A stretch of 36,183 bases of DNA from Minisyncoccia bacterium. GTDB lineage: Bacteria; Patescibacteriota; Minisyncoccia; Phycocordibacterales; JAKFXT01. Positions 1 to 36,183 of this stretch are shown here, piece by piece (positions within the stretch are counted from its first letter, which is position 1; the number at the start of each line of letters is the position of its first letter). The notes beneath the pieces were generated by a model that saw nothing but the letters and a program-made list of their open reading frames with translations, did no database searches and was not told where the DNA came from. The position numbers and the translations under genes were made by a program. The stretch spans positions 1 to 36,183 of the forward strand of contig JBGPJO010000006.1 in the NCBI GenBank assembly GCA_041485465.1, in the 5' to 3' direction.

Positions 1-928
1 AGCGTCCACTCGACCAGCTCCCCGTCAATTTCAAACCTTCAGGGCTGAATATAAAACGACGGAGTGGAAAGTCAGCGTTGTCCTTTTTATATTCGTTTAC
101 CTTGCGCCCTTTGTTTTTGAGTACACGCTGTACCTGCTCGAATAGGGCATCACTCACTATGGCCTCGAACAAACCCCTGTGGCTCTCCCCAAACTTCTCT
201 ATAAGGCGCGTATAAAGCCTATTACGCAACATTTCGCGAAAGTATTGGCTAGAGACAGGCTTACCACCCTTCACTTTCAAACCTTCTTTTACCATCCTGC
301 GCCAAACATCCTCCGTGGTGTATAAACCAGTGGCAACAAGCTGAAAGCTCTTTAGCACAAGGGGGGCCATTTCATTCGGCGCAATAGTAGGCTTGCCATT
401 TAACTGTGCTCCGTTTGAGTAACCAACTGGGGCTCCCCATACATATCGTCCATCGCGCACCGCTTCGCGCATACCGTTGGAGCATCTCTCGGCGCGTACG
501 TCGTTATCAAACTGGGCAATGTTTGCCATCGTATTTTCCATAAAGCGTCCAACAGGCGTATCTTCAATATTTTCTGATGTAGATTTTATTGCTACTCCAT
601 AACGCTTCAACAAGATACGGAGCTGGCTGTAGTCATCGGTTTTACGAGCGAGACGGTCTATCCTGTAAATAATGACTGCCGAGATGCCATTTTTCTTTTG
701 AGTGCAGTAAGCGAGCATTTTTTGGAGTTGTGTGCGGTTTGCTGTCTTTGCACTTTCGCCGCGCTCAATAAACACATCAGCCACATCGTAGCCATTTTTA
801 CTCGCGTACTCGCGGCAAGCTTTCTCCTGTGTGGCTAGAGAGTTGCCTTCTTCCGCTTGCTCTTTGGTGGAGACGCGCACGTAAATAATGACTCGTTTAT
901 TATTTGACTGGTTGTTTAATGGGCTCAT
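1..928 (-). CDS. Large serine recombinase (resolvase + recombinase domains), 3' end runs off the window
   Basis: Manual translation from ATG at 928: MSPLNNQSNNKRVIIYVRVSTKEQAEEGNSLATQEKAC... with catalytic YxRVS, then GESAKT, IYRIDRLAR, IAQFDND, GAPVGY and a recombinase-domain LRNRLY...EAIVSDALFEQVQ segment. Absent from the ORF track because there is no stop codon in the window. Confidence 0.95.
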   Translation of the reverse strand, partial: MSPLNNQSNNKRVIIYVRVSTKEQAEEGNSLATQEKACREYASKNGYDVADVFIERGESAKTANRTQLQKMLAYCTQKKNGISAVIIYRIDRLARKTDDYSQLRILLKRYGVAIKSTSENIEDTPVGRFMENTMANIAQFDNDVRAERCSNGMREAVRDGRYVWGAPVGYSNGAQLNGKPTIAPNEMAPLVLKSFQLVATGLYTTEDVWRRMVKEGLKVKGGKPVSSQYFREMLRNRLYTRLIEKFGESHRGLFEAIVSDALFEQVQRVLKNKGRKVNEYKKDNADFPLRRFIFSPEGLKLTGSWSSGR

Positions 929-1061
929 ACTTTTTTTGCTCTAAATAGGCTTCTACAAGCACTTTTGCTAGATATGCCAAAGCCTCATCTTCACGACTAA
1001 TTATACCGCCCTCGTGGGCAGGTAATTTATCGCTATCGGGCTGTTGATTGCGTGGGTGCAC
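900..1061 (-). CDS. Small hypothetical protein (53 aa) overlapping the recombinase start
   Basis: GTG at 1061 to TAA at 900-902: VHPRNQQPDSDKLPAHEGGIISREDEALAYLAKVLVEAYLEQKKYEPIKQPVK; amphipathic helix; below the ORF-track size cutoff. Confidence 0.45.
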   Translation of the reverse strand: MHPRNQQPDSDKLPAHEGGIISREDEALAYLAKVLVEAYLEQKKYEPIKQPVK

Positions 1062-1080
1062 GCGAGCGCGGGTTACTAAT

Positions 1081-1159
1081 AAAGCCCGCTCTTAGCTTGG
1101 CAGGTACCCTTGCAAGGCGACCCGCAAAGCTAAGAAGGGGCTTTGCTACGTGCAAGGGT
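1081..1159 (-). promoter_or_regulatory. Long hairpin with alternative or pseudoknot pairing in the recombinase leader
   Basis: AAAGCCC 1081-1087 / GGGCTTT 1138-1144; TCTTAGCTT 1090-1098 / AAGCTAAGA 1127-1135; apical ACCCTTGCA 1106-1114 is complementary to TGCAAGGGT 1151-1159. Confidence 0.6.
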
Positions 1160-1168
1160 TTTAGAGCC

Positions 1169-1198
1169 AAACAAAAAGAGCCTCGGGAGAAGGAGGCT
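1169..1198 (-). terminator. Putative intrinsic terminator or attenuator
   Basis: AGCCTC 1179-1184 / GAGGCT 1193-1198, followed on the minus strand by a T-rich tract. Confidence 0.5.
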
Positions 1199-1210
1199 TA
1201 GCTCTTAAAC

Positions 1211-1238
1211 GAAAAAGAGAAAAGCCTCTCAGCTTTTC
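1211..1238 (-). terminator. Putative intrinsic terminator or attenuator
   Basis: GAAAAGC 1219-1225 / GCTTTTC 1232-1238, followed on the minus strand by TCTTTTT. Confidence 0.5.
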
Positions 1239-1309
1239 CCGTGCGCTAGACGGAGGATTTTCACCCGGCCCTTTTCAGGGACGCGAACCTTTACAGGTAC
1301 TTACTCTAT

Positions 1310-1337
1310 ATTTTATCTCGGTAATGACATTTGGCAA
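1310..1337 (-). promoter_or_regulatory. Putative sigma70 promoter reading toward the recombinase
   Basis: Minus strand TTGCCA-N16-TAAAAT. Confidence 0.55.
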
Positions 1338-1389
1338 GTGTTTGGGCCTAGATTCCCATTTTTAAAAACTCGTGGTACTGTAACGACAC

Positions 1390-1585
1390 AACTGAATATG
1401 AAGCCGAAAGGCTAGTACCTAAACCGAAGACCTTCCGTCCTTGGCATGGTGCGAAATCGTTACGCACAGAAAACCCGTCATTTAGGGCGTGCGTAACGTT
1501 ATAGGGGGAAACTCCTATAGGGTCGCAAGACCTCCTAGTGGCGGGCTTTATGTTTGCAAAGCCAGCCACGTTTATCCATTCAGAC
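1390..1585 (+). ncRNA. Candidate highly structured ncRNA or leader RNA (multi-way junction), family not recognised
   Basis: Closing stem CTGAAT-ATGAA / TTTAT-cc-ATTCAG; hairpins GCC-GAAA-GGC, GTACC...GGTGC with CCTAAAC/GCATGG receptor-like loop, CGTTACGCAC/GTGCGTAACG, TATAGGGG-GAAA-CTCCTATA, GGTC-GCAA-GACC, GTGGC-GGCTTT/AAAGCC-GCCAC; upstream extended -10-like TGGTACTGT at 1373-1381. Confidence 0.7.
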
Positions 1586-1592
1586 GTATTTT

Positions 1593-1997
1593 ATGAATCG
1601 AAAAACTTGGTTTAGAAGAATTTGTGTAGGAGTAATTAGTCTTTTTGTATTTCTACCTTCTTTCGCTTTTGCCAAAACATGGACTACACCTTCAGGGGTG
1701 ATAGTGGATGATAATGGTCAAATTGTCTCCATTCCTTTAGAGGTGCAAATCAAGCTATTGCAGCAACAAATTTCTTCTCTTCAAGCCAAACTGGAGCAAA
1801 AAAATAAACGAGCTGAACCAAAAATTGTAGGCTCCATTGGAAATCTGGATGTATATCAGGATTTATTTGGTTTTTATATAGTAAATCCAACAACAGGGTG
1901 TAAATCACAAGTAAGGAAATCAGTGTCATCTGGGATTGAAGGTACCGGATGGAGATTCAGTGGTTATACTTCTTCGTGCCCTGAGAAAAAGAAATGA
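1593..1997 (+). CDS. Secreted hypothetical protein (signal peptide, short coiled coil, Cys pair)
   Basis: ATG at 1593 preferred over TTG 1554; MNRKTWFRR plus hydrophobic core ending AFA; LEVQIKLLQQQISSLQAKLEQ coiled coil. Confidence 0.75.
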   Translation: MNRKTWFRRICVGVISLFVFLPSFAFAKTWTTPSGVIVDDNGQIVSIPLEVQIKLLQQQISSLQAKLEQKNKRAEPKIVGSIGNLDVYQDLFGFYIVNPTTGCKSQVRKSVSSGIEGTGWRFSGYTSSCPEKKK

Positions 1998-1998
1998 A

Positions 1999-2217
1999 AT
2001 GTATATAACCTTTGATGGCTCTTTTGTGATGAGTGAACTAATGACAAGAACTTTTGTTGTTATCTACGTTGTATTATTTTTTGGATTTTGGATTTATCTC
2101 ACTAAAAAGAAAGGGTGGGCCTTTGAATGGGGTTTTTGCGGTGCCGGATTAATCGCTGGATTAATAACGGTATTTGTTCTGGAAGTAATAAAGTATATCT
2201 ATACCGGCGAGCTTTAA
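1999..2217 (+). CDS. Small two-TM membrane protein
   Basis: ATG at 1999, just after the upstream stop; two hydrophobic segments. Confidence 0.6.
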   Translation: MYITFDGSFVMSELMTRTFVVIYVVLFFGFWIYLTKKKGWAFEWGFCGAGLIAGLITVFVLEVIKYIYTGEL

Positions 2218-2302
2218 AAACGTAAGTTTGGTAGAACTGTACATCGAAAGAGAACACGGAAACAAAACTTGTGCAAAGAAAGGGGAAGAGTACAATACGG
2301 CC

Positions 2303-2920
2303 ATGCTTATATCAAATAGGGGCTTCCGAGCATTTACAGAGTACGACTTAGATGCAAATCTTCAAAACTTTATCACTCAACTCCGCAAAGAGATTGAGGC
2401 TGATTCAAGCATTACCACCACTGACGAAGAAGAGTATGTGCGACAAAAAGTAGTAGCAAAAACTTTAACGGGTATCGAGTTCGACACCTCCAATATCGCT
2501 GTCACACAACGCGAGGAAGAAATACCTTCTCGGTATTTCCCTAGCGGCTTTATGATAGATGAGGGGGAATCATACCCTAAGCCGATAATTACTTTTCATA
2601 TTCCGTTTACAGGGGATGAACAATTTCTTCACTGCAAGCCATCAACCATGCTTATGGTTTCAGATGAAGTAGATGTTGAAAGTGGTCATGTGATTTTCGA
2701 CATAATTAATTTCAGTAACAACGCCGAACAAGTTGCAAAACAGCGTGATGAGGTTGTTGGACATCTTACACAGAAAGCTGGTTTCTTAAATAAGGACATA
2801 GTGGCATACAACGGCCGTCTCGAGGGCATCGTACGGGATGCATTGAGAAATGCAAAAACCAAACATAAAGACCAGTCTGATTTTCTCGGCAAGCTTGGTA
2901 ATAAACCGAAGAATGGCTAA
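2303..2920 (+). CDS. Hypothetical protein with IPFTGD motif and helical C-terminus
   Basis: ATG 2303 lies 6 nt after TTGTGC-N16-TACAAT; overlaps the next gene by 8 nt. Confidence 0.75.
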   Translation: MLISNRGFRAFTEYDLDANLQNFITQLRKEIEADSSITTTDEEEYVRQKVVAKTLTGIEFDTSNIAVTQREEEIPSRYFPSGFMIDEGESYPKPIITFHIPFTGDEQFLHCKPSTMLMVSDEVDVESGHVIFDIINFSNNAEQVAKQRDEVVGHLTQKAGFLNKDIVAYNGRLEGIVRDALRNAKTKHKDQSDFLGKLGNKPKNG

Positions 2921-3779
2921 AAAGGATGTATCGGTGGACGAGAACCTCCTTGTAGAGGTAAACGGTGTTGTGCTTAGCAAAGAACAACAAGCTGTTTTGG
3001 AGCAAATAACTGGAGGAAATTGGAAAAAGTATGGTCGCGTGGCTATGGCAGCTATGGGCGCGTTGCCTTGGGTAGGAAGTATTATGGGTGCAGCCGCGAC
3101 GCTTTCAGCCGAGAACGAGCAAGGGAAAACTAATCACTTACTTTATTTATGGGTACAAGAGCATGAGGACAAGTTGCGGGCATTAATTGCCACTATGCAA
3201 AGTATCTTCGCCCGGCTGGAAACGTTCGGAGACGACATTCAAGCTCGGATTGAATCGCCGGAGTACTTGAACCTTGTACGCGAAACTTTTAGGATTTGGG
3301 ACGAAGCAGAGACGGGTGAGAAACGGGATATGCTCCGCAAGCTCATTACAAACGCGGGCGGTGTAAAGATTGTGCAAGACGATATAGTTCGTCTATTTTT
3401 GGATTTCTTGGAGAAGTTCCATGAGCTGCATTTTGCTGTGATACGAGAGATTTACGCCAAGCCGAGGATTACGCGAGGTGAGATTTGGGAGAACCTCGAC
3501 GAAGAGGACGCAGAAGAGTTCCCTAGAGAGGATTCTTCAAAAGCCGACCTCTTTAAACTTCTTATTATTGATTTAAGCACTGGTCTTGTTGTCCGTCAGG
3601 CGAGAATTACAGACGCCCACGGAAATTGGCAAAAGCAACCCGCTAGACGCAGGACTCGTGGAGGGGCGACAACGTCGGCATTCGATAGAGAGAAGGAGTA
3701 CGTCCTTACTGAGCTCGGAGCTGAATTTGTCCACTATGTAATGGAAGACCTTGCTCCCCAGTTAGGAAGTGGTAATTAA
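2913..3779 (+). CDS. Hypothetical protein, Abi-alpha/DUF4393-like
   Basis: ATG 2913 (MAKKDV); ALPWVGS, ESPEYLNLV...EKRDMLRKLITNA, LFLDFLEKF and terminal LTELGAEFV resemble Abi-alpha-type proteins. Family call from memory. Confidence 0.55.
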   Translation: MAKKDVSVDENLLVEVNGVVLSKEQQAVLEQITGGNWKKYGRVAMAAMGALPWVGSIMGAAATLSAENEQGKTNHLLYLWVQEHEDKLRALIATMQSIFARLETFGDDIQARIESPEYLNLVRETFRIWDEAETGEKRDMLRKLITNAGGVKIVQDDIVRLFLDFLEKFHELHFAVIREIYAKPRITRGEIWENLDEEDAEEFPREDSSKADLFKLLIIDLSTGLVVRQARITDAHGNWQKQPARRRTRGGATTSAFDREKEYVLTELGAEFVHYVMEDLAPQLGSGN

Positions 3780-4291
3780 GGTAATACTTCCGGTATATCA
3801 GCTCTGGTGATGCCAGCATGTTTGATGATTGCCCACTTTGTCTCAGTAGAGATGTACGGCTTACGGATAAGGCGTGATAGAGTTCGTGCCTTTCTGTTTG
3901 GTTGATGATAACCAAGCCGACAGCAAACACGACATAACGGCGAACGCAATGTGCTCTGTTCATACAAATACTTTACCCGCTTCTGACAGCCATTACAGAT
4001 AAAATACCAATTAAAGCCTTTACCTCGGCCAAGATTTGAAGGTACAAGAGCAAGTTTTTGCTGTCCCCAAAAGTATTCACCCGTCTGCATATCTCGGAGG
4101 GATTTTGATGACGTATTTTCAGACACATGTAGCAATTCTTGTAGATGTAAGGCTTCGCCAAGGTGATGGCCGCGAATAGTCCTGCCTTGTGTTTGTTCAA
4201 TGTGCCTAGTGAAAGCTCTGACATAGTCACTTGTGTTGATACGAGGTAAATCTTCGGAGAACCTGAGAGATGTATGTATGCTGGTGTACAT
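3776..4291 (-). CDS. Zn-finger hypothetical protein typical of mobile elements
   Basis: WYFICNGCQKRVKYLY...LCRVCCRLGYHQ provides two CxxC pairs. Confidence 0.75.
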   Translation of the reverse strand: MYTSIHTSLRFSEDLPRINTSDYVRAFTRHIEQTQGRTIRGHHLGEALHLQELLHVSENTSSKSLRDMQTGEYFWGQQKLALVPSNLGRGKGFNWYFICNGCQKRVKYLYEQSTLRSPLCRVCCRLGYHQPNRKARTLSRLIRKPYISTETKWAIIKHAGITRADIPEVLP

Positions 4292-4307
4292 AAACGCTAG
4301 TGAATCT

Positions 4308-4805
4308 CTAAGTCCGCGAGCCTGTTTCTTGTTCGTACACTTTCATATAAACCTTGCAGTCGAGACAATGTCGGAGCAGGTTGCTATGAGCGTGGGGGCA
4401 GGATTGTCCTCCATTTCCATATTCCCAACGCTCCTCGTACAGTTCAGGCCCGGTAAGCGTTGAGGCTCTTAATATGGCCTTTTCTGCTTGTGCCTTGTCC
4501 TTCATCATGGGGAGGGCAATATAAAGATTAGTCCATGGAGCTTCGCGGAGTGTTTCCTTAGGAAATCCCAGCTCTATGACGATACGCTTGTAGAGAGTGC
4601 AGAGCTTCGATGCGGTGCCTTTCTTCATCCCCATTTCTTCTAGAAACTCTTCCCAAGATGACCACCTTCCTCTCCACTTTTCTTCGGAGCGGATATTCCA
4701 GAGTCGCTCGGCAATTCCTACCATGCTCTCCCGATAGAACTGAATCGTATCAGCACAGTATTCCTGTTGGTTTATGATATTTTTTTCTTCTAATTTATTT
4801 TGCAT
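4308..4805 (-). CDS. Phage-like helical or DNA-binding hypothetical protein
   Basis: IAERLWNIR...WSSWEEFLEEMGMKKGTASKL resembles phage DUF3102-like proteins; C-terminal CPH...HCLDC possible metal site. Confidence 0.65.
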   Translation of the reverse strand: MQNKLEEKNIINQQEYCADTIQFYRESMVGIAERLWNIRSEEKWRGRWSSWEEFLEEMGMKKGTASKLCTLYKRIVIELGFPKETLREAPWTNLYIALPMMKDKAQAEKAILRASTLTGPELYEERWEYGNGGQSCPHAHSNLLRHCLDCKVYMKVYEQETGSRT

Positions 4806-4954
4806 ATAAGTTCTAATTTATTCGGGTAGTTATACAAGCACAAAATCGCCCTCGATAAGTAGGCTTTTTTCACTGTCTTGTAATATATCGCTAAGTTGGG
4901 CACACTCTAGAGCAAAGCGGTTCCAAAACGCTAAACTGGAGTCCACAAAATTAT

Positions 4955-5293
4955 ATGGAAGATCTCACCAAGAAAAAATGTGTACCATGTGAAGGAGGAG
5001 TTCCTTCATTTGAACCAAAACACGCTGACGAATATCTGCGCTACACCTCCGGCTGGAAAACCGTGGATTACAAAAGTATTGAGCGCGAATTTTTTTTCAA
5101 AGATTTCAAAGAGGCGATGGCTTTCATAAATAAAGTGGCGAAAATCGCTGAATCCGAAGGTCATCATCCCGATACCTATATTTTCTATAACAAAGTTCGC
5201 CTCGCGAATTCGACTCATGCCATCTCCGGCTTGTCCGAAAACGATTTTATTTTGGCTGCCAAAATAAACAAGCTTGTGCCTTTTGCTTCCTGA
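4955..5293 (+). CDS. phhB: Pterin-4-alpha-carbinolamine dehydratase (PCD/PhhB family)
   Basis: LTKKKCVPCEGG, FKDFKEAMAFINKVA, AESEGHHPD, THAISGLSENDFILAAKI. Confidence 0.92.
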   Translation: MEDLTKKKCVPCEGGVPSFEPKHADEYLRYTSGWKTVDYKSIEREFFFKDFKEAMAFINKVAKIAESEGHHPDTYIFYNKVRLANSTHAISGLSENDFILAAKINKLVPFAS

Positions 5294-5356
5294 AAATTCA
5301 GCGGTAAATAAAAAGGGTCCACCTTGAGTTTTCCCATACGTTATAATAGAGGAAAC

Positions 5357-6121
5357 ATGGAATCTTTTGAGCTCATTGCTTTTGATGTTGATGGAACTCT
5401 TACTTCGAGTAAAATGCCTCTTGATTCTGAAATGGCGCGCCTTTTATGCGATCTATCGTTACAGAAAAAAATTGCTGCAACTTCCGGGGCTTCATTCGGG
5501 CAATTTGAAAAACAGTTTTTGCCTTATCTATCATGTGGTTCAGAGTCGTTGAGGAATCTTTATTTATTACCAACGAATGGAGCGAGTCTCTATCAATACG
5601 GGGACGATGGGCATTCCTGGAGGGCAATGTACGATCACACACTATCTGAGAGCGAGAAGAAAGAAATATTTGAGGGCTTTGAAAAAGCATTTAAGAATAC
5701 TCATTTCAAAAAAACTGAAATCATCTACGGAGTTCTTCTCGAAGATCGTGGTAGTCAAATAACGTTCTCTGGGCTTGGCAGTACCGCCCCTCTTTCTCTT
5801 AAGGAGGAGTGGGATCTTGAAAGAACAAAAAGGACACCTATCGCTAATGAACTTCGCATAGTATTACCCGGATATAGCATCAGTATAGGCGGAACAACGT
5901 CTATAGATGTCACGAAGAAAGGAATTGATAAGGCATACGGACTGAAGAGCCTTATGAAATATCTCAATCTTTCCAAAGAGAAGGTATTGTATGTTGGGGA
6001 CGCTTTATTTCCTGGGGGAAATGATGCTGTTGTCATACCGGTTGGGGTCACCTGTCAGCCAGTAAAAAACCTTGAGGAAACGAAAAGACTTATCCGCAGT
6101 CTCTTACTCAAAATGGCCTGA
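5357..6121 (+). CDS. HAD-IIB hydrolase, phosphomannomutase (PMM/Sec53-like)
   Basis: Motif I FDVDGTL, EDRGSQITFS, IGGTTSIDVT, GIDKAYG, VGDALFPGGND; ATG 5357 follows TATAAT 5342-5347. Confidence 0.85.
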   Translation: MESFELIAFDVDGTLTSSKMPLDSEMARLLCDLSLQKKIAATSGASFGQFEKQFLPYLSCGSESLRNLYLLPTNGASLYQYGDDGHSWRAMYDHTLSESEKKEIFEGFEKAFKNTHFKKTEIIYGVLLEDRGSQITFSGLGSTAPLSLKEEWDLERTKRTPIANELRIVLPGYSISIGGTTSIDVTKKGIDKAYGLKSLMKYLNLSKEKVLYVGDALFPGGNDAVVIPVGVTCQPVKNLEETKRLIRSLLLKMA

Positions 6122-6142
6122 ATTCTAGGGTAGAATAGAGAT

Positions 6143-6493
6143 ATGTCATTCGAAAAACCTTTTACGGAAAAAAGGCCGTGGGGGGAGTTTAGGCAATTTG
6201 CAAAAAATGAACCCGTCACCGTTAAAACTATTTTTGTAAAACACGGAGAAAGTTTAAGTCTTCAGTATCACCACGGTCGGCAGGAATTTTGGAGAGTACT
6301 TTTCGGGAATCCCGAAATAATTATCGGCGAAAGTCTTATTAAGGCGAAAAAGGGAGATGAATTTACTATTTTACCAGAAACCAAGCATCGGCTATCCGCC
6401 CCAGAAGACAATGTTGAGATTCTTGAGATCGCCCGGGGCCAGTTTGACGAAAGCGATGTAGTTCGCCTTGAAGACAAGTATCATCGTATATAA
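6143..6493 (+). CDS. Stand-alone cupin, mannose-6-phosphate isomerase type II C-terminal domain
   Basis: RPWGEF, SLSLQYHHGRQEFW, KHRLS, EIARG...ESDVVRLEDKY. Confidence 0.88.
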   Translation: MSFEKPFTEKRPWGEFRQFAKNEPVTVKTIFVKHGESLSLQYHHGRQEFWRVLFGNPEIIIGESLIKAKKGDEFTILPETKHRLSAPEDNVEILEIARGQFDESDVVRLEDKYHRI

Positions 6494-6508
6494 ATAAAGA
6501 AAGTATTT

Positions 6509-8410
6509 ATGCCCACAACGGCTCGCAAAACCCGCAAAAAGAAAGAGAGGGTATTAACAGAGCCCCTCACCGTCGGGCACTATCGTGGTAGCACCTTTCT
6601 TTTATACCGAGAGGTTGAAAAAGAAAAACCGGAACTTTTTTTTCTTGGGAGCCGGACCGGCAAAACTTTTTCAGGCAAGCCGCAGAAGATAAAATTACGA
6701 TACTCTAATAAAGTTTCTGAGGACATCTCACAGTGCCGAGACTTTCGTTTTTTTGGAAATAATGATGATATCATTTTGACTTACATTCGTGATCGTGAAT
6801 TTGGTCCGTCACTATGCTATGCGGCAACAAAAGATAGGAAAAACTGGATTGTCGGCGGAGAAATAGAAAAAATAAATACTCCATCAGTCTTGGTACCAGA
6901 ACTTGAAAGTGGCGCCGGTGATACGATTTATTTTGGCGGTGATGTTTTAAGAACTGCAGTTTCGAAAAATGTCCGCAATTGGAGTATTGTCGAACCCGCT
7001 CGAGTACCGTATTGGCACTTTTTTAATGGGGAACCCTTTCGTGTGGCTGGTGCACTCAGTACTCCTTTAGGGATTGCAGTATTTTATGAATCGGAAATTA
7101 CTATCGATATTATCACTGATGTAAATTTGCGCGATGAAAAAGTGGGTGAAGAAAGGTTCGTAAAAATTGGCGCAGCTTTTTTTAAAGAATCAAATCCAAC
7201 AGAGCTTCTTTGGCAGACAGAACTTCCTCTTATTGAATCTCCTTTAAAAAATAATGATAGTATCAGGGTTTTTGGGATAGTACCGGTATCTGAGAAGGAA
7301 GACACCTTTCGTTTTTATGTTACGTCGTCTGAAGGAGAGATCGGTTTTTTTGAATTTACTCAGAAAATGCTTTTAGAACATCGAGAACAAAAAATACCGG
7401 CACTGAAAAAATTTTCTGGTAATCCAATTCTTGGCCCGACCAAGCACGAATGGGAATCTCATGGGGCATTTAATCCAACAGCTCTTCGGGCCGGGGGGAA
7501 GATTCACTTACTCTATCGTGCCGTCGGTCCGGAGGGCTCTTATATCGGCTATGCCTCAAGTACTGACGGACTCGGGATTGACGAGCGGTTACCAACACCA
7601 ATTTACAAGCCGACTTTTCCTTTTGAAACGCCGAATGAAGATACTATAGATGATAGATCCTCTGAGATTTTTCACTCGGGTGGCAGTTGGGGAGGATGTG
7701 AAGACCCGAAGCTTACCCAAATTGATGAGCGTATTTATATGACCTATGTAGCCCATGCCGGCTACTGGCCGATGCGCACAGCCCTTACCTCAATTCTCGT
7801 TGAAGATTTTTTGAAAAAGCGGTGGCGATGGACAAAACCAAAACTAATGTCTCCGCCAAATGTAGGAAGCAAAAGCGTAGTAATTCTTCCCGAAAAAATT
7901 AATAATCGATACGTTATTTTCCATCGAATTTGGCCGAGTATTGTTATTGATACGGTATCCGAACTCGAATTTGGAGGAGAAAAAGGTTGGCTCAAGACAG
8001 AATCGGTAATTTCGCCACGACGATCGTATTGGGATAGCCAAAAGCTCAGTATGGGTGCTGCTCCTATAAAGACCGATAAAGGCTGGCTTGCGATTTATAA
8101 TGCCGTCGATCGTTTTGATTCGTCGCGTTATAAAATAGGCGCGATGCTTTTAAAATCTGATGACCCGAAAGTTGTTTTAGCGCGGACACGGAAACCGATT
8201 CTCTCACCGGACGAATGGTATGAAAATGATGGCAAGCCCGGCATCGCTTATCCCGGAGGAGCAGTTGAGCTTAATGGCACGGTTCATGTTTATTATGGCG
8301 GCGCAGATAAGGTAAGCTGTGTGGCGACTATTCCAACCGATGAACTTTTGTGGCATCTCTTGGGAGAGAGTGATGCTCGACCAACTATTACTCCAATCAG
8401 ACTTTCATAA
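6509..8410 (+). CDS. GH130-family glycosidase/mannoside phosphorylase with degenerate N-terminal domain and intact C-terminal domain
   Basis: C-half has WESHGAFNP, LLYRA, GCEDPKL, FHR, YYGGAD; N-half lacks these motifs. Confidence 0.85.
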   Translation: MPTTARKTRKKKERVLTEPLTVGHYRGSTFLLYREVEKEKPELFFLGSRTGKTFSGKPQKIKLRYSNKVSEDISQCRDFRFFGNNDDIILTYIRDREFGPSLCYAATKDRKNWIVGGEIEKINTPSVLVPELESGAGDTIYFGGDVLRTAVSKNVRNWSIVEPARVPYWHFFNGEPFRVAGALSTPLGIAVFYESEITIDIITDVNLRDEKVGEERFVKIGAAFFKESNPTELLWQTELPLIESPLKNNDSIRVFGIVPVSEKEDTFRFYVTSSEGEIGFFEFTQKMLLEHREQKIPALKKFSGNPILGPTKHEWESHGAFNPTALRAGGKIHLLYRAVGPEGSYIGYASSTDGLGIDERLPTPIYKPTFPFETPNEDTIDDRSSEIFHSGGSWGGCEDPKLTQIDERIYMTYVAHAGYWPMRTALTSILVEDFLKKRWRWTKPKLMSPPNVGSKSVVILPEKINNRYVIFHRIWPSIVIDTVSELEFGGEKGWLKTESVISPRRSYWDSQKLSMGAAPIKTDKGWLAIYNAVDRFDSSRYKIGAMLLKSDDPKVVLARTRKPILSPDEWYENDGKPGIAYPGGAVELNGTVHVYYGGADKVSCVATIPTDELLWHLLGESDARPTITPIRLS

Positions 8411-8413
8411 ATT

Positions 8414-10345
8414 ATGTTTGTCGTTAAGCGATCGCACCATAATCCGATTTTTGTTCCGAGGCGCGAACATTACTGGGAGGCTTTTGCCACCTATAATCCC
8501 TCGCCGATTAAGCACAAAGATAAAATATACGCTCTCTACCGGGCGCTATCGCTTCCAGATATTCTTCGTACACCTCAGCAAATTTCTACTATTGGTATAT
8601 CGGAGAGCAGTGATGGAACTCACTTCGAAAGGCAAAGGCAATTTATCGCTCCGGAAAAAGAATGGGAACGATACGGGTGCGAGGATCCACGGGTCACCTA
8701 TTTTGAAGGAAAATTCTACATTTTTTATACAGCTCTTTCCAAGTACCCATTTCGGGCCGACGGTATAAAAGTGGCTGTTGCCGTTTCAGAAGATTTACAG
8801 AGCGTCGAAAAGCGATATCTGGTAACGCCATTTAACGCCAAGGCAATGGTTCTTTTTCCCGAACGTGTCCAAGGGAAGGTTTTGGTTTTTGTGACAACCC
8901 ATACTGATGAACCGCCTGCAAAAATTGCTATTGCCGAGGCAGACTCTGTTGAAGAATTCTGGTCGGAGGATTTTTGGAAAAAGTGGCACTCAAATCTTGA
9001 GTCTCACGTCATTGATCCGCGCCGAACACCGTACGACCATGTCGAAGTCGGGGCGGTTCCAATAAAAACAAAATACGGCTGGCTTCTGATCTATTCTCAT
9101 ATTCAAAACTATTTTCCAAGCCCAGAGCGCTATGAACGAGTATTCGGAGTCGAAGCACTTCTTCTTGACGCTAATGATCCCAAGAAAATTATTGGTCGTA
9201 CCGAAGGGCCCATTCTTATTCCGGAGGAACCCTATGAACTTTCAGGGTATGTTGCAAATATTGTGTTTCCTTCGGGAGCTATTGTTGAAGGGGACACGCT
9301 CTCTATTTATTACGGTGCTGCTGATACCACTGGTTGCAAAGCAAAAGTGAATCTTTCAGATTTGATCTCAACAATCTCGCCTGAAACGAAAGACGCATAT
9401 CATTTTAAACGTTTTTCAAAAAACCCCATTATCGTACCTGATCCGAACCATCCCTGGGAATCAAAAGCAACATTCAACCCGGGGGCACTCGATATCAGTG
9501 GCAAGGTCCATCTTTTCTATCGAGCGCTTTCTGCGGATAATACCTCGACGATTGGATATGCACGGGCAACAGATGGTCTTTCAGTTGAAGAGAGGTTCCC
9601 CAATCCAGTGTATGTTCCGCGTGAGGAGTTTGAGATCAAAAAAATTCCCGGAGCAAATTCCGGTTGTGAAGATCCTCGGCTAACAAAAATCGATAACCGT
9701 ATTTATATGTGCTACACAGCCTTTGACAGTGTTGGCCCGCCGAGAGTAGCGGTCTCTTCAATAGAAGAAGAAGATTTTTTAGCAAAACGTTTCGTATGGA
9801 ACGTCCCCCAGCTTATTACGCCGCGCGGAATTGATGATAAAGACACCTGTATTCTTTCTGAAAAAATCGGTGGCAAATATCTTATTCTTCATCGGATTGG
9901 TACGGATATTTGTGGTGATTATCTCGACTCCCTTGATTTTGAGAAAGATAAAGTCAACAAGTGTATTCGGGTATTTGGTCCGCGCACTTTCGCATGGGAC
10001 AGTACCAAGGTTGGTATTACTGCTCCTCCCGTCAAAACAAAAAGTGGCTGGCTTCTTCTTTACCATGCCGTTTCAAAAAATCATCACACCTACCGGATCG
10101 GCGCAGCTCTTCTTGATCTTAATGACCCGACAGTGCTCCTTGCTCGGGGAACAGACGTTATTTTTGAACCTGAGGAATTGTACGAAAAAGAGGGAATTGT
10201 AAAAAATGTAGTGTTTCCGTGTGGCATGGTTCTCCGTGATGGACTTCTTTACATATACTACGGCGCTGCCGATCAGGTTATTGGCGTTGCCACAATGAAG
10301 CTCGATATTATGCTCAACGCTCTCGAGTATGGAGCAAAGCTTTAG
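8414..10345 (+). CDS. Tandem double-domain GH130 glycosidase/mannoside phosphorylase
   Basis: Two copies of WE...(Y/F)NP, YRA, GCEDPR, VFPxG, YYGAAD. Confidence 0.9.
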   Translation: MFVVKRSHHNPIFVPRREHYWEAFATYNPSPIKHKDKIYALYRALSLPDILRTPQQISTIGISESSDGTHFERQRQFIAPEKEWERYGCEDPRVTYFEGKFYIFYTALSKYPFRADGIKVAVAVSEDLQSVEKRYLVTPFNAKAMVLFPERVQGKVLVFVTTHTDEPPAKIAIAEADSVEEFWSEDFWKKWHSNLESHVIDPRRTPYDHVEVGAVPIKTKYGWLLIYSHIQNYFPSPERYERVFGVEALLLDANDPKKIIGRTEGPILIPEEPYELSGYVANIVFPSGAIVEGDTLSIYYGAADTTGCKAKVNLSDLISTISPETKDAYHFKRFSKNPIIVPDPNHPWESKATFNPGALDISGKVHLFYRALSADNTSTIGYARATDGLSVEERFPNPVYVPREEFEIKKIPGANSGCEDPRLTKIDNRIYMCYTAFDSVGPPRVAVSSIEEEDFLAKRFVWNVPQLITPRGIDDKDTCILSEKIGGKYLILHRIGTDICGDYLDSLDFEKDKVNKCIRVFGPRTFAWDSTKVGITAPPVKTKSGWLLLYHAVSKNHHTYRIGAALLDLNDPTVLLARGTDVIFEPEELYEKEGIVKNVVFPCGMVLRDGLLYIYYGAADQVIGVATMKLDIMLNALEYGAKL

Positions 10346-10400
10346 AGAGTTCGAATAATAAGCCGATTTCAAAAGATACGATAAAACAAAGTCAAAAAAT

Positions 10401-10433
10401 AAAAAGGCCAGGGCGTACTATCGTTTCCTGGCC
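10401..10433 (-). terminator. Intrinsic terminator between convergent genes
   Basis: GGCCAGG 10406-10412 / CCTGGCC 10427-10433 with flanking A tract (U tract on the minus strand). Confidence 0.65.
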
Positions 10434-10453
10434 ATCTTTAAGAGAATGTGTCC

Positions 10454-10876
10454 CTAGATGCCGACACCCGGCTCTTGTGCATCCCAGGGCGAGAGCATGT
10501 ATACGGGCTGCTGTTCAGGGTCATCGATCAGATGAATTTCGATGACATACTGGGTAATTCTTCTACCCTCGCTATCTTCCACTCTCTCGATCTTTTCGAC
10601 TCTTTTGATGATCTCGACGGTGATGTTCGGTGCAAAAAAACATTCGACCGTTCCATCTGCCCCTGGGGAGGTTAATTTGTCGTAAACCCCTGCTCCCGCG
10701 TCGTAGCCCAGATCTCTCGTCGTTGTGAGAAGGGAGATGAGATCATCTTTAGACGGGCAAAAGACAGCTTTCTTCACTGTGTCTACTTCTCCAATGATCC
10801 ACGAATCTTTTCCGGATGCACCCGTGGTGGAGAAAATAACCATCGCCGCGATTACAGCGAAAATTTGGCTTTTCAT
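10454..10876 (-). CDS. Secreted hypothetical protein, paralog A
   Basis: Signal peptide, two Cys, GGAGG SD, upstream TTGACA-N16-TATCTT (10927-10954). Confidence 0.8.
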   Translation of the reverse strand: MKSQIFAVIAAMVIFSTTGASGKDSWIIGEVDTVKKAVFCPSKDDLISLLTTTRDLGYDAGAGVYDKLTSPGADGTVECFFAPNITVEIIKRVEKIERVEDSEGRRITQYVIEIHLIDDPEQQPVYMLSPWDAQEPGVGI

Positions 10877-10971
10877 GGATCCCTCCCTGATGGCTAGCCA
10901 ATCTAGGCAGACAAAATTCTTGATTAAAGATAGCCAGAATACTTAATTTGTCAAACACAAAATAAACTAAT

Positions 10972-11000
10972 AAAAAAGCCGCGACTATGATGTCGCGGCT
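10972..11000 (-). terminator. Intrinsic terminator of paralog B
   Basis: AGCCGCGAC 10977-10985 / GTCGCGGCT 10992-11000 with a U tract on the minus strand. Confidence 0.75.
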
Positions 11001-11020
11001 GTACAGTTTTGGCTAGAATG

Positions 11021-11480
11021 TCATGCGGGCATGACCTTTTCATGCACATCCCACCAGGAGAGCATGAAATAGACGGGTGCCACAGGCCTTCTTCCAGAAG
11101 TCAGATCAGCACACTTCCTTGGAAAGCAGATAGATTTTGACAATATAGACCGTGACCGTGCTCCCGTCTATCCTTTGAAAACCATCAATCTTTTTGCCGA
11201 CTTTTCCGAGGATGAAAACTTGGATATTTGGTCCGCCGACACATTTCGGAGTGTTACCCTGGATCTCCTGGCTTAACGTTTTGAACATTTCTTTCCCTGC
11301 GGCGTTGCCATGCTTCACAGTTTCATTGATGATCTTCTTGAGGTCGTCTTCCGTTTGGCAGTAAATTGTGTCGACCATGGCCGGTTGGTTGGCTACCAAG
11401 GTACCATCATCGGCGCGCAGCGGAGATGGTAAAGAAAGTAGCGCTATGAGCACTGCGAGTGAAGATAAGAGTGTCTTCAT
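11021..11480 (-). pseudogene. Secreted hypothetical protein, paralog B, with +1 frameshift near 11110-11130
   Basis: ATG 11480 (MKTLLSS) after GGAGG; frame 0 stops at 11106; +1 frame continues ...APVYFMLSWWDVHEKVMPA* matching paralog A QPVYMLSPWDAQEP; promoter TTGACA-N16-TAATCT (11531-11558). Confidence 0.7.
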
Positions 11481-11604
11481 GAAAGCCTCCGCACTGGCTA
11501 TGATGTTACAGGACAGATATTCTGTGCCTAAGATTATTGAAATTAAGCACTTTGTCAAACTGCAAAAACTCCTTTATTATGGGTTTCTTACTAGGAATGG
11601 ATGT

Positions 11605-11913
11605 ATGAAAAAATATCAGGAGGAACTTGATCTTTGGTTTAAGAAAAATGGCTGGAAATATTGGTCGCCACTTTCTATTCTTGCCCGGCTTTTTGAAGAA
11701 TGTGGCGAATTCGCGCGAGTGGTCAACCACCTCTTCGGCGACAAACCGAAAAGAAGTGAAGAAAAAGAGCAGGAACTTGGAGAAGAAATGGGAGATATCA
11801 TCTATACTCTTATTTGCTTCGCCAATTCTCAGGGCATTGATTTAGATAGTGCGATACAGGGAAGTATTGATAAAGTGATTAAGCGGGATAAAGACAGATT
11901 CACCAAGTCATAA
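11605..11913 (+). CDS. MazG-like nucleotide pyrophosphohydrolase (YpjD-like)
   Basis: YWSPLSILARLFEECGEFAR...GDKPK...LGEEMGDIIYTLICFANSQGIDL...RDKDRF; true start ATG 11605. Confidence 0.88.
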   Translation: MKKYQEELDLWFKKNGWKYWSPLSILARLFEECGEFARVVNHLFGDKPKRSEEKEQELGEEMGDIIYTLICFANSQGIDLDSAIQGSIDKVIKRDKDRFTKS

Positions 11914-11947
11914 AATCGTCAAAAGGTAGATTACAATAAAAAGAAGC

Positions 11948-12745
11948 ATGAACAATATTATAGAGGTTAAAAACCTTAGTAAAAAATTCGGCGATTTTAG
12001 CGCAGTAAGTGATATTTCTTTTACTGTTGCGAAGGGCGAGATTTTTGCCTTTCTCGGTCCGAACGGGGCGGGGAAGTCAACGACCATTAAAATGCTGACG
12101 ACCCTCCTCAAACCAACCGGCGGGGAAATGCGTCTAAATGCTGAGAATCCTGCGGAAAACCCCCACGCGGTCCGCAAATCTTTCGGCATTGTCTTTCAGG
12201 ATCCGAGTCTCGATGATGAACTGACTGCCTATGAAAATATGGAATTCCACGGAGTGCTCTACGATGTTCCGAAAAAACTCCGCAGAGAGCGGATTGACCA
12301 ATTGCTTAAATTTGTCGACTTATGGGAGCGTAAAGACAATCTGGTAAAAGAATTTTCAGGCGGCATGAAGCGGCGGCTTGAGATCGCCCGCGGCTTGCTT
12401 CATCATCCAACCGTCCTTTTCCTCGACGAGCCGACACTCGGTCTTGACCCCCAGACAAGGAATCACTTGTGGAATTACCTTAAAGAACTTAACAAGACTG
12501 AAAATACCACCGTATTTTTCACTACTCATTATATGGAGGAAGCTGATCGGATTGCCGGCCGAATTGCCATTATTGATCAGGGTAAAATAATCGCTTCCGG
12601 CACCTCACAAGAACTAAAGACAAAAACAGGCACGAATTCTCTTGAAGAGGCGTTCCTTTCTCTCACCGGAAAGGCAATTCGAGAGGAAGAAGGGGGGAAT
12701 CTTGATATGTTGAGAATGGCCCGCCGTGCGTGGACACGACGTTAA
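11948..12745 (+). CDS. ABC-2 type exporter ATP-binding protein (DrrA-like)
   Basis: Walker A GPNGAGKST, signature FSGGMKRR, Walker B LFLDEPT, H-loop TTHYMEEA. Confidence 0.93.
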   Translation: MNNIIEVKNLSKKFGDFSAVSDISFTVAKGEIFAFLGPNGAGKSTTIKMLTTLLKPTGGEMRLNAENPAENPHAVRKSFGIVFQDPSLDDELTAYENMEFHGVLYDVPKKLRRERIDQLLKFVDLWERKDNLVKEFSGGMKRRLEIARGLLHHPTVLFLDEPTLGLDPQTRNHLWNYLKELNKTENTTVFFTTHYMEEADRIAGRIAIIDQGKIIASGTSQELKTKTGTNSLEEAFLSLTGKAIREEEGGNLDMLRMARRAWTRR

Positions 12746-12757
12746 TTGAGTCAACTT

Positions 12758-13504
12758 ATGAAAACAATTTACATTTTATGGCTTCGGCAGATCAAGCGCT
12801 ATATGCGCTCCCGATCAAGAATCTTCGGCTCTCTCGCCCAGCCGCTCCTTTTTTTACTTGCCTTAGGATACGGCCTTGGACCGGTTTTTCAGAAAGCGGG
12901 GCAGGGGAATTACATTGAATTTCTGGCTCCGGGAGTTATCGGCATGGGTATTATTTTTAGCTCGATATTTTCCGGCATGGAAATTATTTGGGATCGCCAG
13001 TTTGGCTTTCTTAAAGAGACGCTTGTTGCTCCGGTATCACGCTTTAACATTATGCTTGGAAGAACTCTTGGCGGCGCGACGATCGCGACCTTTCAGGGTC
13101 TGATTGTTCTTATTATCTCAGTTGTCGCTGGTTTTCGGTTTACTAGCCTTGTTCTTGTTTTGCCGGCTTTACTCGTCATGTTTTTGATTGCGCTTCTTTT
13201 CACAGCGCTTGGTACGGCAATCGCTTCTCGCCTTCAGGATATGCAGGGTTTTCAGCTGATCATCAATTTTCTTGTGATGCCGCTCTTTTTTCTCTCCGGC
13301 GCTCTTTTTCCGCTTCAAGGGTTACCTTCTACCATTGCAATAATTACCGCACTTGATCCGCTCTCCTATGGCATTGATGCATTACGGGCACTTTTGATCG
13401 GCTCTTCGCACTTCGGGCTTAGTATTGATATTTCTGTTCTTCTTGGGGTCACCCTTTTCTTTCTCGTTGTCGGTAGTTATTTATTTTCGAAGATTGAAGT
13501 TTAA
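12758..13504 (+). CDS. ABC-2 type exporter permease (DrrB-like)
   Basis: About six TM segments, DRQFGFLKETLVAPVSR, FFLSGALFP, PLSYGIDALR; ATG 12758. Confidence 0.92.
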   Translation: MKTIYILWLRQIKRYMRSRSRIFGSLAQPLLFLLALGYGLGPVFQKAGQGNYIEFLAPGVIGMGIIFSSIFSGMEIIWDRQFGFLKETLVAPVSRFNIMLGRTLGGATIATFQGLIVLIISVVAGFRFTSLVLVLPALLVMFLIALLFTALGTAIASRLQDMQGFQLIINFLVMPLFFLSGALFPLQGLPSTIAIITALDPLSYGIDALRALLIGSSHFGLSIDISVLLGVTLFFLVVGSYLFSKIEV

Positions 13505-13526
13505 AAAATAAACCCTACTTTTTATT

Positions 13527-13904
13527 ATGTCTTTTATTATGGAAGGAAGCCCACCCTTTTTATTTTTCGCGGGCATGATCGGAACGATACTTTTCTTGCG
13601 GTTATACCTTTTGATATCTCCTCAAACAAACATATATCTCAGCCGCTACAATGTGCACCATCTCTACACCGGAGCATTTCTTCTCATTGTCCTAACTATT
13701 CTAAGAACCGCGGGGATAAACGCTTCATGGCTCACCCTTTTATCTGGGATTGCAAGCGGGCTTATTGTTGATCAATTGGTGTATCTCGTCACTTCAAAAG
13801 GGGGGCATGAAGCCTACTATGGAAAAATATCTTTCTTGGGGATGTTAGGTATTACCGCTTTTCTCTTGCTTATCGGCATGGTAGCCTCTCTTTTAGTCCG
13901 CTAA
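13527..13904 (+). CDS. Four-TM membrane protein with VHHLYTG motif
   Basis: Hydrophobic ORF with HHLYTG and GLIVDQ motifs; function unknown. Confidence 0.75.
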   Translation: MSFIMEGSPPFLFFAGMIGTILFLRLYLLISPQTNIYLSRYNVHHLYTGAFLLIVLTILRTAGINASWLTLLSGIASGLIVDQLVYLVTSKGGHEAYYGKISFLGMLGITAFLLLIGMVASLLVR

Positions 13905-13909
13905 TTGTT

Positions 13910-13982
13910 GGGCCGTTAGCTCAGTTGGTAGAGCGCATCCATGGCATGGATGAGGTCAGCGGTTCAATCCCGCTACGGTCCA
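13910..13982 (+). tRNA. tRNA-Ala(GGC)
   Basis: Acceptor GGGCCGT/ACGGTCC with G3:U70; anticodon arm CATCC-ATGGCAT-GGATG; T-loop TTCAATC; CCA not encoded. Confidence 0.95.
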
Positions 13983-14005
13983 CACTGATTCGACCGAAAT
14001 TATTT

Positions 14006-14494
14006 TTAATGTGGCGTATATATAACGGCGCCGTTTTCCGCTCCGGGGGCGCAGACGGCAACCCGGTTATTATTATCCGTATTTTTTATAACATTGTAAC
14101 CGGTTTCGGTATCCGAATAGGTAATCGGGTCAACGGGAATGTCGGAGAGGTATTTTTTGTTGTTGGTTAATTCTGAAAGTGCCACCGTGCACGATCCCCC
14201 GGTTTTACAGATAGTGAAGGCGTCACTAAGAATTACCGTAGTGCAATCAGTTAGTGTTCCATTCGGAATCGCGGCAGGCAGAGACCCGTGATTATCTAGG
14301 GCGTATTGATCAATGGCGCTCAAAATGGTGGCGATATCAATCTGACGCTCCGCATTTCGCGTATCAGCTAGTTGTTTACCTGGGTTAAGGGCAAACACAG
14401 TAATACCCGCGAGAATGGTAAGAGCGGCGACTGCAAGCAATATCTCTATCAAAGTAAAAGCGCTTTTGGTGCCAACATAGCCAAGAGTCTTCAT
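14006..14494 (-). CDS. Type IV pilin-like protein
   Basis: ATG 14494; class III signal SA|FTLIEIL with hydrophobic helix; four Cys. Confidence 0.9.
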   Translation of the reverse strand: MKTLGYVGTKSAFTLIEILLAVAALTILAGITVFALNPGKQLADTRNAERQIDIATILSAIDQYALDNHGSLPAAIPNGTLTDCTTVILSDAFTICKTGGSCTVALSELTNNKKYLSDIPVDPITYSDTETGYNVIKNTDNNNRVAVCAPGAENGAVIYTPH

Positions 14495-14501
14495 ACTTCT
14501 C

Positions 14502-14975
14502 CTAGCGAGTAACCGAGATGGTCGCGGTCTCCGCAAGCGGCGCACAGACGGTAATACGGTTATCTGAATCTTTCCACGCCAAGTAGCCGGTAAAGTACGG
14601 ATCCGAAAGTGAAGGATCAATAGGGAGAGTGACTAAGAATTGTTTTGAAGCGGTTAAGCTACTGAGAGAAATGCCCGTACAGTTATCAACGTCTTTGCAA
14701 ATCCCGAAATAATTATCATTGAATGTTTTGTCTGTACACGATGGATCGTCAATTGAGCGGAGTGTTCCCGGTAGGGAGCCATTTTTTATTTGATATTGAA
14801 TAATGGCGCTTGAAATAGCCTCGACGTCCGAGCGCCTCTCGGCATCCCTTGTTTCGGCAAGTTGTCGGGCGGGATTGATGGCAACAATCACAATACCCGC
14901 GAGAATGGCTATCGTGGCAACCACCAAAAGAATTTCAAGAAGAGTAAATCCTCGGTCTAATGACTGTTTCGTCAT
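14502..14975 (-). CDS. Type IV pilin-like protein (paralog of 14006-14494)
   Basis: RG|FTLLEILLVVA...INPARQLAETRDAERRSD; four Cys. Confidence 0.92.
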   Translation of the reverse strand: MTKQSLDRGFTLLEILLVVATIAILAGIVIVAINPARQLAETRDAERRSDVEAISSAIIQYQIKNGSLPGTLRSIDDPSCTDKTFNDNYFGICKDVDNCTGISLSSLTASKQFLVTLPIDPSLSDPYFTGYLAWKDSDNRITVCAPLAETATISVTR

Positions 14976-15077
14976 ACACCTATAACGGTTCTATTTTAAG
15001 AATACTGTATAAGTATACCGTATTGCTGTTTGCTTGGTAGAGAGATCTTGGTTTTTAGTGGATAACATAGGCATCAT

Positions 15078-15542
15078 TTAAAAATCGGCTACTTCTTGCC
15101 AGTTGGCAGCGGTAATCGAGGTTGTTGTTCCCGTTTCATGTATGGTGGTAGTTACGGAAGCGCTGATCTTTACCTTGCGGACAACGGATTCGACAAAACC
15201 GGAGGCTTTAACCAGATCTTCTGACGGAGCACTTTCTTCAGTGGTGAATTCGCAATGCCCGTAACCGAAATCGATCCCTCCCGCTTGCGGGAGGGATTCG
15301 GTATTTTTTATTGTAAGAAGGCCTGATTCGGCACAAGCGTCAGCAAGCGCTTGAGCGCGCAGCGATTCTTCACGTACAATGGTATTTCGAGCCGCATTGG
15401 CGCCTGCTTCAAGAATAAAAAGGGCGCTTCCAAGCGCAACAGCACCGATGATAAGAACGCTCAGTAGTGTCAAATAACCAGCATTTTTTCTGACACTCTT
15501 TAAAATATTTTTTATTTTGTTAGCGTGGGTTTGCTGTTCCAT
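15078..15542 (-). CDS. Minor pilin, PilX/GspK-like
   Basis: AG|YLTLLS without Glu5, AQALADACAESGL, terminal WQEV; likely start ATG 15542. Confidence 0.8.
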   Translation of the reverse strand: MEQQTHANKIKNILKSVRKNAGYLTLLSVLIIGAVALGSALFILEAGANAARNTIVREESLRAQALADACAESGLLTIKNTESLPQAGGIDFGYGHCEFTTEESAPSEDLVKASGFVESVVRKVKISASVTTTIHETGTTTSITAANWQEVADF

Positions 15543-16029
15543 AAAATGTGTCTGAATAATTAAGCTCGTTTCTTCCTCCTTGATTTCGCGCACTTGCCAT
15601 AAACTCGACGCGGATAGAGCCAGACGTTGTTGTCCCGCCGAGATTTTTGAAAAGCAGATCAGTGATTTTGACCTCGGGAGAGGAGAGGACGTTTACGGGA
15701 TTCAAGCCTTCTTCCATATTGATCGTACCGTCAAGAAGGGTGATAGTCGTTGGATCGCGCGAACTGTCTTTAGAATGAATGCTAAGAATTCCCGCACTTT
15801 CTCCAGGAAGCGGTCCATCTATCGAATCGGCGTTTTTAATACTTTCCGTAAGTATCCTCATAATCTGAGAACCCGCATCCTCGACTCTTCTTACCGCCTC
15901 ATATTTTGCTTGGTTCGAAATTACGGTAATGAAAAGGGTGCTTGTGACGCTAAGTAGGATTGCGGCCATGCTGACGTACAGAATAAGTTCAATCAGTGTA
16001 AATCCTTTCTCTGTAAATTTTTTTTTCAT
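15520..16029 (-). CDS. Minor pilin, PilW/GspJ-like
   Basis: KG|FTLIELILY prepilin motif; position in the minor-pilin operon. Confidence 0.85.
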   Translation of the reverse strand: MKKKFTEKGFTLIELILYVSMAAILLSVTSTLFITVISNQAKYEAVRRVEDAGSQIMRILTESIKNADSIDGPLPGESAGILSIHSKDSSRDPTTITLLDGTINMEEGLNPVNVLSSPEVKITDLLFKNLGGTTTSGSIRVEFMASARNQGGRNELNYSDTFYGTANPR

Positions 16030-16034
16030 TGCGG

Positions 16035-16466
16035 TTATTTCCAGTTGGTAAGATATGTGTCGAGTGAGACGGAACCGCTTCGACCCTCTCCGTCGGTCCA
16101 GGAGACATTCGCCGTGATCTCTTTTTTCCCCACGTCGACCGTTTGTATCGTGATTGTTCTGGTGTAGATATTTTCGATTATGTCGCTTCCGGGAGTAAGC
16201 GACCAGCTGCCGGTTGCCATGCTAAGACCGTATGATCCGTCATTAATAGTGGCGAAATCTTGATCGCGTATTTCTCGAATGGCCTCAAGCCCTTCTTCTC
16301 CAAGATAGAGAGATTTTGACTCTATGACCGTGACTATTTCGTTATTTTGCCCGTAAAGAAGTGCCTCAATGATGAGGACGACAATCACGCCGAATAAAGC
16401 AAGCGAGAGCAGGGGCTCGAGAATGGTAAATCCTGTCTTAGTATTTTTATTCGATGACGATAACAC
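16035..16466 (-). CDS. Minor pilin, PilV/GspI-like
   Basis: TG|FTILE motif, LGEEGLEAIR, YTRTITI, terminal YLTNWK; GTG start at 16466 inferred. Confidence 0.82.
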   Translation of the reverse strand: MLSSSNKNTKTGFTILEPLLSLALFGVIVVLIIEALLYGQNNEIVTVIESKSLYLGEEGLEAIREIRDQDFATINDGSYGLSMATGSWSLTPGSDIIENIYTRTITIQTVDVGKKEITANVSWTDGEGRSGSVSLDTYLTNWK

Positions 16467-16896
16467 CTTTTTCGTTGACTGAAATTGTCTTTGATTCTCC
16501 GATAGGGGAGGACAACAGTGTCGTTGCCCCGGTACTTTCCGGGTAACCGGAAACTTTACTGAAGATAAATTCCTGCTGTCCCGAGACGGTGGTATTGAAC
16601 ATGGTGGTAGTCTCATCAAAATTTGCGTCTCGTGCCGCGTAAGCATTTCCCTTAAAGAGTATCAGTTTATCGTCTTCTATTTTCACTCCCCACGGCGAAT
16701 CTTCTGAAACGGCACTTGAAAGCTCTTCTGCTCTGTAAATCATATCTTTGAGGGAGGCGCTGGCAATTTCTAAATCATTTCTGGCTGGTAGATTTTCGTA
16801 TGTAGCAAGAGAAAGGGTTGCGATAGCGGCAATAAAAGCGACGGAAAGCAGTATTTCAAGAAGGGTAAAACCTCCTACTCCAAAATTTTTTTCCAT
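16447..16896 (-). CDS. Minor pilin, FimT/FimU/GspH-like
   Basis: GG|FTLLEILL motif; first gene of the minor-pilin series. Confidence 0.85.
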   Translation of the reverse strand: MEKNFGVGGFTLLEILLSVAFIAAIATLSLATYENLPARNDLEIASASLKDMIYRAEELSSAVSEDSPWGVKIEDDKLILFKGNAYAARDANFDETTTMFNTTVSGQQEFIFSKVSGYPESTGATTLLSSPIGESKTISVNEKGVIVIE

Positions 16897-16898
16897 AA

Positions 16899-17996
16899 TC
16901 AGTGTCGGTTAATGCCGCCGATCAAATCATAGATGGGTAGTATCACGGCAAGAGCGACCGAGACGACCGCAATCCAGACGATAAAGAGAAGCATCGGTTC
17001 AAGAATGACACCGAGGTTTCTCGTCGTCGTATCTGACTTGTCTTCAAAAACAAGTCCGACTTTAAGGAGGACCTCTGAGAGATTCCCTGACTTGCTGCCT
17101 GTTATTATAAGTTGCTGAATCGGCGGCGGAATGAGTCGATCCGCTTTCTTAAATGAGGTAAAACTTTTTTCGAGTGAATTGCCGTCAGTCAAATTTTTTC
17201 GCATATGAGCATACAACTTTTTATATTGGTCGGCTTGGGTTGCTTCTTCAAGAGAGGAAAGGGCTTCGAGAATGGGAATACCGCTATCAAGAAGCCCACC
17301 GAGAATCGAACCGAATCGGGCAAGCTCAACTTCCTGAAGCAGACGGTTTACGCCAGGAATCGAGGAGAGAATGTATTCGCCGATTTTTTTAGTCGCAGAC
17401 AAAAAGAAAAGAATATAGAAAAGAAAGCCGAGTGCGACAAGGAAAAGAGGAATTGCGATACTGCCGTATTTTGAAAGAAAAGTTCCGAAAGAGAGAAGAA
17501 TTTTCGTAACAAGCGGCAATTTCAGCTTAAGTTGGCTGAAAAGCGTGGCAAGGCGGGGAAGAATAAACCATGAGACGCCAATACCGACGACAAGCGTAAC
17601 CCCGAAAACAAACCCGGGATACATAAGGGCTGAACGAACCTTTGACTTAAAGGTTCTCTGTTTCTCTTCCTGTTCGCCAAGCATCTTGAAATTTTTAACC
17701 AATTGACCGGTTTGTTCTCCGATCCGGATCAACGACGACACGCGTTTCGGAAAAAGACCGCTATTTTCGAAAACTGTCCACAGTGGCAATCCGAGACTAA
17801 GTTCTTCTTCCATTTTTCCGATAATGATTTTCATGCGCTTCGTTCGAACACTTTCTTTAATCGATTGAAGCGCACTTGACACATCAACTCCCGCCCCGAG
17901 CAGTAATCCCAGATTTTCCGTCAAATAATCAAGATCTTTTTCAATACCAAACCGTCCCAGAAATTTTAGGGGGGTCTTGTTATCCGTGCTTGCCAT
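16899..17996 (-). CDS. pilC: Type IV pilus/T2SS platform protein (PilC/GspF)
   Basis: LIRIGEQTGQL, ALMYP, LEPMLL...ILPIY; three TM segments. Confidence 0.92.
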   Translation of the reverse strand: MASTDNKTPLKFLGRFGIEKDLDYLTENLGLLLGAGVDVSSALQSIKESVRTKRMKIIIGKMEEELSLGLPLWTVFENSGLFPKRVSSLIRIGEQTGQLVKNFKMLGEQEEKQRTFKSKVRSALMYPGFVFGVTLVVGIGVSWFILPRLATLFSQLKLKLPLVTKILLSFGTFLSKYGSIAIPLFLVALGFLFYILFFLSATKKIGEYILSSIPGVNRLLQEVELARFGSILGGLLDSGIPILEALSSLEEATQADQYKKLYAHMRKNLTDGNSLEKSFTSFKKADRLIPPPIQQLIITGSKSGNLSEVLLKVGLVFEDKSDTTTRNLGVILEPMLLFIVWIAVVSVALAVILPIYDLIGGINRH

Positions 17997-18003
17997 GATA
18001 TCT

Positions 18004-19668
18004 CTATGATTCGGGTGCCGCGACCCGCAAGAGCTCTTCTAAAGTGGTGATGCCCCCCTTTACTTTCGAAAGGCCGTCTTCGAAGAGAGAACGGGCTCCC
18101 TCTTTTCTCGCAAGCTCTGAGACTGCCGATTTTGCCGGCCGCACGGCGATCAGTTCCTGCATTTCCGAAGAATTTCGAATCAATTCAAAGATGGCGATTC
18201 GCCCAAGATAGCCGGTGAAGTGGCACGCCTCGCATCCTTTCCCCCGATACAGCGTTATCTCTTGTTGATTTTTAAAATAAGGCGAAGCCTTCGGCATTTT
18301 TGCCTCAATTTCTTGTGTGCTCGCGGTGTAACTTATTTTGCAATGCCCACAGATTTTGCGTACCAGCCGCTGCGCAATAATGAGCTCGAGTGTTGATCCG
18401 AGAAGAAAGGGTTCAATGCCGATGTCGAGAAGCCGTGGAATGGTCGTTGCCGCATCATTCGCGTGGAACGTCGAAAAAAGCAGGTGCCCCGTCAACGCGG
18501 CGTTGACGGCGATTTCGGCGGTCTCGCTATCCCTGATTTCGCCGACAAGAACGATGTCGGGGTCTTGTCTCACAATTGAACGCAGGCCGCGCGCAAAAGT
18601 GAGATCCGTCTGGGGGTTTGTCTGCATCTGATTAATGCCCTCGATTTTATATTCAACCGGATCTTCAATGGTTGTGATATTTATTTCACTGCTATTTAAG
18701 GAATTAAGGAGGGCGTAGAGTGTCGTTGTTTTTCCGCTACCCGTCGGACCGGTAACCAAAATCATCCCAAACGGTTTCTTGGCCGCCTCCATGAGGATTT
18801 TCTGGTCATCAGTATTAAGCCCTAACGTGTCGGTCGTGAAGCTCGTTATATATTGCGACAAGAGCCGAAGCGCTACTTTCTCGCCATCTAAGGTTGGTGC
18901 GATCGAAACACGGATGTTAACCACTCCCTCATTTCGGGTATGTCTCAGAGAACCGTCTTGAGCCTTGAAGTGCTCGTCGATGGGTAGGTGAGCAAGAATT
19001 TTTATGCGGTTCAAGATATTCTCGTAATATTTTTTCGGTATTCTTGTCGCTTCAAGAAGCACGCCGTCAATCCGGAAACGGATTACCGTTTCTTTTTCTC
19101 TCGGTTCGAAGTGTATATCCGACGCATTGAGATGAACGGCATCCTCGATGATTTCATCAATTACTCCCGGGACGAAAGCACTTTTCGATTCGAACATCTC
19201 CGCAAAACGGACAGCGAGAGGTTTTTCATAGAGTTTTAACGCAAGGTCAATCGTTTCAGGAAGCGCATACTGAACAGTCACTTCCTTTCCCGTGAATATT
19301 TTTTGAAGTTCCGTGAGTAGGTTTTCAGCGAGTGGTTTATCGGAGGCGATCGTTACCAAGAGGGGATTTTCGGAAATGAAAATAACTCGGTAATCGCGAG
19401 CGACTTTTTCGGGGATTTTTTGAATCTGGTCGCGGCTTGTCGGCACGGAGTCTTTCTCCGCGTATTTGACGCCAAACGTCTCGGCAACCGATTGTCCCAA
19501 TAAATCCCTGGTAAGGAGACCGCGCTCAATGAGGGCTTCTGCAAGGGAAATTTTTTTATCCGCGGCTATTTTTTGGGCCGCCTCGAATTCTTCTGCTCCG
19601 AGGTAGCTCCCTTTAAGGAGGATATCTCTTAATTTTTCCTCTGGAATTAGTCCGTCAATTGGAGGCAT
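18004..19668 (-). CDS. pilB: Type IV pilus assembly ATPase (PilB/GspE)
   Basis: ASDIHFEP, Walker A GPTGSGKTT, TIEDPVE, RQDPDIVLVGEIRD, TGHLLFSTFH, tetracysteine motif. Confidence 0.93.
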   Translation of the reverse strand: MPPIDGLIPEEKLRDILLKGSYLGAEEFEAAQKIAADKKISLAEALIERGLLTRDLLGQSVAETFGVKYAEKDSVPTSRDQIQKIPEKVARDYRVIFISENPLLVTIASDKPLAENLLTELQKIFTGKEVTVQYALPETIDLALKLYEKPLAVRFAEMFESKSAFVPGVIDEIIEDAVHLNASDIHFEPREKETVIRFRIDGVLLEATRIPKKYYENILNRIKILAHLPIDEHFKAQDGSLRHTRNEGVVNIRVSIAPTLDGEKVALRLLSQYITSFTTDTLGLNTDDQKILMEAAKKPFGMILVTGPTGSGKTTTLYALLNSLNSSEINITTIEDPVEYKIEGINQMQTNPQTDLTFARGLRSIVRQDPDIVLVGEIRDSETAEIAVNAALTGHLLFSTFHANDAATTIPRLLDIGIEPFLLGSTLELIIAQRLVRKICGHCKISYTASTQEIEAKMPKASPYFKNQQEITLYRGKGCEACHFTGYLGRIAIFELIRNSSEMQELIAVRPAKSAVSELARKEGARSLFEDGLSKVKGGITTLEELLRVAAPES

Positions 19669-19779
19669 GAAAATTGTTTAATAAGTTTTCAATGCAAATG
19701 AAAAAGTTCTTTAGCCCGACGTGTTATTGTAATGATACTACAAAGATTTCTCCATACCTATAAGGGTTATTAGATTTTA

Positions 19780-19807
19780 TTGTCAGAGGATTCTTTTTTG
19801 TTAGAAT
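19780..19807 (+). promoter_or_regulatory. Putative promoter of tRNA-Val
   Basis: TTGTCA-N16-TAGAAT, 11 nt before the tRNA. Confidence 0.6.
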
Positions 19808-19818
19808 GCGGAAAACCT

Positions 19819-19891
19819 GCACCCTTAGCTCAGTTGGTAGAGCGTTCCCTTCACACGGGAAAGGTCATAGGTTCGAATCCTATAGGGTGCA
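19819..19891 (+). tRNA. tRNA-Val(CAC)
   Basis: Acceptor GCACCCT/AGGGTGC; anticodon arm TTCCC-TTCACAC-GGGAA; T-arm ATAGG-TTCGAAT-CCTAT. Confidence 0.95.
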
Positions 19892-19993
19892 CCGGTCTTT
19901 GCGAAAGTTTATTAAGTTTCAAAAGTGATGTAGAGTGGTGAGGTTTTGAAAAGGGAAGAGATGAGTATAATTATTTCCGATTGAGCGCTCAGT

Positions 19994-20064
19994 CGGGGTG
20001 TAGTACAGGGGTAGTATACACGCTTCGGGTGCGTGAGACCCGAGTTCGATTCTCGGCACCCCGA
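19994..20064 (+). tRNA. tRNA-Pro(CGG)
   Basis: Acceptor CGGGGTG/CACCCCG; anticodon arm CACGC-TTCGGGT-GCGTG; T-arm CCGAG-TTCGATT-CTCGG; TATAAT at 19966-19971. Confidence 0.93.
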
Positions 20065-20091
20065 CTAAGCGCTCAACCCCGTCTACATGAG

Positions 20092-20162
20092 GGGCCTATA
20101 GTTCAGTGGTAAAACGCCGCATTCGCATTGCGGAGGCGGGGGTTCGATTCCCCCTAGGTCCA
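20092..20162 (+). tRNA. tRNA-Ala(CGC)
   Basis: Acceptor GGGCCTA/TAGGTCC with G3:U70; anticodon arm CCGCA-TTCGCAT-TGCGG; T-arm GGGGG-TTCGATT-CCCCC. Confidence 0.93.
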
Positions 20163-20173
20163 CAAAAAAGACA

Positions 20174-20623
20174 TTATTTTACGATAACAGTACCGCGATC
20201 GTTAGGATTTATATGATTGTGGTATTTCCAAGCCCCAATCTTGGTAAATGTGTATTCGTAAATTCCATCTCCATGCGCCAAGGCTAGGTGCAGGAACAAG
20301 AATTTATCTTTCATATTTATTATTTCCTTTTGATCAAACCCGGGCAAATCGGTATGGGTGGGGTGGGGATCGGAAGCAACCCACATTGGCCGACCGGAAA
20401 CATTAATCCAGGCTACTGTAGTTCCAACCTTGACCGCTACTGTTTGAGGGTCAAATCCTTTTTCTGTATAGCGAACTTGAACTTGAGCGATTTGCGCGAC
20501 AGAAGTGGTTGCCGAAGAGCCATTTTCTAAACGCTGATAGTTCTTGTATGGCAACCATATCCCAATTACCCAAACAGCCGATAAAACACCGAGAATTAAA
20601 AGGATATTTCTCAAGTCTATCAT
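20174..20623 (-). CDS. Membrane-anchored cupredoxin-fold protein (His-rich, no Cys)
   Basis: N-terminal TM helix; GFDPQTVAVKVGTTVAWIN, WVASDPHPTH, YEYTFTKIGAWKYHNH...GTVIV; likely start ATG 20623. Confidence 0.85.
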   Translation of the reverse strand: MIDLRNILLILGVLSAVWVIGIWLPYKNYQRLENGSSATTSVAQIAQVQVRYTEKGFDPQTVAVKVGTTVAWINVSGRPMWVASDPHPTHTDLPGFDQKEIINMKDKFLFLHLALAHGDGIYEYTFTKIGAWKYHNHINPNDRGTVIVK

Positions 20624-20680
20624 CTGATAAGTATGTTTAACTCCATTCCATTTTATCATATAATTACACTAGTATTTAAA

Positions 20681-21499
20681 ATGAAGATCGATTTTATTTC
20701 AGATATCAATAAAGATCTTGGGGCTGATCTTAATTACCCTAAAGTTGACCGTTTTATACTTAAAGTGCTCTGGGGACATTTAGTGGTTTTTCTGCTTTTC
20801 ATTATTGCCGACGCCATTGTAAAACTACCGAGCATTTATCCGAGCCCATTCGGCTGGAGAGTAATTAGCTACAACGAAGCGTTCTATGCATTTTTGCTCG
20901 CCATAGTAATAACCCTTTTTCCAACACTTCTCATAAATATAATAAGAAACCGTTATTTCTGGCGGGTGATCGTAACGTTTGCATTGACAATTTACTCCTA
21001 CTTGCTTGTTTTTATTACCGGAGGATCAATCGAAGCGCATTTTCATTTCTTTATCATTGCCGCCCTGCTTGTCGTCTATGCTGATTGGAGGCTAGGCTGG
21101 ATTCTTTTGGTCTTAACAGGATTGCATCATGGCATTTTAAATTATTTTGAACCGGGGTGGGTCTATTTTTATGGTCGTAACGATTTTTCAGTGATCTCTC
21201 ATGCTTTGCCGGTCTTGGTGGCGGTAATCTTTACAACTATGCTTTGTAACAATAATAGAAATGGAATTATTTCACTTAAGGACAGTAAAAAAAGTCTTGA
21301 GACGAGAACTGCGGAGTTAGAGAAACTAAAAGGTAGTCTTGAGCATAGAGTGGGGGAGCAAACCACCGATCTTGAGAATAAAGTTTCCGAACTCCAAAAT
21401 ATTAACAAACACATGATTGATCGCGAGTTAAGAATGGCTGAATTGAAAAAAGAGAACGAAGAATTAAAGAAGAAAATTGAAAATTCTCCGAGACAGTGA
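20681..21499 (+). CDS. His-rich integral membrane sensor-like protein with C-terminal coiled coil and no enzymatic output domain
   Basis: About six TM segments with LWGH, IEAHFHFF, YADW, GLHHG, ISHA; ends in LEHRVGEQT...DRELRMAELKKE; ATG 20681. Confidence 0.8.
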   Translation: MKIDFISDINKDLGADLNYPKVDRFILKVLWGHLVVFLLFIIADAIVKLPSIYPSPFGWRVISYNEAFYAFLLAIVITLFPTLLINIIRNRYFWRVIVTFALTIYSYLLVFITGGSIEAHFHFFIIAALLVVYADWRLGWILLVLTGLHHGILNYFEPGWVYFYGRNDFSVISHALPVLVAVIFTTMLCNNNRNGIISLKDSKKSLETRTAELEKLKGSLEHRVGEQTTDLENKVSELQNINKHMIDRELRMAELKKENEELKKKIENSPRQ

Positions 21500-23781
21500 T
21501 TATGTCTCAAGAAGCACAAATTATTGATGTAAAACAGGTCGCTCTTGGCACAGTCGAATTGGTTTTGGGGCTTAGCAAAGAATTCGATTTTCAAGCCGGC
21601 CAATATATTCGAGTTATAGTGCCGCGTCTTATTTCTGAAGACCCGCGCGGCAACAGCCGCGATTTTTCAATTGCTTCTTCTCCCCGTAATGAAAACAAGC
21701 TGTCTATTGCTTTTCGAATATCAGAAAGCCCTTTTAAGCAGAGTATTTTAAGATCACAGCCTGGCACAAAAGTTACTGTTGAGGGCCCTTTTGGCAATTT
21801 TATATTACCGGCAGATACTCAAAAGTCCGTTGTCTTTTTAGCTGGCGGTATCGGTATCACTCCATTTTTGAGCATGATCCGCTTTGTCACGGAAAAAAAA
21901 TTGCCCCACAAGATAAAATTGCTTTATCTGAATAAAAACCCCGAGAGTGGCGCATATTTGTCGGAATTGAAAAAACTTGAAAAGCAAAATCCAAATTTCG
22001 TTCTAAATGAAAAATTCGGACTGCTCGATCGAGAATTTATCGAAAAAAGTGTCAATACCACAGGGAACATCTGGTACATCGCCGGCCCGCCCTCGATGGC
22101 GAAAGAGGCGAGAATAATACTTGACCAACTGGGAATCACCAATGACGATATTTTGATTGAGGAATTTACGGGCTACCCCTTTCCATCAACAGACGGCAAA
22201 GAGCTCCCGGCGATCACGCCCGAGCATTCAATCGCCGATATTGAAGCGATATTTCAAGCCTTAAATAAATCCGTTCTTGTTTCGGAGACTGACACCAACG
22301 GCACCATTATTTATGCCAATGATAAGTTTGTGGAAACCTCAAAATACAGTCTCGAGGAGTTAATCGGACAAAATCACAGGATTCTTAAATCAGGTTTCCA
22401 CAAAGCGTCATTCTATGAGGATTTGTGGAAGACTATATCAGAGGGAAAAGTATGGAGAGGCGAGATAAAAAATAAAGCAAAAGACGGCACCTTTTACTGG
22501 GTTGATGCCAATATTGCTCCGGTTCTAGATAAAAACGGGAAATCAGTGAAATACATTGCTATCAGGTTTTTAATCACCGAACGCAAAATGATGGAGGAAA
22601 AGCTAAAAACTCAAATGGAAGATACTGAAAAAACAAAATTAGCCATTCTCAATCTGCTTGAAGATATTGAAGAAGAAAAAGAAGGCGTGGAGCGCAAAGT
22701 TGTTTTGCGCACCCGAGAGCTTGAAGTGGAACGGTCCCGTCTCCTCGCTTCCATCAACAGTCTCTCTTTTGGTTTTATTATTGCTGACCTGAATCATCGT
22801 ATTCTTCTTAAGAATAATGCGATGTTGGAGCTTTTTGGCGCAGAGAGTAAAGAGATTATCTCGATTGAAAATATCTCGAGTCTTTTTGGGAAAGAATTTG
22901 ACATTAAAGGAGAAGCGGAGCGGTGCGTGAAAGGGGGAAAGGTCTGTGAGATAAAAGAAATAGTTTTCGGCAAGAAATTTCTCCGTGGCATTATTGCTCC
23001 GATTGTGATGGCGCACGACCATGGCGAGATCATTGGTTATGTGTTTTTGCTCGAAGACATCACTGAAGCAAAAGTGATGGAAAGGAGCCGCGAAGAATTT
23101 TTTGCTGTTGCGTCTCATGAACTGCGCACGCCGCTGACCGCTATCCGCGGAAATGCCGAAATGATTCTTGATATGTATGCCGACAAGGTGACCGATAAAG
23201 ACATGAAAGAGATGCTTGTAGATATTGATACATCAAGTGTGCGGCTCATCGAGATCGTAAACGATTTTCTTGAAGTTTCTCGTCTTGAACAGGGAAGGAT
23301 TCAAATCAAGAAAGAAGTATTCAATATCTCCGAAGTGATAGAGAGAGTGATTAGGAATTTAGAGGGGAGCGCGAAGAAAAGGGGACTCCCCCTTCTTTAT
23401 GTAGTGCCTAAAGCGCCTCTTACCAATGTTATTGCCGATAAAAACAGAGTTGAACAGATAATGGTGAACTTAATCAGCAATGCTATAAAATTTACTGAAA
23501 AAGGGAGTGTCAGTATCAATGTGGAGTCAATTCCCAACTTTTTGAAAATTCAAGTCATTGACACCGGTATTGGTATCTCGCCCCATAATCAAACTCTACT
23601 TTTCAGAAAATTCCAGCAGGCGGGAGAAAAAATTCTTGCACGGGACATTACTCAAGGAACGGGTCTCGGTCTCTATATCTCTCAACTTCTGGTATCGAGT
23701 ATGGGAGGAACCATTGCTCTTGAAAAAAGTACTTTTGGTGAGGGCAGTACATTTACATTTACCATTCCGATTGCCACATGA
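21496..23781 (+). CDS. FNR-like FAD/NAD(P)H oxidoreductase-PAS-PAS-histidine kinase fusion
   Basis: FQAGQY, RDFSIAS, EGPFG, AGGIGITP, YIAGPP, EEF; PAS YANDKF...ELIGQNHRILKSG...KNKAKDGTFYWV; H-box SHELRTPL; NLISNAIKFT, DTGIGI, GTGLGL, GEGSTF. Confidence 0.93.
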   Translation: MIMSQEAQIIDVKQVALGTVELVLGLSKEFDFQAGQYIRVIVPRLISEDPRGNSRDFSIASSPRNENKLSIAFRISESPFKQSILRSQPGTKVTVEGPFGNFILPADTQKSVVFLAGGIGITPFLSMIRFVTEKKLPHKIKLLYLNKNPESGAYLSELKKLEKQNPNFVLNEKFGLLDREFIEKSVNTTGNIWYIAGPPSMAKEARIILDQLGITNDDILIEEFTGYPFPSTDGKELPAITPEHSIADIEAIFQALNKSVLVSETDTNGTIIYANDKFVETSKYSLEELIGQNHRILKSGFHKASFYEDLWKTISEGKVWRGEIKNKAKDGTFYWVDANIAPVLDKNGKSVKYIAIRFLITERKMMEEKLKTQMEDTEKTKLAILNLLEDIEEEKEGVERKVVLRTRELEVERSRLLASINSLSFGFIIADLNHRILLKNNAMLELFGAESKEIISIENISSLFGKEFDIKGEAERCVKGGKVCEIKEIVFGKKFLRGIIAPIVMAHDHGEIIGYVFLLEDITEAKVMERSREEFFAVASHELRTPLTAIRGNAEMILDMYADKVTDKDMKEMLVDIDTSSVRLIEIVNDFLEVSRLEQGRIQIKKEVFNISEVIERVIRNLEGSAKKRGLPLLYVVPKAPLTNVIADKNRVEQIMVNLISNAIKFTEKGSVSINVESIPNFLKIQVIDTGIGISPHNQTLLFRKFQQAGEKILARDITQGTGLGLYISQLLVSSMGGTIALEKSTFGEGSTFTFTIPIAT

Positions 23782-23849
23782 TAAACTTTAATCCAAAGAG
23801 TCTTGCGCTGTCGCACCTTACTCTACTAGTAGAGCCAAATATCTAATTT

Positions 23850-24242
23850 ATGAAAAAAATATACCTCGTCGAGGATGATACATATGTAAGCCGAATGTAT
23901 GAAAGGGCATTTCGTTTCAGCGGCTACGAGGTTGAGGTTGTGGGCGACGGTGAGGTGGCCCTCAAACAACTTACAGAAATGAAGAATCTCCCCTCAGCAA
24001 TTGTACTTGATGCCATGATACCGAATATGAGCGGTCTTGATGTACTGCGTAATATAAAAAAAGATTCTCGTCTCAAAAATATTCCCGTAATCATCCTGAC
24101 CAATTCTTTTCTGGAAGAAAACGCAGAACAATTTATATCTTCGGGGGCCGATTTATATCTGGTTAAAATAGAGAATACCCAAAAAGACACTGTCCAAAAG
24201 ATCCATGATCTGATAGAGAATTACAAGGGCCAGAAAAAATAG
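23850..24242 (+). CDS. Single-domain response regulator (CheY-like)
   Basis: LVEDD, VLDAMIP phosphoacceptor, ILTN, YLVK. Confidence 0.9.
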   Translation: MKKIYLVEDDTYVSRMYERAFRFSGYEVEVVGDGEVALKQLTEMKNLPSAIVLDAMIPNMSGLDVLRNIKKDSRLKNIPVIILTNSFLEENAEQFISSGADLYLVKIENTQKDTVQKIHDLIENYKGQKK

Positions 24243-24277
24243 AAAATAACTGATTAATTTCTCCAAAAAGAAACCTC

Positions 24278-24676
24278 ATGCCTCCTATTTTTATAGCTGA
24301 AGACGATCCTCTGATGGGGAGGATGTACGAGCGAGCATTCCGCTTAAATGGTTATGATTTAAAAATGGCGTTCGACGGAGAACAGGCGCTCTCGATGCTA
24401 CTCGCAGCAAACCCGAAGCCCTCTGTCATCATTCTCGATGTGATGATGCCGAAGATGAGCGGTTTTGACGTTCTTAAAAAAATAAAGGAAGATGCGGATC
24501 TTAAAAATATTCCAGTCATTCTTCTCACGAATCTCGCGGGCCAAGAGGACGCCCAAAAAGGGATCTCGATGGGTGCGCTCATGTATCTTGTGAAGAGCGA
24601 GTACAACCCAAAGCAAATTGTCGATACGATTAAAAAAGTGCTTGAGACAACGCCCGCTCCTCAAGGAGGCGCATAA
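24278..24676 (+). CDS. Single-domain response regulator (CheY-like)
   Basis: IAEDD, ILDVMMPKMSG, LLTNL, YLVKS. Confidence 0.92.
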   Translation: MPPIFIAEDDPLMGRMYERAFRLNGYDLKMAFDGEQALSMLLAANPKPSVIILDVMMPKMSGFDVLKKIKEDADLKNIPVILLTNLAGQEDAQKGISMGALMYLVKSEYNPKQIVDTIKKVLETTPAPQGGA

Positions 24677-24697
24677 AAGCTCCGCTCACTGTTTCTT

Positions 24698-25813
24698 TTA
24701 GCGCACGGATTGGTAGCCGCCCTTTACTCCGCTTTTTGAGAGGATGACTTGCCAGAGTTCTATGCGTCTCGCGCGAAACGTGCCGGCGCAGGAGAGAAGG
24801 TAGTATTTCCACATCCTGTAGAAGTGCTCAGAATATTTTTTTGAAAGCGTTGGCCAGGCATGGTTGAAATTTTCAAACCAAGTCATAAGTGTCTTGTCAT
24901 AGTCGGCGCCAAAATTATGCCAGTCTTCCATGACGAAGATACCTTCGATCGCTTTTCCAATTTGAGGAATCGATGGAAGCATCCCATTGGGAAAGATGTA
25001 TTTCGAAATCCATGGATCGCCGGCATGTCGCGAGAGATTATCACCAATAGTGTGGAGAAGAAAAAGGCCGTCGTTCTTGAGGAGTTTTGCGGCAATTTCC
25101 ATGTAGGTGCGGTAGTTTTTAAGACCAACATGCTCAAACATACCGAGTGACACTATATGATCAAACTGGCCTTCGACCTTCCGGTAATCTTGAAGCCTGA
25201 TTTCAACGGGCAATCTATTTGCAAGTTCTTTCCCGAGCAGTGCTTGTTCTTTCGAAACGGTTATACCGAGAACTTTTGCTCCGTACTTCTCGGCGGCGAA
25301 AATAGCAAAACTACCCCAGCCGCAACCGATATCAAGAACATAATCTCCTTTCTTCAGTCCTATTTTACGGCAGACGAGGTCAAGTTTATTTTCTTGCGCC
25401 TGATCAAGTGTTTTCGCATTCTTCCAATAGCCGCAGGTATAGGTGAGGTGCGTATCAAGCATCGCTTTATATAAGTCGTTCCCAATATCGTAATGGCGTT
25501 CTCCGATCTGAAACGCGCGAGTTTCGTCCTGCAGGTTAAAAAATAATGCCTTGAGGTATTGAAATAAAGCTTCAAGAGATGTCACTTTCTCATCAAGGCG
25601 CGCCTCTAGAATTTTTTCAAAAAATTGATCAAGTGATGGCGTATCCCACCACCCCTCCATATAGGTTTCTCCAAGAGCAAGAGAGGCCCCTTGGAACATT
25701 CGCGAGTAGAATCTTTTATCATGGACCTCTATATCCCAAGGTTCTTTGCCGCCGACGGTGACGCCAGCAATCGAAAGCAGGTTTTTTACCCATGTTTGTG
25801 CACTTGTTTCCAT
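24698..25813 (-). CDS. cfa: Cyclopropane-fatty-acyl-phospholipid synthase
   Basis: LGETYMEGWWD, HYDIGNDLY, YTCGYW, VLDIGCGWG, SLGMFEHVG, KYIFPNG, RMWKYYLLSCAGTFRAR. Confidence 0.93.
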   Translation of the reverse strand: METSAQTWVKNLLSIAGVTVGGKEPWDIEVHDKRFYSRMFQGASLALGETYMEGWWDTPSLDQFFEKILEARLDEKVTSLEALFQYLKALFFNLQDETRAFQIGERHYDIGNDLYKAMLDTHLTYTCGYWKNAKTLDQAQENKLDLVCRKIGLKKGDYVLDIGCGWGSFAIFAAEKYGAKVLGITVSKEQALLGKELANRLPVEIRLQDYRKVEGQFDHIVSLGMFEHVGLKNYRTYMEIAAKLLKNDGLFLLHTIGDNLSRHAGDPWISKYIFPNGMLPSIPQIGKAIEGIFVMEDWHNFGADYDKTLMTWFENFNHAWPTLSKKYSEHFYRMWKYYLLSCAGTFRARRIELWQVILSKSGVKGGYQSVR

Positions 25814-25880
25814 AGTTCTTTGGATTAAAGAAATCTTATCAAAAAATTGGCTTTGTATCTCCAGAGTGCAATTTAAGACA

Positions 25881-25915
25881 CAAAAAGAGCCGAGGCATTG
25901 CCTCGGCTCTTTTTG
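25881..25915. terminator. Bidirectional-type intrinsic terminator downstream of the DUF4383-like gene
   Basis: Perfect 17-bp inverted repeat CAAAAAGAGCCGAGGCA-t-TGCCTCGGCTCTTTTTG. Confidence 0.85.
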
Positions 25916-25927
25916 TGAAGTAGAAAT

Positions 25928-26347
25928 TTACATTCGCACTCCGCCCATCGGGGAAGTACCCCCGGTTGCGCTCATAGGCATACCGCTTCCGCCCTTTAGC
26001 ATAAAGCCAAGTGCGACGAGTATGACACCGAGTACCACGTGAAGCAAATGATCTGCCATGTTCGTCTCAACCAATCCAAGAATTAATCCGCCCGAGGGAA
26101 CCAGGATAAATCCGAGGACCGCGACCAAAAGGTATATGATACCGAAGACTTTCATAGCGAGCGCCGCTGAACTTTCGTACATTAGCGCGACGACGATAAG
26201 GACAATGCCGATTGCAAGATGCACGAGGTCATGGATATGGTTGGTGTCGAAAAGTGCCCCCGCTCCGACGATCGGATTCGGGATCCATCCCAAAATACCG
26301 ACAAGAACGAATATCACTCCAAACACCAACGCCGCTGTTTTTGCCAT
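25928..26347 (-). CDS. DUF4383-like membrane protein
   Basis: FGVIFVLVGILG, NHIHDLVHLAIG, GIIYLLVAVLG, NMADHLLH; promoter TTGAGA-N16-TATCCT (26404-26431). Confidence 0.8.
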   Translation of the reverse strand: MAKTAALVFGVIFVLVGILGWIPNPIVGAGALFDTNHIHDLVHLAIGIVLIVVALMYESSAALAMKVFGIIYLLVAVLGFILVPSGGLILGLVETNMADHLLHVVLGVILVALGFMLKGGSGMPMSATGGTSPMGGVRM

Positions 26348-26474
26348 AGTTGTTGATTACATTATTATTTAAAGATCGACCTTTTCTTTATCGAGTCTCT
26401 CTTAGGATAACAAAACGTGGAGGCTTCTCAAGCCCTGTTGTTGATAATCGCGCCTTCCGTGCTAGAGTTAAAAG

Positions 26475-26879
26475 ATGATGGAAGATAACGGTTTTTCGGA
26501 AGAAAAAATCGGTTCAAAAATAGTGCACTATTACGGTGACTATCTGCGTCGTCTCTTTGTCGGGGGAGCCGTCCTGTCTCTCCTCGTCCTGCCATTTTAT
26601 CAGAGCCTCATCCCAAGTCTCTCTTTCAGGGGAGTGATAGCGCTCATGCTTGTCATTATTGTCTTTGCCGGCATTACTAATCCGCGGCAGAAATTTACCG
26701 CCTGGGCAGATCTTTTGATTTCGGCGATTCTTTTTATAGTTTTTGAATACTACACAGTCTCAGAGTATGCGGTTGACGACATAACGCTCTCGCTCATTCG
26801 CGGCGTCATTGGCCTCGTATTCGTCTTTTCTCTTTACTACAGTGCGAAAACGGTTCGCGGCCTTTCGGTGCGGTCTTAA
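26475..26879 (+). CDS. Hypothetical four-TM membrane protein
   Basis: HYYGD...AGITNP...YYSAKTVRG; promoter TTGATA-N16-TAGAGT ends 6 nt upstream. Confidence 0.8.
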   Translation: MMEDNGFSEEKIGSKIVHYYGDYLRRLFVGGAVLSLLVLPFYQSLIPSLSFRGVIALMLVIIVFAGITNPRQKFTAWADLLISAILFIVFEYYTVSEYAVDDITLSLIRGVIGLVFVFSLYYSAKTVRGLSVRS

Positions 26880-26900
26880 AAAACAGAATTAAAAAAATAT

Positions 26901-29900
26901 TTACGCGTTTCCATGAAGGCGTCTTACTTTGGGGGACCGGTAGAAAAGGACGGGTATGAAAATGAGGGAGAGCACCATCGAGAAGGTCAGTCCGAACATG
27001 ATCGTAAAGGCGATCGGACCCCAGAGGGCGGACGCGCCGGCAAGCGGCACCATGCCGACAACCGTTGTTACGGTGGTAAGAACAATCGGACGAAGTCTCG
27101 TTGCGGCGGATTCAACGACGATATCAATCAAAGATTCGGTTTTGTGATCGGCGAGGTAGTGAACCATTGAATCGAGAAGAATGATAGCGTGATTGATAAT
27201 AATGCCGGCAAGCGCGATAAAGCCGAGTATCGAGGGGAATGAAAGCGGCTTGAACGAAATGGCAAGTCCGGTCATAACGCCGATCAGGGAAAGCGGAACA
27301 ATTACAATGAGGTAGCTGGTATACCTGAATGAATTGAAGACAAGAACAAGGATACCGAGCATTAAGACAAGGCCTGCGACAAGCGCTATGAACATTTCGC
27401 GGAAGGATTTGTTGACGTCGTCATTTTCTCCGGCAAAAGCAACCGTTACACCATCGGGGATATGGAGCTCGGATTTCTTTTTATCAAAGGCGCTATTGAT
27501 TTCGGGCGCGGTTACGCCCACTTTGAGGTCGCTTGAAACGGTGATGATCCGCTTTTTGTCTTCATGATTAATAACGGCGTTACTCTTTTGAATGGTCGCA
27601 GTAATAACAGAACCAAGAAGCACGGGACCATTTTGAGTCTCAATCGGAATTTGCCGTAACGCGTCGATTGTCGCCTCGGTCGTGGTGTCAGGATTGGTAT
27701 CGCCGTTTAAATTAAGTTTGACGACAACATCGATGTCTTTGCCGACCGTTTTTATGGTCGTTGCGATCGTGCCATTAACCGCACTACGCAGTGTCTGCGC
27801 GATAACCTGCGGATTAAGGCCGAGTTCTGAGGCTTTGGCCCGATCGACGGTGAGCGCGAACTCGGTACCCCCGTTCGTATTTGAGGTATTGATATTAATT
27901 GTGCCGGGAATATTCTGAAGTATATGTTCGACGTTTATCGCCGTCTGGTCGAGATCGCCGAAATCTTCCCCGGTGATTTTAATCAAAACGGGTGCACCCG
28001 AGGGCGGGCCATTATTAGGCTCCTCGACCCTAATATCCGCTGACTTAATCGTTGAGACTTCTTTGCGGATTGCCTCAACCATCTCAGCGCTTGTGCGCGT
28101 GCGGTCTTTTTTATTGATAAGATTAATAGTGATATTTGCGATTTTTGCGCCGCTTGCAGGGGTAGTGCTAAAAGAAGAACTTTGCCCGACCGTCGTCACG
28201 AACGAAGCTATTTCAGGGAATTTCTTACGGTCATAGAGGATTTCTTCGATTTGCCGTATCGCTTGATCGGTATAGGCAAGTGGCGTACCTTCAGGCTTTT
28301 GAAGTTCTATATAGAGATAATCAATATTATCTTGCGGGAAAAACGTCACCTTGACGATCCCGACTATTGGAAACGAAAGGGTAATAACGAATAAGATGCC
28401 GACTACCCACAAAAACCGTTTCTGGACGCGTTTATTCTCGAGAATGTTTCTGAGAAATTTCTTATACCATTCCCGGACGATATCATTGTAGCTCTCCTGG
28501 AGCGCCTCAAAGCGGTTGAGGGAGCGCTTGGTGAAAAGTATGGCAATTAAGGGAACGATGCCGAGCGCGACAAAGATTGAAGCGAGCAGTACGAAAATGA
28601 TGGTAAAGGGAATACTTGCAATAAATTGCCCGGTAATGCCCGAGATGAAAAAGAGCGGCACGAAAACGGCAACCGTTGTCATTGTTCCGGCAAACAGAGG
28701 CCATGAGTATTCCCGTAGTGAGGCAATCGCCGCTTCCCGCGCGTCCCCGAATTTTTTATAGCGGGTATGTATCGCTTCCGTCATGACAATGCCGGAGTCA
28801 ACGAGAATACCGATTGCAAGAATAAGAGAAAAAAGAGAAACGAAGTTGATGCTGTTGCCCGAATATAAAAGGCCGACGAATGCCATCAGGAATGAAAGGG
28901 GAATGGCAAGCCCAGCAACCACCGATTCACGCCAGCCGATCGTGAGAAAGAGGACGAGCATGACGAGGAGAACGGTCTCAAGACCGACGCGGGAGAGTTC
29001 GGTGAGATCTTTTTGAACTAAGTCGCCGCGATCGAATGATATAACAACCTGGCTTCCCGAAAGAGTTGTCTTTTTAAGGTCGTTTAATTTACTTTTTACA
29101 TTGCTTGAAATTTTTGTGACATCACCGCCGCTTCGTTTAAAAACGGAAAGAGTGAGTGCTTGTTCGGACGGTACGCCCTTCAAAGAAACACGAGAGAAGG
29201 TCGTCGCTTTTTCAAGTCCGTCCGAGACAAGGGCGACATCGCGGACGTAAATAGGCGTGCCATTTTTAGTGGTAAGGACGATATCGCCGATTTCTGAAGG
29301 ATTGTCGATTGAGCCGTTGAACTTCACGGCGTAATCGATACCGTCAACGGTGATTGAGCCGATCGGAAGGGATGCGTTTGCGGCAGAAAGGGCTGAAATA
29401 ACATCGACAAGGCGAATACCGTAGGTATCGAGAGCTTCTTTACGGACAACAACTTGCGCTTGCCGGTCGCGAACGCCGGACACCTCGACTCTTGATACGC
29501 CCCCAACCGTTTTCAGCTCTTCTTTAAGAGTATCCCCAAGTCTGACAAGGTCGGGGGGCGTGATGTCGGACGAAATTGAGACGATCAGAATTGGCTGATC
29601 GCTGAAACTGACTTTGGTGACAATCGGACTGTTCGCTTCTTTCGGCAGGTCCGGCTTTGCCCGGTCAACAGCATCTTTAAGATCGTTGATTGATTTATCG
29701 ATATCGGCGCTTGCCAAAAACTGAACCGAGATAATGGAAACACCCTCACGCGAACTTGAAGTCAGTTTATCGAGATTGTCGACATTGTTGACCTCATCTT
29801 CTATTTTATTGGTGATCAGTTTTTCCGTGTCTTCAGCGGAAGCTCCGGGAAGGGTTGTGGTAACAATTCCAATCGGCACTTTCACTTCAGGAGCCGACTC

Positions 29901-30005
29901 CTTCGGAATAGTGAGAAGCGCATAGCTTCCGGAAACGATGAGCGCCGTGATGAGGATATAGCTGAAAGCCCTTTTGTCTATGAAGAATGTCCAAAACGGG
30001 GTCAT
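26901..30005 (-). CDS. RND efflux transporter permease (AcrB/SwrC family)
   Basis: 1034 aa, two repeats; PGASAE, LAIGILVDSGIV, TTVAVFVP, FFPQD, TRLRPIVLT. Confidence 0.93.
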   Translation of the reverse strand: MTPFWTFFIDKRAFSYILITALIVSGSYALLTIPKESAPEVKVPIGIVTTTLPGASAEDTEKLITNKIEDEVNNVDNLDKLTSSSREGVSIISVQFLASADIDKSINDLKDAVDRAKPDLPKEANSPIVTKVSFSDQPILIVSISSDITPPDLVRLGDTLKEELKTVGGVSRVEVSGVRDRQAQVVVRKEALDTYGIRLVDVISALSAANASLPIGSITVDGIDYAVKFNGSIDNPSEIGDIVLTTKNGTPIYVRDVALVSDGLEKATTFSRVSLKGVPSEQALTLSVFKRSGGDVTKISSNVKSKLNDLKKTTLSGSQVVISFDRGDLVQKDLTELSRVGLETVLLVMLVLFLTIGWRESVVAGLAIPLSFLMAFVGLLYSGNSINFVSLFSLILAIGILVDSGIVMTEAIHTRYKKFGDAREAAIASLREYSWPLFAGTMTTVAVFVPLFFISGITGQFIASIPFTIIFVLLASIFVALGIVPLIAILFTKRSLNRFEALQESYNDIVREWYKKFLRNILENKRVQKRFLWVVGILFVITLSFPIVGIVKVTFFPQDNIDYLYIELQKPEGTPLAYTDQAIRQIEEILYDRKKFPEIASFVTTVGQSSSFSTTPASGAKIANITINLINKKDRTRTSAEMVEAIRKEVSTIKSADIRVEEPNNGPPSGAPVLIKITGEDFGDLDQTAINVEHILQNIPGTININTSNTNGGTEFALTVDRAKASELGLNPQVIAQTLRSAVNGTIATTIKTVGKDIDVVVKLNLNGDTNPDTTTEATIDALRQIPIETQNGPVLLGSVITATIQKSNAVINHEDKKRIITVSSDLKVGVTAPEINSAFDKKKSELHIPDGVTVAFAGENDDVNKSFREMFIALVAGLVLMLGILVLVFNSFRYTSYLIVIVPLSLIGVMTGLAISFKPLSFPSILGFIALAGIIINHAIILLDSMVHYLADHKTESLIDIVVESAATRLRPIVLTTVTTVVGMVPLAGASALWGPIAFTIMFGLTFSMVLSLIFIPVLFYRSPKVRRLHGNA

Positions 30006-31603
30006 TATTGCTTTATCGTTACAGTGTCGCCCGCCTTAAGACCCCGAGCATCGGTCACGATAACCATCTCTCCTGTTACTCCGTTTAGAATAACGATGCT
30101 CTCTCCAAGAAGTGCTCCGGTCGTGACGGGGTTTCCCTTTAAGACACCGCCTTCAATGGTGAACACTTCCGGTCCCTCGGTTGCAATCTTGATTGCCGAA
30201 ATCGGGAGACTGATGAGCGCTCGCGCAGTTTCGACAGGCGCTTTTCTTTCGATCGCTACCTGGATTGATTCTCCGTTTACAAGATTTTTTGCATCTCCCG
30301 TGATGCCAATCCTCACTTCTATTTTTTTGGTATTGGGATCAAGTGCCGGGGCGACTCTTGTTACTACCCCAGAAATACCGTCATTGATCAAAGTGGCGGC
30401 TCCGACTGCAATTTCACGGGCGTCTCCTTCGGTGATGTACGCCCTGATTTCAAGCGCGCCATTATTTGAAACCACGGCGACTTCTTGAAACGAAGTAACA
30501 AAATCACCTCGCTCAAGAGAAAAGCTGTTAAGCGTACCGGAGATGGGACTCCTAATAATTGTTTTTTCGAGATTTACTTCGGCAAGTTGGAGCGAGGCTT
30601 GTGCCTGTTCCACGGCGGCGTTTGAGGTCGTCTCTTGCCCCGCCCCCGATTGCTTCTGAGCGATGTCGTATTGGGCTTGTTTTGCTGTAAGATTGTCTTT
30701 TGCGGCGGAGAGTGAAGCGAGAGAGGCGCTGAGCGAGGTTCGCACCCCGGTAACCGTTACTTTATAAGCGTCGATTGTCGCCTGAGGAATCGTCTGGCTT
30801 TGAGCGCTTTGGTTTAATCCGAGAGCAATGTCATCGGCAAGGGCTTTGACATAGCGAAGTTCGGTGTCAGCCTGATTGATCTCTTTTTGAAGATCGCTGG
30901 TAACAGTAATGGAGTTTCTCCGCGAAGTTTCGGCTTTCCATATATCTCCGGTCTTCAGTCGTTCGAAATTTATATTGAGGAGCAGTTGATTGTTTGAGAT
31001 TAAAATAAGGAATTTAGGATCGGAGAGGCTGGCATCCGAAAACATGGGATCAATTTTTGTCCGGATGCCGTCATCAACGCTGTCGTACGCGCTCAAGAGA
31101 GTGTTAATCGTATTTACTTTCGCTTGGGTAAGAATATCGGCCTGATTTAGCCCTGAAATTAGGGAGATACCAGCTGAAGCCTCAGCGCTCTTCAAGAGAG
31201 CTTCAGCCTGCGCAACTCCCGCTCTTTCGCGGCTGTTTTCGATTTCGGCGATAATACCACCTGCCGGAACGAAATCGCCGAGCTTGTGATAGACGCTTAC
31301 GATCTCACCCGATCCTTCAGCTCGTATGGTTGCTTCGGAAACCGACGTCACCGTGCCGATTAAGGGAAGGGGACTTCGTTTTGAAGCGAGTTCTAAGACG
31401 GAAGCGGTTGTTACTTGGTGTTCATTTTGACTGAAATCATCAAGTACCTGTCCTTTGCTGTGAAAAATTTGATATCCTCCTATCCCGAGGAGGACGACAA
31501 CTACCAATCCAATAATGCCCTTTATCGTCGTCATTTTTCGAACGTCTAAAATACTCTTTAAAACAACCCCGCCCGAAGAAAGAATTTTTTTTATAAATTG
31601 CAT
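30005..31603 (-). CDS. RND adaptor (membrane fusion protein) with long alpha-hairpin
   Basis: N-terminal TM; lipoyl halves GEIVSVYHKLGDFV and IRSPISG...RGDFV; GLKAGDTV; 1-nt overlap with the RND gene. Confidence 0.88.
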   Translation of the reverse strand: MQFIKKILSSGGVVLKSILDVRKMTTIKGIIGLVVVVLLGIGGYQIFHSKGQVLDDFSQNEHQVTTASVLELASKRSPLPLIGTVTSVSEATIRAEGSGEIVSVYHKLGDFVPAGGIIAEIENSRERAGVAQAEALLKSAEASAGISLISGLNQADILTQAKVNTINTLLSAYDSVDDGIRTKIDPMFSDASLSDPKFLILISNNQLLLNINFERLKTGDIWKAETSRRNSITVTSDLQKEINQADTELRYVKALADDIALGLNQSAQSQTIPQATIDAYKVTVTGVRTSLSASLASLSAAKDNLTAKQAQYDIAQKQSGAGQETTSNAAVEQAQASLQLAEVNLEKTIIRSPISGTLNSFSLERGDFVTSFQEVAVVSNNGALEIRAYITEGDAREIAVGAATLINDGISGVVTRVAPALDPNTKKIEVRIGITGDAKNLVNGESIQVAIERKAPVETARALISLPISAIKIATEGPEVFTIEGGVLKGNPVTTGALLGESIVILNGVTGEMVIVTDARGLKAGDTVTIKQ

Positions 31604-31750
31604 GATCTTAAATGCCTATACAGGGCTCTCTCTTTATACTAATTTGATAAATCCAAATTAACATGAAAACACGTTTACGTCAATAGTTTCCTGTTGCCTA
31701 ATATTTTTCCACAGTGGAAGTACAATTTTATTTGTTACACTCTGATGACG

Positions 31751-32335
31751 ATGGTAAAACGAAAGATCCTTATTCTCTTGGGATCGGAGGACAAAGAAAC
31801 GACTGCTGGCATGTTTGCCGAAGCTTATGAACGTGGAGCGAGAGCGCGGGGACATGACGTGCACCGAATAAATATAGGTGATTTAAGATTTGATCCACTT
31901 CTTCATAAAGGCTACAAGGTCATTCAAGAACTCGAACCGGATTTGAAAAAATTTCAGGAAGAGGTCAGATGGTCGGAACACCTCGTCGTAATTTATCCTA
32001 ATTGGTGGTCAACAATGCCCGCGATTCTGAAAGGCTTGTTTGATCGGGCATGGCTTCCGGGATTCGCGTTTCATTTTAGGAAAGACAAAGCGTATCTTTG
32101 GGACAAGCTTTTGAAAGGGCGCTCCGCTCGCGTCATGATTACGATGAACGCCGCACCCTGGCTTGAGAGAATTGCGATAGGGGATTACACGAATGAAATC
32201 AGAAATGGCATTTTAAAATTTGCTGGATTTTCACCGGTGCGGCTTTCGACATTTGGTCCCGTTGAGAGAGCGACAGATAGCCAGCGACAAGCGTGGCTCA
32301 AGAAAGTGGAACAGACGGGGAGAGACGGAGATTAA
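31751..32335 (+). CDS. NAD(P)H-dependent oxidoreductase, flavodoxin-like fold (MdaB/NQO family)
   Basis: FDPLLHKGY...LEPDL, YPNWWSTMPAILKGLFDR, PGFAF, LLKGRSAR; start 31745 or 31751. Confidence 0.88.
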   Translation: MVKRKILILLGSEDKETTAGMFAEAYERGARARGHDVHRINIGDLRFDPLLHKGYKVIQELEPDLKKFQEEVRWSEHLVVIYPNWWSTMPAILKGLFDRAWLPGFAFHFRKDKAYLWDKLLKGRSARVMITMNAAPWLERIAIGDYTNEIRNGILKFAGFSPVRLSTFGPVERATDSQRQAWLKKVEQTGRDGD

Positions 32336-32372
32336 AGTTTTTGATTTCTGATTTTTCTGTTACTCTCTCGCT

Positions 32373-33470
32373 ATGTCTTTATCAATTGGCATTGTCGGGC
32401 TTCCGAATGTGGGGAAGTCGACCTTATTCAACGGGCTGACCAAAAAATCGGTTGATGCGGCTAACTATCCTTTCTGCACCATCGACCCGTCGGTTGGTGT
32501 TGTTGCCGTACCCGATGAAAGGCTTTGGAAGCTCTCTCAATTTTCAAAATCAAAAAAAACGATCCCTGCGGCGGTTGAATTCGTCGATATCGCCGGGCTC
32601 GTGAAAGGAGCGTCTGAAGGACAGGGATTGGGAAATAAGTTTCTCGCCAACATCCGCGAGACAGACGCCATTCTTGAAGTTGTCAGAATTTTTGAGGATC
32701 CCGATATCATTCATGTTGAGAATAAGATAAATCCCAAAAACGATGTCGAGGTTATTAATCTTGAGCTTATCCTCGCCGATCTTCAGACAGTCGAGAAAAG
32801 GCTCGTCTCTATTGCGCGTGATGCCAAGCGGCGGGATAAGGAAGCGATTATCGAGGAATCCGCGCTTCGCAAATTTGAGGCAGTGTTAAAGAAAGGGGAG
32901 CTTGCAAACACCGCCGCACTTGATGATAAAGAAAAGGAAAAAGCAAAAACACTACAGCTCCTGACCATCAAGCCGATTCTCTACGCGCTTAATAAAAAAG
33001 CGGGAGGAAAAAACCTGGATGAAATGGACAATCCCCGTTTTCATGAATTGACGGCGTATTTGAAAAGTATGGGATCGGAGTATGTACTTATAGATGCAAA
33101 AATTCAAGAAGATTTAAAAGATTTTTCGGATGAAGAGCGCCTAACGTTTCAAAAAGAACTTGGAAGCGCTGATGGAGGCATCGATCTTCTTATAAAAAAG
33201 GGTTATGAGATTTTGGATTTGATTACATTCTTCACGACGGGGGAGGATGAAACGCGGGCCTGGACGATAAAAAGAAATACCAACGGGAAGGATGCGGGAG
33301 CGGCAATACACGGTGATTTTCGCGATAAATTCATCCGTGCCGAAATTATTCACTGGGACGAACTTTTGGGTGCCGGATCTTACGCTTCAGCGCGCGAAAA
33401 AGGCTTGATCCGGACGGAGGGGAAGGAGTATATAGTGAAAGACGGCGACGTCATTGAGTTTAAGATATAG
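32373..33470 (+). CDS. ychF: Redox-regulated ATPase YchF
   Basis: [56 protein letters not shown]. Confidence 0.97.
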
Positions 33471-33490
33471 AAACGCTATAGTATCCTTAT

Positions 33491-34444
33491 ATGGAATTAA
33501 CCCAGACTAATTCTAAGGCTACCCCAAAAGACTTCTTTTTTTGGCTTGGCGTTCTCGTCACGCTTGGCACGAGCGTCTATTCTTTTATTGATGTCATTTT
33601 CTCCTCCATTAATTACGTTTTTCCCGACCTACTTTCGGCAGGCTATTACTCGGGCAATATGGCATACAGTATGGCCTCGCTCATCGTTGTTTTTCCGGTC
33701 TTTATTATCTTAATGCGGTTTATACGACAGGGTATCAAACGTGATTCGTCACGCGCCCTAACCTGGGTTCGCCGCTGGTCCCTCTTTTTCATTCTCTTTG
33801 CCGCCGCAGCCACGTTTGTGACCGATCTCATCGTTCTCATTTACACTTTCTTAAACGGCGAAGAACTGACCACCCGTTTCGTGCTTAAAGTTGTGGTGGT
33901 ACTTCTTGTTTCCGGCGGCGGGTTTCTTCACTTTCTTGCCGATCTGCGGGGCTACTGGGATCTCAATCAGAAAAAATCAGCTTCCGTTGTCTGGGGCGTT
34001 TCCGTACTTGTCGTTGCCGCACTTGGCACGGCCTTCTTCATTTTAGGATCGCCTGCGACTCAACGAGCTTTGCGTTTTGATGATCAGCGCGTGAGCGATC
34101 TTCAAAGTATCCAGTGGCAGGTAGTAAATTATTGGCAGCAGAAAAAGGCGCTTCCGAAGACCTTGGGAGATTTAAACGATCCGATCTCCGGCTTCTCCGT
34201 TCCTAAAGATCCGGAGGCGGGAGTTTCGTACGAATATTCAGGAGGTAAAGGCATGTCATTTCAACTATGTGCCACGTTTGATCGTGAAAGCCGCAGTACT
34301 CCTAGCGCTCAAACAAAGGCCGTACCTCTTTCAATCAGTCCGGAGGCGGAAAACTGGGCTCATGCAATCGGACGAGTGTGCTTTGATCGGGTGATCGATC
34401 CGGAGCGCTATCCGCCATTTCAGAAAACTCCCCCGGTGATGTAG
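33491..34444 (+). CDS. DUF5671-like membrane protein with pilin-like extracellular C-domain
   Basis: TPKDFF, ASLIVVFPVF, GEELTTRFVLK, GSPATQR...DDQRVSDL, PKDPE...YEY...FQLCATF. Confidence 0.78.
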   Translation: MELTQTNSKATPKDFFFWLGVLVTLGTSVYSFIDVIFSSINYVFPDLLSAGYYSGNMAYSMASLIVVFPVFIILMRFIRQGIKRDSSRALTWVRRWSLFFILFAAAATFVTDLIVLIYTFLNGEELTTRFVLKVVVVLLVSGGGFLHFLADLRGYWDLNQKKSASVVWGVSVLVVAALGTAFFILGSPATQRALRFDDQRVSDLQSIQWQVVNYWQQKKALPKTLGDLNDPISGFSVPKDPEAGVSYEYSGGKGMSFQLCATFDRESRSTPSAQTKAVPLSISPEAENWAHAIGRVCFDRVIDPERYPPFQKTPPVM

Positions 34445-34452
34445 CTGGTTTC

Positions 34453-34487
34453 GAAAAACGCCCCGTGTTTGCCCCGGGGCGTTTTTC
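34453..34487 (+). terminator. Intrinsic terminator
   Basis: GAAAAACGCCCCG / CGGGGCGTTTTTC inverted repeat followed by TCTTT. Confidence 0.8.
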
Positions 34488-34506
34488 TCTTTAGTATAGG
34501 GATTAC

Positions 34507-36183
34507 ATGAAACGGTACGATCCGAAGCAGATAGAAAAAAAGTGGCAGGATATCTGGGAGCGCAAAAAATTGAACATCGCTTCTGAAAATTCGCGGAAGA
34601 AAAAATATTATGTGCTTGTCGAGTTTCCGTATCCTTCGGGCGAGGGGCTTCACATCGGCCACATCAGAAGCTACACCGCGCTTGATATTGTTGCCCGAAA
34701 GCGTCGCGCGGAGGGCTACAATGTGCTCTACCCCATGGGCTGGGATGCCTTTGGTCTGCCGACTGAAAACTACGCCATCAAGACGGGAATACATCCGAAA
34801 ATCGTCACCAAGAAAAATACCGATACATTTCGACGTCAGCTTAAAAGTCTTGGTTTTTCTTTCGATTGGACACGGGAAATAAACACGACGGATCCCCACT
34901 ATTATAAATGGACACAATGGATATTTCTGCAATTTTTTAAAAAAGATCTCGCGTATAAAGCGAAGCGTCCTATCAACTGGTGTCCGTCCTGCAAAATAGG
35001 GCTTGCCGATGAAGAAGTGCTCGATGGCAACTGTGAACGCTGCGGAACCAAGACCGAGAAACGCGATAAAGAGCAGTGGATGCTTGCCATCACCAAATAT
35101 GCCGACCGGCTCGACCGCGATCTTGACGATGTTGATTTTCTCGAAAAAATAAAAATTCAGCAGAGAAACTGGATAGGGAAGTCGGAAGGGGCTGAAATAG
35201 ATTTTGATATTACAGGACGAAAAGAAAAAGTCACCATCTTTACGACGCGCCCTGACACGCTATATGGCGCAACCTACTTGGTGCTTGCGCCCGAGCATCC
35301 GCTTGTCGCGAAGTTCTCGGAGAAAATTTCAAATAAAAAAGAGCTTGGCGAATATGTTCGGAAAGCCGCAAAAAAAAGCGAGATAGAGCGCACCACGGAA
35401 GGCAAAGAAAAAAGCGGGGTTGAGTTAAAAGGTGTTAAGGCGATCAATCCTGCGACGAAAAAAGAGGTGCCTATATATGTTGCTGACTATGTGCTTGCTC
35501 ACTACGGTACGGGAGCAATCATGGCCGTGCCGGCGCATGACGAGCGGGACTATAGCTTTGCCAAGAAATTCAAGCTTCCTGTCGTACAGGTGATCGAACC
35601 CGTATATGAGCAAACGACAGAACCGGGAAAGATAAGAAAGGGCGAGCCATATGACGAGCGCGACGCGATTATCGCTATCGTGAAGCATTGGTCAGAGGAT
35701 AAGTACATGGGGCTTAAATGGAAAGAAGTCGCTTGGGGCACATTCATAACTGGTGGCATCGAAAAAGGGCAGACTGCGGAGGAGGCGGCGAAGATGGAGA
35801 TCAAAGAAGAAACAGGATTCCTTAATCCGAAACTGGTGACGGATTTCGGGAGGGTGCACGGCAAGTTCTATCACGTTCCCAAAAAGGTGAACCGCTTTGC
35901 CCATGCCCGTGTCCTCTATTTTGAGCTTCAAAACGAATCAAAAGCGGAAGTCGCGACGAAGCGCTTGCGTACACTCGAAAAGACCGACGACGGATTCAAG
36001 CTCGCCGAGGCTGACCTCGAAACGCGCGGTGCGGGCGATCTTTTCGGCCGACGCCAGTGGGGCATGTCGGATCTCGGTATGGAGGCACTGAAAAATGTAA
36101 AACTCATCCGCGCAGCGCGTGAGGAAGCTGAAGAAATCGTCCGTACAAATCCTTCCCTTTCCAAACATCCTGCACTTTTAGGG
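34507..36183 (+). CDS. leuS: Leucyl-tRNA synthetase N-terminal part with Nudix insertion, joined in frame to a RecG-like C-terminus; open at window end
   Basis: Manual translation from ATG 34507: [63 protein letters not shown]; Nudix box 35752-35817; RecG-like motif after ~35935. Absent from the ORF track (no stop). Confidence 0.93.
35935..36183 (+). other. recG: RecG helicase C-terminal (TRG motif) coding segment
   Basis: [36 protein letters not shown]...IRAAREEA matches the RecG RL...DGF.IAE.DL..RG.G...G..Q.G motif. Confidence 0.85.

Follow-up and report, generated by a model that had tools for sequence, protein, structure and literature searches.

The RNA motif LOOT was introduced in a survey of 224 motifs (PMC5737381), appears as a 'metagenomic-based' family in PMC7779021 (legend to Figure 1) and is credited in PMC7657543 with about 43 base pairs, six helices and many cross-covariations. 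Rfam assigns it the type 'Gene; sRNA', and our literature search found no functional study of it; the supplement of PMC5737381, in which the original description lies, may hold more and may already cover some of the features that we place outside the Rfam model below. LOOT has stood since 2017 as an orphan, catalogued as a metagenome-only small RNA that lacks a function. Its nearest counterparts in setting are GOLLD and ROOL, which are likewise structured orphan RNAs on phage-like DNA, whereas LOOT is far smaller (about 120-170 nt), lies directly before a gene and has a terminator-like end; an Rfam scan of 850-1750 at E up to 1 found no sequence or model similarity to either of the two.

The DNA analysed here, which we call the window, is a stretch of 36,183 nucleotides from a Minisyncoccia bacterium. 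Searching the whole window with Rfam 15 identified 1416-1533 of the + strand as LOOT (RF03000), matched over model positions 1-121 of 121 with 72.8 bits as compared to a gathering score of 46.4, and a permissive scan of 850-1750 returned the family with E = 1.3e-13. An earlier note, made from the letters of this DNA alone, had described the surrounding 1390-1585 as an unrecognised structured RNA and had proposed an Rfam search as the check on its novelty; that search returned this strong match, and since the match covers the full model above the gathering score, the novelty of the RNA falls. It is close to certain that the structured element at 1390-1585 is LOOT RNA, a further copy of a known orphan family and no new family, and the note was accurate in its description of the structure and wrong in its claim of novelty.

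The copy in the window is the only one in its 646-kb, 97.5%-complete genome. It shares with the family all 121 model positions, including the receptor-like loop of P1, the long P3, the GAAA-capped P4 and the capped P5, and shows no difference in the core. Beyond what the model covers, the window has in addition an optional GAAA hairpin at 1402-1413, a 5' box, a long-range helix with a U-run and a local 3' hairpin. The interesting part of the finding is the family-level evidence for a proposed split-terminator leader before mobile-element cargo of CPR bacteria. Rfam files LOOT as a small RNA gene, yet here and in 45 of 50 relatives it occupies the position of a leader.

In the order to which the window belongs, 17 of 61 genomes carry LOOT, in its class 29 of 151 and in its phylum 30 of 151, or roughly one in five of the small genomes sampled over order, class and phylum; of 14 control genomes none does. 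Carrier genomes, all of 0.5-1.3 Mb, hold one to four copies. For a 554-aa protein of the window the closest named relative, 54% identical, comes from a Candidatus Wolfebacteria assembly, which makes the host a CPR bacterium. Twelve true copies, confirmed with Rfam, lie on IMG/VR viral contigs, out of 35 stretches matched by a three-word pattern scan, and one of them (L063) closely resembles the window copy down to the extra 5' hairpin. The same pattern also picked up a group I intron (107.2 bits) on another viral contig (L082, 395-683, - strand); the combination of receptor and GAAA loop is therefore not specific to LOOT. The comparisons that follow use 50 oriented loci, namely the window, 19 loci that the search of the order had yielded and 30 copies out of that of the class (29 further loci and the second copy of L027), and the statistics on helices and covariation come from a sequence-only MAFFT alignment of these.

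Folding 1390-1585 on the + strand gave -78.6 kcal/mol (z = -6.05, with none of 200 dinucleotide shuffles as good) and on the - strand -73.5 kcal/mol (z = -4.5), energies which, like the duplex energies given below, ignore pseudoknot topology and tertiary contacts. All six hairpins that had been read from the letters appear in the minimum-energy fold of the + strand (1402-1413, 1415-1452, 1458-1498, 1500-1519, 1520-1534 and 1538-1569), as do their three GNRA caps (GAAA at 1406-1409, GAAA at 1508-1511 and GCAA at 1525-1528), and the receptor-like motif, the extended -10 site and the ATG at 1593 are all present in the sequence. Covariation among homologs, on which the note had suggested that the RNA be judged, is seen in P1, P4 and P5, whose pairs are kept by compensatory changes over the 50 sequences; the three helices are 89-94% paired, with such changes in nearly every pair. 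For the whole structure 86.2% of pairs are kept as compared to 65.1% in shuffles and 0 of 500 shuffles reach the observed values, a comparison that, like those of own with foreign partners below, overstates independence since the 50 loci are related to each other. Sliding the helix partners against one another drops the pairing from 86% to 37-47%.

P1 (1416-1451) carries an internal loop that resembles a tetraloop receptor (CCTAAA at 1418-1423 and CATGG at 1445-1449), and both the invariant columns and the covariation of the alignment define it: CTAA and A.G of this motif are invariant over the 50 sequences, and the two helices of P1 are 92.5% and 93.6% paired with compensatory changes. The 11-nt motif that it resembles is a receptor for GAAA tetraloops. 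In the form quoted in the earlier note, CCUAA...AUGG of the receptor is kept in LOOT, whereas its G/U position is A/C in 33 of 50 loci (CCTAAA/CATGG, the window's form) or C/U in 10 of 50 (CCTAAC/TATGG), both sides changing together. The proposed partner of this loop is P4, a hairpin at 1500-1519 evident in both the fold and the covariation, whose loop (1508-1511) reads GAAA in 48 or more of the 50 loci and whose helix is 88.9% paired with compensatory changes in eight of eight pairs; docking of the two is predicted. The notion of a tertiary-type fold on the + strand holds up: nowhere is the family more strongly conserved than in the receptor-like motif and in P4's GAAA loop.

A contig from the sediment run X3 differs from the window within P4 at 1502 (T>C) together with 1517 (A>G), turning U-A into C-G, and at 1506 (G>A), turning G-U into A-U; these differences are compensatory, and the contig, a single one of depth 2, may be another organism's copy. 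Four DNA sequencing runs compared with 1-5400 yielded just short contigs of low depth and no joints, and they bear on neither mobility nor transcription.

P5 (1520-1534), likewise defined by fold and covariation, is 91.5% paired and is capped in the window by GCAA (1525-1528), the loop varying among the 50 loci (GAAA in 23, GCAA in 15, TTCG in five, and others). The remaining GNRA-capped hairpin, which we call P0 (1402-1413, GAAA at 1406-1409), follows the 5' box and precedes the part that the Rfam model covers, and small GNRA-capped hairpins with other stem sequences occur at this place in L010, L020, L035 and the viral L063. As family traits, then, P1, P3, P4 and P5 stand, and P0 is only optional.

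Two further pairings suggested from the letters did not survive comparison. The closing stem that was thought to enclose the hairpins amounts to six pairs in the minimum-energy fold (1392-1397 with 1578-1583) and is at chance level, with -6.6 kcal/mol and z = -0.45 against shuffles in the window and a mean z of +0.15 over the 37 loci that have the 5' box. The alternative pairing of CCTAAA with TTTAGG is not conserved either: the TTAGG-like word that it needs is present in the P3 region of four of 50 loci, and L014, the nearest relative, is the sole locus besides the window to have it within the loop.

Ribozymes are often built around a tetraloop and its receptor, and a self-cleaving or otherwise catalytic RNA, which the note had entertained, would be at home with such an architecture. 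We consider such an activity very improbable, as 850-1750 matches none of the known ribozyme models of Rfam at E up to 1, the permissive scan returning only LOOT and a match to mir-19 at 1084-1141 (E = 0.63) that is noise; besides the receptor and the GAAA loop there is no invariant unpaired core, and the loci carry no mark of a processing site. Beyond the shared architecture nothing was found in favour of a ribozyme.

Upstream of the fold the window reads TG-n-TACTGT at 1373-1381 (+), an extended -10 element that is kept in the family. Within 20 nt upstream of the conserved 5' box, TAnnnT is found in every one of the 37 box-bearing loci, at a distance of 6-8 nt in most, and takes the extended form TGnTAnnnT in 24 of them, so that the site noticed from the letters is confirmed as LOOT's own conserved promoter element. 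A simple sigma-70 scan found no -35 match for it and for this reason omits the element. The box itself, ACAACTGAATA at 1388-1398 (+), is an exact match in the window to the consensus ACAAYTNAATA, which is present with at most three mismatches in 37 of 50 loci and with at most one in 16 of 50. Because of its spacing to the -10 element we place the start of transcription at the box, which would then form the 5' end of the transcript. In their intergenic regions, the window and L014, its closest relative, have only promoter and box in common.

P3 (1458-1498) is made up of a basal stem (1458-1467 with 1489-1498) and an apical hairpin, P3b, in which CCC at 1474-1476 pairs with GGG at 1485-1487. Its 10-nt arms are fully complementary in the window (10 of 10), and since the MAFFT alignment loses the register of the basal stem (65.8% paired), we took P3 from the Rfam model and not from the alignment. 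P3b is found with at least three pairs in 49 of 50 loci, at a mean of -4.8 kcal/mol as compared to -1.5 kcal/mol for shuffles (mean z = -2.4).

The loop of P3 also takes part in a second, much longer pairing, which lies outside the Rfam model and which RNAalifold chose unprompted from the sequence-only alignment of the 50 loci. An A-rich tract together with the P3 loop (1466-1481, alignment columns 132-147) pairs with 1538-1553, a strand that runs into the U-run TTTATGTTT (1547-1555). Over the 13 pairs of this long-range helix 93.1% of the cells are paired and 12 pairs show compensatory changes, one of them, for example, being CG in 16 loci, GC in 15 and AU in 10. Duplexes formed within a locus average -29.5 kcal/mol and those with foreign partners -18.1 kcal/mol; 24 of 50 loci have no foreign partner that equals their own, and the helix forms in 12 of 12 viral-contig copies. 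In the window the duplex has -22.1 or -20.7 kcal/mol in two separate calculations.

One locus, L038, is devoid of the long-range partner segment, and there 43 of 49 foreign partners equal or exceed its own in pairing. Its core (oriented 1278-1402) is identical to those of the viral L071 and L079, and the sequence after P5 differs; it is either a natural variant that does without the terminator-like helix or a rearranged locus.

With its A-tract, G+C-rich stem and U-tract the long-range helix looks like an intrinsic terminator. It is, in the window, no simple hairpin and ends 1 nt before TTTATGTTT; a simple pattern scan listed no + strand terminator at LOOT, and the U-run is interrupted. Covariation reaches into the U-run, whose positions change in step with those of the A-tract (columns 135:241 and 138:238 are examples), and this agrees with a structural helix no less than with a plain terminator tail. 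As its 5' half sits inside the P3 loop, the helix crosses P3, and it shares bases 1474-1481 with P3b (1474-1487). The two conserved pairings are thus mutually exclusive in these bases and compete for the same loop.

The crossing of two conserved elements, P3 and the long-range helix, would also be expected of a static pseudoknot in which both form together and which acts constitutively in cis, for example as an element for polymerase-modifying antitermination, an mRNA stabiliser or a protein-binding site. Antitermination elements that modify the polymerase include the phage put RNA and the EAR element, and LOOT, too, is promoter-proximal and stands ahead of varied cargo operons of mobile elements; the covariation inside the U-run moreover points to selection for pairing. 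Against this arrangement, a helix of at least 13 pairs that uses nearly all of the P3 loop would be sterically hard to accommodate with P3 closed, and the conservation of P3b along with alternative partners after the U-run is what one expects of alternative folds. We regard a static leader as improbable, and a leader that changes its fold as the better account of the competing pairings.

Such an alternative partner is seen in the window just past the U-run, where the 3' strand of the long-range helix can pair with 1558-1569 instead, forming the sixth hairpin of the minimum-energy fold (1538-1569 (+), -17.3 kcal/mol). A comparable local partner is found in about 18-20 of 50 loci, and as a family-wide feature it was rejected, own-locus partners averaging -10.0 kcal/mol and foreign ones -8.7 kcal/mol, a weak difference. 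The hairpin read from the letters is hence real in the window and is no family-wide feature.

The gene that follows (1593-1997, +) encodes a protein of 134 aa whose N-terminal segment resembles a signal peptide, with a hydrophobic segment score of 2.42 at residue 9; none of the six cargo ORFs at 1593-4805, of which this is the first, has a match in Pfam or PHROGs. With ORFs called by simple rules, 45 of the 50 loci have an ORF of 45 aa or more that is on the strand of LOOT and begins 33-126 nt behind it, as compared to 14 when the opposite strand of these bases is read, and 31 of these downstream ORFs are at least 100 aa long. The gap between LOOT and the gene leaves no room for a separate promoter. 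A strongly hydrophobic segment within the first 70 residues marks 29 of 50 downstream proteins, the window's included, as compared to 2 of 47 upstream neighbours, and by this feature of their predicted sequences the 29 would be membrane or secreted proteins.

Pfam names 19 of the 50 downstream proteins, among them superinfection immunity proteins (three), N6/N4 DNA methylases (three, two of them with an Mrr domain), nucleases, FemAB, DUF4352 and zinc-ribbon (membrane) proteins. Their functions are mixed and over the 50 loci do not point to one pathway or ligand, the N-terminal hydrophobic segment being the sole common trait. One protein recurs behind LOOT: in L003, L005, L009 and L018 related proteins of 246-269 aa with shared N-terminal motifs are encoded directly after the RNA, and no Pfam family was found for them.

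The constraint extends to the start codon. An exact copy, at least 9 nt long, of the 5' strand of P3 is present downstream in 17 of 50 loci as compared to 73 of 2450 cross-locus pairs, and in 16 of the 17 it ends between -1 and 7 nt before the start codon. Judged by energy, 18 of 45 loci allow a pairing of -12 kcal/mol or stronger between the start region and the 3' strand of P3, as compared to 152 of 1980 cross-locus pairs. The window itself has no such copy, the longest shared word being 5 nt, and its own pairing of these two parts has -8.8 kcal/mol, ranks 14th of 44 and ends 18 nt before the ATG.

These observations bear on whether LOOT is a free small RNA of about 165 nt that has its own promoter and terminator and acts in trans, the gene behind it being expressed by leak-through or being unrelated. 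That is the sense of the Rfam type. Conservation of both promoter and terminator-like end speaks for it, as does a pairing of A-tract and U-run of the kind seen in stable released RNAs, and the long-range helix is kept in the five of 50 loci that have no ORF within 130 nt. It does not sit well with the same-strand ORF that in 45 of 50 loci follows within 33-126 nt with no promoter room, nor with the constraint past the U-run, where the copy of the P3 strand keeps a fixed distance to the start codon in 16-18 loci. A leader acting in cis fits better because of the short gap that holds no promoter, the competing pairings and the copies at the start codon, and we consider the free RNA rather unlikely. 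Of the possibilities raised in the note, the riboswitch-like leader is accordingly to be preferred to a free RNA gene, given the position before a gene and the mutually exclusive pairings.

Divergent from LOOT, the window begins with a serine recombinase gene (2-928, -) that is cut by the start of the contig and matches Pfam Resolvase (E = 3.4e-35), Recombinase (E = 1e-5) and the integrase PHROG 95 (E = 9.9e-63); as the contig starts inside this gene, the ends of the mobile element are unseen. Taking as upstream neighbour the nearest ORF of at least 90 aa, a script rule that gave a neighbour in 47 loci and none in three, a serine recombinase was found in 11 of 47, eight of the 11 being divergent as in the window. 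ParB-domain proteins take this place in four of 47 loci, three of them also matching the N6/N4 DNA methylase family, and a terminase, an OLD-type ATPase, a restriction enzyme and a methylase do so in single loci. The mobile-element setting proposed for the window RNA is borne out by the recombinases and by the 12 copies on viral contigs.

It could be imagined that the conserved stretch serves the recombinase itself, as an attachment site in the DNA or as an RNA that guides or regulates recombination, all the more so as the leader of the recombinase carries at 1079-1089 a perfect 11-nt inverted copy of 1541-1551. We give this next to no credence: in 36 of 47 loci the upstream neighbour is another gene, compensatory changes that include G-U pairs point to RNA and not to DNA, the repeat is near chance and has no counterpart in L014, and with the contig beginning within the recombinase gene the ends of the element are out of view. 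By virtue of the repeat, the - strand leader of the recombinase carries the letters of the long-range 3' strand and U-run; in a region of 800 nt about 0.08 such repeats are expected by chance, and we rejected it as meaningful, it being probably a coincidence between two terminator-like sequences.

A long structured leader on the - strand (1055-1337) seems to belong to the recombinase operon itself: at 1337-1310 a site resembles a promoter in 10 of 12 positions, two hairpins (1240-1217 and 1198-1179) resemble terminators, and an imperfect palindrome has 32-nt arms (1081-1144); the fold of 1055-1310 has z = -4.3, and the region is not conserved in L014. Overlapping the start of the recombinase gene is an ORF of 53 aa (900-1061, -), which has a conserved counterpart (22 identities in 33 residues, E = 3e-15) next to L014's related recombinase, belongs to no Pfam or PHROGs family and, judged from this conservation, may encode a small partner protein of the recombinase. 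Far from LOOT, the window also has four tRNA genes, at 13910-13982 and 19819-20162 (+), three of them within 350 nt.

Based on these data we propose, at about an even chance, that LOOT is a cis-acting leader with a split terminator that probably gates the downstream gene for a secreted protein. Situated inside a serine-recombinase mobile element of a CPR bacterium, the leader would have its own extended -10 promoter, from which transcription would set in near 1388 and continue into the 134-aa gene at 1593. A compact core, made up of the receptor-like loop of P1, the GAAA loop of P4 and P5, would hold P3, the loop of which could either form the small local hairpin P3b (1474-1487) or give 1466-1481 to the much stronger long-range helix with 1538-1553, an intrinsic-terminator-like structure whose 5' half is buried in the P3 loop. 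If the core and P3b are stabilised as the polymerase passes the U-run, transcription would read through into the gene; if the loop is captured by 1538-1553 instead, it would end near 1553-1557. In about 40% of the relatives the 3' strand of P3 could in addition cover the start-codon copy as a second lock, and in the window, where that copy is absent, the 3' strand of the terminator would have the local partner 1558-1569 instead.

As to what might trigger the switch, a metabolite ligand is disfavoured because the downstream cargo is mixed, and a protein, an RNA, an ion or a general signal are the candidates that remain. More tentatively, and with rather less confidence than in the leader itself, we suggest that LOOT represents a so far unrecognised class of cis-acting RNA switches specific to CPR mobile elements and phages, which would gate cargo (mostly envelope proteins and defence enzymes) through a terminator with its 5' half hidden in a hairpin loop of a sensor domain folded by tetraloop and receptor, the trigger being a ligand, a protein or an RNA by which the condition of host or element is signalled. 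To our knowledge, very little is known about gene regulation in CPR bacteria. The distribution of LOOT, its viral copies, its placement immediately before genes for membrane proteins and defence and the conserved long-range helix together offer a testable hypothesis on how mobile elements of these bacteria control their cargo.

Compared with riboswitches, LOOT displays a folded domain with mutually exclusive pairings tied to an expression signal, and the genes behind its 50 loci do not share a pathway or ligand. Terminating riboswitches and attenuators are built on a similar platform, in which a folded domain is followed by a G+C-rich helix with a U-run and directly thereafter by the gene, and as in attenuators a small hairpin and a terminator-like helix are predicted to compete for the same bases. 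LOOT differs from riboswitch platforms in the mixed nature of its downstream genes and in the layout of its terminator, the 5' half of which lies in a hairpin loop about 60 nt upstream, so that the helix forms a pseudoknot across P3 and the 3' strand of P3, P4 and P5 all lie between the two terminator halves.

Follow-up and report, generated by a model that had tools for sequence, protein, structure and literature searches.

The locus described here lies in a 36,183-nt stretch of DNA from a Minisyncoccia bacterium, hereafter the window, and comprises five genes between positions 20174 and 24676. ORF calling recovered all five members of a set that a first-pass annotation, made from the sequence alone, had placed there, with raw extents of 20174–20659 (− strand), 20633–21499, 21496–23781, 23850–24242, and 24278–24676 (all + strand). 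In this order, they code for a cupredoxin-fold protein, a histidine-lined membrane protein with six transmembrane (TM) helices, a kinase that carries FNR-like and PAS domains, and two stand-alone receivers. A CFA-synthase gene is among the neighbors of the cluster; a search of four relatives did not find it, a result that carries no weight. The relatives are too divergent for an insertion boundary to be drawn, with 47% identity in the best match of the neighboring pilus ATPase, PilB.

Homologues fix the starts of the first two genes at ATG 20623 (MIDLRN...) and ATG 20681 (MKIDF...), respectively, and the two divergent genes are therefore separated by exactly 57 bp (20624–20680), which is the spacing given in the first-pass annotation. 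This intergenic region contains a promoter-like site, TTAACT-16-TATAAT, at 20637–20664; such sites are not enriched over shuffled sequence in the scanned interval 19600–25000 (14 found, against a mean of 11.6), where the promoter and terminator counts do not stand out from those of the shuffles. On the other side, the membrane gene stops at TGA 21497–21499, and a GTG at 21496 produces the GTGA overlap with the kinase gene (21496–21499) that had been reported earlier. The overlap is seen in the sequence, but a second possible start for the kinase exists at ATG 21502, and the database gene call (P0121) has 759 rather than 761 aa; depending on which start is used, the two genes thus overlap by 4 bp or are separated by 2 bp.

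Two frames that abut with a 4-bp overlap could represent a single gene split by a frameshift at 21496–21499, and kinases fused to the same membrane module do exist elsewhere. Nevertheless, this explanation is rejected, its probability being practically negligible: the coiled-coil motif is also where dozens of membrane-protein homologues that stand alone, 260–300 aa in length, come to an end; the N-terminus of FNR-PAS kinases such as P0129 (755 aa) falls at the corresponding residue, and no membrane part precedes it; and none of the 80 longer forms of the membrane module is a fusion with FNR.

The first gene (20174–20623, − strand) encodes a membrane-anchored protein of 149 aa devoid of Cys, which is made of an N-terminal “MIDLRN” tail with an anchor helix (aa 4–34) and a beta-sandwich (aa 48–148). 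It had been annotated as an extracellular cupredoxin, and as far as the fold is concerned this description stands. The structure model (pLDDT 86) confirms the Greek-key beta-sandwich of the cupredoxins, Foldseek relates it to plastocyanin (2plt, E 4.4e-8, TM 0.75 on the target) and, at probability 1.00, to amicyanin and pseudoazurin, while the profile search against the PDB returns amicyanin as best match (5.5e-9). The curated models score below their cut-offs, with 17.5 bits versus 27 for Cupredoxin_1 (Pfam) and 21.2 bits versus 110.2 for Amicyanin TIGR02657. The copper ligands are the part of the description that fails: when the profile is aligned with amicyanin, none of the four type-1 positions is kept, with His53, Cys92, His95, and Met98 (a numbering checked against the mutant names of the PDB matches) corresponding to Met, Asn, Asn, and Asp.

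Hence, the protein shares the beta-sandwich of amicyanin and plastocyanin, with an invariant set of four His instead of their His-Cys-His-Met. These are found in H87-P88-x-H90 and Y134-H135-x-H137, invariant in the 116 sequences of the family (HPxH...YHxH; aromatic-HxH). The spacing of the HPxH and HxH motifs recalls that of multicopper oxidases, and the matches with laccase and ascorbate oxidase are weak (E 0.001–0.03); an automatic cluster name, “EfeO-type cupredoxin-like”, refers to the EfeO-type “Cupredoxin_1” domain. At E ≤ 1e-10, the family comprises 4796 representative clusters, ordinary cupredoxins included, and the partners of the membrane gene form a subfamily of their own. Cys-less, four-His proteins with this fold constitute a large uncharacterized family. 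Other four-His paralogues of this genome are paired with other small membrane proteins, and four-His cupredoxins also adjoin RnfD-like-FNR and DoxX-like membrane proteins.

The membrane protein (20681–21499, + strand) is modeled with high confidence (pLDDT 95) as six long helices, the last of which extends into a helix of ∼100 residues (168–268). The 6-TM module (aa 1–200) is encoded by 20681–21280 and the cytoplasmic coiled-coil tail, continuous with TM6, by 21281–21499; the tail ends in the motif “NKHMIDRELRMAELKKENEELK”, which also terminates the TM-PAS and FNR-PAS proteins introduced below. Many stand-alone homologues, of ∼215–235 aa, do not have this tail. As the first-pass annotation had recognized for a protein of about six TM segments, the membrane part holds six His, namely H33, H120, H122, H149, H150, and H174. 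The conservation of these residues is only partial: H120, H149, H150, and H174 are invariant across 119 homologues, whereas H122 is found in 97 and H33 in 89 (75%). Besides these four His, the module keeps R95, G114, I117, E118, F121, F123, F124, D135, W136, R137, L138, L153, P158, Y164, G165, and N167 without exception, and the family signature can be written as GGxIExHF(H/Q)FF...YxDW...(H)H...H. H91, which faces the cytoplasm, is near-invariant in the family (117/119) and is Arg in the window protein. According to the model and the alignment, all the invariant His and Glu lie at one depth, in the outer leaflet, or outer half, of the bundle, with H33 at mid-membrane, and an arrangement in two bis-His tiers spanning the membrane is not apparent.

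A heme domain of the ferric-reductase or NOX type was considered for this protein and finds no support in its sequence. Ferric_reduct (PF01794) gives no match at E ≤ 0.01, and the alignment (hhalign) of the 119-sequence profile with the FRD/YedZ-like protein P0122 has a probability of 0.6% and involves only the GGIG motif. Foldseek finds nothing at E ≤ 0.001 for the model, and FRD/NOX chains are absent from the top Foldseek and VIA rows. The nearest folds are the 6-TM bundles of cyclases, i.e., AC9 (Z 11.8), ImcA (Z 11.3), and AC5 (Z 10.8), with the caveat that a Z of ∼11 is common among helical bundles and makes this likeness to membrane adenylyl cyclases and ImcA weak evidence of kinship. 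ImcA is also described, in a portion of PMC10904736, as controlled by a separate metal-sensing membrane partner. No Pfam or NCBIfam model matches the protein; regarding MASE models, none is found at E ≤ 0.01 for the window protein or at E ≤ 0.001 for 18 relatives, and in terms of protein-language features the nearest clusters are partly labeled MASE11/6/7/2 (0.91–0.94), with 13–85% of their members bearing a MASE label.

The architecture of the homologues is more informative. Signaling domains occur in 8 of the 119 homologues of near length and in all 80 longer ones, the fused outputs being kinase, hybrid kinase, receiver, MCP, GGDEF, GGDEF-EAL, PAS, GAF, and sigma-54; flavin or redox domains occur in none of the 80. 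Distant members, which include MCPs, GGDEF-EAL proteins, and kinases, are found in Actinomycetota, Chloroflexota, and Betaproteobacteria, and they keep G114, G115, I117, E118, H120, F121, Y133, and H150 in all 49 sequences of the alignment, and F124 and W136 in 48 of them. Judged by its sequence relatives, the membrane protein is a member of an uncurated family of 6-TM sensor-input modules, overwhelmingly associated with signaling outputs. Like the MASE and MHYT sensor domains, it is an N-terminal integral-membrane module placed before diverse outputs, but it has no curated match and a signature of its own. In MHYT, conserved His near the outer face of the membrane are proposed to hold a metal, and the outer-face His of the window module suggest a similar role. 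A description of this domain, or of the five-gene system, was not found in the limited body of papers searched.

The third gene (21496–23781, + strand) encodes the kinase. Its N-terminal part (aa 1–228; 21496–22179) is an FNR-like FAD/NAD(P)H dehydrogenase domain, with Pfam scores of 42.7 bits for NAD_binding_1, 24.5 for NAD_binding_6, and 18.7 for FAD_binding_6; the last is below the cut-off of 21.1, which is exceeded by the homologue from locus L013 (26.6 bits). The motifs RDFS, GGIGITPF, GPPSM, and EEFTGY vary little or not at all among 10 FNR-PAS proteins. Of the structures in the PDB, the dehydrogenase domain of SpNOX matches best (8qq5/8qq1/8qq7, E 2e-15), 8QQ7 being given as the S. pneumoniae NOX in a portion of PMC11031084. 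Among the matches listed, YedZ/MsrQ-like fusions of ∼430 aa come closest in sequence (22 proteins, 47–57% identity); there are also five RnfD-like fusions and many Ferric_reduct proteins (29–38% identity), and fusions of FNR with PAS, with or without GAF and with or without a kinase, account for 30 of the 119 non-self proteins. In other words, the domain belongs to the same fold family as the dehydrogenase of SpNOX and of the ferric-reductase/MsrQ flavocytochromes, with which it shares GGIGITPF; those proteins possess a ferric-reductase heme domain, which is missing here, and the window FNR is fused to PAS and kinase domains.

The FNR domain is followed by PAS1 (aa 249–364; 22240–22587), which matches MmoS PAS-A (3ewk, 8.8e-43), Aer (8dik, 2.4e-22), and NifL (2gj3, 7.3e-17). 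Its residues T265, H294, N326, and R357 align with T103, H132, N164, and R195 of MmoS, so that the four flavin-pocket residues (Thr, His, Asn, and Arg) that PMC9668731 names for MmoS and Aer are all kept; in the 10 FNR-PAS proteins, three of them are invariant and R357 is near-invariant. PAS1 is a predicted FAD-binding redox PAS of the MmoS/Aer/NifL type. A LOV photoreceptor was also considered and set aside, as LOV scores are far weaker (1e-12 to 1e-7) and the position of the adduct Cys is occupied by His. A coiled-coil linker and a second PAS come next (22690–23070, approximate limits, from two PAS stretches in Pfam), and then the kinase core (23089–23775), with HisKA (aa 532–600, 68.1 bits), the H-box “SHELRTPL”, and HATPase_c (aa 648–760, 85.8 bits); PnpS/WalK-type matches cover aa 375–758.

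With its tandem PAS upstream of the kinase core, the protein resembles MmoS. MmoS, NifL, and Aer do not have an FNR-type reductase of their own and their flavin is reduced by other components of the cell, whereas the window kinase carries the FNR and, unlike them, is soluble, with the membrane module as a protein of its own. We read the kinase as a redox sensor that reduces its flavin by itself. A precedent for the FNR-PAS fusion would come from NifL, which, as Macheroux et al. reportedly found in 1998, can be reduced in vitro by NADH via enzymes of the FNR family. No description of an FNR-PAS-kinase fusion was found in a narrow search of the literature. When metagenomes were scanned with the FNR-PAS profile, mainly generic FNR genes were returned because one of the search patterns was GGIGITPF, and only two loci, L125 and L126, had both FNR and PAS; in L126, the membrane gene is absent from the 10.8 kb around the unit.

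The last two genes encode receivers of 130 aa (23850–24242, + strand; Response_reg 69.3 bits) and 132 aa (24278–24676, + strand; 78.6 bits). Pfam finds no other domain in either, in agreement with their earlier annotation as stand-alone receivers, and their translations both show the acidic pocket E8-D9-D10 together with D54, T84, and K106. Beyond these proteins, the genome encodes two kinases and two receiver proteins, and all its receiver domains are in ORFs of 131–268 aa, which are therefore too short to include a DNA-binding domain.

To evaluate the linkage of these genes, 20 loci were compared, namely the window, 17 loci with a stand-alone membrane gene, and two (L013 and L027) where the membrane module is fused to the PAS type of the window kinase, i.e., TM-PAS, with a separate FNR gene immediately downstream. 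The genes for the outer and the membrane protein recur as a pair: the cupredoxin-like gene directly adjoins the stand-alone membrane gene in 10 of the 17 other loci, and four-His cupredoxin genes occur nowhere else in ∼1 Mb of flanks across 80 loci. The pairwise distances of the two proteins correlate, with an r of 0.84 that was reached by 1 of 5000 permutations; most of this signal comes from two deep groups, and shared ancestry inflates it. Kinase and receivers are near the stand-alone membrane gene in 6/17 loci and beside both TM-PAS genes (8/19 in total), and an FNR gene is beside the membrane gene only in the latter two (2/19). The full five-gene set occurs in the window only, 1 of 20 loci, and the members of the five-gene system proposed in the first-pass annotation do not stay together elsewhere.

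The same annotation had compared the layout with a ferric-reductase/NOX-like chain. Developed in full, this would be a transmembrane electron chain, in which electrons move from NAD(P)H to the FAD of the FNR domain, perhaps through the FAD of the PAS, then to a heme or metal in the membrane, to the outer protein, and to an external acceptor, while the kinase reads the flux. We regard this as quite improbable. The comparison is sound for the kinase, whose FNR belongs to the NOX/ferric-reductase dehydrogenase clade, and this clade feeds membrane cofactor domains, as in the YedZ/MsrQ-like, RnfD-like, and Ferric_reduct relatives and in SpNOX. The overlap of the membrane and kinase genes, the invariant His in the membrane, and the FNR gene directly after the TM-PAS gene in L013 and L027 would also fit, as would G338 and G295, where a gene of the four-His cupredoxin family shares 4 bp with the beginning of one for an RnfD-like-FNR protein, although these two represent one family and 2 of the 20 RnfD-FNR loci examined. 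The comparison breaks down at the other two proteins and in the linkage. The membrane domain has no sequence relation to FRD/YedZ and its fold neighbors are signaling bundles; its 80 longer forms all have signaling outputs and none an FNR or redox domain; the candidate ligands are at one outer level, with H91 missing and H33 at 75%, leaving no evident relay site on the inner side; the outer protein has no Cys and hence no type-1 electron-transfer copper site; and FNR is absent from 17 of the 19 other loci with the membrane gene.

Alternatively, two unrelated units could have been packed together, i.e., a pair for the handling or uptake of a metal, for instance copper, comparable to CopC/CopD or YcnI/YcnJ, and an independent cytoplasmic redox kinase. 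A BLAST search with the window proteins did not find a kinase or receiver within ∼7 kb of the membrane gene in 7/17 stand-alone loci, where the membrane/cupredoxin pair has, among others, ATP synthase or aminotransferase genes as neighbors; the pair can therefore work without a kinase, and in these loci it may not be a sensor. In L019, L023, and L026, the neighbor is a secreted, C-terminally anchored protein of ∼175–196 aa with a predicted mature end Asp-His, which we take to recall anchored copper-binding proteins. The occurrence of the FNR-PAS unit without the membrane gene, and the pairing of other four-His paralogues of this genome with different small membrane proteins, can be read in the same way. 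We still consider two separate units unlikely, given that the membrane family is a sensor input in 80 of 80 longer forms, that the coiled-coil end motif is common to the membrane, TM-PAS, and FNR-PAS proteins, that the stop of the membrane gene overlaps the start of the kinase gene, that kinase and receivers adjoin the membrane gene in 8/19 loci, and that other organisms have the PAS1 type of the kinase joined to the membrane module.

Our preferred reading, to which we give an even chance, is that the cluster is a split two-input sensory phosphorelay. It is a new combination of known parts rather than a demonstrated electron chain, and it is from domain identities, conserved residues, gene linkage, and fusion patterns that we infer its cofactors, contacts, direction of electron flow, and output. 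On the inner side, the FNR-type domain of the soluble kinase would take electrons from NAD(P)H onto its FAD and hand them on to the FAD bound by the neighboring PAS (MmoS/Aer/NifL type), which would be reoxidized by oxygen or by another oxidant; the redox state of this flavin would set the autophosphorylation of the kinase, and the input measured in this way would be the reducing power of the cell. On the outer side, the Glu/His site in the outer leaflet of the 6-TM module and the anchored, four-His cupredoxin-fold partner would sense an extracytoplasmic cue, for which a metal ion, for instance copper, or a metal-dependent redox or gas signal is the likeliest candidate. From the membrane module, this cue would reach the kinase by way of the cytoplasmic coiled coil, the two genes appearing translationally coupled, and the kinase would phosphorylate the two CheY-like, single-domain receivers, whose action would depend on contacts with proteins and not on DNA binding. 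Some observations weigh against the split sensor: the FNR-PAS unit of L126 without the membrane gene, the near-invariant H91 that is Arg here, the 7/17 loci without a near kinase, the tail-less homologues, and the restriction of the five-gene set to the window.

Bacteria with genomes this small have no respiratory chains and no quinones, and to our knowledge their oxygen and redox sensing is largely unexplored. If the split sensor is correct, a kinase that supplies its own reductant to a sensor of the Aer/NifL/MmoS type would explain how it functions without an electron-transport chain. Moreover, kinases, chemoreceptors, and c-di-GMP enzymes of several phyla make use of the membrane domain with its invariant Glu/His site, and the ligand of this domain, once found, would annotate hundreds of signaling proteins. 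A bolder version, and in our view a distinctly remote one, would have the cluster act both as a minimal electron wire across the envelope and as a sensor, in a bacterium without a respiratory chain. Electrons would travel from NAD(P)H through the FAD of the FNR and that of the PAS to a His-ligated metal or heme in a new 6-TM fold, and on to the Cys-less, four-His center outside, with oxygen, copper, or a host-surface oxidant as the final acceptor; the kinase would then read the steady-state redox level of the flavin, that is, the supply of external oxidant against the internal reducing power. If this were true, the four-His cupredoxins would represent a widespread, undescribed class of extracytoplasmic redox centers in small-genome bacteria.

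As for the output of the split phosphorelay, the stand-alone receivers adjoin type IV pilus genes, and these neighbors hint at an effect on surface behavior, possibly host attachment, which we offer as a lead only.

The five genes are best read as a split two-input sensor. All five open reading frames that the first-pass annotation had placed here are present in the ORF listing of the window, and because the N-termini of homologues set the start of the cupredoxin-like gene (20174-20623, minus strand; N-terminus MIDLRN) at 20623 and that of the membrane gene (20681-21499, plus strand; N-terminus MKIDF) at 20681, the proposed divergent gap of 57 bp is borne out. The overlap claimed for the membrane and kinase genes also stands, the TGA of the former at 21497-21499 overlapping the GTG at 21496 that opens the latter (21496-23781, plus strand); the kinase may instead begin with the ATG at 21502, given that its database entry, P0121, is 759 aa long.

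By sequence and fusion pattern the membrane protein reads as a sensor module rather than a ferric-reductase domain. The ferric-reductase/NOX-like membrane domain that had been proposed for it is not supported by the alignment of profiles with hhalign, which gives a probability of 0.6% against the FRD/YedZ-like protein P0122. No curated Pfam family was matched in the Pfam scan, and the NCBIfam scan of the five proteins added nothing specific. A protein search found 165 near-length homologues, the named records being Patescibacteria-type MAGs, and PAS, HisKA or GGDEF domains are already present in 8 of the 119 non-self near-length homologues listed. Signalling outputs occur in all 80 longer homologues found, and FNR (the FAD/NAD(P)H dehydrogenase domain) or another redox domain in none of them. 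Twenty positions are invariant in 119 aligned sequences, namely R95, G114, I117, E118, H120, F121, F123, F124, D135, W136, R137, L138, H149, H150, L153, P158, Y164, G165, N167, and H174, and position 91 is His in 117 of 119 homologues and Arg in the window protein. The AlphaFold model (pLDDT 95.2) has six membrane helices (19-46, 64-84, 91-112, 117-133, 136-156, and 168-268), the sixth continuing as a long cytoplasmic helix. Given C-terminal outputs, and basic loops at 89-95 and 191-204 that would face inward, E118/H120, H149/H150, and H174 are all predicted to lie within the outer half of the helix bundle. Foldseek returned nothing at E ≤ 0.001 with this model, its top row being ImcA, and a second, independent structure search placed AC9 (Z 11.8, 195 residues aligned), ImcA (11.3), and AC5 (10.8) first, Z values below about 13 being common among helical bundles.

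A genome-collection scan with the membrane module (the six-helix domain, aa 1-200) gave 112 relatives, and 80 of them were retained. The distant ones, from Actinomycetota, Chloroflexota, Silvimonas, and Laribacter, share 23-49% identity over the best segment, mostly part of the domain. The core could be aligned in 49 of 52 distant members; G114, G115, I117, E118, H120, F121, Y133, and H150 are kept in all 49, and F124 and W136 in 48. Eighteen proteins were scanned, comprising MCPs, GGDEF-EAL or GGDEF proteins, (hybrid) kinases, and fusions of the module to PAS (TM-PAS), plus the FNR and kinase neighbours at L013 and L027 (loci of other genomes), and no Pfam match covers the membrane part in any of them. 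Of 401 genomes drawn from across the phylum 5 have the domain, which in the four besides the window's own is part of a fusion of 452-570 aa; it was found in 0 of 60 genomes of the same family or order, where three matches concern the coiled coil only. The coiled-coil motif N(K/x)LM(V/I)(G/D)REL(K/R)M.ELK is found at the C-termini of the window protein (aa about 245-268) and of the proteins P0123, P0026, and P0043; it ends three protein types (TM-cc, TM-PAS-cc, and FNR-PAS-cc) and may be a common docking or output element.

The second input would be the 761-aa kinase, to which Pfam assigns NAD_binding_1, a weak FAD_binding_6, two PAS domains, HisKA, and HATPase_c, and which its sequence marks as a putative flavin redox sensor carrying its own reductase. 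The best solved relatives of the FNR domain are 8qq5, 8qq1, and 8qq7 (E 2e-15 to 1e-14), and 8QQ7 is the NADPH oxidase of S. pneumoniae (PMC11031084). Among the 119 non-self FNR relatives listed, counted by eye, 22 are ~430-aa proteins that join FNR to a membrane domain of YedZ/MsrQ-like type (two with PF01794; identity 47-57%), 30 combine FNR with PAS, some having GAF and kinase domains as well, and five are RnfD-like fusions; the bulk of the others are Ferric_reduct/FAD_binding_8 proteins at 29-38% identity. The first PAS domain matches MmoS PAS-A (3ewk; 8.8e-43), Aer (2.4e-22), and NifL (7.3e-17); LOV domains, scoring 1e-12 or weaker, were set aside as relatives. MmoS binds FAD, with T103, H132, N164, and R195 named as pocket residues (PMC9668731), and by alignment count these correspond to T265, H294, N326, and R357 of the kinase. 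Across 10 FNR-PAS proteins three of these four are invariant and R357 nearly so, and the motifs RxFS, GGIGxTPF, GPxxM, and EEFxGY vary little or not at all. Electrons would thus pass from NAD(P)H to the FNR flavin and on to the PAS flavin.

The FNR family occurs in 89 of 401 genomes sampled across the phylum, a tally that includes one genome flagged as unpublished (G214), which enters into none of the other results. The window's own genome (G000) also encodes a 505-aa protein in which a polytopic membrane domain is fused to FNR (G000:C11:13949-16053; L089:1495-3605); PF03116 (RnfD/NqrB-like) is present in relatives of the same layout. The gene immediately upstream encodes an ApbE-like flavin transferase, and the fusion is possibly a membrane flavin redox module in a genome without a respiratory chain.

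The outer protein had been annotated as a cupredoxin, of which the fold holds and the copper ligand set does not. Its Cupredoxin_1 match falls below the Pfam threshold; its model (pLDDT 86.3) shows an N-terminal helix (4-34) and then a beta-sandwich, for which Foldseek finds plastocyanin, purple cupredoxin, and amicyanin (E 1e-7 to 1e-8), and the profile built from 11 locus-derived homologues hits amicyanin with an E value of 5.5e-9. His53, Cys92, His95, and Met98 of amicyanin, its ligand positions (the numbering agrees with the mutant names of PDB entries), align with Met, Asn, Asn, and Asp, so that all four are replaced. H87, P88, H90, G130, H135, and H137 are invariant across 116 sequences of the family, and the protein thus appears to combine a cupredoxin fold with a different, putative metal site. 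At E ≤ 0.001 the family comprises 14458 representative clusters, and at ≤ 1e-10 it has 4796; both figures take in ordinary cupredoxins. Among its best 150 members, 119 have ≤ 300 aa, with HPxH in 119 and aromatic-HxH in 118 of these. The partners of the membrane gene form their own subfamily, with an extra loop bearing another His and an IDx(R/K)N tail that is found in 6 of 110 representatives of ≤ 200 aa.

A second four-His paralogue of 166 aa lies in the same genome (G000:C11:17893-18399; L226:1498-1998, minus strand), ~2.4 kb from the RnfD-like-FNR and ApbE-like cluster; a 130-aa membrane protein follows after 3 bp on the same strand and a 161-aa one is divergent, both DoxX-like by eye only. 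Further paralogues are at C2:34923-35369 and, weakly, C7:1657-1938.

These data bear on the through-membrane electron chain of the first-pass annotation, in which electrons would cross the membrane protein to the outer protein. In its favour, the FNR clade habitually feeds membrane cofactors, and at L116:1492-3362 (G338:C3) and L223:3474-5430 (G295:C2) the start of a gene for an RnfD-like-FNR fusion shares 4 bp with a four-His cupredoxin-like gene; these are 2 of the 20 RnfD-FNR loci fetched, and the genomes are of one family. However, the candidate Glu/His site of the membrane protein forms one tier, redox fusions of the module are absent from the 80 longer homologues, and the outer protein has no Cys, and we therefore regard such a chain as improbable and prefer the split two-input sensor.

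The five genes do not stay together across relatives; three smaller links recur instead. Close homologues of the membrane module occur at 28 loci (L007-L034), as 17 stand-alone genes, two TM-PAS genes, and nine output fusions, and 19 loci besides the window underlie the synteny counts, related ones being non-independent. Ten of the 17 stand-alone genes have a direct neighbour that matches the four-His cupredoxin HMM (divergent, like the window's, in seven cases, downstream at L017, upstream at L022 and L028; the link cannot be judged at L012, where the upstream side is cut off), and the HMM has no match in the other 70 loci or elsewhere in any flank. At three loci the cupredoxin is replaced by a small secreted, C-anchored protein (L023:6444-6986, L026:6443-6967, L019:5885-6475) with the conserved start ADH(E/Q/I)GPE(R/K)IV(E/D)GKY and no Pfam or NCBIfam family. 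A kinase and receiver(s) lie near the stand-alone gene at L007, L009 (kinase only, as the contig ends there), L010, L011, L012, and L016, and beside both TM-PAS genes; seven of the stand-alone loci showed none over a distance of about 7 kb. FNR directly follows the TM-PAS gene at L013 and L027 only, where the PAS is 59% and 56% identical to the FAD-type PAS of the window kinase, with pocket residues kept. The same PAS is thus fused to the membrane module at these loci and to FNR in the window, and therefore membrane module, FAD-PAS, and FNR have been shuffled among neighbouring genes. At L126, FNR and PAS occur on 10.8 kb that contain neither a membrane gene of this kind nor a cupredoxin gene.

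On the output side, both small proteins (23850-24242 and 24278-24676, plus strand) consist by Pfam of Response_reg alone. The genome (646 kb, 97.5% complete, the window being one entire contig) encodes three HisKA kinases along with five receiver domains, the latter in ORFs of 131, 140, 149, and 268 aa, none with room for a DNA-binding domain. A second kinase (G000:C10:13729-15183) is followed by the 268-aa double-receiver protein, a layout that also adjoins the membrane module in L010-L012. Pilus genes lie near the module at L010 (PilM) and L016 (pilin-like), and an output directed at the pilus is no more than a lead.

Just past the 3' end of the cupredoxin-like gene come three tRNA genes, and directly upstream of them is a type IV pilus cluster (14006-19668). 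It encodes a PilB-type ATPase that includes an MshEN domain (18004-19668), PilC/T2SSF (16899-17996), and a pilin-like protein bearing an N_methyl motif (14502-14975), and its several small ORFs belong to no family. The window also holds a serine recombinase/resolvase at the contig edge (2-928), two tandem GH130 phosphorylase-like genes (6509-10345), an AcrB/HlyD-type efflux pair (26901-31603), and a gene for a flavodoxin-like NAD(P)H-dependent FMN reductase (31694-32335). A DUF4383 membrane protein is encoded two genes downstream of the cluster (25928-26347) and directly beside the membrane module at L019:6483-6848, a proximity that could be chance.

Follow-up and report, generated by a model that had tools for sequence, protein, structure and literature searches.

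Aer of Escherichia coli, NifL of Azotobacter vinelandii and MmoS of Methylococcus capsulatus are the textbook redox sensors built on a flavin-PAS domain, with FAD held by PAS1 in NifL and by PAS-A in MmoS. Reduction of one such flavin by foreign enzymes has reportedly been seen: Macheroux et al. 1998 (Biochem J) are said to have found that E. coli flavohaemoprotein and spinach FNR can transfer electrons from NADH to the flavin of NifL in vitro, a heterologous pairing with no known physiological link. Our literature search on the reduction of NifL by flavohaemoprotein found nothing. In the passages drawn on here, PMC9668731 and PMC13232288 place the Aer and MmoS flavins near -290 mV; the same portion of PMC13232288, a 2026 preprint, attributes reduction of the MmoS, Aer and NifL flavins to respiratory-chain components or unidentified donors, and describes the natural reductant of Aer as unidentified.

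FNR-family reductases are known to serve partners of other kinds. Excerpts of PMC11031084 describe the dehydrogenase domain of SpNOX as about 220 residues long, with a gating aromatic near its C-terminus, and report that the isolated domain is a flavin reductase driven by NADH or NADPH; the reductase is fused to its partner in SpNOX and separate in Fre-MsrQ. In both, the partner is a haem membrane domain, and the product is superoxide or a repaired protein. RsbQ-RsbP of Bacillus subtilis offers a precedent of another sort, since the part of PMC3183031 used here presents it as a two-part sensing module of enzyme and PAS domain, occurring fused or in neighbouring genes and with various outputs. 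Its enzyme is an alpha/beta hydrolase and its output a phosphatase, and no redox chemistry is involved.

Here, we describe a histidine kinase encoded in a window of 36,183 nucleotides (the whole stretch of DNA analysed) from an ultra-small member of the Patescibacteria (CPR), whose genome assembly is 646 kb long and 97.5% complete. Whereas none of MmoS, Aer and NifL carries a reductase, this family has a putative NAD(P)H reductase either joined to the flavin-PAS sensor in one chain or encoded next door. In contrast to SpNOX and Fre-MsrQ, the reductase is paired with a soluble predicted flavin-PAS sensor of a kinase, and the product would be a signal. As in RsbQ-RsbP, an accessory enzyme would serve a PAS domain, the pair is found both fused and split, and the outputs vary. 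The reaction ascribed to NifL and its heterologous reductases is here proposed to occur in cis, between gene-encoded partners. The initial annotation knew of no characterised kinase with the reductase-PAS architecture, and in the literature we searched we likewise found neither such a kinase nor a paper describing one of this design.

Domain organization of the kinase

A single open reading frame on the + strand (21496..23781, GTG start) encodes 761 amino acids; an alternative ATG at 21502 gives a 759-residue form, the same as protein database entry P0003. The product is a soluble cytoplasmic two-component histidine kinase in which an FNR-family FAD/NAD(P)H module is followed by a flexible linker, a PAS domain of MmoS/Aer/NifL type, a coiled coil, a second PAS domain, HisKA and HATPase. 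Pfam and AlphaFold2 agree with the initial annotation on this order, and its reading of a protein free of transmembrane segments also stands: no membrane segment was found in the kinase, the peak 19-residue Kyte-Doolittle window (1.73, residues 110-128) coinciding with the nucleotide-binding fold's first strand and helix, which are buried. In an alignment of 50 fused relatives, the source of the conservation counts given here, 46-50 sequences retain the residues of the flavin and NAD(P)H motifs, the PAS pocket and the kinase (45 for the aromatic at position 222). In NCBIfam, neither the kinase and its reductase module nor the upstream protein and the receivers scored above the cut-off of any family. 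The NifL model TIGR02938 scores 120.4 bits, against an equivalog cut-off of 242.45, and matches residues 257-372 only; the kinase is therefore not a NifL, and we ruled out that identity for the protein as a whole.

The FNR-family module (residues 1-225; 21502..22176, + strand) consists of a beta-barrel flavin subdomain and then a Rossmann-type NAD(P)H subdomain. Its motifs lie where they had been placed from the sequence: R53-D-F-S56 (21658), G95-P-F-G98 (21784), A114-G-G-I-G-I-T-P121 (21841), A194-G-P-P (22081) and E220-E-F222-T-G-Y225 (EEF at 22159). Pfam NAD_binding_1 matches residues 114-205 with 42.7 bits (cut-off 22), and FAD_binding_6 matches residues 8-102 with 18.7 bits, slightly below its cut-off of 21.1. 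The latter model passes in relatives (L114, 38.5 bits; L115, 31.6; a stand-alone paralogue, 23.3). The weak score is compensated by a confident fold. AlphaFold2 models residues 1-226 with pLDDT 95.6 and pTM 0.92, a barrel of six strands and one helix leading into a Rossmann-type subdomain of five strands, as the FNR superfamily requires. Foldseek matched this model to 324 PDB chains at E <= 0.001, the best of which are all FNR-family reductases (TM 0.77-0.87): the SpNOX dehydrogenase domain comes first (8qq1_F, TM 0.82/0.85), and NqrF, BenC, flavohaemoglobin and Fre come next. A PDB sequence search with the module likewise returned SpNOX (8qq5, E 2.1e-15), so that this domain (8QQ1/8QQ5) is the best match in both structure and sequence, at an identity to SpNOX- and Fre-type structures of only 26-29% in Foldseek.

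The flavin motif of FNR proteins is defined as R-x-Y-S/T. The module fits it with R53-D-F55-S56, in which Phe replaces Tyr; R53 is kept in 49 of the 50 relatives, F55 in 48, and Ser or Thr at position 56 in all. On the nucleotide side, the GPxG turn is present in 50/50 and is followed by the G-G-x-G-x-x-P motif (A114 50/50, G115 49/50, G116 50/50, G118 50/50, P121 46/50). Near the C-terminus, F or Y occupies position 222 in 45/50, and Y225 is kept in 48/50. The Cys-Gly motif of the fourth strand is lacking. As had been noted from the AGPP in place of CGPP, the kinase has A194-G195, with G195 invariant (50/50) and position 194 occupied by Ala in 23 relatives, Cys in 16, Val in 8 and Ser in 3. 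To our knowledge, this cysteine is not universal in the FNR superfamily, so Ala194 is compatible with membership. Judged from motifs and modeled fold, the module would bind flavin and oxidize NAD(P)H. We also considered a short N144-G195 spacing as a mark of all sensor-linked modules. It measures 50-55 residues in 54/54 fused kinases, but the spacing is long in 7 of the 10 forms without a kinase and short in 5 of the 21 stand-alone forms, and we dropped the idea, the spacing being a lineage trait and not a rule.

PAS1 (residues 244-357; 22231..22572, + strand) is predicted to bind FAD. Its PAS fold in AlphaFold2 spans residues 244-357, and Pfam PAS families cover residues 249-364. The likeness to Aer and NifL suggested by the initial annotation was borne out by a PDB sequence search (3EWK, E 2e-42, with 1.6e-33 for its first PAS; 8DIK, 2.8e-22; 2GJ3, 6.3e-17). 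In the relevant passages of PMC9668731, the flavin-pocket residues H53, N85 and R115 of Aer correspond to H132, N164 and R195 of MmoS. In our alignment their equivalents are H292 (kept in 48/50), N324 (49/50) and R355 (46/50), and PAS1 thus resembles the PAS domains of MmoS, Aer and NifL in both sequence and pocket His, Asn and Arg. The equivalent of Aer T18 is S257, a variable position at which Thr (13), Ser (11), Ala (9), Asn (7) and Gly (5) are commonest. As in MmoS and NifL, PAS1 precedes a second PAS domain and a kinase-type transmitter.

Signals from PAS1 would pass through a helical connector (residues 359-419; 22576..22758, + strand), which the full-length AlphaFold2 model forms from coiled-coil helices at 359-384 and 390-419 with a break at 383-390, and then through PAS2 (residues 424-519; 22771..23058, + strand), delimited in the same model. 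No cofactor is indicated for PAS2, whose only PDB sequence matches are weak and fall on the cytoplasmic PAS of WalK (7duc, E 0.00098; 4mn5, 0.0017). The DHp/HisKA helices (residues 521-596; 23062..23289, + strand; Pfam HisKA at 532-600, 68.1 bits) carry the phospho-acceptor His539, encoded by the CAT codon at 23116-23118 to which the initial annotation had assigned it; this H-box residue is present in 50/50 relatives. The catalytic ATP-binding domain (HATPase_c, residues 605-757; 23314..23772, + strand; Pfam match at 648-760, 85.8 bits) keeps N660 (50/50), D687 (49/50), G689 (50/50) and G721 (50/50). The H, N, G1 and G2 boxes of a HisKA-type kinase are thus all present, and two receiver genes lie directly downstream.

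Between the reductase and PAS1 lies a flexible linker (residues 223-243; 22168..22230, + strand), which shares its first three residues with the end of the FNR module. It is 21 residues long with pLDDT <50, and in the 50 relatives its length ranges from 19 to 57 residues (median 35). The initial annotation looked to structure prediction for the distance between reductase and PAS flavin. The reductase module folds with confidence; the full-length AlphaFold2 model has a pTM of 0.42, gives no confidence to the mutual orientation of reductase and PAS1, and predicts no interface. Complex prediction of reductase 1-226 against PAS1 244-362 with two FAD molecules gave a score of 0.00 in two runs without controls, and counts neither way. 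ESM Atlas, queried with residues 1-373, returned generic PAS clusters only (0.90-0.91) and no reductase-PAS cluster, and is uninformative.

The lack of a predicted interface and the variable linker would suit a kinase with two independent inputs. The FNR module would then be an allosteric sensor of NAD(P)H/NAD(P)+, with or without flavin, and PAS1 would use another donor, no electrons passing between them. Against this, a long disordered tether is poorly suited to transmit a conformational change, and the flavin-side motifs are as conserved as the nucleotide-side motifs (R53, S/T56 and F/Y222, counted above).

Gene fusion and fission in the reductase-PAS family

The junction between reductase and PAS1 is genuine. 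The initial annotation had marked 22150-22300 as the stretch in need of read support; contigs with a match of at least 99%, free of indels and mismatches, bridge the junction (X3, 21800-22429; X4, 22033-22281; X1, 22148-22700). They come from three metagenome runs, one of which is possibly the source sample. In addition, relatives at 54-56% identity share a continuous frame across 98-99% of the length. Adjacent split genes do occur among relatives, and a mistake in assembly or sequencing could in principle fuse such a pair, but given the bridging contigs and the shared frame we consider such an artefact vanishingly improbable here.

The fusion also recurs in many genomes. Reductase, PAS and kinase occur together in 52 of the 120 database clusters listed, and one match spans the reductase into PAS1 in 40 of the 150 50%-identity clusters listed. 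In five related loci the pair is split, with a reductase gene of 232-250 aa immediately 5′ of a PAS kinase gene; three of these loci show an overlap between the two genes, and two show a gap of 7-20 bases. The reductase and PAS parts are linked by gene fusion and fission. Elsewhere the reductase-PAS cassette is found with hybrid kinases, with GAF, or without a kinase. A quick tree places 67 modules linked to sensors in a grouping apart from 22 stand-alone and membrane-fused modules.

In L001, which encodes a close PAS-PAS-kinase relative (55% identical), no reductase gene was found within 5 kb upstream of the kinase, and the sole module match in the genome is a 543-aa open frame, probably of membrane-fused type. 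The reductase is hence not indispensable for this kinase type. Conversely, P0362 joins a reductase to a HAMP-PAS kinase in which no PAS is adjacent to the module. Both cases could be taken to favor independent inputs, whereas a separate module gene, as in the five split loci, suits an enzyme acting in trans more than an allosteric domain working within the chain. On balance, we judge independent inputs to be unlikely.

Among 28 newly scanned relatives, ten combine reductase and PAS without a kinase, which leaves the module as the sole enzyme of the protein. This raises the possibility that the reductase is an output: PAS1 would regulate its activity (free-flavin reduction, or formation of peroxide or superoxide), and the present protein would have two functions, as enzyme and as kinase. 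Among solved structures its nearest relative is the dehydrogenase domain of SpNOX, indeed a flavin reductase within an oxidase. The effector domains of PAS proteins, however, normally lie C-terminal to the sensor, and in L003 the kinase-less form directly precedes a separate PAS kinase, which suggests a signaling role. An output function for the module thus appears improbable.

Our search for related loci, which returned 80, used patterns made from PAS1 motifs, and most of the loci are therefore PAS kinases of other phyla that lack a reductase. The module is carried by L002, L004, L005, L006, L007 and L069 only, and that of L003 was seen only by tblastn. The taxon labels of two of these loci read 'Candidatus Acidoferrum' (L004, genome of about 1.1 Mb) and 'Bdellovibrionales' (L006, about 1.0 Mb).

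A candidate NAD(P)H-to-kinase pathway and its host

Two genes for receiver-only response regulators follow the kinase on the + strand, one of 130 aa (23850..24242; Pfam Response_reg, 69.3 bits) and one of 132 aa (24278..24676; 78.6 bits). In 8 of 11 related loci, too, the gene after the kinase encodes a receiver. On the other side, the stop of a gene for a multi-pass membrane-domain protein (20633..21499, + strand) overlaps the kinase start. Its product has conserved histidines in the membrane domain and, at its C-terminus, a coiled coil, lacks an output domain, and may supply the kinase with a second input. The gene is only tentatively a part of the kinase system, and its membrane domain has no conserved counterpart upstream of relatives. 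Type IV pilus genes neighbor the kinase locus, with the PilB ATPase encoded at 18004-19668. Scans of 19500-25000 found 14 promoter-like sites, where shuffled sequences gave 11.0 +/- 2.7, and 4 terminator-like sites, where they gave 5.5 +/- 2.5; neither is in excess of chance, so the operon structure is based on gene spacing alone.

We lean, by a little, toward a kinase whose tethered reductase passes electrons to the PAS flavin and which reports NAD(P)H against oxidants to the two receivers, possibly controlling type IV pilus genes. The analysis establishes the order of the domains, their intact motifs and folds, the recurrence of the design and its occurrence as fused or split genes; we infer the binding of flavin, the passage of electrons between domains, the direction in which the kinase responds, and its target. 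The kinase input would be a two-part redox cassette. The FNR-family module, hanging on its 21-residue tether beside PAS1, would bind flavin and oxidize NAD(P)H, and would hand reducing equivalents to the FAD held by PAS1 itself, from which oxygen or other oxidants would remove them. Fed by the reductase and drained by oxidants, the PAS flavin would weigh, through its redox state, the supply of NAD(P)H against the load of oxidants. This state would be relayed through the coiled coil and PAS2 to the DHp helices, where it would set autophosphorylation of His539 and transfer to the two receivers encoded downstream. The receivers would probably act through protein contact, possibly on the type IV pilus machinery. 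By analogy with the -290 mV flavins of Aer and MmoS and the flavin-reductase activity of the SpNOX domain, the chemistry is consistent with such a transfer.

It is also possible that the link between module and PAS1 is less direct. The module might reduce free FAD or FMN, which would then reduce, or exchange with, the PAS-bound flavin, and contact between the domains would not be needed. The closest structures, the SpNOX dehydrogenase domain and Fre-like reductases, use flavin as a co-substrate, and the lack of a predicted reductase-PAS1 interface agrees with this as well. Arguing the other way are the ends of the stand-alone relatives. In plant-type FNR, a terminal stacking aromatic retains the flavin as a cofactor, and 22 of the 26 stand-alone relatives end in a similar aromatic-x-G-Y. 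Moreover, our searches of the host genome (97.5% complete) found neither the FAD synthetase nor the flavokinase family; with flavin synthesis apparently lacking, a pool of free flavin is doubtful. We therefore think a flavin shuttle or loader quite unlikely. The same result counts against direct transfer within the cassette, which is still the reading we prefer.

The host genome also bears on the source of electrons. Our searches turned up neither a complex I antiporter subunit nor a haem-copper oxidase or cytochrome bd, and the usual respiratory donors are thus not in evidence. An NAD(P)H reductase fused to, or neighboring, a flavin-PAS domain names a candidate donor for sensors of this type, and the design may show how they obtain electrons in cells without a respiratory chain. 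A broader proposal, which we put forward tentatively and with less conviction than direct transfer itself, is that, where bacteria have no respiratory chain, a dedicated NAD(P)H reductase, tethered or adjacent, forms with its PAS domain a self-contained comparator of NAD(P)H and oxygen. Its receivers would steer type IV pili and hence attachment to, or movement on, host cells, and the upstream membrane protein would add a second signal through its coiled coil.

In a soluble single chain such as this one, both flavin-to-flavin transfer and control of the kinase can be measured directly. If the proposed mechanism is true, the protein would be a genetically encoded converter of NAD(P)H into phosphorylation, of use as an engineering part. 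Since the 646-kb genome was found to encode just three HisKA kinases, this one included, it is likely a main energy-state readout of these host-dependent, non-respiring bacteria.

The fused kinase and its relatives

One open frame (21496..23781, +; 761 aa) encodes the kinase; in the ORF listing of the window it begins with GTG. An ATG at 21502 gives a 759-aa form, the same as the public protein P0003, and residues are numbered here from that ATG. The motifs named in the initial annotation lie where it placed them (RDFS, 21658; GPFG, 21784; AGGIGITP, 21841; AGPP, 22081; EEF, 22159), as does the phospho-acceptor histidine at 23116, a CAT codon for His539. Pfam assigns NAD_binding_1 to residues 114–205 (42.7 bits, cut-off 22), several PAS models to 249–364, HisKA to 532–600 and HATPase_c to 648–760; FAD_binding_6, at residues 8–102, scores 18.7 bits, slightly below its cut-off of 21.1. 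In a full-length AlphaFold2 model built from an alignment of 50 relatives (mean pLDDT 86.2), a two-subdomain reductase (residues 1–222, pLDDT >90) is followed by a linker (223–243, pLDDT <50), PAS1 (244–357), two long helices (359–384 and 390–419), PAS2 (424–519), DHp helices (521–596) and an ATP-binding domain (605–757). The coiled coil and second PAS domain noted earlier are thus both present. With a pTM as low as 0.42, the model supports the fold of each domain but does not predict how the domains are placed relative to one another. As also noted, the protein lacks a transmembrane segment: its top 19-residue hydrophobic window (1.73) falls on the strand and helix bearing GGIGITP, which are buried.

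This architecture is real, intact and recurrent, not an artefact. Contigs from four sediment-metagenome runs, among which may be the source sample of the window, lie over 21800–22700 at ≥99% identity with zero base differences, insertions, deletions or joints. The initial annotation had staked the fusion on its junction and its recurrence. The junction is bridged by contigs X3 (21800–22429), X4 (22033–22281) and X1 (22148–22700), from three metagenome runs, and in a 90%-identity protein collection the reductase is found in at least 60 of the 120 matches listed, 52 of these also with HisKA and HATPase_c. The source-given names of the matches listed are all of Patescibacteria type (Kaiserbacteria, Wolfebacteria, Paceibacterota, Saccharimonadales). 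In a 50%-identity library, one stretch runs from the reductase into PAS1 in at least 40 of 150 proteins listed. Pfam scans of 28 listed proteins (27 spanning reductase and PAS1, and P0362, in which the best stretch is confined to the module) gave 12 kinases, 5 hybrid kinases with a receiver, 10 proteins without a kinase and 1 that runs into an epimerase domain. P0312 is a reductase–PAS protein continuing into a polysaccharide-synthesis epimerase domain; P0362 has no PAS adjoining its module, which is followed by ~240 unassigned residues, HAMP, PAS and kinase.

Fusion is one of several arrangements. Of 401 genomes sampled evenly from the phylum, 190 gave some match to the query, nearly all of these matches being stand-alone modules of ~240 aa or membrane-fused forms, whose ~510-aa open frames are common in the sample. 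Among the matches listed, beyond which lie 111 weaker ones, a fused sensor occurs only in the window's own genome (G000), G219 and G364. A split form is found at five loci (L004, L006, L007, L069 and, from genome G054, L113), where a reductase gene of 232–250 aa lies directly 5′ of a PAS kinase gene of 526–685 aa, overlapping it at three loci and 7–20 bases away at two. At a further locus, L003, a 408-aa reductase–PAS protein precedes a separate membrane PAS kinase. In a quick tree of 97 modules, inferred by maximum likelihood, 67 sensor-linked modules fall on one side (support 84; inner group of 57, 97), and 22 stand-alone and membrane-fused modules, including both G000 paralogues, on the other (support 91); the fused kinases from G219 and G364 fall outside, on long branches. 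Literature searches found no publication describing a reductase–PAS–kinase protein, and the kinase belongs to no named family beyond those of its parts.

Gene neighbourhood and host genome

The kinase start and the stop of the gene upstream of it (20633..21499, +) overlap; the product of that upstream gene has five hydrophobic segments, with a coiled coil at its C-terminus, and no match in Pfam or NCBIfam. Its membrane domain belongs to a family of 195 database matches in which histidines are almost invariant (E-x-H-F-H-F-F, H-H and another H further on). Since this domain is elsewhere fused to PAS, HisKA-HATPase, GGDEF or GAF, it seems to be a so far undescribed membrane sensor domain. The upstream protein resembles its counterparts at L002 and L003 in only its last ~45 residues. 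Two receiver-only genes lie 3′ of the kinase (23850..24242 and 24278..24676), and a receiver gene is similarly placed in 8 of 11 loci compared (L001, L002, which has two, L003, L004, L006, L113, L114 and L115). Divergently upstream is a type IV pilus cluster with a PilB-type ATPase (18004..19668), PilC (16899..17996) and pilin genes carrying the N-methylation motif. Of 12 places searched (the window and 11 loci), three have pilin motifs close to the kinase: the window, L006 and L114. The association is suggestive only.

Other features of the window were also observed. A serine recombinase (Resolvase and Recombinase domains; 2–928, −) lies at the window edge, next to several ORFs without a family match, and may mark a mobile element boundary. 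In each of two tandem ~640-aa proteins (6509–10345, +), ~320 unassigned N-terminal residues precede a C-terminal half with a GH130 mannoside-phosphorylase domain; phosphomannomutase-like and mannose-6-phosphate isomerase genes lie 5′ of the pair. An AcrB-type RND transporter (1034 aa) and HlyD-type adaptor (532 aa) are encoded at 26901–31603 (−) in this 646-kb genome, adjoined by a Flavodoxin_2-type NAD(P)H oxidoreductase (31694–32335). A leucyl-tRNA synthetase frame running off the window end (34507–36183, +) has NUDIX (residues 391–481) and RecG_dom3_C (residues 493–553) matches behind its editing domain, and may represent an enzyme domain nested in an aminoacyl-tRNA synthetase.

G000 (646,295 bases, 14 contigs, 97.5% complete) has three HisKA matches and five receiver matches, the latter all in open frames of 131–268 aa; two share one 268-aa frame on contig 10, beside a kinase in a 295-aa frame. 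The receiver query turned up no receiver that has a DNA-binding output. Besides the kinase's own module, G000 encodes a 238-aa stand-alone form and a 505-aa fusion with an RnfD/NqrB-like membrane domain. The fusion, with the ApbE flavin transferase and the FMN_bind protein that adjoin it (contig 11, stretch L112, 2444–5344, −), looks like a minimal membrane flavin electron-transfer unit. Searches of the genome for complex I antiporter subunits, haem-copper oxidase and cytochrome bd gave no match. It encodes several flavoproteins, and neither the FAD synthetase family (PF06574) nor the flavokinase family (PF01687) was found in it; its flavins may be scavenged. Near the ApbE cluster, a 137-aa nucleotidyltransferase (L112:1035-1448, −) matches only general adenylyl/cytidylyl-transferase models.

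The reductase module and PAS1

Folded alone from an alignment of 26 modules, the reductase gives a pLDDT of 95.6 and a pTM of 0.92 (AlphaFold2). Foldseek matches it to 324 PDB chains at E ≤ 0.001, led by the dehydrogenase domain of Streptococcus pneumoniae NADPH oxidase (SpNOX; 8qq1_F, TM 0.82/0.85, 27% identity) and then by FAD domains of NqrF, benzoate dioxygenase reductase, flavohaemoglobins, cytochrome b5 reductases and E. coli Fre (1qfj, 0.79); a PDB sequence search agrees (8qq5, E 2.1e-15; 1krh, E 1.8e-14). The SpNOX domain takes NADH or NADPH as donor, handles flavin as a co-substrate and is gated by a C-terminal Phe (PMC11031084). Across 50 fused relatives, the flavin motif is kept (R53, 49; F55, 48; S/T56, 50), as are G95, P96 and G98 (50 each), the nucleotide motif (A114, 50; G115, 49; G116, 50; G118, 50; P121, 46) and G195 (50). 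The AGPP noted in place of CGPP is borne out and is a family polymorphism: of the residues at position 194, 23 are Ala, 16 Cys, 8 Val and 3 Ser. The module's C-terminal end is also kept (F or Y at 222, 45/50; G224, 49/50; Y225, 48/50). Aromatic-x-G-Y is the exact C-terminus of 22 of 26 stand-alone or split modules, a count that, like alignment A2, leaves out the stand-alone module L107 of genome G154, flagged as unpublished; stand-alone relatives are 231–258 aa long. This implies that Y225 is the former C-terminus of a free enzyme, with the kinase linker directly behind it.

The initial annotation likened PAS1 to Aer and NifL, and a PDB sequence search agrees (Aer PAS 8DIK, E 2.8e-22; NifL PAS1 2GJ3, E 6.3e-17). 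For residues 244–366 the MmoS sensor's first PAS is a better match still (3EWK, E 2e-42; 1.6e-33 for that domain), and LOV domains score far lower. The flavin-pocket residues H53, N85, R115 and T18 of Aer, equivalent to MmoS H132, N164, R195 and T103 (PMC9668731), align with H292, N324, R355 and S257 of the kinase. Among 50 relatives, H292 is kept in 48, N324 in 49 and R355 in 46, and the S257 position is variable. For PAS2 the only matches are weak ones (E about 0.001), to the cytoplasmic PAS of WalK, and nothing points to a cofactor.

Proposed coupling of the reductase to the kinase

The parsimonious, and most likely, reading is that the reductase feeds PAS1. The tethered module would oxidise NAD(P)H and reduce the PAS1 flavin, oxidants would re-oxidise that flavin, and its redox state would reach His539 by way of the coiled coil and PAS2. 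Folds, motifs and the pattern of fusion and fission are the observed part of this reading. The linker, 19–57 residues long in 50 relatives (median 35), behaves as a tether, not a fixed joint. The potential of NAD(P)H lies near −320 mV. The Aer and MmoS flavins are both at about −290 mV (PMC9668731), and the two potentials fit this reading. PMC13232288 gives as unidentified the species that couples Aer to the electron transport chain, and names NADH dehydrogenase as a candidate. A literature search on NifL reduction returned nothing.

Three main rivals have to be weighed: the module and PAS1 might be two independent inputs, the reductase might be a regulated output, or a free-flavin shuttle might operate. 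Three observations count against feeding of PAS1 by the reductase. The PAS–PAS–kinase relative at L001, which shares 55% identity from PAS1 onwards, lacks a nearby reductase, and its genome has a single module match, within a 543-aa frame. No reductase–PAS1 interface is predicted in the full-length AlphaFold2 model. The searches for FAD synthetase and flavokinase found no flavin biosynthesis in G000. For the preferred reading, in which the reductase feeds PAS1, we infer that flavin is bound and electrons are transferred, as well as the sign of the kinase response and the target of signalling. The kinase is a variant among flavin-PAS redox kinases, with a plausible mechanism that is directly testable.
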